Below, piece by piece: positions 1-64,000 of a stretch of DNA of 64,000 nt (the first letter of the stretch is position 1; every line of letters begins with the position of its first letter). The stretch is from positions 248,001 through 312,000 of the forward strand of contig CDMY01000275.1 of assembly GCA_001179505.1 (NCBI GenBank), written 5' to 3'. Position numbers and translations under genes: made by a program. Under the pieces are notes generated by a model. That model was not told the DNA's origin, searched no databases, and saw nothing but the letters and a program-made list of their open reading frames with translations. Origin of the DNA: Vitrella brassicaformis CCMP3155. Taxonomy: Eukaryota > Protista > Chromerida.

Positions 1-1088
1 CTACACTGCGGAAGACCTCTGGGTGCCGGAGAGGCAGCTCCACCAGCTCCCGAATCATCGACAGCTGCTTACGGCACCCACCGATGTCGTCATAACCCAC
101 CTCGTCCAGGGTCTCGTCGTCCTGATCTGAACGAATGAATGGAAGCGCACAGAAGAGAAGATTGAGCGGTACATGGCCGTCTGACTGACTGTCTCACGAT
201 CTGTCTGTCTGTCTGTCTGCGTGTCTGCGTGTCTTGTCCATCTATCTATCTACCTCTGAGCAGTGGATCTTGTTCATAGTTGATTTCGGTGTCCTCGACG
301 ACGACCCCATAGTCGTCATCCTCCTTGTCCACCGTGTCGATCTCCATGACCTTGAACTCCACCGCCCTGCCCGTCCCCGCACCCGGTCCCGTGTAGGTGG
401 CCGTGAAGTGGTCGCCCTTCCTCAGCGGCCGGTAGTTGTTCTCGAAGTAGGGCTTGAGGCAGTGCTGGTAGAGGTCGCCAGCGATGCTCTGCACCGTGTC
501 ATCGAACGGCACCACCACCACGTGCTTGATGTTCTTGATCCGCTCGAAGGGCTTGACCGAAACGGCGTCGCCCACGTAGACACGCAGGTTCCGCCGGGCG
601 ATGCGCGGGATGCGCACCTTGTCCTCATCCATCTTGTCGTCCACATCCACCACTGCCAGCGTGTCCTTGTTCTTCTTGCCACGCACACGCGCATAGTCGC
701 CCTGGAAGAGACCCAGCTTCTCAAGGCGGCTGGGGTGCATGGTGATGACAGAGTGGTCGCTGCCGGCCGCATCGTCCACCAGCATCAGATCAGGCCGCTT
801 GCTGAGCGCTCTGTCGACGACAGGCAGCTCCAGCGGCACCGGCGCAGGAACCTTTGGCTGCTTGCTGGTTTCATCCTCATCGTTGTCGACTCCCTTCTTT
901 GGAGCAGCGAAGACTGCACCTCCTCGTATCCTCTGCAGCAGAGATCTGGTGGGTGCACGCCGGTTGTGGGGAGCGATGACTGCTGCATGGCGGAGCCGCG
1001 CTGGTACAAGAGGGGAGGGTGGGGAGGGGGATGCGTCCGCTCGGAAGAGCAGGACAGCAGCCGCAAGAATGGCACCGCAGATCTTCAT
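1..1088 (-). CDS. CDC48: CDC48/p97 AAA ATPase with N-terminal signal and transit peptide (SELMA-type plastid/periplastid CDC48); 5' part only, runs off the window start
   Basis: Exon 1 (1088-254) reads [19 protein letters not shown], then an R/S/P-rich linker, then a p97 N-domain ([31 protein letters not shown]...RIARRNLRV...[16 protein letters not shown]). GT-AG intron 253-127. Next exon reads [36 protein letters not shown], the start of the D1 domain. Confidence 0.93.
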
Positions 1089-1124
1089 TCGCAGACAAAA
1101 CGAAGCGGAGAGTGCCAAGGGTTG

Positions 1125-1139
1125 AGGGTTTAAACCCTA
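1125..1139. promoter_or_regulatory. Palindromic telo-box-like motif AGGGTTTAAACCCT(A) upstream of CDC48
   Basis: Perfect 14-bp palindrome at 1125-1138 overlapping AAACCCTA, about 37 bp upstream of the CDC48 ATG. A near-identical motif occurs at 52054-52068. Confidence 0.4.
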
Positions 1140-1423
1140 CTCTGAATTAGAAAGGACCCAACACCTGATTAGTAGGTCAATGGACGAAGAGTGTCATGAA
1201 TTCCTTGACAAGGCCAATCGGCGGTATGTAAGTGGCTGTGGCGAGAGTTTCAGGTGCAGGGCTCGAGGAACCCCTCATTTTCCGTCCCGAAGCTCATGTC
1301 GAGAAAACGAGACGGGCGAGAAAAGGATACAAAGACTCTCAGCCGCAGGACACGTTTATGACAAGAGAAGATTGCCATCTTTTCCCGGATGAGAGGCTCC
1401 CACCACGATCTCGGCAGCCGGTC

Positions 1424-3830
1424 GATGCCCTGTCGGCCTGACTCCGGGAGGCGGCTTACGCCTTTTTTCATACTTCCTGAGGATGAGGTGCAGCCACAGC
1501 CTAAGGGCGGCGTCAAGCGCAGTCCCAGCCGCAGCCCCAGACGTCGCAGCCCTTCGTGGCTCCATTCGACAAGAACGAGAACCGCAGGTTCACGTGGGTT
1601 CAGGGGACGGAACAAACGCGACTACCGAAAGACCTGTGGCTGTCTCTGTGTGTGCAGTGAGAAGTTGATTCAGGCGGCTGATGATGTCTATTGGATGATG
1701 TGACTCCAGCCGCTTCGGCACACCTGCTTTACCGCTGGAAACGATAGACACTGCCGAGAAGGTACAAAAGACTCACTGTCTGACCGGTGGGATCGACAGG
1801 CGGTGGCTCGACTTCCTCGATATCGAGCCCCACGTGGCCAAATGCCTCGAGCGCACCAACCAAACAGACGCCTTCATCAACAGACCACCGCTACCGCCCC
1901 CAGCCAGCCCCGCCGCCGCAGCACCAACAGAAACACGAGCAGGCGCATCACCATCGAAAGCGGCAGGTATCGATAGTGGCAGCGGCAGCATGCAGCTCGA
2001 TGGCCCTGCTCACTGAGTGGGAGGTGTGTCGAAGGCTCCCTCCTGCTCTTTGACCCACCTCGTATCCCGGGAGGTCTCCGAGTTGGTCCCACACGCTAAG
2101 AGGTGCTCCAAAACATGACGCACAGTACATAGCGCTCTGTCTATCTGTGTGTGTGTGTTTTGTCATGACTGCAGGCGTATGCAAACATCGAATTCGAATG
2201 CGGCAATGACGGTAGTGATGTCTTTGTTGTCACGGCGAGGCCGGAGGGAGGCTATTTTCAACACAAAGGACGGCCTTTTGTCGTGCGAGCCAACGTCAAA
2301 ATCGTCAAACCCCAGGTCATACATGAAAAGCATTGCATGGACTCAACCACACATGCAATCTGCCTTCTTTGGTTGGGGTGTGGTGGGTGTGTGTCGTGTG
2401 TGATTCATACAGCCACCCAAGACGACTGTCGCCTGGAATATCAAGGAGCTGACTGATGCACTCAAAGCTGCATCGTCAAGCGATGACATCGACGAGCGGA
2501 GATTCGAATTCATCGACCAGACGGACACTGGCGAGAATATGCGCTACCTGCAGCCCCGCAAGAAGAAGCCCCCACAGACGGCACCCAAGGCGAAGGCTGC
2601 ACCGGCTGCTGCTGCTGCTGCTGCTGCTATTTCTCCTGCTGCTGCTGTCACAACTGGTGAGACGCCACATGCAATGCCATGTCAATGATGCCTTGTCACA
2701 CATCTCAAGTCTATTGTGGATGATATACAGGTGCACAGCCGGTGCATGCACCTCGCAAGCGCCGCCTGAGTACAGCGGGACCTGCAGCCGCCCAGCGGCA
2801 AGGAGAACGTTGGGGATGAAGAAACGCCCTCTCCTCTGCAGCTCAAGAAACACAGGGTGCTCTCAGCGATCGCCCGTCAGTTCGGACCTTCTGCGGCATC
2901 TCCTGTTCTCCCACGCTCTCGACCTAGCCTTCGGCCCTCTATTGAGAATGATGACGACCTCACTCCTCCCATTCCGCCTTCCCCTCCGGCTGCCATCCCT
3001 TTCGGACAGCGGGCGGCTCTGGCAAAAGAAGAGCACCCCGAGAAGGAGGCCACACCTACAGCAGACAAGGGGCAGGCTGCTGGCCCCGTGGGTAACGATG
3101 GAGATGGCGGGATGGGCGAGGGGGCAAGAGGGTGCCCCGGGGAGGTGACAAAGGGAAGGCCAAGGGCGGCAGGGGTGAGGCGGCTAATGCGAGAGGAGGA
3201 AAAGGAGCACGAACAACAGGAGCGAGACGAGAAAGAGGAGAAAACCCATTCTGCTTAATTGATTCTGCTCGACGCGTCCACAACTTGCGCAGCCGTTCTG
3301 CAGCCAATCCGCCACCCGGACAGCACCAGCCGCCTGCAGCGAGGAAGAAACGCGTCATTCCCAAGAGTTTTGGCACGAAGGCCGCGAAGCCAGGGCGGGT
3401 GGTCAAAAAGGACATAGCCAAGACCGAGTCTGGCCGGGCGAGCAAAAACAAGGCCAACAAGCCCATCGCAAAGACACAGGGTGGGTGAAAGGGGAGATGG
3501 TGCCACAAGTGCAAATCTGGCAATGGATCATTCTGCTGTCTGTGTTGTGTGCGTGTTGTCTTCCATATTCAGCCAAGCGTGTTCGCGAGAGGCCCATTCG
3601 ATACGCACCGGCGCCATCTGCCCCGCAAGTACGCAACACACCACAACTCACACCTCACCGTGGGTTCATGTCTCTCCCTCTGTGTATATATATTTCTGTC
3701 TCTTTTGTGTGTGTATATGTAGGCTGGTGCTGTCTTCGACGCCAAGGCCAAGACCCAGGTGCAGGCCATGAGGGCCAAGGCGCAGGCCAAGAGTGGTGTG
3801 GTGAGGAAGCCACACACCCGCATCGCGTTC
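1424..3830 (+). CDS. Hypothetical multi-exon, low-complexity basic protein (boundaries uncertain)
   Basis: Coding-like segments between microsatellite introns: GGYFQHKGRPFVVRANVKIVKPQ; PPKTTVAWNIKELTDALKAASSSDDIDERRFEFIDQ; KRVIPKSFGTKAAKPGRVVKK; AGAVFDAKAKTQVQAMRAKAQAKSG. No domain recognised. Confidence 0.35.
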
Positions 3831-4166
3831 GTCCCTCTCTCTCTCTCTCTCTTTGTAATGAGTGGTATTGGCTCAATGTATGGCAATGTGTGCCACATGC
3901 CGCACACCAACATTTCGGCAAATGTTTATCGCTGCCTGCATTTTATATCGTGACGTTTGTTGAGGAGTTGACAGACCTGCCTTCTCGTTGCCTACATGTT
4001 ATATTTGCTGGCGATGTGTCGTGCTTTCATCATTTGAAATGAACAATGACTTCATCGAGCACCGTGTCGCACAAGTCTCAGCCAGCTCTCAGCCAGCCAG
4101 CCATCCGGCCGAAGGCACACACCCCCTTCCTATCATAATTGTCTGTCTCATGGATGCGCACGGATG

Positions 4167-5334
4167 CTAGTCGTCTTCCTCTACTTCCTCCTCGACATCC
4201 TCATCCTCGTCTTCGCTGTCCTCACGCTCACGCTTCACCTCTTGCTGCGCGGCCTGCACACACACACACGTGATGCACTCATCCATCCATCCAGGCAGGC
4301 AGGCAGGACATGCCGTCATGCGATGAAGGCTCACCTGGTCGAAGAAGTCGCTGAAGTCCTGCGACACATCGTACTTGCGGGCACGGTAGCGTCGCCGCTC
4401 TGCAGCCAGCCATACCGGCAGCCAAGACAGTCACTGACTCTGGTGATCGATAGAGTTGCGTACCTTTCATGCAGTTGAGCATGAGGAAGTCGGTGAGGAT
4501 GGGCGCCAGACCCAGCAGCGCCAGACCTGTGGACAGCTGCACAGCAGCCCAGATGGAAAGACAGACGGGTGGCCCCCCGTTGCGACACGAATGCATGTAT
4601 GGGCTGAGACCTTGAAGATGATAGCTGTGATAGACACCTTCCATCCAGTGCCTGCACCAACGAGCAGAATCGAGAATCAGCCCCATCGCCTCTCTGTCTT
4701 ACCGACAGTTCTGATGTAGAAGCGGATGCCCGTCAGTTTGTTCAGCCGACGCCGGTCAGGGTCACTCAGGTCATACTCAGGATATCTGCAGGCACGTCAA
4801 TGTGAGAAGCAGGGGGAGGGGGCAAGAAGAGACAGTGCACGCATGGAGCCCAGCCGGCCGTGTATTGCTTACGCGAATGTGAATCCGACGTTTCTGTTGT
4901 CGAGTAGTGTATCGAGTCGCCTGGCGCGGTACTCTGGTCTGCAGTTGGTGGGCGGGCCCTCCACCATACACCGCCAATTCACCTGCACTGCACACAGACA
5001 ACAGCGAGCGGAGCATGGGAGACAGGCATGAGGGTCGTGGCGGCTTGTGTCAGCTGCCTTACCTTCGATGGCCGCTCCGAGCTCAGAGACCTCCTCATAC
5101 CTGCAGGACACACCACACGGGAAGGACAGCCATGTGTATGGGGATTCATCGCGTGTTTATTGATGCATCACTCACCTGACAGGTGGGTCGCAGAGGTTGA
5201 GCAGATCCCTAACGGTGAACGTGTTGTAGCCCTCTTCGGGGTACATGATCGGCAGACTCATCGAATTCTTGCTGACACAACAACATGGACACACACATCA
5301 ACGAACACACACAGCACACATGTTTAGACGAGAA

Positions 5335-5366
<32 letters not shown>

Positions 5367-6229
5367 ACAAGACTTTTCTCCGCTGCAGCTGCAGGAACTG
5401 CACTGCCGATTTGATCCATATTTTGCTCTCCGCCACACGCAGCTTGAACACCTGACGGAAGAAATGGCCATGACGGAAGGCCAACCCTATCTCGTTAGCC
5501 GCTGTTGAGGTCAGTGCACACCTCTGGTCGGCTGTTGGTCCCTTCTGGACACCACGAGGGCTCCTGACCACAGACATGCATGACACACGATGGGCGCCAT
5601 ATATCTTCCATTCTGCACCACACTCGCCCTACTTTGCACAGTTTCTGCGGCGTGCATGTGCCCTGGCCAGATGCGCAGTCGGCATCGGTGGTGCAGGGCC
5701 GATCCATATCCTCACACACGTCGCGTGTCTGATTCTGAACCTCATACCTACACGCACCACAAAATGGACAACGAAAGAGATTTCGTCTCTTTGTTTGTCG
5801 ATGGCAGCCAGGCTGACTTTGTAGCGATGAATACGTTGCCGTTTTCGAGCGGCGGGTAGGCAATCTCATCTGCGCTGAATGCCCGCCACTGCAGCGAGCC
5901 GCTGCTCTGCGCCAGGACGCTGCCCGACACGTGTGTGCTGGTGGTGCCCTTGGCTTGCTCGTACTCCTTGTAGCCCTCGTCGTACCAAAACACCTGCACA
6001 AGGGATGGCATACAAGAGGGGTCAGATGGATGGATGGATGGATGAATGGATGGATGGATGGGCGGACGGATCTTTGTCTGTCGGGGGTACGTACGTATCC
6101 TGCGATGTAGGCAACGATGAGGAGTTGGACGGTGAGGTTGGTGAGGCCGAGGTAGCGGTCGATGATGCTGACCTGCTGTTTTGTGTGGTAGGACAACAGG
6201 CGGTCAATGTCCTCGTTGAACACCTCCAT
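4167..6229 (-). CDS. P2X receptor (ATP-gated cation channel family) homolog, about 10 exons
   Basis: Spliced product: LLSYHTKQQV, TM1 (YLGLTNLTVQLLIVAYIAG), GYKEYE, YPPLENGNVFIATK, Cys-rich head (CEDMDRPCTTDADC...WCP), KIWIKSAVQF, VNWRC...CRPEYRARRLD, GFTFA, RRLNKLTGIRF, TM2 (KVSITAIIFKLSTGLALLGLAPILTDFLMLNCMK), YRARK (YxxxK) motif, acidic tail. Confidence 0.9.
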
Positions 6230-6415
6230 TTTGCGCTAGTTTGCCGCCAAGCGTTTAGATTGCCCGCGTAAACTCTCTGCCCCTGGGAAAGGGGGGAGCC
6301 ACGCGTGCGCGCATATGTATAGGTACACACACAGAGTACCGTTTTGTCCCTTTACCTCTACATCCCATCCCATACATCCATGCACCACACCCCTGCCTCC
6401 AATCAGTCTGTCTGT

Positions 6416-9400
6416 CTACGCCTGACTGTTGCCACTGTTGCCGCTCTTGGCCGTTTTCGTTCGCGGCGGCAGCCCAGCTTTGGGTCCGCGCTTCACCGGC
6501 GTCTGTTTCTTGACGCGCTTGCCGGCGCGGCCAGTCGGGCGGCCGTCCATGTCGTCGTCGTCCTCAGCCTTCTGGTCGCCAGACGCATCTCGCATGTCAC
6601 GATTGCGCTTCTTCTTGTTCTTGGCGGCACCCGCTGCAGATGGGCCACTGGCAGCACTGGCGGCAGCAACAGGTGAGTGGGGTGGGGGAGCAGAAGAGAG
6701 GGGGGACGGCTGGGGGGCTGAGGGCTGCGATGGCGATGGCGATCCGTCTTGGTCTGATGCCTTGCCCTTCTGGTGTGCCGGGGGCTTCGGTGCGCTCTTC
6801 TTGGCGGCTCGGGGGCTCCTCCCTCTGATGGCAACAGCACCACCCCCCGACTGCTCCGCTGCTGGCTGCTGGCTCGACTGAGCGGCACTCGCACCGAGCG
6901 ACGAGGGAGGTGGGTGGGCTGGTGGTCCGTCTGCCTTCGCCTTGCGCCACTCGTCGACGGCGTTCTCGTAGGTGTCGAGCATGGTGGGCAGGTCGTCGGT
7001 CGTGTAGGGAAGGGTCAGCTGTGCTGTGCCGCAGATGGATGTGTGGCAGATGGGACATGGAGCACCATCCTCGGGCTGACATGCGCCGCACACCAGATGT
7101 CCACACGGCTGGATGACATGGTCCCACTGCACACACATGCACACACTTACATGTGCCGCCCACACCGGGCACATTGCATTGCTATGGCGTACCAGGTGGG
7201 TGTTACATGAGGAGCATTTGAGCTTCTTGGTGAGGCTCTTGGTGCGACGGACAGGTGACTCGAGCTGATAGAGGGCCCTCTTGACGTGGCAGTACCTCTC
7301 GTTCGTCCAGGCGGTGCCCTTGGGGTCCTCCCAGGCCTTGTCGTAGCGGTTCTGTGCAAGAACAGCCTGCACACATACGTCCATCCACACAGACACACAT
7401 CGGGCATCCATCGGCCGACATGGCACGGCTGAGAGAGAGGCAAGAACATGTGTTCAGCTTACTGGTTCTCGAGGTCGCGGTTTCTCTGCTCTGCGTCACG
7501 TGCCACTGCTGCGAGCTTCTTGTACTTCTGAAGGCTTCACCCAACAGAGCCAAACAACGACACACCACACCATAACACATAGGTGGAGTCGTGTTTGTGT
7601 TGGTCGTTCGGTGCTTGCCTTACTCCTTCTTGGCTTTGGCTACGTTGTCCTCAGCGCTTTGCTTGTCGTGCTCGAGTGTCTCAATCCTGACCCACCATTC
7701 ACACGCCACAGAAAGAGAGAGGGACGATGTCTACGATGTCTCATTCCTCTCTGACTGTTCCTTCCCCGATTCACTCACTCACCTCTTGTTGCTCTCGTCA
7801 TTCCTCCGCTGCAGCTCCTGCAGTGCCAGCCGCAGGATCCTCTCCTCCTCCATCAGTGCCTGCACACTCCCCGCCTCGGCCACACCACCACCACCACCAT
7901 CACCACCGCCGCCGCCAAACGACTCCTCAACACCGCCACGCTGCTGGCCGGGACGCATCAGAGCGTGTGCAGCAGGGGAGATGGGACGCAGCACGCTCTG
8001 GCCGTCGGGGATGGCTGAGGGGTGATGGGTATGGGTACGCGGGGAGGCCGATGACCCAGCACCGTCCTCCTGCTGCAGGCCGTTTTGCTGAGCCACCATG
8101 CCGTGAACACCGTCAGCGCCACGCCCCCCACTCCCCGCCCTCGCCCCCTCTGGTGTCAGCTCCCTGCTACTGTTGTCGCCCTTCTTCCTGCCCTGGGCTC
8201 CTTTGACCTTCTTCCGTCGCTTCAGCAAGACGATCTGGCACGGCTGGGCATCGGCTATGTCGTGGGCGCCAGCCGCGGCAGGGGCGTGAGTGTCGGCGGC
8301 TGAGTGTGTGTGTGTGGGGTGTGTGCGTGGCTTGGTTGTGGGGAGGTGAGGCTGCAGCAACGGGTACAGGGACCGGAACCTGCACGGCATAGGACAAAGG
8401 CCTCAGATGTATGTCGTGTATGCCATCCATCCGGCCGTCCATGTATGTATGCGTTGGCGAGAGTGGCTTACGAGGTGTGTCCGTTGTTGATGGCGCTATC
8501 TACGTCTGGCGTGAGGGGCATGAACACCGCGTACGAGGGCCAGAAGAAGTGGTCCCTCTCGACCCCCATGAACGTTGGTGAACGGATCTGCAGCAGACGA
8601 TCACGGTCCTCCGCAGTCGCACAGTCAACCACCGCCACCTGCAGCCATCCATCCATCCATCCATCGATCGTGTGTGTGCGCTACTGCATGTGCTTCGTGT
8701 GGCATTGCATACCTCGTCGTCCACGCCCGCACGGCAGCCTTTGATGTCCCTGATGATCTGCTGGGTCGGCATCGATGTTCTCCTCGTCGAGCTGATGGAT
8801 GCATTGAGGCTCTTGAGGAACGTGCTGGAGGACATCTCGCTGGAGTCGCAGCCTGTCGTCTGTCGGCGCCTGGTCAGGGGGGATGGGCTCAGTGTAGAGG
8901 GTGGGATTGGACACTGTACACCTGCATAGCATACACACAGATAGATGACACATGGTCAGGGGCCCTCCCTCTGTCTCCTCCCTCCCTCACTTGTCCGCAT
9001 CGGTTGTTGCCAGCACGAGTTTGGTCCGCCCTCTGATCCGCGCGTACCCCACCGTCTCCCCCGCACGGCCCTCCTGCTCGAGCACCCCAGCCGAGTATCG
9101 GTCGTGACACAGCACGTATGCCTGGTCGTGTGTGTTGGGTGATGCTCTTTCAGGTGCAGTGGCCACGGCCGCTATGATGGGGGGGCGGAAGGGGGTTGTG
9201 TGAGAGGCGGTGGTGTTGAGGGCCTTGCTGTAGAAGCTATCCATGAGTGACTCGAACAACGCTTGGGGCGGGATCACACGGGTGCTGACACGTACGTCAC
9301 ACATTCATACACACTTGCGCCCAAATGCATGGATGAATGTTGTGTCAATTCATTGTCCCTCCCTCCCTCCCTCCCTCCCTCCCGGCAGTGCATGGAATGA

Positions 9401-10707
9401 GGGTCGTGTGTGCACACACTCACGCGTCATGTGGCTTCTTGATGCGCATGAAGGACGGCGAGGGGACGGCGTCGGCATCCACACCCAGCAGTGCCTTCAA
9501 CTCAGAGCTGTGGAACCTCAACCCGCCCGTCGCACCTGCGCCACACGCAGACACGCACAAACACACACGCGTCCTTTCCCTCTCCCTCTGTCCCTCCCTG
9601 CGTCATGATGTGTGAGTGTGCTGACCCGGCCTCACTGCATCCCACTTGGCCTTGAGCTCCTCTGACACGAGCGACGGCTGGTCATTGCCGTTGGCTGGTG
9701 CGAGCGTAGGGTGGTGCTGGGCGTCGAGACCATAGTCGGCCAGTAGTGCACCGATGCGGGAGGGAGGGGAGGGGTCGGTGGTGGTGGGGTTGAGGTTGGC
9801 CTGCTCGAGGGTCGGCATGCGATGCTCAGCTATCTCACTCACATGCTGCGCACCAGTGCCCTGAACCACACACACAACACACACACACACACACACACAC
9901 GCGCGTCGACGGCGCACCCGCCCGCTCTCCCCACGTCACGTTGCGTACCGTCTCGTTGTGCGCACAGGAACTCACTTGGCCGCCGGGGCGACGACCTTCC
10001 GCACTCTGCACCAACTAACCCACCGACACACACGGTTTTCACGAGGTGGTTGCTGTGGTGGGTACATGTATGTATGTGTTGTGAGTCTGTCTGGCTAACC
10101 GCAAATATATATACCATGAAACGGGTATCGAGGCCAGGGATGCGCACAGGCAGGGGTGCCTCACCGCTGCTCGAACTGCCAGCGACTGATGGAGTGGAGG
10201 GAATGCAGCACACCACGTGCACACAAGAAATTGACGCATCCATCCACACATCCGTTGCGGTTTGTGGTGTGGGTGGGTGAGGCACCCACCTGGTGCTGCA
10301 GCAGCAGCAGCAGCAAGTGCCTGCAGGCCAGGCATGTCGTCCGGCAGCAGGCCTTTCCCACGCAGTTGTTCTAGCTCCTCCATGTTCTCCAGACAGGTGC
10401 GCCTCTCCTGCACCATCCATCCATCCGTCACACGCGGGCGGCCGCACAGCCATGTGCTGTGCTGCGCACCTCAACGCCGTGCGCATAGATGCATGCGCCG
10501 CCCCTGTAGCAGCCGCCTGGGGTCTGCAGCACTCAGCACAAGACCAACATAACCAAGCAGCGGCGGCCGGCACATGGATGGATGTTCGTGCAGCTTTCTG
10601 TGCACTGTTGTATGTGCGCTGACATGGAAGAAGTTGCAGTCGTAAGTCTTGTAGACCAACGGCTTCCAGAGAAGTCCAGCCTTGATGGCCGCCAGCAGTC
10701 CACTCAT
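6416..10707 (-). CDS. CCCH zinc-finger, coiled-coil and C-terminal RING-finger protein (multi-exon; start uncertain)
   Basis: Spliced N-terminus VYKTYDCNFFH/TPGGCYRGGACIYAHGVE (C-x8-C-x5-C-x3-H). Coiled-coil exons (ALMEEERILRLALQELQRRNDE; IETLEHDKQSAEDNVAKAKKE; KYKKLAAVARDAEQRNRDLENQ). RING: KCSSC...VIQPCGHLVCGACQ...CPIC. Basic tail ends at the stop at 6416. Confidence 0.7.
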
Positions 10708-11084
10708 CGGAGGGAACACAGCAAGGGTAGAAAGCGGTTGGTGCGCGTTGCAATGACAATGTTTCACGAGGATCGTTAGGGCATTGATGCGAACTTATCA
10801 ATTGGAAGTTCGCCACCATGCCACCACGTCACCATTGCATTGTCGAGTAAGCGATCGTCAAGTCAGGAGGGTCACATCAATGAACCAACCAACGGGCCAA
10901 TGCACACATGTCCTGTCCTGTCTTGTCCTGTCCTGTAGATTGAATGAATGAAATGACGGACAAATAAGTCCAGCGACACACACGCGACACACACGACATG
11001 CAGGCATGCAGGCATGCATTGATGTACGTAAGTCGGCCAGTCAGTCACCCAGCCACCAACCCGAGATGGCCCCACGTGGCTGAC

Positions 11085-12964
11085 TCACTCCTTGTCCTCG
11101 CCGTCCTCCCCACCATCGCCGTCCTCCTTGCCGTTCTCCTGGTGTGTCGCCTTGGCCTCCTTGGCCTCGCCCTTCTCATCCACCTCGGCCCCATCCTCGC
11201 CCTCGACCTCGTCCTCGGGCACGTCCTCGCCGATTTCACCCATCGTCTCGTCCTGCAAGACAAGACGCAGCCGCGACGCGTGTGAGCGCTGTAGTGTGCG
11301 GTGTGGTGGTGTTCGGGCGGTTTTACCTGTTCCTCATCGCTTTCCTCCTCTTCGTCGCCCTCTTCGTCCTCGGCCTGCAGTGCAGTGCAGCCGAATGTTG
11401 GTGGGATGAGTGGATCGTGTGAGTGCGGTTTGGGGCATCTATCTCACCGCTTCCCTGAGGAGCTCGTTGAGGTGGCGCTCGTCCTCACCGCCAACCACGA
11501 TGATCTGATAAATGGATGGATGGATTGATCAGTCGATGCACACATAACATAGGCAAGGGGGAAACTGCCAGTGTCCATGCTGTCTGCTATGTGTAGCCCA
11601 CCCACCTCGGATTTCTGCACGAATGTGCCTCCCCGTCTTGTGATCTCATCCTTCACCAAATCCATCGCCTGGTGGCCACACAGACAGATAGATAGACAAA
11701 TAGGCAGCAACACCACAATACGTTTATGTGTGTAGGGCGTGATGTTTATGAGTGAGAGGGAGTGGAGGGGGGGTGCGGACCTCTTTCATTTTCTTCATGC
11801 CGAGTTGTCTGTCGAGGCATGAGCCGATGAGCACGTACTGCGGGGGCGCTATCAGCTTCACTGACATCTCCATCTCCTGCTGTGTACGTATGGATGGAAG
11901 TAACATAGATGGACACGATGTCGCCAGCCGCCTCAAGGCGTTTTTTGGTGTCGTTTCTGTGTGCGCGTACCCCCTCTGTGCTGATGGTGTGTGCCTTCAT
12001 GAGAGCGTCCTTGACGGCGGTGACGCCCTCGTAGCCAAAACAGCACACATCCAATCGCACCCTGCACACACCACAGCACAGCAGCCACGGACGGGCACAC
12101 ACACATACAGTGAGTGAGTGGGTCATCCATCGATGTGCGGTGCGTTCCCTGCCCTGACCTCAGTTTGATGGCTTGTGGCGTGAGTCGCCTCTTGATGTCA
12201 GAGAGGAGGGCCTCCTTGACGTCCTCGGCCACATCCAGACCACCAAACACCTCATCGGGCTCCGCGACGGCCTCCTGAACACAGCATAGGAACACATCAA
12301 TGTTCACACATAGATGTGGGTCGATCCCTCGATGGCTGTCTGCCTGTATACATACCTTGAACGCTTCATGTGCGCTGCCATATTTTCTGTCGAGAGGCCA
12401 TGTGACGCGGCTGTTGAGCTCGTCGACAGTCATGCCCTTGGTCTGCATCCGCCACACAACACGCACATCCACATCCACAGGCGAGTCGAGTCGTGCAGCG
12501 CACCTGAGCGACGTGTCTGACGATGGTCTGCACGAGTTTGGCAATCGAATACTTCTCCTCACACTTGACAATGTCCTCTGGGGACACCCTGCATAGCATA
12601 CACGCATCCAGTGCACACACAGCAAGACACCCCGCCCTGTCTGTCTGTGTGACATGGCTGGCTGGCCCACCCACCTCCTCTTTGACAGATCGATGTATCC
12701 CTTTGACTCGTCGACGCGTAGCACCATGACGACCTCTGTCTTGCCCACCCGGATGAGCTTCGACACAGATCTGAACCGCCGCTTGGAGAGCTCAGACATG
12801 AGGATCATGCCCTCGATGTTGTTGTACTCGAGCAACGACACGTACGCTCCCATGTCGGCTATCCGGCGCACGATCACCATCACCAAGTCATCCGGCTTCG
12901 GGAACCGCTGCTCGTAGAACCGGCAGTCGCCCAACGAAGCACGCACGAACGGCTCACTCGCCAT
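11085..12964 (-). CDS. EIF2S1: Eukaryotic translation initiation factor 2 alpha subunit
   Basis: CRFYEQRFPKPDDLVMV...GAYVSLLEYNNIEGMILMSELSKRRFRSVSKLIRVG...KGYIDLSKRR, including the regulatory Ser in MSELS. Later exons RLTPQAIKLR and VKLIAPPQYV; long acidic tail. Confidence 0.97.
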
Positions 12965-13594
12965 GATGGTGGTCTGGATGCGCTGATACTTGCTTAAAAC
13001 GCGGGACTGCTCACGAGATCTTCGGGACTGCAGCTGCTAGCTACGAGTGCTGTTCAAGGCAACGTGCCTCGGACCTCTCCAACCTTTGCGGAGATCTTCG
13101 CGAATAAGCACTGCTACCTACGAAGCGGCCCACGAGACGCGAGAGCTACAGAGCTTCCGGGGGACGTTGCGTTCAACAAATCGGTGAGTCAATCAATCAA
13201 TTCATACGAGAGCCGGAAAGCAATGCACGTGACGTGCTCACTACAAAACCGACACTGAGACAACACCGTTCATGCAATTAATGTGCTATCTTCCGTACGT
13301 CTGTCTACCATGGACGTACGTGTGCACAAGGCACACAGACAACCACTCGTTTCGCTCACTAACTAACGCACAAACCAATCACACCACACCAACGTAGATG
13401 CACTTTGACAGCACAAGACAAGACCAAAGGCTGCGCACCGCACCTGGCTATGTTTTGCCATCGATCGATCGTCGCGGCCTAGATAGACTTGATGGATGAC
13501 CCTTCCTTCCCCTTGATCTCATGCATACCCTACCTACTACACCCCTACTACAAAAACCGCCCGCCGTACCGCATACCACATCACATGCAGTCAG

Positions 13595-14788
13595 TCACTC
13601 CGCAAAGGTGACAGAAAAGAACAGGAACTGAGTGAATTGCTCACGGTCGAAGTTGTTGTCAGACACAAACACCAGCAGGTGTCTGCCGTCGGCCAACTTG
13701 GGCCCAAGTGTCATGCCCTCCACGTTGTCGAGCTCTATGCCCAGCTGGTCGAAGTCAAACACCAGCGTCTTGTCCACAGCCAGCGAAGCCAAGTCGGGTG
13801 TCTCCTCAACAGCCGGCAGCGACTCGAACAGGCGGCGAAGAGTCCTGTGAGCCGGAAGGTCGACGTGTATCTCGTACAGCCGGACCTTGTTTCCCTTGCC
13901 GACCGAGAAGCTCCGCTCGAGGGCCAGAAACGACCCCTCGTTGTTGATAGCCAGCAGCTCCACAAGTCCGGTGGTCGAGAACTCGTCAGCCGGCTCCGGC
14001 TCCTCGGCGATGGGATCGGTATAGTAAAAGTCCTCAGCCACGGGCAGGTGAGTGCGGAGGTCATAGATGAGTATGCGGCACAAAGTCCCCTCTGAGGTGG
14101 TGGGTGCCGGGCCGTCTTGGAAGAGCGCATTCTCGGTCGCTGTGATGAGCCACTTGCGGTCTGGCGTCACCGTGAGGCTTTCAAAAGCGGCGTTGTTCCT
14201 GACGCCACTGGACTCGTCGGCCGTGGGCAAGTAGGGGTGGGGGACGAACAGGTTCTTGTCCTGAGTGCCGCCAAGCGAGAAGGACCGCACAGAGGGGTCG
14301 ATGAGTTCGGTCTGGACGCCCTCCTCAGCCAGGAACAGCTCGTGGGGGCCCACCAACGTCAGGCCCTCGGGATCCAGCTCCTCTGGCGCGAATGGAGGCT
14401 GGCCCTCGCCGGCTTTGAGGAACGTAACGCTGTTGAACTGGACGTCGATCTGAGGGCCGTCTGCCGCGTCATCACTCACATCAATACCAGCCGTGTACCA
14501 GCGGTAGTCCTTCCGGTCGTCCGAGAGTGTGTAGTACAGCTCCCTGCCGTAATCGTATGTGATGGCCGAGAGACCGCCGACCTCCGTGCCGTCAAGCTGA
14601 AGGCCTGCACACACACAACACGCAGCAGCCGGTTTCTGTCAGGCGCCTTCCTCTGCACCCCGTACGATACCTGTTTCGAATATCTTCTCTCCGATGAAAT
14701 GAATCGATGCCACACGGTTAGCCTGTCCTTCTGTTGAGAAGAGGAGGGAAGCAACAGCGGAAAGGACGACAAGGTTGGAAGGCCGCAT
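13595..14788 (-). CDS. Secreted phytase-like (esterase-like activity of phytase family) beta-propeller protein
   Basis: Signal peptide MRPSNLVVLSAVASLLFSTEG; one intron (14670-14605). Motifs GTEVGGLSAITYD, TLSDDR, LDPEGL, RNNAAFESLT, GLVELLA, LALERSF, LDNVEGMTLGP and FVSDNNF are typical of this family. Confidence 0.85.
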
Positions 14789-15112
14789 GGTGTGAGATCT
14801 GTCGGGGAGATCTTCCTCTGGTGTGGGCGGAAAGGATGGGCACGGGCGTCTTCGGTTGTCAACAAGTGCCAGGAACCGCAAACGCTTGCATGCAAGATCG
14901 CACGTTCCAGGACGCATTCCAAAGGCCGACAAACATAGAGATCTGTCACATGCTCATTCTCCCTCTTCCATCGGCGCCCGCAGGATGTTGGGGGGAGGCT
15001 GTGCCGGTCCATGCGATCCACGAAAAGCTCGCCAAAAGAGGGGATGAAGAAAGGAGGAAAAAAAGCGAGTGGATAGCGTTGTTGAGTGTTGGGTGACTCA
15101 TCGATAGCTTAG

Positions 15113-16248
15113 ATGAGTCACTTCAGCCGGCCGCCAGCCTCGTCAGCATTGGTGCCGCAGGGCAGCGGCAGGAGGAAAGGCAGGACGCGCGCAGACATCA
15201 CAGAGGAACAGAAAAGCGTCAGCAACGACACCACACCCGCTGCAACCATGGCGTGGCCTGCAGACTCATGGAATGGACGGGTGTGCATCATGTTTTATCC
15301 AATGCAGGAGATCAAGGAGGCGTTTGATCTGTTCGACACGGACAAGAGCGGCAAAATCGACTACCACGAGCTCAAAGTAAGCGTACACAGGGAGAGTGTG
15401 AATGCATCCCATCCCATCCGAGCCAGCCAGCCAGCCATTCGTTGGTTTTGTTGGCTGGTGGTTCGTTCGTGTCAGGTAGCGATGCGTTCGTTGGGTTTTG
15501 AGGTCAAGAAGGCTGACGTGTTGGAGCTCATGAAGGAGTATGACAAGACGGGCAGCGGACAGATCGACTACAACGACTTTCTGGAAATAAGTGAGGCAGC
15601 TGCCTGCACACAAGACACGCCAGGCTGACGCGACGATTGATGCCCTCCCTTTTCGTCTTGCATGTGCAGTGACGACCAAGACAGCCGAGAGGGATCCGAA
15701 CGAGGAGATCCGCAAGGCGTTCAAACTCTTCGACGACGATAACACAAGTAGGGCGACGGAGATGCGGCTGCATACAGTGCCTACCTATGGGATGGGTGTG
15801 TTTGTGTCTGCTGCAGACCGCATATCGCTCAAGAACCTCCGGCGTGTCGCTAGGGAACTGGTGGGAGGGGGTGGGTGGGTGCGCACAGGATACACACAAG
15901 GGGGAGGGAGGCATCTTGTCTGTCTGATCGATCAATGCATTGGATGGGATGGCTGCTGGGTGGATGGGATTGGATGGATGGATGGGTCGATACATGCATG
16001 TGTGGTGTGCACTCTGTGGATGTCATGTGATGTGATGTGTTAGGGTGAGAACTTGTCCGATGACGAGCTGCAGGCCATGATAGACGAGTTCGACAAAGAC
16101 ATGGACGGCGAAAGTAAGACCGATCCAATCCACACACATGAAAAGTGGCTGTTTGCCCAACTCGCTGTGTGTGTGTGTGTGTGTTTTGGTTCATTCAGTC
16201 AACGAGGAGGAGTTCCTCTCTATCATGAAGCAGACCAGCCTCTATTGA
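15113..16248 (+). CDS. CETN3: Centrin (centrin-3/Cdc31-like EF-hand protein), 6-7 exons
   Basis: [46 protein letters not shown]...[20 protein letters not shown]...[52 protein letters not shown]. The [10 protein letters not shown] and KKADVL motifs are centrin-3-like. Confidence 0.92.
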
Positions 16249-16709
16249 ATGCACACAGCCAGCGGGGCTGGGCTGAGTAGATAGATGGATGGATAGCTGA
16301 ATGGATGGATGGATGGATGGCTGACAGGTCGACAGGTGGGTGTGCATGTGCGTCATGTGGTGTGTATGTATTTGTACGTACAAGGAAGGCTTGTGTAGAC
16401 AGACAGACATACACACACACATACATGTGTGATTTCATCTATTCATTCTGACTGACAAGAGTGCATTGCATTGCATGTCGGTCTGCGGCGAACTCACTTG
16501 GTGCGTACGTATGGATATGCTGTGCTGTGTGCAGTCATTCATTCACTCTTGTGTAAGTAAGTAGCCACGGTCAGAGCGATTGTTGTTGACACCGTCACAT
16601 CGACCAACACATTACATACAGTCTGTTTGCCTCCCTCCATCACCACAGGCAGGCAATGCACGTCCAGCTGGCCTGAAATGAAACAAATGCATCCCCCCTG
16701 TCTGTCTGT

Positions 16710-18612
16710 CTACCCCTCTGCTCCGACCCACCGCACCAAGCGCCCTCGCAGCCCATTCCAGAAGGCCTTCGCACCCATAGCCTGCAATGCATCCACACAC
16801 ACAGACAGACATACAGCAGCCATACACGCAACACTCACACACACACCGCACTTCACTCACTTCACAACGGCCTACCTTACCTTTCTGGATTGGGGCTGCA
16901 GCTGCGTGATGCCCAGCTCGCTGCCGTCGAAGCACACGATCTGAAGCAGGCAGGTATGGTTGGTATGCACACCAGCATATTCAGCTCAGCAGCAGGCATC
17001 AATTACGTGGGTCGTTTTCCCCGGCCTGCCTGCCTGCCCACCTTGAGTGCGTCACCCTGCAGGTCTATGAGCCGGTCGGCTGATGGGGGCGCTGACGATG
17101 CATTGCCGTCAGAGGCAGAGGACGGACCACCACGTAGCAGCCGGCTGGATAACAGCTTCATTTTGAGCGTCTCTGTGTCTTGTGGCGGTGCGTCGTCGTC
17201 ACTGCCGCTAGTGAGAGTGAACTCTGACCAGCAACCGGGCCACCCAGAGAAGGCCCGGATCCTGAATGATTTTGCATATGTACGTATACGCCAGGTGGCT
17301 GTGACCTCCTCCTTCACTCCTTCACTCCCTCCCTCCCCCCTGTCTGCCTGCGTGGCCGCCTGTGGCTCGGCTTACTTGTTGTGTGCGCTTGCTGCTGTCT
17401 CCCTGTTGAAGCGCAGCTCGCCCTCATCCGCTGTCAGCTTCCTCGCCTGTCATACACACACACACACACACACACACATGCACACACACACCAGTGTGGG
17501 GGGCGGACGGGTGTTCCATTTGTGTCAATGCATACGTGCATTATGCAGACCTTTGTCGCCAGGCTCTCATCCTGTGGCTGTGCTGGCGCCTCCCTCCTCC
17601 ACACCGACGGCAGCAGATCCAGCAACGCGTCGGTGCCCAGCTGACCCCCCCATCACACACACATAAATTCTCTCTATACATGATTTCCATTGCTGTGCAC
17701 CGCTCACCTCAAAGAGTGTGTGCAGTAGCTGAGGACAGGTCTCGTCGCCCGTGAGGGGGTACTCTATCTGCTTCAGCACCGGCCCTGCGTCCATCTTGAG
17801 GACGGTTCGCACCACACTCACGCCCGTAACGGCCTCGCCCGCCTCGAGCGCCCTCTGCACAGGGGCTGCACCTCGGTACTTGGGCAGCAGGCTGGGATGG
17901 ATGTTCAGGGTCCCATACCTCAGGGAGCACCGCACCAGCCATCGATTAATCACACATGCCAGCCAAACATATATTGCTCAAATGCATTGCAATGCACGAC
18001 TGACTGACTCCCCTCCACCCTCATGCCCCTCAATCACTCACTCAGGTATGTCGAGGAAGCGCTGTGGTAGGAATCCGCCATAGGCCGCGGTGATGCACAG
18101 GTCGGGCGACAGCGCCTCCATTTCGTTCAAGAAGGCCTCATCGGACGGCTTGTCGGGCGCCCAGACGGGCAGGCCGTTCTCCTCTGCATATGCTTGCACT
18201 GGCGACGGGACCACCGTGCGCTTGCGGCCGACTGGTGCAGGCGGGTTGGTCACCACACCCATCAGGTCAAACCCACTCGAGTCCTCTTGAGCCGCCTTGT
18301 GGATCCTTTGCAAGCAGAGCGCAGCGACGTCTGGCGTCCCCAGAAAGACCACCTTGCGCCTCACAACGCCCTCAGCACCTGGGGAGTGAGTGATGGACAC
18401 ACCAGAGTCATGCGACGATTCATTGCCATTCATCCAGACAGCTGCTCACCTTCGGTCGAGGCTGATGCGAGGCTTGACACGCGAGATCTCGCTGTGCCAG
18501 CAGCCTTGAGGTAGAATGGCGGCGGCTGGACGAGATGAAAGGCTGATGATGGGATGACTGTCAAGGTCACGACGCAGTAGAGCAGCGCACTGGCAGATGG
18601 CCAGCACTCCAT
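16710..18612 (-). CDS. fmt: Methionyl-tRNA formyltransferase, predicted plastid-targeted
   Basis: KVVFLGTPDVA, VVTNPPAPVGR, PDLCITAAYGGFLP, LNIHPSLLPKYRGAAPVQRAL, MDAGPV, IRAFSGWPG. The N-terminal exon encodes a signal-like segment ending SSA-FHL followed by an S/R-rich transit-like peptide. Confidence 0.92.
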
Positions 18613-18723
18613 ACGCCAGCCCGAGAGACGAATTGCGATTGAAACACACCAGGTCGCAAGGGGAAGAGTTCCGTGAAACCGCTAATCGCAGAGGTGTAGA
18701 AGGTGCGGACGGGCAGGCCAGCC

Positions 18724-21700
18724 ATGGATCCGTCGCCGCCACGGATGAGCTATGGACCTTTGGTGCCCATTTCGTATGCTGATCTGCTGCGGGACCCTGC
18801 GCAGAGGCACCGCTTCGGCATCAAACGTACGCAATAGAGCCCAGACAGATATACACAACACAGCATAGACGGCCCGAAACGATGTATGTGTTGTTGGCGT
18901 GCTGTGCTCTGGTCTGAAATGTGATTGCAGGTCAGTTTGTGTTGGCCGATTCGCAGATGGCGATAGAAACCATAACGAAGCTGCCGGCTGCGTTATGGAA
19001 TCCCGTGATGTGCCCAGCGATGCCCCGCCCCGGGTCGTCATCCTTTCACCCGCCAGTAGTTGTGTCTGCGGCATCGCTGGGGCTGACAGCGGATGGCCAG
19101 GGCGACCCCAACCTGCGCGGAGAGCTGCTGGCCTGCCTGCAACAAGGGGGCGAGAGAGGTGCCTACACAGGGGAGGGAATAGCACAATTAAGCTGCATGG
19201 AAACAGACAGACAGGGATGTGCAGTGAGTGCATGTGTTCTGTGTTTGTGTGTGTGGGTCATCCATCGATGGTTGTGTTGTGTACATCAATCACAGCGGTC
19301 GGTCAGCCCCCGGCCATTCGTTTGGTGGAGATCAAGGACCCCACGCACCATGTGCGCCTCACTACGCCACCTGACCAGAAATGCTATGGTACGCACGCAC
19401 AAAGCCAGCCACCAACCGCTCACACGCGGGGCAACCGACGGAAGGACCGCACACAACACACATCTTCTTACTTTTGCCTGACTGATTGACAGGTGTGGGA
19501 TACTTCGGCGCCCCTGTGCCGGCGTCGCCCCGTCCAGTCATTTTGGGCTACTACACCGGTCTGCTGCGCCTGACCCCTCCCTCACATCTCTCACAGGCGT
19601 CATCCACCACAGTCGAGGCGGCAGCGGCCGCTGCAGCTGCCGAACACAACCTCATGGTGCGGAAAGAAAGGAGATGACCGGCAGACAGACAGACTGGCAC
19701 ACGGATGGATGGATGGATGGATGGATGGATGGACGCCTTTGCGTGTGTTGTGTATTGCAGGGGTTCAAGATGCCGCTGAAGCTCATCACAAGGTCGACTC
19801 AACACAATGCCGCCGTAGTCATGGCCGAGATCGACGCCCAGAGCGGCGGCAACGAGCTGGCGTTCCTCAATCACCACGCGGCCATCGAGCCCTTTGGCCG
19901 GTCGCAGGAGGTCAACTGTCGGCTCCACATAGTGTACGCCTCGATGGCTGTCGAGTGCGGGGCGGGCGGGGGCGTGGGCGAGGAGGCCAGGCTGTGGTGG
20001 CCCCATCTAGTGCTCACTTCGATCCCAAACGCGCCGCTGCTGCCCGGGGTGAGCGATAGATGGAACGGACACAGACAGACAGAGAAGGGCCTACCAGCAC
20101 GGCTGTCTATCGTGTGATGGATGTGTGATGTCTTTGCCTTTGATTTGATTGATTGTCAGCGTGAGCTGTTGATTGACTTGGGTAGCCGTTGGTTTGAGCA
20201 CAAGAAGAGGGCCGTGATGCAGCAGATACACATGCAGCTGCTGCGCCAACGAATGTACACACGTGTAATTGTGAATCAGACAGATCCACCACACACACAC
20301 ACACACACACACGCACACACACTTTTTCCAAGGCCCACTGCACGCGCATCTGTCTGTCTGTCCTGTTGTTCTCTCCTTGGTTTTCAGCCCATGCACCCCC
20401 GCCCCTGACCCCTCCGCATCCGCCATTTCGGATGATCTGCGCGCCCTCACCTCTTCGTGCAGCTCCATCCTGGCCCGTCTGGACCGTCTCGAGGGCCTCA
20501 TACCATCCCACCCCCAGCACCAGCACCACTCCCCCCCCTCCCCCACCCTCCCCCCATCGGCGCACACGCGCTCACGCAAGCGGGGCGTCTCACCCACCGG
20601 TGCATCGCAGGCCAGCAGCGAGGTTCCGCAGGTCAACGGCCACCACTACCACCAGCAGCCAGCTGCTGTGGCTGCATCAGCATCAGCGGCAGCATCAGTG
20701 GCGGCATCGGCATCGTCTTCAAGCGACGGCAAGCGGAAGGGCGGCGGGTCCAAGGGTCGCCACCATGGCGTTGGTCGTCCGATGCGTGAGGACGAGTATT
20801 GGGTGGCGGGGCTGGCTGAGCCGGCGCATGACGATGACCAGGCCGTGCAGGAGGCTGTCGCTATGATCAAGGCCAACAAGGTAGGTAGGAAGGCCATGCA
20901 TGGCTTGGGAGGGAGGGAGGGAGGGAGGGAGGGTGGAGTGAAAAGGCGATAGATAGATAGATCTGTATGTACAGGGTCGGTCTTTGGCTCTTTCTTTGTG
21001 GTGTGCGTTGGTTGCTGTCTGTGTGCCTTCCTTCCTTGGTGTGTTGTTCGTTCAGCAAGTGTCGGGTGTGCGGTACGTGACGCATAACAAGGCCTGGGTA
21101 GCGACCAAGAGGAGCGGCGACTCCGAGAGGGTCAAATCCTACTCCATCAAACTGCACGGATTCAAACGGTAGGTACCTACCTATACCTACCCACACACAC
21201 TCAGACCAGACAGAGCCACCTACACCCTCTCTCATCTCCCTCTCTCCGACTGTCCTGTCCCTTCATGCCTCAGTGCCCGTCGTCGTGCCGTCCGTGCCAT
21301 CGAGATGATGAAGCAGCACCTAGAAGTAGTCGACAGCGATACCGCCGATGCGTCACGGCCATCCAAACGCGCCCGCAACGGCACCACCAGCAGCATGACC
21401 GGCGGTGCCGCTGGTGGTGCCGCTGGTGGTGCCGCTGCAGCGGCCAGCAGCAGCAGGGACGCGGGCAATGAGGACGAGTCGCACACGCACATAGAAATTG
21501 GGGGCGGTGAGCTGTTGAAGGGGGGTTACGAGCTCCCCCCTGCACACGCGTCGCTGGAGGACTACGTGCGGCAGACGGTGAAGGAGCCGCCTCTGGACAA
21601 CAGCGAGGAAATCAACAAGACCATCGCACTGCTGCCCAAAGTACGTACGTACGTACGTACGTGATTTGGCCCCAGGGAGAGACAGATGGGATGTGGGTCT

Positions 21701-22892
21701 GTCTGTCTGTCCGTGAGTTGATTGACTAAAGTTGCTTGCTCGGTTTGTTGTGTGTCGTTGTCTGTCCGTAGGTGAAGGGTGTGTCTTATTGTGCATATGA
21801 GCAGAGCTGGCGTGGGTCGTTCAAGCAGAAGAAAGGCGGAGAGCCGCTCTCGCGCACCTACCTGGCGGAGGAGGCCGGCGGATTCATCGAAGCATGGTAT
21901 GGTGCGCCATTCGATTCATCCAGACAGACGCGTTCAGAGAGAGGGACACAGCACTCACAGCTAGAGGCAGGCAGCTGTGAGTGCTGTCTGTATGTATGTG
22001 TGTGCGTGCGGGTTTGTCTCTCTTGTGGTCACACAGGTGTCGCGCTGTCCACGCACGTCGCATATTCCGGCTCGGCGGTACATACATGCCCAGTCAGTCA
22101 GTCAGTCATGTTTGCACAGACAGACACCCATGCACATGAGGACTCACTCCTGCCATCCGCGTGTCCACAGGTGACGAGTCCGCGGCGCCCCCGACGAGCG
22201 GCCCCTTCACCCCGCCGTCGTCCCGCGGCGGCAACGCGTCATCGACCACATCACTGGCCTCACTCATGGGCAGTGAGAAGCGGCCCCTGCCCATGTACTC
22301 ACACCCCAGCAAGCGGGGCGGCAACAAGCGCGACGGCCTGGGATATGGCGAGGGTGTGGGGCAGCAGGACAGCGACGCGGCATCGATGATGAAGATCACC
22401 ATCACCAGCATCCAAGACGATATCAGGTGAGGAGCGACTGACCTTGCTGGCCAATGGCCGTCCATGGTCCTTAACGTCCTGTATGTATGGGTGTCGTTTA
22501 CAGGGTGGCACCTGTGATGAGCGGCAGCAGCAGCAGCGGCAACCGTGGCGCCTCCTCTGCTGCCGCCCCCGCGGTCCCAGCTGGCGCAGCATGTGTATCG
22601 TCACAGCTGATGGATGTGGACTATAGCTCCGGGTTGGCAGGTGACGATCGCATAGAGGAGGAGGAGGAGGGCATGGAGGCAGAGGACGACGACGAACACC
22701 AAGAGCAGAGAGAGGAGGAGGAGGAGGAACAAGGTAGGTACATATATGTGGATGTATGGATGGATGGATGGATGAGCAACATGTTATGCGTGGCTGCATA
22801 CATAACATGTTGTATGGTGTTTTGTGTCTGTCGGGTGGGGTTTAGGTATGGAGGGCGAGGAGGAGGAGTTCGTTCCGACCATGGCCGAGTAG
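18724..22892 (+). CDS. SET-like domain protein fused to two AP2 (ApiAP2-type) DNA-binding domains
   Basis: SET-like motifs: VILGYYTG, EIDAQSGGNELAFLNH, EVNC, WPHLVL, LLPGRELLIDLGSRWF. AP2 #1: QVSGVRYVTHNKAWVATKRSGDSERVKSYSIKLHGFKRARRRAVRA. AP2 #2 (divergent): VKGVSYCAYEQSWRGSFKQKK...SRTYLAEEAGGFIEAWYGA. The exons join in frame through GT-AG introns. Confidence 0.72.
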
Positions 22893-23602
22893 ATGGACGG
22901 ACACATGGATGGATGGATGGATGGTAGTCAGTCACATTCAAGGGGCAGGGAGGGAGCGGCCCGGCCGCAGTAGCCAGCCGCCAAGCCAATCCATGCGCTG
23001 TGTGTGTTTGTTTATCTTTATCATATCGATGGATGGGTGAGGTCGATGTATTCGATGGGATGGACGGGTTGGTTCTTCCTGTTTTGATTGACCAGACAGA
23101 CTATTAGACACACGTCCGTGTTTGGCATACATAGACAGGAGCGCAGGTCACAAGTCGATATACGCCAGCCACGCACAGCCACCCCCCACCCCCACTGCTG
23201 CCCTGCCCTGCCCTGCCCCGTCTGTCTGTCTGTCTGTCCGTCTGTCTGTCTGTATGTATGTCTGCACGTGGTGTGTGCTGTGCAAGTATGTAGAATGTCT
23301 AGCCGGCATGGCATCCATCTGTCTGTCTGTATTGTGTGTGTCAATACATTTGTTCCTTTTGGCCGGCGTCCTGGCCGATCGACCACGAGTGTGTGTGTGG
23401 TTCCTTTGACGACACGAGAGGGAGGGAGGGAGGACGTGTGTTTATATATACTTGTCTGTCTGTCTGTCTGTATCGTATCGATCAACCAATCAACGCGTTG
23501 AGTTGAATGCAATGCACGTATCGTACGGTATCCATACCGCCAGCCCACGAGCAAACCCACCCCGGGTGCCCACACGGGACGACCCTCCCTCATAGCCCGA
23601 GC

Positions 23603-26517
23603 TCATAGAGTGAGGACCATCAGCGGCAGCCCCAGGCCCACCTCACTGTGGCACACCCCCACCACAACCCTCCCACCCACCAAACGATGCACGTGGCCTG
23701 CGTCCCTGAAATGCGGCATACTCAACGCCCCCTCCAGCCGGCTGCCAAAATCAAGCCGCCCCGTCACCTGCTCCAACACACCCACACTGCCACCCTCACC
23801 CCCGTCACTGCTCGCCACCACACAGTGAGCCGTAAAGGCTGTGCAGGGCAGGATGACCTCGCAGTCCTCCGAGTGGTCGTGGTCCATCTCTGCCGCGGCA
23901 CCCTTGATGACACTCTTGTAGTGCTCGTACGCTGACAGGGGGGATGGTGTCTCCTCCGCCTCTGTGTCTGCCGCCTTGGCGATTGCGAGGACGATTTCAT
24001 CGTTTCTCGTCTCGACGAAGAAGACGTTTGTGTCCTGGAATGCGCTCATTCTGGCGTGAAGCCGCATGCTGCTGCCCACGTGCTCGGACGCCGGCGACCC
24101 CCACCGAGACACAGACACACACAGCTTCACCGTCACTCCCTCCCGGCCATGGTGGAACACCCCTCCCATGGCTGCTGTCTCGTCATCGGATGATGGTTCT
24201 GGCTGTAGCGGGCCGGTCTCCACCATAGAGGCCACTTCTGGATGATGCAAGCGGCTGAGCCTTAGCATTAAGGTGAGTTGCTGAGACGCTGGGTGCTGCT
24301 TGGTAAACCGCTTGATGCCCTCATGCGCCACAAGAGGGCTCGACAGAGACATCGCGTGTGGTGAATCCAGCAATGCCCGGCACTCCCCCTGCTCCACATG
24401 GACCACCGATGTGCACACGCAAAGCGACAGGGCCGTCGGGGTGTCATCGTCACCCCCACTGCCAGCAGCCGCCACGGTGTCCTCCAGCAGGTCGTCGTCT
24501 CTCCGTGTCGTGTTCATGACCACCCGTCGGCCGCCGGCCACATTTGTCATCTGGTACCACTTGAAGCCGGCACTCTTGAAGGCGCCTTCCACAGCAGGGT
24601 CCACCTTGTACTCCCCCGAAGGCAGGTCTTGGCACACCAACGTCACTCGGATGCTGCTCACGTCATGCTTCTGCAAAATGTACTGCCGCACCGTGGCTGC
24701 TGCATCGGACAGCACCTCTGGCCACATGACCTCTGTCCGCGTAGAGTGTAGGTGGTGGTCGTGGTCGAGCAGCATGGCTGTGTTGGCGACGGAGAGGTGG
24801 TATACCTTGCAGACGACAGAGAGGGTCTTCTCGTTTCGGAACACTGCCAACCCCACTATCCTCCTCTTCTTTCCCCTTTCCCCAGTGCCAGCTGTGGTGA
24901 GCCAGAAGAATTGCCCGCCGTGCTTGGCCGTCGCGGGCCCCCACTCCCCCAACGGCGGCAGAGAATTGGCAAGGGAGGCATCCACATGCTCGAGATAGTG
25001 GCGGAAAATGTCCGCAATTTCGCTGGTGGTGCACTCGATTGGGAGCAGGCTCAGTGGCGTCCCTGCCTCGATTGGGGCCTCAGTAGGCTCAGCACTCGCG
25101 GGAACTGACGAAGGGAGAAGGGGCAAGGGTCCAGCTCATCCTCATTGATGTCAGTGCATCTGTGTAGGTACCTGGCTCGGGAGAGGGCACAGCTTCAAGC
25201 TTAGTGGAGAAGGTCAGCACACTTCTAGGTCGCTCTCTCGCGCTTTGTCTCGACCCAGCGCCGCCGCTCAGTTTCTCTCGGGCCCTCTCGAGCAGCATGA
25301 TGCTTTCTGCCGCATGGATGCGGGAGAGCAGAGACGGCTGTAGCGGCAAAGCCGCGGGCCTCTGCTGCCAACTCTGGGCCGTCCTGCTGACCCGGGGGCC
25401 ACCTGTTGGCCTGGAGGCGGCTTGAGACGGCGCGGCGCGAGTGGCCGGCCTGGATGTGTCTCTGGTGGTCTTTTGGCGTTGGTGCTGCGTGGCGCTGCTT
25501 GGCGTGACGGCCGCTGACAGGGTGCCGGGGGCGGATGACGTGACGAAGAAGGGGTCTGATTTTGCAGAGAACATCATGAGGCGCGAGAGGGCGCTGGACG
25601 GAAGCCATGACGTGTCCCTCGTCATCTTCAGCAGATAGTTCTGCGGCCTCAAGTCTGCAGGACAGACAGCAAAGGATTGCCACAATCATTGCGTACAGAA
25701 TAGAGCTTGCATACCGTCGCCATGTTGCGCCTGGATGCTATTCTGCTCCACCAGCCAGGGCACCGCTAACGGGCTCTTGCGGCCTGGCCGCAGACACTTG
25801 CGCCACACGTCGATGGCCTCGACTACTTCTAACGTCGACAGCCGCAGCTCCAGCAACACGTCGCGAAGCTCCGACTGTGCGTGCCACTCGTCGATGGCCC
25901 TGTTGGCGTACGCCTCGTTGAGGAGCTCCAGCCGCCTGAGACAGAATTCACGGTAGTCGACGGACCGCATGACCCGCTGCACTGGGGCGTTGCCGCTTCT
26001 GAGGCACTCTGCCTCCTTGATCAAAACCATCAACGCCCTCTCATGACCCTCCTGCTCTGCACACACCAGACATGACAAAGTCAATACAAGGCCAACTTGT
26101 GCAGAGATCACTCACCAATTTTCCTCCTATTCCTGTAATGCGGCAGAGGGTCCCGTACCCTGAAGTGGGTCCTATCACGCCCCTTGTTCGATGCCGATAA
26201 ACGGCCGTGGCTGGGTGTGGAGGTGAAGTGCGCTTCTGAATGAATGAATTGGGTGGGGGAAGGGAAAGACAAGAGTGAAGACACGCGTCCCGGGATGCAT
26301 GCCAGTCCTGTTAACGTATGTTGATTGTGTGGGTCTGTGTACCTACCGGCATAGAGGCGTCTGTGCCAGCGTGGAATGGCGTGTTCCTCCTACATTCCAC
26401 ACACAGAAAATCGATGAAGACAGTCATATTGGGAAGGTTATTGTCGTCCTTGTAGCTCACCCATAGAGACGCAATGTATGCCTCAACGCTATATGACACG
26501 TGCTGGTTCAAATTCAT
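23603..26517 (-). CDS. Large hypothetical protein (helical N-terminal region, long final exon)
   Basis: Coding-like exons: YREFCLRRLELL...LRLSTLEVVEAIDVWRK; QNYLLKMTRDTSWLP. A 507-codon terminal ORF contains RIVGLAVFRNEKTLSVVCKVYHLSV (possibly GNAT-like). No confident domain call. Confidence 0.6.
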
Positions 26518-26618
26518 ATTCGGTGATCTCACGTGGAGCTCGCCCCGAGACTGGGGGAGACTGGGGGCCGCTTCACAAACTGAAGAACGTTGACAGGACT
26601 TGACGAGGAGGACGCGTC

Positions 26619-29209
26619 ATGAGCCATGGATTGGAACCGATGGACAATAAAAAACGTTCTCGTTCTCGGTAACCGAGCTTGAGAGAGATGGCATTGCATG
26701 GGATTTCGTGCGCGTTGTGCGGTGCGTCTCAGATCCCGATTTGCCGCCCTTCGCCGAGTTGCCAGACCAGAAGAGGAAAGTCGAGGTCGAGAAGGAGAAA
26801 GAGAAGTCCAAAGTCAGCTGGGACCGAGTGGTCCACCGGCATACGCCAGCCAATTCTCTTCTCCGTACGCGGACATTTCGCATCAAGATACCCGTGGACG
26901 GGCAGGAGCGGGAGTTTCTGCTGCAGCTGCTCAACGAGCCGTGTGCCATTCGCCTGTGTGACCGGGGCGGCTTGGTGCTCAAGACCATCATGGCCAAGAG
27001 GTTGTCGGGTGTGAGGAGGAAGGGCATGACGCTCGAAGTCCGCGTCAAGAAGGAGACATTCGACGTCATCTTCGGAAACCTGAAGGAGTGCCTGACGTGC
27101 TGCGATTCGCTGCGGCTGATGTATGGTATATTGGTGGCATTGGCGAGTTACAGCAGGGAGGAGATCCGTCAGATGGAGAGGGGCGATGGCGAGGGGGGCG
27201 AGGTTGAGGTTGAGGAGGTTGAAGAGGAAGAGGAGGACATTGTGAGTGAGGTGGACCCACTCATGCAAGAGGATGACCTCAGGAGAAAAGCAGGGTGAGA
27301 CAGACAGACAGACAGACCAGGTGCCAAACTTTGCATTGTTCGTTTGTCCCATGGTGTCTCCCTCAGGGGCCGTCGGCGGATCGACTTCCTCGAGGGATGT
27401 CCTATCCACGGCGACCGGCCCTGTGACTGCCAGCTCGAGAGACCAACATTCAAAGCCACACGACAGGCGCTCTTCCTTGCTGGTGAAATTGAGACGGCAG
27501 AAGAGGTGCCGGAGGGCAAAAGACCACCCTCAGATGCACGCGCCAAACATGCCGCGAAGCGCAGCGAGGCGGATGGGCTCAAGCAGAAGGGGGGAGAGGG
27601 CAAAGGCACCCTTGAGGCGAAACAAGACCGCATGTTGGCCGACCGCTTCCCCGTGGCTATTGAGGGGCGGCTGGAGCCAGGCCGTGAGGTGCGGATGAAG
27701 GAGCTGTCGATATTGGGGGCATCGGTGCCGCCGAAGCTGTTGGAGTGGTATGTGGCCGAGAAGCCTGGCGTGCCGCCTTCATTCCCCGCCGACGCCACCA
27801 GCCAGTCGCCACTCTTCAGAGTTACAGATGAAATGGTCCGCAGGAGAATGGAAACGGATTGTCCGTTATGCTTTCACGCGCCGTTCATGTGGTTGACGTA
27901 TGTCAGGTCGGGCATTGTATTCGGTTGCGTCTGCTTCGTCGACTGAAGGAGCCCCGTAAGAAGAATGCGATTATCGCGAGCATCGCCACGTCGCAGCCAG
28001 TGACAATGGATGACAAGGTGGCCCGCATCATGATGAAGAACCTGGTGGACATCCCTGTGGTGTATGAGGCATACTTCAAGTGGCCCGACGCTTGCCGCAT
28101 GTTCCTCGTCGACACACACACAGACGAGGCGCCCAAGAACCCGATCGTTCAGATCAATGTCATCATATCACGCTACGTACGTAAGACAGAGACACACACA
28201 GTGTCATGCCCTCTTCTCTCTTGGTTGCAAGGTGTATGTGCATGATATGGTCGTTGTGCTCATCAGGGTATAGTGGTCAAGTTGACGGATGCGGCAGCGA
28301 TCGACCTCGGCATCGGTGCGCCAGCAGCCAAGAAGGAGGGCGGGAGTGAGGCCTCATCGGCATCAGAGACCGATGAGGCAGAGGGGGCTCACTTGGAGCG
28401 TCCATTTGGCTACCCTGCCTTTTATCTGTCTCGCCCGCTGAACCTGCATGCACCGCGCAACAAGGCGCCGGGAGACCACATGCACCTCTACCTCAACATA
28501 TGGACGTAAGCAGGCTGAGCACAGAGACAGACAAGCCTTTGCTTGTATGCGTGCGTAAGTGGGCACGTATCTATCGTGTCTCTGTGGCTGTAGTGGTGGG
28601 ATGACGCCGACCACGTATCGACTGGAGCTGCCGTCTGAGGTGAGGAAGGAAGTGCAGCACAAGAACGAATTGAATCTATTCCGGATGCACCCGTATGATA
28701 TGTATACAATCGTGGTGGCTGTCAATGTTGAATAGGACGTCCGCAACGAGTTTTACCACACAATCCAGCTGTGCAAATTTCTCAGAGGAACATTCAAGGT
28801 AGACAGACACTCACAGACGGCCGTATATACAATACACACATATACAGCACAGATACACACACCTGTGACTGTCTGACATCTTTGCAAACTGCTGTTTCTT
28901 TCACAGGATGTAGATCGGTGGCGTGCCGACCTGGCCGTGGGCTACTACGCCCGTCTCAAGAAACTATATGCATATCTGTGGGCTACCAGAGCAGAGGAGC
29001 TCACCAACCCCCCGCCCCCAGAAGTGACAGCGCCTCCCGTCAGAGGCCCAGAAGAGTATGAAGAGGAAGCTCCGGTTGAGGGTGCTGGAGTGGGCCTGTA
29101 CGAGGAGCTCTGCCCTACGTGTCACCAGCCGCTACCAAAAGTCCACCGAGAACAACACCCACAGCAACAGCAATGGGGTGGTGTGCCGAATGAGGAGACA
29201 TACGCATAG
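26619..29209 (+). CDS. Hypothetical multi-exon protein, possibly with PH-like folds (start uncertain)
   Basis: Long ORFs at 26708-27298, 27344-27946 and 28937-29209 joined by GT-AG introns. The segments MTLEVRVKKETFDVIFGNLKECLTCCDSLR and YRLELPSE/DVRNEFYHTIQL resemble the last strand and helix of PH folds (inference). Confidence 0.55.
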
Positions 29210-29250
29210 TCCCGAGTGGACTGGGTTCCTGGCTGCTGTGTCTGAGGGAA

Positions 29251-32200
29251 TCATTCACCGCCAGTGTCGGTGAGTACGTCGAGCAGCCACTTGACGTCGG
29301 CACAAGGGGCCCTCTTCAGCACTGACATGACCTCCATCCTCTCGTGTCCCATCGCAACGGCATCCCGAGCAGTACTCAGCATCTGAACGAAACAAGGAGA
29401 CTGTCGCGCCGGCAAAGGCGGTGCCAATTCACCTGCATGCGCAAGAATGATGGCATGGTGGCATCGTCGAAGGGAACGCTCATGCTTTCGGCATCTTGTC
29501 CCTCGCTCTGGTGTCTTGACACGGATCTGCTGCGGCCCCTTCCCCTTCGCTGCGTTCGCCGATCACGCGTGTGTGTTTTCTGGACGGGCTTGGTTCTCGA
29601 TGGCTTGATGGACATGCGCTCGTAGAAGGATGTCATCTCACCTGAATGAAGCGCGGGGAGAGACAGATTTGTGGGAAGGGTTTGTCGTGTAACGTCTGGG
29701 TGGTGTGCCTGGTAGTGAGTTGAGGACATCGGCTGCTATGTTGGGCCCTCGGGAGGGATGGCGGTGCAGAGATACTGACACACAGACACATATGGATTGA
29801 GCATGCATAGATAGGACGTGGCATGCAGATTTGTGTGACAACAACAAGGAAGGAGGTGCGTTGTGCCTTTCTGCTTCTCCACTCACCTCTGTCTGATGCC
29901 TGCCGCATCTCAATGATTTTCGCATCCAAGCCGTCGCCACTCTTCATGCCACCGTGGTCAGTACAGACTGAGGACAGCCAGACAGAGGTAAGTAAGAGGC
30001 AAGTCATCACATCACATCACACAAGCTGCTGCTGCTCGCCTTTGCAACGAGTTCTGCTGCTCTCCTACTTCCTACCTATAGTGATGGATAGAGGCAGGTC
30101 AACGGTTTTCTGTATCTCTTCCTTCGTCAGGTCCCAATCAGAAAGGTCGCTGCAGCACAGCACGACAAATACGCTTGTTTGCACTCATGACACTCATGAA
30201 TGGAGGCTTTGTTGTGTTTGTTGCACACCCGTCCGTAAGTATGAGCAAGACCCAGTACTTCTCGGTGTGCTGTTCTGTGGCAGCCCAGCTGCCTGCGATG
30301 CTGACGATATGCCTCAGCAGTGTGGGGCCGGAAAACCACGTGTGCTTGAGGGCGTGACGGTACGCCTGCAACACACCTACATGCATCCATGGCCATGGAG
30401 GGTGGGAGCGAACGTACAGGAAAAGCGATCGATACACTGATTGCCTCACGCATGTGGCCCGCCTTGTTACATGTGGTATCATACCTTGTGCCCCCCTGAC
30501 CATGGGGCTGAAGTAGCAGCCCTTCAGCGAGAAACAGTGCGATGTGTAGCTGGAGGGCGGCAGCCTGTCAGGACACACAACACAACACAACCCACGCACA
30601 AACAAGACACATGGACTCAGCCGAGAGGTAAGCTGAAAAACACGCAGGCAGATTCGCTTCCTTTCTTTACTTGCTTCCAAATCCGTACGGAGCGATGAGG
30701 CCATTATCTGCGGTTTCCGGCCGCACACAGAGGACGTGTCTCTCTCTGATGCGTGTATATGTGGATGTACCCAGGTAGCGGTGCATGACCGTGGCCACTT
30801 CCTCCACGCACTGCTCATAAGCGTTGCCGCCCTCCTCCTCATATCGGTGCAGCGACGCACCGTTGACTGGCGGCCTGTTACTCTGCGTCATGTCGATGGC
30901 CACCAAGAGACCCAACTTCACACCCGAGTGGATAAAATCCAGGAAAGTCACTCTGCAAGCACACGACAGAGAGAGAACACACAGGATCTTCCACAGACGC
31001 ACAATGATCGTGTCTCTTCTTTTGCATGGTGTGTATGATGGTTCCCACCGCTTCTCGAATTCGATTTTCTCTATCTGCGCTTTGGCCTGTGTACGATGAA
31101 GGCCATTGCGCTGGCTCAGTGCGAAGACAGAGGCTTTGATGGATATGCTATACGCCAGACAGACAGACAGACAGACGCGGTGATAATTCTTCCCACCCAA
31201 TGTTGCTTCCTTCCCATCCACCCACCCGGCGACAGAGCATTTCTTGAGAGCACCGCATGTGACCATCGCCACAGTCAGGTGCTTGCACATCGGCTGCCGA
31301 CACTTGCTGCACACACACACCCTCACAATTAATGGCATCTCTCGGCTGGCTCGGTGCGTCCACGCATCTCACGTTCGATTTTCGAGCGCGCCTTCCTTGT
31401 CTGGTGGGACGTTGCTGGTGTGCATGAGGAGGCCAACGCAGGTCTCGGGGCTGTAGACCGACTTGCCATCCCAGTCGTGAGCCGATACCACCCACTTGAC
31501 CGGCAAAACTGCATGGAAAGACGGCTGCCGGGCCGTCAACACCTCGCTGGTCAGCACAGGGTGGAAACAAGACGCTGCTCGCGATGCGTCCACGCGGTCC
31601 AGGGCGTCTTCTGCGGCATCAGGCCCTTGGTCCCTTATCTGTTTCCGCAGCTGCTCGTCCACACACTTGCACACCGAGATGACACAGCTGTCCCCCCGCC
31701 GGGCGAAGGGGGGGCGTATGTGCATGCTGATGAGGTCGTTGCTGCCCTTGGCCTCCACGCAGCGGACATCGATCTCGATGAGCTCGTCGTGCCTCTTAGC
31801 TTTGTGCTTGGCCCGCATCGACACAAAGTAGTCATCCTCATCCTCGTCCTCCTCGCCTTCTGCCTCGTCTGCGTGGCGGGCAGGGGTGGCCTGGGTGGTG
31901 TGTGACGGCCGTAGGGGCAGAGTGAGGGTGCCGCTGGCCACCAGGTGAGACACCTCGCACTCAGCCTCAGCAGAGAACAGCCGCTCGCCTGACGGCTGGG
32001 AGGCGCTACTCTCCTCATACAAATCAAACCTATACATACATGCGCACAGAAAGAAGGCGCAGTGGGAGTGACCCTTGCCCGAGCGCGTGCTCTGTGTGTC
32101 CCCCGGGTCCGCTTCCTCCGTCCGCATGAATGCATTCACTCATGCACCGTAGGTGTTGTGTGGCGTTGAATCGGTAGAGGGCCACGGCGAGGGGCTGGAA

Positions 32201-32601
32201 GTCCAGGCTCTGCCGGTTGGTGTCCACAGACGCCTGTCTCGCGGGGCCCAGGGAAACCCACTCCCCCTCATCAGATTCTGGCGGACAGAAAGAGTTCATG
32301 TGACCGTGCGTGCGATGATGCAAGGCGCACATGGCTGACCTGTTCGGATGGCCACGGCACAAAATACACGCCGAATGGAGCCTTTCTGTACGGTGGGGTC
32401 GAAACAGCTGACGGAGAGCTCAATGCGGCTGGTAGCCTCGGACAGATCGTCATATCCTTGGCGTCTGTCAGTCGCACAACCAGGCTTCTCATCCGCATCC
32501 GTGTTGTTGTCCTGGAGGTCTTCATCGTCATCCGGAGCGTATGGCTTGACCTTCGACTTATTCCTGCCGAGCACACCGCGGCGGCAACACACCTGACCCA
32601 T
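29251..32601 (-). CDS. Copine (C2 domains plus vWA/copine domain) with an N-terminal acylation motif and a C-terminal UBA-like segment
   Basis: vWA motifs: VTFLDFIHSGVKLGLLVAIDMTQSN, SLH, NAYEQ, YGFG, GVLQAYRHALKHTWFSGPT, YWVLLILTDG, LPLSITIG. N-terminus MGQVCC. Last exon AVAMGHERMEVMSVLKRAPCADVKWLLDVL. Confidence 0.85.
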
Positions 32602-32708
32602 CGTTCTCGAGAATATAAGAGAGCCCGCCTTCGCTGAGACGCGGAGGCTGGGGGCTGGCCCCCACGTAAATATTGAGTGCGGTTTCCCCGCCCGGCTGCG
32701 CCTTGGGC

Positions 32709-32927
32709 AGTAGTACTTATACAAGGGATTTCCAATACTCGCTTCGCTCGCATTGAAAATCCCTTGTATGGGTTTTTTGGGGTTGTAGGGTTGCAAACCG
32801 AGAAACCCCAGAGAGAGGGAGTATTTTGACGAGGAGTGAATGTGCGTTCACCCTGTGGTCAGTACGCAGACGTATATATGTATGTCCTTCAGTCATTTAG
32901 TTGGCCATCGTCCATCAGATCGTCCGA
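32709..32927 (+). repeat. Left terminal inverted repeat (74-bp perfect core, imperfect to about 220 bp) with internal hairpin
   Basis: AGTAGTACTTATACAAGGGATTTCCAATACTCGCTTCGCTCGCATTGAAAATCCCTTGTATGGGTTTTTTGGGG; internal 13-bp stem at 32719-32731 / 32757-32769. Confidence 0.95.
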
Positions 32928-33169
32928 AAAAATGTATGTATGTCCAGACAGACAGGCAAAACAGACACACACAGACAGACAGGCCGACACGACAGACATA
33001 CACGCATCTACGCATCAGTCCCTCCCTCCCTCCCATTAAGCACGTGAGCACGCATCGGTCATCTATCTCACCCGCCTCTCTCCCTACGTATTAAACGTGC
33101 AGACAAGCACGTATGAAGTGATGTCGGCTACTCATATCTAATCACGCATTCACCAAAGAAGCACACAGC

Positions 33170-33540
33170 AGTGTGTTCCCTTTCCCCACTCACAAAGCAC
33201 GCCATGTATCCATACAAAGCACGCAATGTGTTCCCCTTTTGCGTCCATGCAGCGAGAGTAGGGAAGGCAGTATGTGTCCTTCCCTTCTCCCATCCACGCC
33301 ACGCAAAGCACGCATCAAGCGAGCACAAGAAAAACAGGCAACACACACGCCACGCGTTATATTCTCCTCTCCCCATGCACGCAAAGCATGCAGTGAGTTC
33401 CCTTTTGCATTCATGCAGCGAGAACAGGGAAAGCAGTATGTGTCTTCCCCTCCCTCGCCCACGCCACGCAAAGCACGCATCCAGCGAGCACAAGAAAGAC
33501 AGGCACCATTTACGGACACGTAGAAAAAGCACACCCCTCT
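33170..33540. repeat. Degenerate tandem duplication, period about 166 bp, inside the element
   Basis: CATGCAGCGAGA...GCAGTATGTGTC...CCACGCCACGCAAAGCACGCATC...AGCGAGCACAAGAAA.ACAGGCA occurs at 33246 and again at 33412. Confidence 0.8.
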
Positions 33541-33666
33541 CCCCCCATTGAGTGTCACTCACATGTCCATCTCTATACGTACGAGGCTCGTACGCAAAGC
33601 AAGTAGCCTGCGTCTGTCTGTACGCCAAGCTCTTACTTCTGTCCGTCCATCGGTCACCAATAATCA

Positions 33667-34044
33667 TCAACCTACATACACATACACGCACGATGCACAC
33701 AACGCTCCTTCCTCCCTCTGTATCCCACCTCTCCTGAGGAAGCTGAGGATAGGGGCTTCCTTGTCCTCGTTGGGGGTGAAACTGCCGTCTTGAATAAACA
33801 CAGCAAGTTGATTCCACGTGAGGGGGTGGAAGTTGAACCCCTCTTCATCATGTGGACAGCTGAGTAATACGTGGGTGTTGTTCTCATCCTCCATATCAAC
33901 CAGTAGCAGAATATCCCCTTTGGTGGTGTGTTTGCCGATGACAATAGGCACGACTTCCTTCTCTTGCATCTCAGCGAGGTCGTCCGACTTGGTGGTTTTC
34001 GCCCTCTCCTTCTCGCCAGTCTTCTTCTGAAAGGAGTTGCCCAT
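33667..34044 (-). CDS. Cargo ORF A: small intronless hypothetical protein (MGNSFQKK...)
   Basis: Complex, non-repetitive 125-codon reading frame (EVVPIVIGKHTTKGDILLLVDMEDENNTHVLLSCPHDEEGFNFHPLTWNQLAVFIQDGSF), divergent from ORF B. Confidence 0.55.
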   Translation of the reverse strand: MGNSFQKKTGEKERAKTTKSDDLAEMQEKEVVPIVIGKHTTKGDILLLVDMEDENNTHVLLSCPHDEEGFNFHPLTWNQLAVFIQDGSFTPNEDKEAPILSFLRRGGIQREEGALCASCVYVYVG

Positions 34045-34246
34045 TGTGAATTGAGAGAGGGAGAATGCGGGGCACAGGAGGGTTGCGGGATGGCAGATGC
34101 GAGCGAGAGGGGCTGGCAGGGAGCCGAGAGGGGACGCTGGGAGGCCGAAACAACAGCGGACGCCAGTGTGTCCGGTTTTTTGCGAGCTTGAAGCCAGTGC
34201 GAGCTTTGCGATCTTGAAGCCAATGCGAGCTTTTGGGCGAAGACCG

Positions 34247-34732
34247 ATGCCGGGAAAGCGAAAGCATAAGACTGACGCTGATGATGTTGACGTAGAGCAA
34301 GAAAGCATGAACGGCGGATCTGAGAGTGCGAGTGCCAAAAGCGAGGCCAAACCGAAGAAACGTGGACCAGGTCGTCCACCAAAGAACAAGCCCGAGGAGC
34401 AGCCCAAGCCGGAGGCGGAGATGGAGGATGAGCCAAAGAAGGACACGAAGGCCATGAGGATCTTGAAGAAGTTGATGCAAGTCGAACAAGACCTCACCAC
34501 GGCCGAGGAGACGAAGAGATCACACGAGGAGGAGGTGCAGAAGTGCAAGGACGACATCAACAAGCTCAAGCCGAAGAAGCAGAAACTAATGGACGACCTG
34601 TTCGAGGCAAACAACCAAGAAGACGCCCTTGCTGCTGCTGGCACACTCTCGGGTCAGGAAGCCGCCGCCGCTGCTGGCGGACAGAAGAACGGGGACGGGG
34701 AGGGTGAGGGCAACGGAGAGGAAAACAAGTGA
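34247..34732 (+). CDS. Cargo ORF B: intronless AT-hook plus coiled-coil protein
   Basis: MPGKRKHK (NLS-like), KKRGPGRPPK (AT-hook-like GRP core), coiled coil AMRILKKLMQVEQDLTTAEETKRSHEEEVQKCKDDINKLKPKKQKLMDDL. Confidence 0.7.
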   Translation: MPGKRKHKTDADDVDVEQESMNGGSESASAKSEAKPKKRGPGRPPKNKPEEQPKPEAEMEDEPKKDTKAMRILKKLMQVEQDLTTAEETKRSHEEEVQKCKDDINKLKPKKQKLMDDLFEANNQEDALAAAGTLSGQEAAAAAGGQKNGDGEGEGNGEENK

Positions 34733-35149
34733 GGGCGGAGATGGGGTGCGTGAAGGCGGGCAGGGATGGTGTATGTATTTCATCTGTGCGTATTGACTAA
34801 CGACCCTCTTTTTCTATGACGTTCCGTCTGTACGTGTTGACCTCTGACCCGTTTGTGTCCTCATAACGATGTACACACGCACGAGCACTCTCTCTGTCTC
34901 TCCGTGAATCGACCGACCCAGAACAGCGTGTGAAAGCAAAACTGGTGCCTGCCTACATGCACACATCCACACGGACACGTAATATTGACAGACAAAACGG
35001 GCAATCGCATTCACACACAGATAAAAGGCACGATGCACGTGCAGTCACGAGCCGAAAAAGCTATGTGTGTGTGCGTAGATAAAGCTCATGAGTAGTCGCA
35101 GGCACTGCAATATGCTACATCATGTGAGGCCTTTGGGAAAATGGCACTC

Positions 35150-35430
35150 ACTCGCTTTCTCCTCCCTCACCCGACACACGCACTCGCTCCCACCCCACGG
35201 CACACGCACTCGCTCCTTCACCCGACACACGCACTCGCTCCCTCCTTCACCGCACACGCACTCGCTCCCTCCCTCCCTCCCTCACCCGACACACGCACTC
35301 GCTTCCTCCTTCACCGCACACGCACTCGCTTCCTCCCTCACCGCACACGCACTCGCTCCCACCCCACCGCACACTCACTCCCAGCCCACGGCACACGCAC
35401 TCGATCCCTCCCTCACACGCACACGCATTC
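35150..35430. repeat. Minisatellite of roughly 25-30-bp units (CACACGCACTCGCTCCCTCC...TCACC) inside the element
   Basis: About 9 imperfect tandem copies of CACACGCACTCGCT(C/T)C. Confidence 0.85.
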
Positions 35431-35455
35431 CCTCCCTCCCCAACTCATGTGCTGC

Positions 35456-36452
35456 TCACTGGGTGAGGTCAACAACGCTGCTGCTGCTGGCGGTGTTGGT
35501 GGTGGTGGTGTTGGTGGGCGTGTTGTTCGTGTAGATGTCCGACAACAACAAACGCCGACGGCAGAACGAACACTTGCGGTAGAGTGTCGTAGTAAACACT
35601 GCACAATCCTCACACACCTTGGTCTGGCAGCAAGGGAGGGTGATGAACGCCGTCTAAGGCTTGGCGTTATAGCAGGTGACACACTCGACCAACTCGGGCT
35701 GCTGGTTGTTGGTGCCGTTCGTATCATACACATAGACACACACATCACACACATGCTTCTCGCTGTATTCACCTGCATCAGTGTGCCATCCAGTGCTGCG
35801 ACGATCGAGTCGTGGTTGTCGGGCGTGTCCACACACCATCCATCCTTGATACGCGCACGCTTGATGATGGTCAGTTGCTGCAAACACACACACAACACAG
35901 AGATGAACACCTTTGCACGCCGATGGGATGCTGTGCTGTGCTGTGTTTTCTCACCTCATCAAACGCTTCCAGCATGCACTTCGCACAAACAAAGCCCTTC
36001 TTGCCCGTGTGCTTGCTGGCCGTGAACTCCAACACCGACGCAAGCAGTGGGTTGTCGGTTGTCGTCTTCCACTTGGTGGGGATGTGGTCGGCACACACAC
36101 GAGCCGATCTGGTGCCGTCACGACACCGAGGCGAACAGCACACGATGCTGGTCTTGGTGAGGGACTTGGAACACCCGCCGGTGATGTCATACACGTCCTT
36201 GTGCATCACGCATGGCTCTCCCTCGATGTAGCGATACGTGTCGCTCGTGTTGACGAAATTGAGGAAGGCGGTGTTGCAAATCTCCTTGACCATTCCGTCA
36301 GGGTGCTCTATCATGCCGTCCTTGCTCTTGCCATCGGCGAGGGGTGCGTGGAAGTGCGGACAGAACGTGATGGGCGTTGTTTGCCCACCAAGGTTGATAG
36401 TCGAGGTCTCACGCCACCCGAGAGGGGGAAAGTCCGTGCGTTTGGGAGCCAT
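35456..36452 (-). pseudogene. Cargo gene C: Cys-rich protein with a C-terminal RING finger interrupted by an in-frame TAG
   Basis: Exon 1 MAPKRTDFPPLGWRE...CAKCMLEAFDE, two GT-AG introns, last exon PELVECVTCYNAKP*TAFITLPCCQTKVCEDCAVFTTTLYRKCSFCRR. TAG at 35654-35656; natural stop at 35456. Confidence 0.7.
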
Positions 36453-36530
36453 GAGGAGGGAGGGAGAGTCGGCTGTCTTGCGAGCTTACAACTGAGCTTG
36501 CTACGCCTTTCTGCCACTCCATCTGCCAAG

Positions 36531-36553
36531 AAATCCCTTGTATAAGTACTACT
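36531..36553 (+). repeat. Orphan internal copy of the element's right terminus (23 bp)
   Basis: AAATCCCTTGTATAAGTACTACT is identical to 38756-38778 and in the same orientation. It is followed by CATCAG, not by the TSD. Confidence 0.9.
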
Positions 36554-36672
36554 CATCAGGTGGGTAGACGAAGCAAAAGCAATCGAGAAACACACAGATC
36601 CGTTGACATCGGTGTCTGTCTGTGTGTGTGTGGTTCAGGGACTGCCGGTGAGAGATCTGTTGCCCTGTGACG

Positions 36673-38321
36673 ATGGAGGCCGAGTTGGCCGCTCGGCGGT
36701 TCAGCGCTCGTGCGATTCTCAAGGAGCTGCACGTGCCCGTGACGGCCATCGGTGACGCCATCAGCCAGCTGCACACACAGGTCCGCCAGGCTGACGAGGC
36801 CGCCCACGTGGCCGCCCAGCGAAAGAGGCAGCAGCACGGCGCATCGGACCCCTCGGCGGCCTCGCGTGACGACACTTTGGTGCTGAATGTGGGCGGCCAT
36901 CTGATGAGCGTCAGGCGGCAGCACGTGACTCAGGGAGAGGGGGTGGAGGGCACTCCGCTGGCGGCCCTCTTCGGGGGCTGCTGGGAGGACCGACTCATAA
37001 AGGACGACAGCCAGCGGGTGTTCCTCGACATCTGCCCGGAGGCCTTTAAGGCCGTTCACAAGGCCATCCTCAATGCCGAGACCCTTCGCAGCGCCGGCAA
37101 GGCGGCGTCGGTCGGCCACCTGCTCAATAAAGTGGCCAAGCGCGACAAGGGTGACGGCAATAAAGGCGATGACACAGTCTTCTCGTTTCGTCATTTTGCC
37201 TTTGGCTGCCTGTGTGTGGTGTGTCTGTCAGGTCGCCATGGCTTCTGGGTCAAGCTGTTGATGACGCCTCTCAACAAGGATCGCCCATCGGCGAGGATGC
37301 GGCAGACGCGGCCCCCTGTGCCCCGGCTGGCGGCCACTGACATGCCTTCCGGCAGCGGCGACACAGTCAGGAAGCTCGAAGGCATTATAAGGGCATACGC
37401 CGCCGAGAGGGCCCGGCTGGAGGGACAGCTGCGGGCCGCCGACAAACGACGCGACAATCTCGACAAAGAGATAAAGGTGACGATATGAGCAGAGGTGGAG
37501 GAAGAGGCCGTTGGTCTGATGGTTGTGGCTGTGTGTGTGTGTCAGGCCGTCGAGCCCTTTCTGCTGCCTCTGAGTGGCGGCGATACCATTCGGTCGGTCG
37601 AGGTGTGTGGTCAGCTCATCTCGACCACTCAGTCCACTGTGGACGAAATGGGCGACATCGCACTGGCCAACCGATTTGACCTGTGAGCCCATCACACCAA
37701 CACACTCAGGACACACTGATGTGTTTCTCACTGCTTGTGTGCCGTCAGGTGGTCCAGCAGCCGAGCGGTGGAGGTGGTGGATCCCGACCACATCGGCCGC
37801 ATGGTCGCCGTCTACCGCAGAAAGCGACTCGGCGCCTCGCCGGCCGACATGGCCGCCGTCCTGACGATGGCTGGCAAGACGGACCAGCCGCCATTTGACG
37901 TCAACGCGGCCATGTACGGCATTGTCAAGACCGACACACCCACACCACAGGCCAGGTGAGACCCAACAGGGAGCAGACAAGAGCAATTGGCCATCTTTGT
38001 TGCATTCTTTTCAGTGTCGGCCGTCGGACCGGCACATTGCCGTCTGGTTGTCGATATGAGGTGGTGCAGGAGGGCTACGGCGGCAGAGTGCCCACACTTT
38101 CTATCGACACCGTCGAGTACGACTACATTGGGTGGCGTGATGGATTCGACGGCCGGGACAAAGCATTCGATTACCGTGGGGATGTGGGTCGTTTGTCCGA
38201 TCTGGATGGGTGGCTGAAAACGGCGTTGTTTTGGATGAGGGAGGGGGAGGTCAGACGATTCAGACTGCCAGACGAAAATCACGCCCCCTACCGTCAGCTG
38301 CACTTGATCAGCATAGTGTAG
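36673..38321 (+). CDS. Cargo gene D: BTB/POZ (KCTD/T1-type) protein with a second degenerate BTB-like part and a degenerate C-terminal FKBP-like domain, 4-5 introns
   Basis: BTB: LVLNVGGHLMSVRRQHVTQGEGVEGTPLAALFGGCWEDRLIKDDSQRVFLDICPEAF. Second repeat: IRSVEVCGQLISTTQSTVDEMGDIALANRFDLW. FKBP-like: TLPSGCRYEVVQEGYGGRVPTLSIDTVEYDYIGW...GWLKTALFWMREGEVRRFRLP. Confidence 0.75.
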
Positions 38322-38551
38322 GAGAGAGAGAGTGCACACACACACAGATGGGGGCGGCTCTGTCTGTGACACACACTCATGTGTGAGGCCGGGAGCCCTC
38401 CCTCGTCGCCTGGCTGACTGTGGGCTTTGGTTTTGAGCGATGGAGTGAGTGCGTTGGCTGTGTACTGTCCAACGGCAGCGAGGGGGGGGGATTTTTATCA
38501 CATCGTTGATGTTAAGGTGTGTGTGTCGCCTCTCTCCCCCCCACCTATATA

Positions 38552-38778
38552 TCGAACGATCTGATGGACGATGGCCAACTAAATGAATGAAAGACATACA
38601 TATATACGTCTCGTACTGACCAGAGGGTGATTTCATACTCACAAAGCTTTAAAAGAAAAATCTCAAGGGTTTACACCTTGGGTCAAGGGTTTGGAACCCT
38701 GAACCCCCAAAAAACCCATACAAGGGATTTTCAATGCGAGCGAAGCGAGTATTGGAAATCCCTTGTATAAGTACTACT
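38552..38778 (-). repeat. Right terminal inverted repeat
   Basis: 38705-38778 is the exact reverse complement of 32709-32782. 38552-38630 is about 90% identical to the reverse complement of 32848-32927. Contains AGGGTTTGGAACCCT at 38686-38700. Confidence 0.95.
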
Positions 38779-38833
38779 TTGGGCGGATGCCCGAGCCACC
38801 GCCAGGGGCAGATCTGTAGTACTGCGCCGGAAA

Positions 38834-40205
38834 TGGAGGTCCATCAGGCCGACCGTGTATCTCCCTTCGTTGCCTTCCTAGTCAACACACAGGAGGTGAG
38901 AGATCTCTGCAGCATTACCCATTGCAAATATGCCGTGTGTGTGGTGATGCGTTCTGTCAGGACATGTGCGGGCTCATTTGTTCATTCCTTGTCGCCAAAG
39001 ATCTCGCAGCCCTCACCACCAGGCGAGTATCATCAGCTACCGATCTGCTTTTGTCATATATGCAATGGATGGATGGATGGATGGACTGACGTGCTTTTTG
39101 CAGTTGCGCCCGTTGCCACGAGGGTCTGTGGTGTAGCGCTCCCTTCTGGCATTGTTTCTTTGCCCAGCTGAACATCGCCCCCCCCTCCCCCCTGTCGTCA
39201 CCCATCCTGCCGCCGTCGCCCCTCAGCCCCCCGTCATCCACCAGCGCATCATCCGCCACGCACACACCACCTCTCTCACCGCTGCGTGAGGTGGTATCGG
39301 CGTCGCATCTGGTGGGAGCGGGGTCTTTGTTGCCGACCTCATGTGGGGATGGAAGGCGACTGGTGAGCGGGGGGGGGTGGGGGTGGGGGTAGAGGGACAG
39401 AAGGGGGAAGGCTCACTCACACACTGTATGTATGTGCGATTGTATGTAGGTGCGGGCACTATCGACACCGTGTGGATGCCGTCGGCACCGACGAGCCGCC
39501 GGACGTCTATGGCCAGCTGTTCGACACGGCAAAGTGAGTGATTGAGCTAATCGCCGGCCGACCGACCCCCACCCACCCCCATCAATGTGTATGTCGCATA
39601 TTTAGGCGCTATTTGCGTGGCCTGCTTGGCCGCGACGACCCTGGTTTGCTGCACCGATTCGGCAATGCATGCCTGGGACTGGTGCGCAAATACGACAGCT
39701 ACGATGACCACACACAGGTCGGCATATCCCAGGAACGGAGAATTGGGCATTCATTCGTGTGTGTGGGGGGTGCACTGCACGTATACGCATACATGCAGGC
39801 GGCGGCAGAGGACATGGTGTGGCAGATAAGTCGAAGGACGGACATCTTCACACGTACATCAACAAGCGCCTCCTTTTGTGTCTCCTCAAACACTCCGAGT
39901 GTCAATGTTTCCATGCGGGGGTGTCAGGGGGCCATGCGTTGGAGATATGTCGCGTCTTTGAGGACAGAAAGGAGCGCCGCATCATACAGAAAGCCATGGA
40001 CCACGTCGCCATCATATTCTTGGCAAGTCAACCCACACACGGCAACAGACCTCTCGATGTATATGTGCCCATGCAGGATTCGGAGGAGAGTTTTGACGCG
40101 TTGCTGGAGCACCAGTACGCCATGCTGGCGCAGCAGGACCGATCACCGCGCACATGCGAGGAGGCACTCGCCGATATGCCATCCATCCACACACCACACA
40201 CATGA
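38834..40205 (+). CDS. Hypothetical multi-exon protein (some Cys/His clusters)
   Basis: Exons flanked by GT-AG: MEVHQADRVSPFVAFLVNTQE; CGHYRHRVDAVGTDEPPDVYGQLFDTAK; RYLRGLLGRDDPGLLHRFGNACLGLVRKYDSYDDHTQ; GHALEICRVFEDRKERRIIQKAMDHVAIIFLA; DSEESFDALLEHQYAMLAQQ. Confidence 0.55.
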
Positions 40206-40780
40206 ACCATGACATTCAAACGTCCCCCTAGACACATGCCATTATTGAGGGCGCATGAGCTGCCACACACACAGCCAGCCAGCCGCTTTTCGAATTCTCC
40301 TTGCGGTAGTTTTGCCTTCCTTGTTTTGGCCACATTGGCGGGCGCGGTGTGGCGTGTCGGAGTTCGTATCAGATGATAGAGCATAGAGCCATCGATGTCT
40401 TGCGCAGCTCTTTTTCGACCCTTGCACCCATGCCTTGATCACACCACACACGGCTGGCGTGAGTGGGGTGGGTCTGAGCAATTAATGCGTTGACGGGTTG
40501 ACTGATTGTGCAGAGCCCTGTCTGTGTGTCTGTGGACGACCAGGTATGGCCGGGTGTGTGCGTGTGTGTGCCGTGGACAGACAGACTGTGATGACGAGTG
40601 AACGTGTTAATCGGAAAGAAAGACGATAGCACGCGATATCCGTCCACTGCATAGGGTGCGGCTGAGCCACCACTATCACCACAAATGTACAGCCACAGCA
40701 AAGCACGAGGCGGCAGCCAGTCTCCGTTCTCCCCGAGCCCACCCCCCTCCCTCCCTCTGTCTGTCTGTGTCATGCAGCTA

Positions 40781-41461
40781 TCATCCCGTGAAGTGTTGAG
40801 TTGCGTCTTTCTGCCCCGAGAAGAGCCCCGATCTCGTGTCATCCAGCCCGTCACGGTCATGGACGTACTCCACCCTGATAGACAGACAGACAGATACGCA
40901 GGCAGATAGACAAACAAGTGCAGTGCACAAAATCGACAGATGGATGGATGGATGGACCAAACCCAGAGCCACCATCCCATCCTCTGCCTGTTCGTGTTTC
41001 GTTTCACCGACTGACTGACTGACGCACTTTTTGCTGCAGGTGCGTTCGAACTCATTGATCTCGGGGATGCACTTGGTGATGTCACCTGACACACAGACAC
41101 ACACACACGCGCACGTGCTGCCCGCCCGTGACTCTTGGCATCCCGCCATGACGGCTGCCTGACCATTGCTGTCAGCGAGGCATTCCCGCAGCGGCCTCAT
41201 CTGGCAAACGATCTTCTCCTTCTTGAGCTTCGGCTTGTTCGCTGTACACACACAAACACACACGCAAACAACACCGGATGAGAGGGAAGCGCTGTACTGT
41301 TCGTTCGCTCACCTGCCATCGCCATCTTGGCTGCAGTCTTTCAAAATGTTAAGGACACGCGCCGTCGGCTTCTTCTCTTCTTCTTCTTCTCTTTCCCCTT
41401 TCGTTGCGAGCTTATGGGTGGAGATCTCTGCTCGCCCAAAGCGACAGGGATCGGATGCCAT
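40781..41461 (-). CDS. Small protein with a twin-Cys helical-hairpin (CHCH-like) motif, 4 exons
   Basis: Spliced: MASDPCRFG...KPKLKKEKIVCQMRPLRECLADSNGDITKCIPEINEFERTCSKKVEYVHDRDGLDDTRSGLFSG*. Cys spacing is CX7C/CX10C, not the canonical CX9C. Confidence 0.5.
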
Positions 41462-42187
41462 GCTGCTGTCCGCCTGTTTCCCCTGAACGGTTTTCTGCGC
41501 CTCTGGATGCTGCCGGCCTCCCTTTCGACTCGCGACTTGATGCGACAATGCTGCAGATCTGTGGGCATTCTTGACTCCTGGCACTTGTCCTGCTGGTCTG
41601 CCTGTCTTCTGTCTTTCGGTCCCTGAGGAGGTAGGTCGTGTGTGCTGCGAGGGAGCGAGCAGAGAGTGAGGGCCCGACTGACTGACTGTGTCTGTCTGTC
41701 TGTCTGTCTGAGTGGTTAATTGGCTGTCAGTCTGTCTGCATAGGTGGTAGAGAGGGACTTACTGCTTGCCTCTCTCTCCAGTTGTGTAATTGCTCACGGT
41801 CTGCATGCACGTCTGCACCTACCTACCCTCTCTTGCTGGGTGGCCGGTGAAGTGGTCAAGCTAAGCAGCGATGTCTATTTGTTCAGTGATTCATTCACGC
41901 GCTGACTAGGTAGCTGCCTGGTTGGCTGCAGGTTTGTCTGAGCGCGCCGTCTGGGTTTTTTGGCTTGTGAGTGTCTCGTGCGTTCGTCCGTCCGTCCGTC
42001 CGTCCGTGTGTCCGCGTGTCCGTGTGTCCGAGGGTCTGTCTTGTTTTTCCGGTTCTATCTATCTGTGTATTGAGTAATTATTCGCTCACTCCCGCTTGTT
42101 GGTCATGTGACCGGCCGACTGACTGACTGAGATGCGTAAGAGTGACATGTCATGTGCATACATTTGAGTAGCCAATTTGCGTAAGAG

Positions 42188-45100
42188 ATGCCCTTGCTGG
42201 CAGAGAAGGAGCTATTCTGCTTCAGGTAGGGAGGTAGGTATTGATGGACGAGAGGACGAGTCAAGCAGAACAGAAGCAGGTCAGTCAGTCACTGTGTGTG
42301 CTGTGTGTCTGTCTGTCTGTGTTGATTGATTGCAGGACGAAGCAGTGTGTGCGGCTGCGTAAGTATGGGCGATGCGACTATGGCCAGCGGTGCCAGTACA
42401 GTCACTCCAATGAGTGGCCGCGTAGATGCCCCTTCTACATCAGGTACGTACGTGAAGCGCAGACAGACAGACAGACACGCATACACAAGCACAAGCGTTG
42501 ATGCTTGCGTCGTCTTGGTGTGTTGTCGTCCGTTCGTCAGTGATCCGACGTCGCTGCGTTATGTGCCTGAGTTGTGTCCCGATGTGGTGTTCAAGCGGCG
42601 TGGTGAGGGTGGCGATGAGGACATGATGCCCGACCTGGAGAGGACGACGGTCAACGAGCACGAGATACTCGTCAACGCGTGCGCCAGGGGAGGCGGGTGC
42701 CCCTTCTGCCACTCCACTGAGGAGTACCTTTACCACCCACTCAAATACAAGGTCGGTAAGGTCGGGGCACCGGTGCACCGGTGCACTGCACTAGCACACA
42801 CGTATAGGACACGGCTGATGTATGTGATTGATGCATTGCACACATACATTTTGTCCTTTCTTACTTGGCTGGTTGGTTGGTGGTTCAAACAGACGGAGCT
42901 GTGTCACAGGTATCACACGAGCAACACGGCTGGCCCCCCTCACTCACCCGACTCTCAGCAGCAGCCACCATCCCAGCCCTTCGGATGGAACACGAGCACC
43001 AGCAGCAGTAGCAGCAACACTGACCGCTCGGCGGGTCAGCTGCCCATGCGCTGTCAGTTGTACTTCTGTCCCTTCATCCATGGTGTTGCGGAGAACCGCA
43101 GGGCGCAGCGCACCAGCGACCAGCGGCCCATCTACAAGTTCAAGTATAGGAACCGGGGCAGCATCGGCGACGGGCTCGACAACCTGAGGCGACACAACCA
43201 GCAGCGCCACATGCGCGAGGTGACGTCGTCCTGCAGTTCATCGCCTGCGTGTGAGGGGCAGCGGCCGATGTACCAAGATGCGGGCGAGGACGCAGGCGAC
43301 ATGCAAGAGGGCGGCGCCAACGGGGCAGGCGGACCGGTCTCACCCATGGAAGAATCAGGTGGGCGAGGCGAGGCACGGCACGCAGTGGAGGGCAGAGCAT
43401 GTTCACCATGGCTTGTATCGGTCCTTTTGTTGTGTGTGTGGCGTCAATCCGTTCAGTGCTCAAGTGTTTGAGTCAGTACCCACACGTGGAGGTCCTCACG
43501 CGCACGCAGCGACCACCGGGCAGCAAGCGAAGGCAACACAGTGAAGACCCGCCCAGACCCGACCCAACACACCATGACGTGGCGGACCAGCATCAGCCAA
43601 CCAGTAGCGTCCATCTGGATACCCCTGGCTGGCCCACCACCGCTCCTCCACCCCCCCCATCGCCGCGTCACGACGAGCATCAATACGATGTGCAGCGCCA
43701 GCCTCCGGCGTATGGTCTGCCACCGCCGCCGCCGCCACCACCACCGCCCTACCTCCCCTCCTGCTATATCCACCACGGACGGTCGCGGTCACTCTCGTCG
43801 GCTCGGCACGAGGGACGGCCACCCACGCCACCACAGCGGATCACGTCTCCAAACCACGAGGAGAGGGCCCCGTCTTATCCCGCTGGCCCTCCCCCAATGT
43901 GGCTGCCCAATGAGTCGACAATCCGCGTGGACTACCCCATCATTGTGTCATCGTCGGGTGGACACGACGGAGGACAGCAGGTGGAGACGTGGGGACAGAC
44001 CTTCTCTGGACAGGTGGTGGTTTCGCGGCCATTCCCCATCACGGCTGCTTCGATGCACCCACCGCTCGCTGGAACTAAAGCCGGTGCTGAGCAGCGACCG
44101 GCTCACGCCTATCAGCGGTCACTCTCGCCCTCATCCTCGGCATCCATCGGGCGCCCTCCGCCCTACCCGCCCTCTGCCTATGCGAGACTGGCATCAGCTC
44201 GACCCCCTCCCCCGCCCCCTCCCGTCGCCCCACCCCAATCAATGTGGCCGGAGCACTGCACACCCACAAGCCCCTCCTCGTCTCCCTCGTCAACGCGCAT
44301 GACAGACACAGGGTCGTTCCCGCCGTGTGACTCTTCGCTTAGGGCCACCCCGCCCCTCTCGCAGCAGCTGGACTCTTTCAGGACCCTCCCTCTGGATCCA
44401 TCATCCAACAGCGCCACCACAGCCACAAACGCCAGCAGCATACCCGTCTACTGCCAGCCACTGCTCCCGTCGAGGGAGCAACAAAAGGACGACGGGCCAT
44501 CGGAGGCCGCTGGCAGTGGGCCAAGGAAACGGGGCAGGGATGGCGGCTGGCAGGAGGGAAGAGAAGAGGGGGAGGGCAGCCCCTCGCGTCAGTCATCAGA
44601 TGCGCCGGACGAGCAGCTCGCGAGCCACCAGGAGCAGCAGGGCAAGTCCTCGTCGGTCGGTCTCGACTTCCTCTTCGCCGGCAAGAGGAGCGAGGGCGAC
44701 AGCGAGGACCCATCGCCGTCCAGCCCTGCAGGGCTGTCCGCCGCTGCCCAGACTGCTCAGACTGTCGACGGCAGAGAAGATCCCGCCAACGCTAGACAGC
44801 CGCCGGAGCAAGAAGCCGACACTACCAACAACGACCAAGGAGACAAGAGCAAGGATGCAGACGAGGAGCCATCACAGCCGTGCCAGGTGCCGCCAGCTCG
44901 CCAGCCCCAGGAGGGCGTCAGCTCCCCGGCCAACGACCCCAGCAACTCGTCATGGTCGTCGTCGAGCTCCTTTTCGCTCTCGTCGCCCTCGGCGTCACCC
45001 ACTGGCGGCGGCCTGTCCAAGCGCATGTCGCGGACAGTCAAGCTGCACAACCTCGACAAGGCCACTGGGGATCGTCAGGGCGCGGCAGCGGACAAGGCAG

Positions 45101-46382
45101 CGGCCAAGGCAGACTCATCCAGCAGCAGCAACAAAAGCAGCAGCAGTGAAGGCGGCGACAAGTCTGCCGTGGACAAGGGAGAGTCCCCCAGCCTTCAGCC
45201 GTCGTCCTCCAGGCTGCGTCGTCTGCCACCCCCCGTCAGCTCCAAACCCGCCGAGCAGCATGACGAGGAGCCCCGAGCAGCGGGGGGTTCAGTGAGCGAC
45301 AAGGCGCACCATCACGGTGGCTGGGAGGAGATCGTGCAGACACTTCAGGCACAGCTAGTCAGCTTTGCGGCAGGCAGGGGCGGGGATGAGTCCGTCACTG
45401 TGCCGCAGTCAGTGCCGCAGCAGCAGCAGCAGCCACCTGGTGGTCCGTCGGGTGGCGGAGGTGGTGGTGTGTCTCCGTTGCCATTGGTAGAGCTGCATCG
45501 TCTGGCGTCAGTGCTGAGTGGGATGAGCCTGGAGAGCGACGACAAGAGCAAGAAGGACGACAGGATGGAAATACTCCAGCATTCACTCAGAGAGGTGGGC
45601 GGGCCGGGCATGCAGATGAGCCGAGCCAGCTATGGCCGCATTCATTAACGCGTGTATGCTCGTATTGATTGATTGATTGCAGATAGTGAGTGCCTGCATT
45701 GGCCCCAAGGCGGCGACGCTGCAGGCCACAAGCCCCTCCCCCTCACCCCCTGCATCACCCATTCCTCACCCCCCAGCTGTTGCGGCGGCTGCTGCTAGTG
45801 GTGCTTCTCTGATGGCCGCGTCGGGTGCGAGCAGCCCCGACTCGGCCCCAGCGACTCTACTAAGCGGTGACCATCCCCCGTCGCCCCCCTTCATGGGCGT
45901 CAATCGCTCTGCCAGTCTGGACGCGATCGTCACGGCGGGGCCAGAAGAGCAACAAGACACACACATGAGCCACGACAGGTAGGCAACAGCCAGCAAGCCA
46001 CACGCAAACATGCCATAGAAACGTGTCAGTTTGCTCGTTCAGGCCATCGCCGCCAGAGCCGGCAAACGAGGATGAGTTGTTGACCGAACAGGGCCATCCT
46101 CACCTCCCACCCCAGCCGCCATCCGCCTCGTGGGCACCCCTTCCCCCCAATGTCACCGAGGCATCCCCCTCGTCGCCATGCGACGGCTGGACGGTCTCAC
46201 TCAGCAGTGCGTCGGCACACCCGCACCCACAATCTGACGAGGGTGAGGAGGGTCAAGGCCACGGCGGGCAGGCGGCGGATGACAGCGGCGACGGCGGGGG
46301 GGATGGCGATGGCGACCATGGTGATGCTGTGCGCGTGGGTGAGGATATAGCCTCCGCCGTAGCCAATGCCGTCTTCTCGTAG
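42188..46382 (+). CDS. Unkempt/plant-TZF-like tandem CCCH zinc-finger RNA-binding protein with a long low-complexity C-terminus
   Basis: MPLLAEKELFCF/RTKQCVRLRKYGRCDYGQRCQYSH; RRCPFY...LRYVPELCPD; CARGGGCPFCHSTEEYLYHPLKYKTELC; CQLYFCPFIHG. Pro/Ser-rich 749-codon exon. Confidence 0.82.
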
Positions 46383-46399
46383 GGGAGGGAGATCATAAA

Positions 46400-49300
46400 G
46401 CGGCTGGCCGGCTGGCTGGCTGGCTGGCTGCTTAGGTAGGTAGTGTCATCAGACTATTCACTGGTGGAATGGAATGATGCCCCCATATCCCAGGGTTCGT
46501 CTGTTCGCCGATCAGATGAGCAGATGGGATGGGCATGGGTTTTGGCTTCTCATTCGTTCATTCTTTCATGTTGCGTAATTTCCGCGTAGCTGAATGCGGA
46601 CAGTGGAGAGGGAGAGAGAGAGCGAGAGAGAGAGAGAGAGATGGGTCGCCGGGGGGATGAGTAAGTATGTATAGGCACATCGCTACACACCGATGACCAG
46701 TTATCCATCGACAGACAGACAGACAGACAGAGACGTCACGAACATGTCATGTCATTCCTTCGGTCGGTCTCTTTTTCAGCACCAAGGTATGGTATGTATG
46801 TATGGATGTCTGTATGTCCGTGTGCTGTGCATGTGTGTGCGTGTACATACAAACGAACGAACCTTCTTCCTTGGTTAATTCCTTCCTTCCTTGTCTGCCT
46901 GCCTGCCTGCCTGCCTGCTTCCTTAATTGCTGGCTGTCTGTCTGTCTGTCTGTCTGTCTGATGTCATCGTTGCCTTGCCGGGGCGCCGCTGTGTTGTCCT
47001 TTTATGTAGCTTGCTTAAGAGATATCTCTGTCTGTCTGCGGTGAGTGGCTGACTGATTGCATCGATTGATCGATCCATTTTTGCATCTCTATGCATACCT
47101 ACCTACCTACCTACCTGAGTGAGTGAGTAATCAATCGCCCCATCGCTGGCTGGCTGGCTGGCTCGGTGCTTAATCTCTTATCATGTTGACTGACTGCCAC
47201 GACTGACTGACACATGTATGCAATGCAATGCATGCTATGCTGACGAGTGAACGAATGGACGAGCGAGTAGATCCGTCCGTCCGTCCGTCCATCCATCCGT
47301 TGTAGGGATGCGTACGTACCGTACCCTTTGTAGCGATCGATCTTTCGATGTGAGCAGCAGTTTGTTGGTTGCGTGTGCGTGTGTGTGTTGGCGGAGCGGA
47401 GCGGAGCGGAGCGGGGTGGGCGTGGGAGGGGGTGGGATGGGCGGCGGGAGGTTTTCAAGCATCACTCATTCATGTCATGTGTGCGTGTGTGTGCGTGCAT
47501 GTGTACACTTTCGTGTTTGTATTTTCGTTGTCGCCCTCGTCCATTTGATGCGTTTGTTCCGTTTGATCTGATCCCTTTGTGAGGAAGGAAGGTTCTCGTG
47601 TTGTGGTGGAGTGGACGGATGTGGGAAGAAGGGGGTCACTCACAGGTTGGGGGCGCGTGAAGGAAGACTTTGCGTAGACACACAGGTGGAGTTTGCTGCA
47701 TGGCTTCCGTTGCTCGGTTCGTTCGTTGGGTTTAATGCGGGTGGTGTACACGTACGTACGTACCTTTTGTGTGTTGTGTGTGTCTGTGTGAGTTGCGTGC
47801 ATATTATGGTTTGTAAGGGCCGCTCACCTCACTCACACCATTCATTCCGCTTGCCCCTCCTGCCTCCCTCCCTCCTGTCGGTGTTTTGTTATGTTAACCC
47901 GCCTGCCATCTTTCTTCGATCTGGTTTGTTAGGCAACCGACTCCATCTACACACATTCGCACCTTTGCTGTGTCCGTCTGTCTGTCTGTCTGTCTGAGGA
48001 TTTTCGTGCTGGTTGATCGCGGGCGGACCGGACCGGGCGGCTGTCTTGTCTGCGCCGCCCCCTCCATCCCTCCCTCCCTGTCTGTCTGTCTGTCTGTGTG
48101 CCTGTGCATTGTGGCCTGCCTTTCAAGCTATTCATTACATCTAAGACGTAGGATCTATAGTAAGTAGGTGAACAACTGTTTGATGAGATTCGTTCCTTCT
48201 GCTGACTGAGAGAGAGGCAACGTACCGTCCACACACCGAACTGGCACACTGTCTGCCTGACCCGACCACCGTGCGTACAGGACACGCTTATACATATGTA
48301 TGTATGCTGGCTGGCCGGCTGCTCACTCACCCACTCCCACCTTGCTGGTTCTCGCCCCCTCTCCCTCTCTCCCTCTCCCTTATCAGCAGCTGTCTGTCCT
48401 GGCCTGCATGTGCCCTTCCTTGCTTCGCTAGCTCATCTCCGACATATACCTCTAAGCCCTTTCTTGCTTGATTCACTTCGCACTTAGCCGACCGAGGGAC
48501 GCTGCATTCACACACTCCCCTTCCCCATCCCCCCTCCCCTTCCCCCCCTACCCGTCCGTCATGCATGACTACCTGCCTGCCTGCCTGTGTTGGGGGGGCT
48601 GGCTGCATTCCAGTACCTGTGTATGTCATGATACGATACGTGTCGGTCCGTCGGTCCCATTTGCTGCGTGGATTGGATGGATGTTTGATGGGTGAATGGA
48701 CGGACGGACGGATGCGTCCGTCCGTCTGCCCGCCCGCTCCACCCCGCCCGTCCCTTTGCCCCTCGATCGATAATACATACATACATGTGCGTGTGCATTG
48801 ATGGCATGTGTACGTGTACGTGTACGTGTACGTGTACGCGTGTACGTGTACGTGTACGTGTCTGCCTGCCTGCCTGCATTGCATCAAGTACATGGCCATC
48901 ATGCCTTTACATACAGACATACATACGCATCAATCGTCCTTAGACTTTATACTTTCAGTGCACTGCCGGTGTCTGAAAGGCCCCCTTTACATACTCCTCG
49001 CTTATATAATATCCCAGCCTCTGGGTTCTGTCTGTCTCTATGCTGCATTGCATTGCATTGCATGCTGACAGACATCATGTGCAGTGCAGTGCACCCAACA
49101 CCTGCCTGCCTGCCTGCGTACGTACGTACTTGCGGGACCCCGAGCAGGGCCTGGCCTGGCCTGGTTCTGGTGCGTGTGGTGCTGCATACGTGTCATGCGT
49201 GTGTTGCGTGAATGAGTGTCTCGTAGGGGTTTATATCCTTTCTCTATCTGTTTCCTTCTTTCTTGCATGGGTACATGACATGCTATGGATGCCAGTCACA

Positions 49301-51050
49301 TCACTCTCCTCCCTCCCTCCCTCCCTCCCGCCTTGCGTACCCATCCTCCCTCCCTCTAAACGGGGCGCCCACCACCGATTTTGGTACTCACACCCATTCC
49401 ATTCCTCCGGTGCGTGTGTGTGTGCGCATTATGGATGCTGTGTGGGTGCTCTGTCTGGGTGGGGCGGAACGAGCGCATTGACTGACGGATTGATGAAGGG
49501 CAAGAAACACACAGAGACTACGCTACGTGATTGAAGCCGTATGAGAATCGGTGGTTAGGTGCTCCGTCGCATGGACGCTACTTGGTCGCATCCATCGCAT
49601 GAGTGAGTTGTGTTGTTATTAAGACGAGACGAGACGTACGGGAGTGCGGCAGGGCGGACGAAAATCCCACGATCGAATCGCATCGGTGATGATGTGATTC
49701 AGATGTACGGTCGTTCGTATGTAAGTCCGTAAAGGGGATGGCGACAGGCAGTCGGTTAACCAACCACACACACAGCACTCACTCACCATGGTGACACACA
49801 GCAGGCACACAGCAAGTGATGTGACTGACTGACATCATAGCGGCACACACCCATGGTAGGGTAGGTAGGTACACGCACTCACACACAGGGGGGAGGGCAG
49901 GGCAAGGCAGTCGAGATAAAAGGTGGACACACAGACAGACAGACAGACATTCACACACGCCACGCCAGGCCAGGCCACGTCAAAGCATCGAAATCATCAT
50001 CATAAGGCGAACACGGAGGTCCGTCCTGTCCCTCCCTCCATCCATCCTATCGTATCGTCTGTGTGTCGTGTTGTGTTGTGTGTGCACTCGTCTCGTCTCT
50101 TCGATCGACAAGCCAAAAAGACAGACAGGCAGACAGGCAGACAGGCAGACAGACAGGCAGGCAAGTATACAGGTATCATCCATCATATCAATCATTCCGG
50201 CTAGCTACAGAGAGAGACAGACAGAGAGACAGACAGACAGACACACAGACAGAGACGAGACGAGACGAGACGAGGCGAAAAAGAAGGCGCGCCCTTCCCG
50301 ACTGATACATACGATACACACACGTCATGTCATGTCATCGATTCAAAGATATATGTCGGTTATGTCTGTAGACGGGGCGGTAGGGACACGTACAGGCCAA
50401 AAAAAAAACGAAGGGGCATTTCTCTCATCCATCATTTATGTCATTCATGTGCGAGCCGAGCGAGGCCGGCCGGTCAGGTTCCCCTCGTTGCGAGGCGAGG
50501 CAGAGTCGATGCTCTGCACACACTGTTTGGGGAGGCAGTGTGTGCAGTCCATCGAAATTGCCTCCCTACAAGAGAAAACTTATCCAGCGGCCAAGCACAC
50601 ATCTATCGGTATGTATCCGTCGTATTGGCTGGCTGCCTGTGGGGCAGGAAAACCCCTCCGAACACACACAGCCGCCCCGCCCCGCCCCCCATCCATCCAT
50701 CCATCCATCCATCCATCCATCAAGAGAGTGAGCGAGTTCTGAGTGAGTCAGTAAGTAGCGGCTAGCTGGCTAGTGGCGAGCGAAGCGGTCAGCAAGGGCA
50801 TCCCATGGCGGGATGCCCTCGCGACGCCTGCCAAGCCTCAGCCATCAACGGATGTATGTGTGTTATCACACGCATGCATGAAGGTAGGTAGGTATGCACT
50901 ACGGTAGGTAGAGCGAGACGAGAGGGGGGACAGAGGAGAGGAGAGGAGAGAGGCGGACGTGTTAGGTAGGTTACGCGAGGCGAGCCACACACATGCATGG
51001 GTGTGAGAGTGTCGCTCGCTCCTGGTGGTGGGTGTAGTGTGTTCTGTGTC
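46400..51050. repeat. Apparently gene-free, microsatellite-dense tract
   Basis: Dense (GACA)n, (GCAG)n, (CTAC)n and (GA)n runs, plus (GTGTAC)n at about 48808-48861. All ORFs here are repeat-derived. Confidence 0.6.
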
Positions 51051-51055
51051 TTGAG

Positions 51056-51960
51056 TTATTCGTCGCCCTCTCCCTCGTCCCCCTCGTCGTCATCGTCATC
51101 ATCGTCGTCGTCATCCTGACACACACATGCAATGCAACACATACCACACAAATGTGTTGTGTCTTGGGAATGTGTCTCTGTGCCTCCCTGGGTTGCTTAC
51201 GTCATCGTCGTCGTCCCCCTCGTCATAGCCCTGGCCGCGGCCCTGGTTGCCCTCGCCGCCCTCACCGCCGTCGTCATCTACACACACACACATCACCACA
51301 ACAGATGGATTTGAATGAACCTCGCGCCTGTGTGCTGTGCCTCTCTCTGTGTCCGGTCCGGTTCACGCGTACCTCCTTCGTCATCGTCGTCATCGTCATC
51401 GTCCCCCTTGTTATCGTCATCGTAATCTGTGACACACACCACACCGACACAAAGCAACACGCACACAAGCGTTGCGTCAGACGGCAGCCGTCCGTCCTAT
51501 TCATGCGTGTGTCTGTCCTGTGTCTGCCCTCCCGTGTGCGCCTGTTCGTACCCTCGTCCTCCTCATCGTCGTCATCGTCGTCCTCTACGGGCGGACCCTC
51601 GCCACCGTCATCCTTCCTAGGGCGCTGAGGGCACACAGACACACACACGCGAATACGGCATGCACACACACGATGCCAAGACATGAACCAATCCAATCCG
51701 CCCGTGTCGTCGGCTGGAGGGCGTCCCGTGCCGCCCATGGCCACCCCATCCGTCCTTTCGCCCTCCCCAGGTGCCCAGATCGCCCACCTTGGGGCGCGGC
51801 TCCTCGGGAGCCTCGTCCTCGTCCTCATCCACGTCCTCGTCTGACCACACACAGGCACCATCGACACACACAGGCATCCCATCCATGCCGCTGGCGGCAG
51901 GCGTCCGTGATGCATGTGGTGGGTCGTACCACGTGTCCTCTTGTCCTCTTTGTCAGCCAT
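51056..51960 (-). CDS. Small, extremely Asp/Glu-rich disordered protein, 6 exons
   Basis: Exons join in frame at GT-AG sites: MADKEDKRT/HEDVDEDEDEAPEEPRPK/RPRKDDGGEGPPVEDDDDDDEEDE/DYDDDNKGDDDDDDDEG/DDDGGEGGEGNQGRGQGYDEGDDDDD/DDDDDDDDDEGDEGEGDE*. Confidence 0.7.
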
Positions 51961-52053
51961 CGCTCAGGGCCGTACGATAGATGATCTATGCGAGGCGATT
52001 AGCTACAACACCTGACCTGAACCCGAAGCGGCCTTGCCGACCAACCTGCCTGC

Positions 52054-52068
52054 AGGGTTCAAACCCTA
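52054..52068. promoter_or_regulatory. Telo-box-like near-palindrome AGGGTTCAAACCCTA
   Basis: One mismatch from the 1125 motif; about 94 bp upstream of the acidic-protein ATG. Confidence 0.35.
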
Positions 52069-52358
52069 GGCCCCAGGTAACCCCAGAGGCACTGGTTGCG
52101 TGAGCCATTCCACTGCTGCCGGTGTCGCGTTGAGGAGCGTTGCGGGTGCATGCAGTTGTCCTGACAAGAGAGGGCATCGGTACGTCCCTTCCCTCCATAT
52201 CCCATCTTATCCCCCTTGCACTATGACATCACACAGGCAGCCACACGTCTCAACAGACAGACAGACGATAGATAAACAGAGAGAGATGTGTCGCATCAGC
52301 CACTCGACACCGCGTCATGCAGTGAGTCGGTCGGTCGGTCGATCGGTCGGTCGGTCGG

Positions 52359-53509
52359 TTAGTCCCCCTCCTGGTGTTTGTCCTCGAGCTCCAGGATCTC
52401 CTTGGCGATATCATCCTTGCGAGACAGCTTCTGCACACACACACCCCGCCATGTCGAGAGCTCAGATCGTTAGTGAGTGCCTGCCTGGCTGGCTGACCAT
52501 CAGCTGCTCGGGAAGTGGCTGGTATCCGTTGGCCATCTTCTCCTCCAGCTGCTGAATCTCGCCCAGCTTCTTACGCAACCCACGCAGCTTCTTCTCATGG
52601 GCCGTCTTGGCGGCCGATGACGGCGATGCATCCTTGTCCTTGTCTGTGTCCTTGCCCTTACAACAACCGTCGTCATCGCTCTCGGCCTCTGTGGCTTTGA
52701 GCCGCTCCAATTTAGACGCCACCTGCTCGAGCTGAGGGCGGGCGAGTACGGACGATGCGGGATTGGCGCTCGACAGACCGTCCGCCACATTCTTTTTCTC
52801 CTTGACGTCGACGGCACGACCATCCACCTGATGGATGACGGGAGGGCATACATACACGAATGAGAAGCGGCATGGTGGCAGGTTGGGTGGGAGAGGGGGG
52901 TAGGTAGCTTACGAGGTCCTCGTCGGTGGTTCGTTCTCTGCTGTGAGTGGGTGCGTAGTTCTTGTCGGTGACCTGTCGTTCGACCTGCTCGACCTCCTCC
53001 TTCTCGGCCTTTTCTCTCTTCTTGGCCCGCTTCTTGGCGTTCTTGCTCAGCTTCACAGGGGCCTCCTCATCGGGCGGCACATAGCCAGGGATGCCCTTCT
53101 TACCATAGTGCTGACATACATCAGAAGAAGGACCACACATACATGCACACAAGTTGATTGAGATATATGTCGGAGCCCATCCACTCAGGCATGCCGGCAG
53201 CTGCTCTGCTCACCTCCGTACTGCGAAATCGCTCTTGCTCCTCCTGCAAGTAAGGCGAGGCGGCAGACAGACAGAGGCAGCAGGAGGACGGACATCAACA
53301 CAGCGCATTCACTCGAGCATGCCATGCATCACATCGGCCTGATTCTTGTGCGCTTCCTGCTGACTGACCATGGGCACGTATCCCTCCCGGACGCGAATCT
53401 CCTTTCTGGTGGTGCCATCCGGCCGTTTGCTGGCAGCAATGACCCTCTCACCACCGTCCTTGATCACATACTTCTCGCCCTGCGCACCAACCACAGTCTG
53501 CTGCGCCAT
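52359..53509 (-). CDS. PYM1: Partner of Y14 and Mago (PYM/WIBG)
   Basis: GERVIAASKRPDGTTRKEIRVREGYVP (Mago-binding motif), KLSKNAKKRAKKREK, EKKLRGLRKKLGEIQQLEEK...PEQL.KLSRKDDIAKEILEL. Confidence 0.9.
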
Positions 53510-53803
53510 CGCACACTTGGGAGCACTGCAAGAGGTTGAGGCGGGATGCGATCTGCGAGCTCATCCTCTCCAACTTGCTGATCTGTCCAAGGAGTTGATG
53601 AGGAAGACGAGGACGACCGTGACGAAGACGACAGACGGTGGGCAAGTACGCTGAGGCAGTCAAGCTGGTCGTGCCAGTGTGCGGTGGCCTTGTGTGTGCG
53701 CTTCTACAGGAACCGTCGCCGAATGGATGACTGATATATCGATTAAGACTGATCATATATCGTTTCAAGAGCTGTCTGTCGAGGCAGACCTGGGTGATGC
53801 GAG

Positions 53804-55582
53804 ATGACGAATGGAAAGCCACCTGGCCAATCGTGCAAGTAAGCAAGGGGGAGGGAAGATCAAACAAGAGTCATTCGTGAAGGGATTGATGGCCACCATG
53901 GCATGCATGTGTTTCTGTCTGTGTGTGCATGGTATGTATGGTGTTGGTGGTCTGTCTGTTCTTGGCTGGGCTCGCTGCAGTGTGTTGCGTGAGTTGGAGG
54001 ACATCGGTGCCGTCCCCGTCATCCCCGGGCAGCTGTACTATGCATCGCTGCCAAAGCGGCTGCAGGCGCAGCTGCCCCGCCACGACGACCACCAGTCGCC
54101 CGTCCAATTCTTTACCATCGATGACAAGCTGCTGTACAAGCCATTCTTCCAGGACTTCGGCCCCGTCAACCTGGGACACACTTACAGATTCTGCCGGGCG
54201 GTGCAGAGGAGGCTGAGGGAGGCAGAGGCGCACCGGTCGAGTGATGGTGGCACCAATGGCCACAGCCACCACACGCCCCCGCCCCCCTCCCCTGCAGCTG
54301 CCGCATCATCACAACCCCCAGTGGTACCGTCCTCCTCCCCCTGCCCCTCTCTGTCCCTCCCCACCCCCTCTCCCCGCCGAGTGTTGGTGCACTACTCAAA
54401 CCAGGACCCGCAGAAGCGGGCCAATGCGGTGTATCTCATGGGCGCCTTCCAGGTCATTGTGCTGGGCAAGACGGCCGAGCAGGCGTACGCGCCCTTTTTA
54501 GGCGTGTACCCGCCCCTCCTGCCCTTCCGCGACGCGTCCTTCGGCGTCTGCACCTACTCGTGCAGCATCCTGGACTGCCTCAAGGGCATTCAGTACGCCA
54601 TCAAGCTGGGCTGGTTCGACTACAAGACATTCGACGTGGAGGCCTACGACAAGTACGATGCCGTCGAGAACGGCGACCTCAACTGGGTCATCCCCAACAA
54701 ATTCATGGCCTTCTCCTCGCCGTTCGGCCTCGACCCACGGGAGCAGAGTGCGCTTAAGGCCAAGGGGCAGCACTACCTGCCGCCCGAGGACTACGCGCGG
54801 ATCTTCCGCGAGGTGGGTGTGGGGCTGGTGGTGCGGCTCAACCGCAAGACCTACGACAGGCGGCGATTCCTCGACTACGGCATACAACACATCGACCTCT
54901 TCTTCCCTGATGGAGCTTGCCCGCCAAAAGACGTCATCGACCGGTCAGTCAGTGGGGGTCAGGTCGGTGGGCGAAGACCACACAAACATTCATTCTCATC
55001 ACTTGTCTGTCAATCGGTCAATCCAGGTTCCTGATGGCGTGTGAGACGCACAAGCATGGTGTGGCGGTGCACTGCAAGGCCGGCCTGGGCCGGACGGGCA
55101 CCCTGATCGCAGCGTACGCCATCAAGAACTACAAGTTCCCGGCCGGCCCCTTCATCGGCTGGATCCGCATCTGCCGGCCGGGCAGCATCCTGGGCCCGCA
55201 GCAGCACTTTTTGTGCGAGATCGAGAAGGACCTGCTCAACGCCGATGTGCACGAGAGCGTCAACAAGACACTCATGGACGTGAGCATGGGCATGATGGAC
55301 GACGTCACGAGCAACTACCAGTCATCGCACTCATTCCATCAGGTGAGGGCGGGCGGAATAGATGGGAGGGAGGGAGGGAGGGTGGGTGGGTGGTGGGTGT
55401 TCGTTGATTGTGTGTGTGTTTCCATCCGGCTCGGATCGGTACTGCAGGACGTGTTGACAGCGGGTCAGAAGAAGATGCTGCGTCGGATGGCGGCTGCGGG
55501 CGACAAGGGGCAGGGCGAGCGACTGGTGGCCGCCAGGCGAGAAGCCAACATGAACAAACGAGAGATTCCCGCCGGGAAATAA
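53804..55582 (+). CDS. CDC14: CDC14 dual-specificity protein phosphatase
   Basis: [66 protein letters not shown], catalytic [33 protein letters not shown]. Confidence 0.96.
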
Positions 55583-55824
55583 TCGCCACTGACGATGGAT
55601 GCACACCACACTTGTTTGTTGTCCTTTTATATATACACACGGATGGAATCTGTCTGTTGATTGATCAATGGTCTGTCTGCGTCTGTCTGTCTCTGATGGA
55701 GCGAGGTAGCGAGTGAGAGGAGAGAGAGAGGTTTGTGGGGGGACGGGACGGGACACATCATATACATACATGACACCCATCGTGTGTCTACACTCTGTTT
55801 GTGCAGGCGTTGCGTTCAAACCTC

Positions 55825-55930
55825 GTCTACAGAGGCGAAGAAGATCGTGAATGCCCCAGCGGCCTTCCCCTTCCCCTGAGCGGGTGGGTTGGCCGCTGGG
55901 GCATTGACGATCTTCTTCGCCTCTGTAGAC
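55825..55930. repeat. 106-nt near-perfect hairpin (40-bp arms, 1 mismatch, 26-nt loop)
   Basis: GTCTACAGAGGCGAAGAAGATCGTGAATGCCCCAGCGGCC (55825-55864) pairs with GGCCGCTGGGGCATTGACGATCTTCTTCGCCTCTGTAGAC (55891-55930). Confidence 0.9.
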
Positions 55931-56854
55931 TACATGACATTCAGTCACATTCGATGACGTCACTCACTGACATGAAAACACACGTCTTTCGTGCTTGCTT
56001 CCTTTCTGCCTGCCTGCCTGCCTGCCTTCTGAGGGCATCGCGCAAATGCCTGCCTGTGAGGCTAGTTTGCCTGCAGCCACCTGTCTGCCTGCCTGCCTGC
56101 TTGTGTGTGTGTGTCGTGTTTATGCGGGTAGATAATAAACTCGTGCATGCCGCATGTGTCCATGCGTGTGTATGTGTGTATGGCTGTGCATTGATTAATG
56201 CATTGATTGCAAGATTGCGTGCTATACTGAGAATGAATCGGGCAGGACCGATTTTGAGTCCCGCCCGCCATTTTTGGCTTTGCATTCAGAACATCCATGA
56301 TCAATGCCTTCTATACAACGACCTTTATCTGCACGTCTTGTGCCGACGGATCATCACTAACCCGGGCGACCACTGCAGTGTCAAGGGTCAGAGTAGGCCT
56401 GCACGCCCCCCTGGTGCGATGACGTCCCCAGGCAGTTGAGCACCACGACCGACGGAGAGATGACAAGGAAGAACCCCGCAAGGAGGGATGTTGACCTGCC
56501 CGCTCTCCATGGCGCTGCATCAATGCCGACTCGGATTCTTGCTGCTCTCTGCAGGTGCAGGGCTGGGCTTGTTGGCTGCTTTGCATGTCAGCGTTGTGGG
56601 GGTGACGTGTTGCGCTGCGATGTCTGGCTGAGTCCATTTCGAATTGGGAGGGAAGGGAGAGGCGATCGTTCCCCAGAATTTTGGGGCCACCGTAAAGTCG
56701 ACGGAGAGGCTTGCCAGGATGAGCGCCGCAGCGTCCGAATCTTCCCCCGTTTTTAAGTCATCGCACAAGGTAAGCTCGGAGGCGGCAGAGAGAGAGATGA
56801 CCAGCTGCGAGCGATGAGCCGCATCAAGCGTCGTTTGTATGGCTGATCTGCCAG

Positions 56855-59311
56855 ATGTTTGACGTCGGTTCGCTTCCCGGTGACGCACTCTGGGCGTTGG
56901 CTGACCAGATGACCGTCGGCGAGTTGGTTCGTGTGCGCCGACTCAACAAAGCCGTCCGCGCCGGTCTGCGGCTCACGTACATGCTGCAGCGACTCGAGCA
57001 CTTCAACGCCACTCACAGCGCCCGCAACTTGGTCACCTTCAAGCCCGAAATGCCCGGTAGGCAGGATGCAGGCCAGCGACACAACACATCCGTCATTTCC
57101 TTCTTGTACTTGCACGGTCTTCAGGCACCCTTCGTTCCGCTGACGAGCGTTTCGAACCAGAACATCGCCCCGCCGGTCCTCAGCCCAGCCCCCTCGGCCC
57201 CTTCCCCGTCGCTGAGGACCCCAATTCTCAACCAAGGTCGGTCACCACACACAGGCAGCTACTCGCCCGCCATCCACCGCTCACTGTGTGTTGTCCTGCG
57301 TTGTGTTGTGTTGTTCAGCGTAAGGTTCGTCGTGTGTTGGCCACGTTGTGGGTGGGGGAGGAGGGCGGCGACTGGGAGGCCTGGCGACCCGTCATGACCC
57401 GCGTGGCTGCAGACCCCCAAGGCGGCGTCAGTCTGCCGGTGGTGGTGGCGGTCAAGGCGGGTGAGGGCCGTGGCAAGTGGCACCCAAGCACAAGCGTCAA
57501 GGCATACAAGGTGGGTGGGGGTGGGGGGGTAGGGGACACAAGCGCCCTGCGTCATCGCTTTCGCTCTCTCCCTCTCTCTGTGCGTGTGTGTGTGCGTGTG
57601 TGTGTGCGTGTGTGTGTGCGTGTGTGTGTGCGTGTGTGTGTTCAGAGTCACCCGGCGACATTTGCCCAGCTGACGTATCTGCACCACCACATCAACTGCA
57701 CGTTCCTGATGCCTCGAGCGGGTACCACATCACGAGTGTACCGCCTCGAGCTGCGCAACAACCGACGCGCCACATGGAAGGTCCGATGCGCACAGCGGGG
57801 CGACACATCCAACGTAAGGATGCAGACAGATGAGCGCGAACGGTCTCTCCCATCAATGCCTGTGTGCCTGTGCAGAACCCCCGCATCGTGGCCCGCCGTC
57901 GTGTGGGTACGTCGGTGACTGAGTTGGCCAGACCCTTCCTGAGTTTCTTCGAGTACGAGTACTTCACTCCCACACCGCTGCCGGCGGTGGGGGGCTGGGC
58001 GCCGGCCTCGCCATGCAGCCCATCCCCGGCGGCTGGCTGGGCCTCCTCGGCCAGCAGCAGCCCAACGTCAATGCCAATCCCAATCCCAATCCCGCCCCTG
58101 CCCCCGCCCCTCACCCTCCCCCTCCCCCACCCCAAGACACACATGACACACACGACAACCAAGATGACGAGCCGGCTGCCCAGGCCAGCGACGAGCCACA
58201 GTCAGGAGGAGATACCGAGGAGCAGGAGGGGCCGGTGGGTGGTGTTGATGAGGGAGGCGATAGCGACATGGGCGTGTGTGTGGAGGAGAAGGGTTCGGAC
58301 AGTGGTGAGTGTGCTGACGACGGGGGCGAGGATTACAGTGTGGACGGCGAAGATGATGCTGTCGGTATGGACGGCGAGGCTGACGAGGGTGGTGGTGGTC
58401 TCGATGACGACGGTAACGGTCTCGACATGAATTCCGATAACGACGACGATGAGGTCAGCAGGCAGAGAGGAGAATCTGCCGCTTTTTGCACATACGGACA
58501 CCTGTTTGTATTGCCAGCAGGATGAAGAGGGTGGGGGCATTCCGTACTTCTCTGATTGGGACTCGCCGATCTCATCTTGGGGCAGCCAGGGCACTGTTTT
58601 CAGGTCAGCAAACATACACGCGGACCTTCTCATGTGTGTGATGTGGGTGCCTGTGTCGTCTGTGTTGTTTCGTCGATATCAGTGGCGACACCCGACACGA
58701 GTACGAAATGACTTTTGACGACTATGACCGACATGACGACAGCAGCGAAGATGAGGAGGGGGGCGACCAGCGGCGGGAGGAGAGGTATCGGTCGCAGGAG
58801 GGACACGGCGAATTCTTCATGTGGTGGAGGCCCGTACGCCGCAGAGGCCCCTAGTGAGCGCAGGGGGGTGGCAGTGTTGTGCATGACATGTGTTGGGATG
58901 TTGTGGTGCTATTTTTAGTGGCGGCCGCTTCAGTGATATGAGCGAGCTGGATGGGATGAAGGACAAGATGGACGATGAGATGAGTGAGATGGCTGCGCCC
59001 AGGTACACAAATCTATGCGTGTCTGCACCCCATTTCTGGTTTGCACACTTTCCCCAGTGTGGTTTTTGGTTTGCAGTGCGGCACCTGCTGCTGCTGCTGC
59101 TGCTGCTGCCGTGGTTGCCTCTCCCACGACGCGTTTCCAGCAGACAGCCACAGAGATGCTGGCACGTGCTCCGCCGCGGCGCACCCACGACAGTGGTCGT
59201 GTGCAGTGGGGAGGGGTGCCGGCAGCTGCCGACAACCATACCAACAGCAACGATGACAGCACCGATCAGACGCAGCAAGGCCAGATGGCGAACAGGGCAC
59301 ACACAATCTGA
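56855..59311 (+). CDS. Lineage-specific protein with an N-terminal F-box-like motif and an acidic disordered C-terminus
   Basis: SLPGDALWALADQMTVGELVRVRRLNKAVR resembles the F-box consensus. Multiple GT-AG exons, e.g. LWVGEEGGDWEAWRPVM and TFAQLTYLHHHINCTF; D/E/G-rich region. Confidence 0.55.
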
Positions 59312-59989
59312 GAATGATCGCAGACAGACACAACGCGACGGATAAATGCACCTCGAAAGAGACTGACTGACAGACGGAGGGACGGATGCTTCATCTTCGT
59401 ATGTGAAAGACCCCAGTGTGTGTACGTGCACTCCACGTGTGAGTAAATATCAATGTGTGCATGGAACGCTGATTGATGCATTGAGGGCCACACGTTTGCT
59501 TGTCCGACGAGTAGTCCACAAATATTCATTCATCACCAACACACACACACACACACACGCGCACACGCACGAACACACAATCGATGTCTGTCTGTCTGTC
59601 TGTCTGTATATGACATATATATAGGTCTCTGTCTGTATTCACGGCAACAAACGCCTGAGCTCCGCTCCCTCGCTCGCTGCCACTCGGCAGCAAACAAACA
59701 AACATACAAACCGACTACCTATATAGGGGGGGGAAACTGTCATTAACCGTAACACTCGTCTGTGTGTCCGTGATACTCATACAAATACAGTCCCATCAGC
59801 ACGCAGAGTCAAACAGGCTCAAGGGGAGGAGGGATCAATCCCCGCCCCATCAGCACACCCCAGTCCCGCAAACCCTCCCCTCCCTCCCCCACGCAGACAG
59901 AAGCTAGTCGCACGCGCGAGGGCGATAGACAAGCGAGAGCGAATCCATCCAGACACATGACTGAACCCCCGACCCTTCCACCCCTCCTT

Positions 59990-60289
59990 NNNNNNNNNNN
60001 NNNNNNNNNNNNNNNNNNNNNNNNNNNNNNNNNNNNNNNNNNNNNNNNNNNNNNNNNNNNNNNNNNNNNNNNNNNNNNNNNNNNNNNNNNNNNNNNNNNN
60101 NNNNNNNNNNNNNNNNNNNNNNNNNNNNNNNNNNNNNNNNNNNNNNNNNNNNNNNNNNNNNNNNNNNNNNNNNNNNNNNNNNNNNNNNNNNNNNNNNNNN
60201 NNNNNNNNNNNNNNNNNNNNNNNNNNNNNNNNNNNNNNNNNNNNNNNNNNNNNNNNNNNNNNNNNNNNNNNNNNNNNNNNNNNNNNNNN
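59990..60289. other. Assembly gap (300 N)
   Basis: Run of N that interrupts the apparent 3' end of the USP gene. Confidence 1.
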
Positions 60290-63200
60290 CGGCGGTCGAT
60301 GTGCGGCAGGGCGGCCTCCCTCTTGGTCTTGTGGGCGACGTCCTGCTGCTGCTTGCTCCGGGTGAGGGCGTGGCGGATGATGGCGCGATGGTCGACTACC
60401 TATATAGAGATGGATGGATGGATGGATACATTTAGATAACTGCCAACACTCCCCTCCCCTCCCCACCCCACCCCATCCACCGCACACACAGCCGGGCTTC
60501 CCTCATGCGCCTGGTGTGATGTCCACGAGTCTGACGTTTGTATCGACATATACGAACAGCAGGGCCCCTTGGTGCGACTCCACCTCCTGCACCGTCCGCC
60601 TGCTGATCGCACGGTCGTCGCAGCTGTACCACTCCCCGTCGTACTGCCGAGTGGCCAGGGTGCTGAAGTGGCCCTCCACCGCCTCCTCGCCGTGGTGCAC
60701 CACCACAGACACCAGCCGGTAGCTCGGCTGCGGGGCGTCCTGCTCGGGCAGCGTCCAGCTGTTGTTCCAGTTGAGATGAGACGTGTACACCAGCTGCTTG
60801 GCCGCCTGCAGGGGGGCACAGACCGCACTCACTGAGATGTGTGTGTGTGTGTTGTGTGTGGGGTAGCTTGGCTGACTGGCTGAGAGGCTGACCTTCTCGA
60901 GCGCGCCCTGGCCGTAGAGAGTCTTCTTGACGCTGACGACCAGGATGGGCGGCGTGACGTCGATATACTGCCGCTGTGAGGAGGTGGGGGGCACATGCTC
61001 GGGACCGAGGGCTGAGGCCGACAGCTGGGGGCTGGACGAGGCGTGGAAGATGCCCAACGTGTTTGATATCGCATCTCTGCGTAGACAGATTGACGGATAC
61101 AGCACAGCCAGGACAGCCACCGCATTGATTGCAATGAGGGCGCCAATGGCGGGTGCGGTGCCATTGACGTGAGTGACGTGGGGCATTCAATGCATTCATG
61201 TTCGTGTGGGCTTGGCTTGGCTTACTCGATGCTGAACACGTCGTCGTGCGCGATGGGTGCGTCGAGGAGCCAGAAGGGCTCTCGCTTCTTGTCGAGACCG
61301 CCGCTGTCCGTCTTGACCAGACGTGTCAGCACACCGGCAAACATCCTAGATACAGACAGACAGACAGACAGACACAGACAGACAGACACAGACAGACAGA
61401 CAGACATGCACTCATCCCATCCATGGGTGGACTCTTGTGAGTGTCTGTCCATCGTTCTCATCCGTCCATCCCTACTTGCTGATTGGCGACTCTCGAGCAT
61501 CCTGCAGCGTGTCCTCCCTGCATACCATACGCAGCACACCACACGGTCAATGCACTGAGTGCAGCCATGGAAAGAGATAATGCTCATGGATGCTTGTGGC
61601 CGGCCATGTAGTAGTAATTAATGCTCACAGGGCGGAGGGGGGGCTGCCAGCAGACGACGACGGGCCAGAGGGAGAAGAGGGCCGCTGATGGACGGACGGA
61701 CGCACCGACAGACAGACAGACAGACACAACAGGCGAGAATGGAAGCCCACATGGGCCGTCTGTCTGTCTTGACAGGCTCTCTCGCTCGATCAGATCACCT
61801 ACCCGGCTTCGGTAGTATCTGCTCTCGTTGTGCAGCCCGTCCAGAAGGAACAGCAGCAGCTCAGAAGGATCGCTCTGCACACCCCCATACGCCGTCGACG
61901 GGCCTGGTGGACCACACACAAGACAGACAGACGGCATCCACGCAGAGAACAAATGGATGGATGGTGTGCGGCTGGGGTGGGTCCCACCCCAGATGCTCAC
62001 TGACCCTGTCGGCCGTTGGTGTCGTGGCCGTTGTGGTCATTGTGGTGGTGGTGGTTCTGCTGCGACCGCTCCTCGAACAGTGTCAGCAGCGGCTGGAAGA
62101 ATGCTGACGCGTACATGACGGGGAAGGACATGCTGCTGCTGCTGCTGTTGCTGGGGGTGGTGACACCCTCGTTCTTGATGCGACGGGCAAGCTCTGCAAA
62201 CACAGACAGCATCACACAGTGAGACAAGAGACAGACGTATGAGGCCGGTGAGTGACCCATGTGCTGTTTTGGGTAGGTGGCTCACTTGGCTCCTGCTCAA
62301 TGCGCTGGCGGATGACGCTGTCCGCCACGCTCTGCAAGTCCTCATCTGTGGATCGGTCAGCCCTCCTCGGCTCCCTGCCGTGATGCCTGCGGTAGAACTC
62401 CCGGAACAGCGACGCGAAGGCGCCATGGAAGGGGTACTGAGGCCGACGGACACTGTCGTCGCCGGCAAGGTAAGCCCGGTGGGAAGTCTGCAGGGGTGAC
62501 ACAACCAGCGGCGATGGATGGATGGATGGATGGACCATGTGGTGTGTGTGTGTGTGTGGCGTAGCGTACTTCCGCACAGAGTGAGAGGTAGTCCTGGAAG
62601 AGGTAGAGGGGAATGAGTGCTTGGATGAGGGCGTTGAGGTAGCAGTAGTTCTTGATGTTCGACAGCGCACGCAGCAGGTACGGACGCGGCGACTGATGTA
62701 TGTGACACACACACGCACACACACACATACACACACACATAGGGACGTGCGAACACTGCATATGTGCAGCAGCACATCTGTGTGTCGTACGTATGTCATG
62801 TGTGTTCTCACATACCGGTTGCATGATGAAGAGGTCCGGGTCCATTGCCATCCGCCTGGCCTCCGCCTCGCTGACCTGTCCGCTCTTCGTGAGGGCGAGA
62901 GTGCGGCGCTTGACATACATCTCATACTACAGGCCACGCACAACACACAAGCACGGTGTCGACATGGATGGTGATTGATGCACCTATCTACGTTTCTCCC
63001 TCCCTCCCCTTGGTCTCCTTCCTGCCTGCCTTACAAACGTACGTGGTAGAGCCGGTTCCGCTCGAATGGCTGGAGCTGTGTCGGGAGGACAGTCCTCGCC
63101 TCCATCAGGCCCCAATATACCAGCCGAGTCAAGATGCTGAAGGCCGCCCCGCCGTGCGGCACACATGCCAACGCCGCGTTGGCCAGCCACACAGGTGACA

Positions 63201-64000
63201 GCATCCGCCGCCCCACCCACTCGTTGCCACCCCTCTCCCTCTCCCTCACCAAGCCGTCACCAGCAGCGCTGCCGTGAGGGGTAATCGGCACTTCGGTGCC
63301 TGCGGGGGATGGCAGCTGGGCCGTGGCTGACGGCGTGTCCCAGACACTGCCGCCATTGAGTTGTGGGCGTGGCCGAGGAACGGTGGTTGTCGCCTGGGGG
63401 CGCGCGGCGACGGATGAGGATGGCACAGACGGGACGACAGGGGGCGCCGATGCTGCTGGTGCTGCTGGTGCTGTTGGAGGTGCTGGTGCTGGTACTGGGA
63501 TCTCGCTGGGTGATGCTGCTGCAGCAGCATGTGTGGGGGACGCCTCGTCGACCGCCCTCTCCCGCCGCAGCATGAAGGCGCCCTCATGATAACCCTTGCC
63601 CTGGCTGACTGTCACGGGCGTCCACTCCTGGCCGGCGTCCCACTGGATGGTGAGAGTGAAAGCACTCTTGCCGTGGGGCACCTGGGAGGGCACTGAGACC
63701 CCCTCCTCATCGACATTGGCCGACCGCAGCATGTCGCTGATGGCCTCCACGCACTCGCTGATGGCGCGGGTGAGGTCCATGCGGACGTCCTGGCTGTCGA
63801 CCACGACTGTCGGCCCCACGCGGCTGATGCTCGTGAGGAGACGGCCGGTTTGCGGGGCGAGGGGGACGCCGCCAGGGGTGGAGGGGGCCAAGGTGGCCGA
63901 CTGGTTGAAAGAGTGCTCGAGATACCACTGCACACAAACACAGGCACACGGTACGGATTGTCGGCACCAGACGCATCGCATCCATCTGCTAGCTCCACGC
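60290..64000 (-). CDS. Ubiquitin-specific protease (peptidase C19); partial at the 5' end (window edge), with the 3' end running into the gap
   Basis: Cys box ALSNIKNYCYLNALIQAL; DPSELLLFLLDGLHNE; PPILVVSVKK; His box YRLVSVVVHHGEEAVEGHFSTL...GEWYSCDD...GALLFVY. Pro/Ala-rich upstream exon at 63031-63930 is assumed to be part of the same gene. Confidence 0.85.

What the first reader, a model, noticed from the sequence alone, without database searches (positions are those of the whole stretch)
32703..38784. Cargo-loaded, non-autonomous Polinton/Maverick-like element with perfect TIRs and a 6-bp TSD
Seen in sequence: perfect 74-bp inverted repeats starting 5'-AGTAGTAC, inverted homology extending to about 220 bp, and the identical hexamer TTGGGC immediately outside both ends of a 6,070-bp segment. 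Established knowledge: 6-bp TSDs, long TIRs and AG/AGT-repeat termini characterise Polinton/Maverick elements, which use a retroviral-type integrase and a protein-primed polymerase and are normally 15-20 kb. Here no integrase, pPolB, ATPase, protease or capsid is recognisable; there are four unrelated genes instead. Inference: a Pack-MULE-like, gene-carrying non-autonomous Polinton derivative mobilised in trans. The zero-mismatch TIR core and intact TSD suggest a recent insertion. I do not recall such gene-shuttling mini-Polintons being described in chromerids.
Basis: partly seen in the sequence, partly recalled or inferred. Interest (0 to 1): 0.9.

Follow-up and report, generated by a model that had tools for sequence, protein, structure and literature searches.

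The report
Gene-carrying Maverick-type mini-element in Vitrella
A 6-kb piece of DNA in the alga Vitrella brassicaformis has the end sequences and insertion scar typical of virus-like Maverick/Polinton transposons but none of their enzymes. It holds a copy of a host gene plus a third, inner element end, which may be a trace of how such elements pick up host genes.

Summary
Window 32709-38778 (6,070 bp; Vitrella brassicaformis CCMP3155, contig CDMY01000275.1) has inverted ends identical over 74 nt and the hexamer TTGGGC on both sides. The wider 220-bp inverted homology is patchy: 100%, then 46%, then 89%.

New evidence:
- A metagenome contig from a Vitrella relative carries the same left end (94% identity), starting at the same first base but in different flanking DNA.
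- The ends read 5'-AGTAGT...ACTACT-3', an end motif published for vertebrate Mavericks that have 6-bp duplications.
- A third exact 24-nt terminus lies inside, at 36530-36553.
- On its left is an 800-bp gene fragment. Its two paralogues in this genome sit next to a protein-primed polymerase and a retroviral-type integrase.
- Immediately to its right begins a full-length copy of a host BTB-family gene, 86% identical in DNA to a paralogous locus.

No polymerase, integrase or capsid domain lies inside the element.

Verdict: most likely a non-autonomous, composite Maverick/Polinton-type element inserted by an integrase supplied in trans. The class assignment is circumstantial, because no autonomous copy with these ends could be searched for. 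Whether the BTB gene ever moved with the element is unproven. I rate it a new variant of a known kind, of moderate interest.

The parts
32703..32708 (.). Left copy of the 6-bp target-site duplication, TTGGGC
   Evidence: Read directly; identical to 38779-38784.
32709..32927 (+). Left terminal inverted repeat (219 bp). It starts AGTAGTAC; the first 74 nt are identical to the right arm; the subterminal hairpin is about 32719-32769.
   Evidence: arm identities; hairpin fold. 94% identical to the end of L006.
33234..33508 (.). Two copies of a ~165-bp tandem duplication in the left arm
   Evidence: families D15, D16, 87-88% identity; also present in L006.
33667..34044 (-). Small gene A (annotated 106 aa; starts MGNSF). 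No family match. Shared with the second copy.
   Evidence: annotation; P0018, 88% aa, on L006; Ka/Ks about 0.53 over 107 codons; no Pfam.
34247..34732 (+). Small gene B (annotated 161 aa; charged, AT-hook-like motif, coiled-coil-like). Diverges from gene A across about 200 bp.
   Evidence: A homologous but much diverged copy, with the AT-hook motif kept, is in L006. No database relative found.
35162..35440 (.). Array of ~25-27-bp tandem repeats (about 10 copies)
35456..36452 (-). Cys-rich gene (P0001, 256 aa, spliced). Only 35728-36528, i.e. its 5' flank and most of its coding part, matches the paralogues. The 3' end is replaced by unrelated sequence (one truncation or rearrangement).
   Evidence: The paralogues P0002 and P0003 lie beside DNA_pol_B_2 and rve ORFs in L001 and L002.
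36530..36553 (-). Inner, third copy of the element terminus (exact 24 nt, right-end orientation). It sits between the Cys-rich gene unit and the BTB unit.
   Evidence: 0 mismatches, 0 expected by chance.
36554..38456 (+). Host-derived unit holding a full-length BTB/K-channel-tetramerisation-type gene (P0005, 457 aa, gene 36673-38321) with 119 bp of 5' flank and 135 bp of 3' flank
   Evidence: 86% nt identity to L004 9887-11776 and 85% to L005, with homology starting exactly at 36554. At least 9 Vitrella paralogues. 80% aa identity and collinear with P0007.
38552..38778 (-). Right terminal inverted repeat (227 bp)
   Evidence: Only 78% identical to the L006 end, although its first 74 nt equal the left arm.
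38779..38784 (.). Right copy of the target-site duplication, TTGGGC

Best explanation
Window 32709-38778 is a non-autonomous, composite mobile element of the Maverick/Polinton type in Vitrella brassicaformis. It encodes no replication, integration or capsid function.

Shown:
- It has Maverick-type ends, 5'-(AGT)2...(ACT)2-3', inside 219/227-bp inverted repeats, and a 6-bp target-site duplication.
- It lies in the roughly 230-bp space between two divergent host genes.
- The same end occurs at another site in a related genome.
- A third terminus lies inside the element.
- The DNA to the left of that inner terminus is a piece of an element family that elsewhere carries a protein-primed polymerase and a retroviral-type integrase.
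- The DNA to the right of it is a copy of a host BTB gene.

Inferred mechanism: a retroviral-type (rve) integrase encoded by autonomous relatives elsewhere in the genome recognises the shared terminal about 24-74 nt. It joins the two 3' ends to target DNA with a 6-bp stagger, and repair of the stagger gives the TTGGGC duplication.

Inferred history: the inner terminus is a fossil integration junction. Two routes fit.
(a) A Polinton-like element whose terminal gene is the Cys-rich gene inserted into an older mini-element that already held the BTB gene, and was then mostly deleted.
(b) A deleted element ending at 36553 sat upstream of a BTB gene, and a more distant right end was used together with the left end, so the host gene was carried along.
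For: - Ends and duplication.
- Second copy of the left 1.5 kb, starting at the same base in different flanking DNA (L006, ENA assembly ERZ893784).
- The end motif (AGT)2//(ACT)2 with perfect 6-bp duplications is the published Maverick signature (PMC8097293). A 6-bp duplication and long inverted repeats are typical of Polintons (PMC3014272), and rve integrases typically give 6-bp duplications (PMC12220804).
- The inner terminus is exact over 24 nt.
- The 35728-36528 unit is 89-93% identical to units in L001 and L002.
- L001 and L002 share a longer repeat that runs from this unit into the integrase region, plus polymerase segments.
- Those loci give Pfam DNA_pol_B_2 at 55-56 bits (cut-off 25.8) and rve at 45 bits (cut-off 32.6). 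The integrase also matches retroviral integrase cores in the PDB.
- In all three loci the Cys-rich gene's 5' end lies within about 20-45 nt of the repeat boundary and the gene reads inward.
- BTB homology starts at the base after the inner terminus.
- No core Polinton domain lies inside the element.
- Polinton-like elements of Vitrella are already known from capsid phylogenies (PMC12721341).
Against: - No autonomous element with these termini was seen. L001 and L002 contain no match to the terminus or the inverted repeat, so the link rests on one adjacency.
- L001 and L002 are rearranged, incomplete copies, and no capsid, ATPase or protease gene was seen in the 6-7 kb available.
- The AGT end motif is documented for vertebrates, not protists.
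- A 6-bp duplication is not unique to Polintons.
- Only one full copy and one partial copy are known. The partial copy comes from another organism, so the copy number in this genome is unknown.
- The two arms are only 79% alike overall.
- The terminus was absent from the JGI metagenome and IMG/VR collections.
Confidence: 0.55

Rival explanations
1. It is a non-autonomous cut-and-paste DNA transposon of another superfamily that also makes 6-bp duplications, for example IS3EU, Dada or a Ginger-like group. On this reading it is unrelated to the polymerase/integrase loci, and the Cys-rich gene fragment and the BTB gene are both picked-up pieces.
For: - Inverted ends plus a short duplication are generic features of DNA transposons.
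- No terminus match in L001 or L002.
- A size of 6 kb with no Polinton core gene.
- Woo et al. 2015 list unclassified class 2 DNA in Vitrella and no Maverick.
Against: - The ends are AGTAGT/ACTACT. They are not the TGTNR ends with an RTATAY target that define Ginger2 (PMC2836005).
- The exact terminus abuts a fragment of a polymerase/integrase-linked unit at the unit's own boundary. That would be a coincidence on this reading.
- No transposase domain of any kind was found in the window element.
Confidence: 0.2
2. The two ends and the duplication record a single old integration, and the interior was remodelled afterwards in place by deletions, a nested insertion and ectopic repair that copied in the BTB gene. 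On this reading the present 6-kb unit, including the host gene, never moved and is not a gene shuttle. This rival concerns the cargo claim, not the class of the element.
For: - The only other copy (L006) shares just the left 1.5-1.7 kb.
- No second copy with the BTB gene between such ends was found. The paralogous loci L004, L005 and L007 have no terminus.
- The arms are mosaic.
- The BTB copy is about 14% diverged from its nearest paralogue.
- The polymerase/integrase loci show that elements in this genome do get rearranged in place.
Against: - BTB homology begins exactly at the base next to an intact terminus. That is what an integration junction looks like, rather than a repair patch.
- The BTB gene is full-length with its own flanks.
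Confidence: 0.35
3. It is not a mobile element. On this reading it is a chance or structural inverted duplication, or an assembly artefact, with a coincidental flanking hexamer.
For: Short-read scaffolds with gaps occur in this window (N run at 59991-60289).
Against: - 74 identical nt with 0 expected by chance.
- A matching hexamer has a probability of about 1 in 4096.
- The same end, from the same first base, is present in an independent assembly in a different context.
- No N run lies inside 32703-38784.
Confidence: 0.02

Closest known systems
Maverick/Polinton self-synthesising, virus-like transposons (Kapitonov and Jurka 2006; Pritham et al. 2007; as described in PMC8097293, PMC3014272 and PMC12220804)
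   Same: - Inverted repeats of a few hundred bp, a perfect 6-bp target-site duplication and (AGT)2//(ACT)2 end motifs.
- The same genome holds loci with a protein-primed polymerase and an rve integrase, and these are linked to a gene of which this element carries a fragment next to a terminus.
   Different: - 6 kb instead of 15-20 kb.
- No polymerase, integrase, capsid, ATPase or protease gene.
- The arms are mosaic (79% identity).
- It contains a host gene and a third terminus.
- A shared terminus with an autonomous copy has not been shown.
Cargo-carrying Mavericks/Polintons of nematodes and insects (Widen et al. 2023 and Jeong et al. 2023, as cited in bioRxiv 10.1101/2025.02.07.637071)
   Same: Non-element genes sit between Polinton ends.
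   Different: Those elements keep their core genes and carry cargo as an addition. Here the core is gone, and the host gene sits beside an inner terminus that may mark how it got in.
[quoted passage not shown]
   Same: Multiple Polinton ends, partial copies and host genes are interleaved at one locus. Deletion and rearrangement follow nested or neighbouring insertions.
   Different: In C. elegans the rearrangements are in place and the ends are not a duplication-flanked unit. Here the outer ends form a clean inverted pair with a 6-bp duplication.
Pack-MULEs and macrotransposition by two ends of separate Ac/Ds copies (from my own knowledge of plant transposons)
   Same: As a way of working: host DNA lying between two usable ends behaves as one transposable unit, and non-autonomous elements are filled with host gene sequence.
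   Different: It belongs to a different superfamily: MULEs give 9-11-bp duplications and hAT elements 8-bp. Pack-MULEs mostly hold gene fragments, whereas here the host gene is full-length.
Ginger2/TDD integrase-type cut-and-paste transposons (PMC2836005)
   Same: They use an rve-type enzyme, have a 6-bp target and inverted repeats, and are small.
   Different: Ginger2 ends follow TGTNR and the target is the AT-rich RTATAY. Here the ends are AGTAG and the target is TTGGGC.

Membership tests
Maverick/Polinton | [quoted passage not shown] | tested here: not met
   - No DNA_pol_B_2 hit in 56 open frames of 32709-38778.
- No tblastn match to the polymerase frames of L001 and L002 anywhere in the window.
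- The polymerase is present only at other loci of the genome.
Maverick/Polinton | Encodes a retroviral-type (rve) integrase | tested here: not met
   No rve hit in the element. An rve ORF region is present in L002 at 2825-3877.
Maverick/Polinton | Capsid module (double jelly-roll capsid protein, penton, packaging ATPase, maturation protease) | tested here: not met
   No such Pfam domain in any open frame of the element. The test was by sequence profile only; no useful structure model was obtained.
Maverick/Polinton | Terminal inverted repeats of about a hundred to several hundred bp | tested here: met
   Arms of 219 and 227 bp. The first 74 nt are identical and overall identity is 79%.
Maverick/Polinton | 6-bp target-site duplication | tested here: met
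   TTGGGC on both sides. Only this one copy has both ends visible.
Maverick/Polinton | End motif 5'-(AG)3 or (AGT)2 ... (CT)3 or (ACT)2-3' | tested here: met
   The ends read AGTAGT...ACTACT. The motif is as published for vertebrate Mavericks (PMC8097293). Whether it applies to protist elements is unknown.
Non-autonomous derivative of a given autonomous family | Shares its terminal sequence with an autonomous element in the same genome | not testable with these tools
   - No tool searches the Vitrella assembly by DNA.
- The two polymerase/integrase loci reached through proteins lack the terminus.
- Indirect evidence only: an exact inner terminus abuts a fragment of that family.
Mobile element in general | The same ends occur at more than one genomic site | tested here: met
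   L006 (ENA ERZ893784, a Vitrella relative) has the left 1.5 kb, starting at the same base, with a different flank. Copy number within CCMP3155 itself was not testable.
Ginger2/TDD | TGTNR termini and an RTATAY 6-bp target | tested here: not met
   The termini are AGTAG and the target is TTGGGC, against the definition in PMC2836005.
Pack-MULE (Mutator-like) | 9-11-bp target-site duplication and Mutator-type inverted repeats | tested here: not met
   The duplication is 6 bp. The flanks beyond the hexamer differ: GCTGCGCC on the left against GGATGCCC on the right. The Mutator duplication length is from my own knowledge.
Helitron | No inverted ends, no duplication, 5'-TC...CTRR-3' ends with a 3' hairpin | tested here: not met
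   Inverted ends and a duplication are present. The Helitron definition is from my own knowledge.

The most novel reading that the evidence does not exclude
The inner terminus may be a fossil of host-gene capture by a Maverick/Polinton-type element through use of an alternative, more distant end. On this reading a deleted element ending at 36553 lay upstream of a BTB gene. The integrase machinery then paired its left end with another right end beyond the gene, so a complete host gene with its promoter became part of a new, enzyme-less mobile unit. That would be a concrete mechanism for how these virus-like elements acquire cellular genes, seen here in a free-living relative of apicomplexan parasites.
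Probability: 0.2. Interest if true: 0.75.

Novelty: new variant of a known kind. Interest (0 to 1): 0.5.

Why it matters
Mavericks/Polintons are known to carry cellular genes and to move them between species, but how the genes get in is not known. Enzyme-less derivatives of these elements are rarely documented, and I found none described for chromerids.

This locus offers a small, fully readable example. It has clean ends, an insertion scar, a whole host gene with its promoter, and an inner element end exactly at the host-gene boundary.

If more copies exist, comparing their interiors could show whether capture happens by nested insertion and deletion or by use of a distant end.

It also adds Maverick-type ends to the very small catalogue of DNA transposons in Vitrella. 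The genome paper lists only about 80 kb of cut-and-paste class 2 DNA and no Maverick.

Tried and rejected
**Searches that found nothing**
- Phage-collection DNA search with the inverted repeat: no match.
- Exact 20-nt terminus scans of JGI metagenomes and IMG/VR: none.
- Relatives of gene A in JGI metagenomes and of the polymerase in IMG/VR: none.
- Protein search with gene B: nothing, not even the annotated protein itself, probably because of its biased composition.
- Exact-product look-ups of ORFs spanning the two outer junctions, and of the unspliced Cys-rich ORF: not on record.
- Rfam on 32000-39500: nothing.
- tblastx of the left arm against the polymerase/integrase loci: only chance-level hits.
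- A search for a duplicate of the hexamer next to the inner terminus (CATCAG): the hexamer is as common as chance predicts, so this is uninformative.

**Leads dropped**
- I first called the 193-aa ORF a C2H2 zinc-finger gene on weak PDB hits. I rejected this because the finger-like stretch lies in an intron that all four homologues lack, including a transcript.
- The AlphaFold model of the Cys-rich protein had pLDDT 35, so no fold search was run.
- The Logan contig L007 starts 12 nt inside the BTB unit, so it says nothing about the junction.
- I dropped Ka/Ks for the BTB gene because it would need joined exons. Per-segment identities are given instead.

Full report
**Source.** The window is from Vitrella brassicaformis CCMP3155, assembly GCA_001179505.1, contig CDMY01000275.1. 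A protein encoded in the finding is 100% identical to NCBI CEL99152.1. Locus L003, fetched around that protein, is window 25456-46452 reversed.

**Observation.**
- The inverted arms 32709-32799 and 38688-38778 are 96% complementary.
- The first 74 nt of the two arms are identical, and both begin AGTAGTAC.
- TTGGGC lies directly outside each end. The unit is 6,070 bp.
- The arms are mosaic: nt 1-74 are 100% identical, nt 75-144 are 46% with a 9-nt indel, and nt 145-232 are 89%, giving 79% overall.
- Each arm contains a subterminal hairpin (family D17, z = -3.8).
- G+C content (52-61%) does not differ from the surrounding DNA.

**A third terminus.** The terminal 24 nt occur a third time, exactly, at 36530-36553 in right-end orientation. 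Chance predicts 0 matches. After nt 24 this copy diverges from the repeat.

**Content.** The assembly annotates four genes inside the element:
- Gene A: 106 aa, 33667-34044, minus strand.
- Gene B: 161 aa, 34247-34732, plus strand.
- A Cys-rich gene: P0001, 256 aa, 35456-36452, minus strand.
- A BTB-type gene: P0005, 457 aa, 36673-38321, plus strand.

They form two divergent pairs. None of 56 open frames of at least 60 aa gives a Polinton core domain in Pfam; only four chance-level hits appear, all with E above 0.002.

The element lies between two divergent host genes. It is 107 bp upstream of a copine gene (29251-32601, minus strand) and 54 bp upstream of a 272-aa gene (38833-40205, plus strand).

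**A second copy of the end.**
- A representative search with gene A found P0018, 88% identical.
- P0018 lies on a 3,023-bp contig of ENA metagenome assembly ERZ893784, fetched as L006.
- Window 32709-33682 matches L006 1786-820 at 94%, and window 33686-34209 matches L006 744-216 at 89%.
- The homology begins at the A of AGTAGTAC, and the DNA outside it is unrelated (it ends ...CCCAGG).
- Gene B continues in L006 in a much more diverged form that keeps the AT-hook-like motif.
- Gene A gives Ka/Ks of about 0.53 over 107 codons.
- The same assembly holds a BTB paralogue (L005), so it contains a relative of Vitrella.

The terminus is therefore real, and the left 1.5-1.7 kb is element content rather than cargo.

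**The Cys-rich unit and the polymerase/integrase loci.**
- P0001 has two paralogues in the genome, P0002 and P0003 (93% and 92% aa), and a relative among MMETSP transcripts, P0004.
- Window 35728-36528 is 93% identical to L001 4367-5151, and window 35754-36528 is 89% identical to L002 369-1113.
- L001 is contig CDMY01000511.1, positions 1-15180. L002 is the whole 5,757-bp contig CDMY01001030.1.
- L001 and L002 share a longer repeat, L001 4367-6915 with L002 389-3083, plus polymerase segments that are inverted relative to each other.
- The two loci encode Pfam DNA_pol_B_2: about 7580-9676 on the plus strand in L001, and within about 4112-5450 on the minus strand in L002.
- L002 also encodes an rve integrase at 2825-3877, minus strand. 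It matches retroviral integrase cores in the PDB.

Polymerase plus rve integrase is the defining pair of Mavericks/Polintons (PMC12220804).

- In L001 the polymerase is read in three open-frame pieces. That means at least two interruptions, which could be frame changes or stops, or unrecognised introns; the two cases cannot be told apart here.
- In L001 only a C-terminal remnant of the integrase remains (one large deletion).
- In L002 the polymerase lacks its N-terminal part (one truncation, next to a retroposon-like repeat at the contig end), and the rest has at least one interruption.
- The L002 integrase is one open frame.
- No capsid, ATPase or protease gene was seen in the 6-7 kb available.
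- A copia-type reverse transcriptase next to the L001 unit lies outside the shared repeat.

In all three loci the 5' flank of the Cys-rich gene ends within about 20-45 nt of the repeat boundary, and the gene reads inward. In the window that boundary is one base from the inner terminus. In the window the homology stops at 35728-35754, inside the 3' part of the gene, and the protein's tail there differs from its paralogues.

L001 and L002 contain no match to the terminus or the inverted repeat.

**The BTB unit.**
- Window 36554-38456 is 86% identical to L004 9887-11776 (contig CDMY01001000.1) and 85% identical to L005.
- The homology starts at the base after the inner terminus.
- L004 and L005 are strongly alike from 3 nt before the same point. 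Further upstream they are only weakly alike.
- The family has at least nine paralogues in Vitrella, at 53-76% identity to the query.
- P0005 is 80% identical to P0007 and collinear with it over its full length.
- Identity by segment ranges from 80% to 93%.
- The loci L004, L005 and L007 show no terminus.

So a complete host-family gene, with 119 bp of its 5' flank, lies between the inner terminus and the right repeat.

**Comparison with what is known.**
- Barreat and Katzourakis report that vertebrate Mavericks have end motifs 5'-(AG)3//(CT)3-3' or 5'-(AGT)2//(ACT)2-3' with perfect 6-bp duplications (PMC8097293). The element here reads AGTAGT...ACTACT.
- Long inverted repeats with a 6-bp duplication are the standard Polinton description (PMC3014272).
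- rve integrases typically give 6-bp duplications (PMC12220804).
- Ginger2 elements also use 6-bp targets, but they have TGTNR ends and RTATAY targets (PMC2836005), which are not met here.
- Polinton-like elements of Vitrella have been used in capsid phylogenies (PMC12721341).
- The genome paper lists no Maverick in Vitrella, and only about 14 kb of 'other transposase' and 64 kb of unclassified class 2 DNA (PMC4501334).
- Cargo in Polintons, and Polinton remnants that reshuffle host genes, are known from animals (bioRxiv 10.1101/2025.02.07.637071; bioRxiv 10.1101/2024.01.15.575659).

**Interpretation.**

Shown:
- A duplication-flanked unit with Maverick-type ends.
- The same end at a second site.
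- No enzyme genes inside.
- A fragment of a polymerase/integrase-linked unit ending at an inner terminus.
- A host gene copy that starts at that terminus.

Inferred:
- Integration by an rve integrase supplied in trans.
- The inner terminus is an old integration junction.
- Either nested insertion followed by deletion, or use of a distant right end, built the present unit.

The identical 74 nt in otherwise diverged arms could reflect selection on the part that the machinery recognises, or copy-correction of the ends during replication. That is speculation.

All three junctions lie 54-119 bp upstream of gene starts. This hints at insertion into promoter regions, but rests on three junctions only.

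**Limits.**
- The Vitrella genome could be reached only through exact protein look-ups, so copy number, other duplications and the autonomous partner remain untested.
- I built no exon-joined model of my own. Spliced proteins were used only as database entries, and the joined step was left out.

Noticed in passing
window 59713-60408 (also L001 from about 10055 and L002 from about 5435): A repeat of about 680 bp, containing an assembly gap (N 59991-60289), is bounded by a 15-nt direct repeat, CGACTACCTATATAG. The same repeat lies beside the polymerase region in L001 and L002. There it is preceded by a T-run, which is poly-A on the other strand. It looks like a non-LTR retroposon with a long target duplication.
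   Followed up: partly
window 55825-55930: Near-perfect palindrome: 45-nt arms, 93% complementary, 16-nt loop (pair I4).
   Followed up: no
L006 1810-1860; L002 about 320-345: Telomere-like CCCTAAA repeats lie about 40 nt outside the element end in L006. Degenerate versions lie just outside the Cys-rich-gene unit in L002.
   Followed up: no
L004 (CDMY01001000.1), several genes; window 38012-38460: The C-terminal domain of about 100 aa of the BTB protein recurs at 73-78% nt identity in at least seven places in L004. This looks like a tandem array of small genes sharing that domain.
   Followed up: no
L001 1888-4080: A copia-type reverse transcriptase fragment (Pfam RVT_2, E = 1e-31) with 508-bp direct repeats nearby abuts the Polinton-like unit.
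   Followed up: no
window, throughout: (GTCT)n, (GGAT)n and (CA)n microsatellites are very frequent in the non-coding DNA of this window.
   Followed up: no
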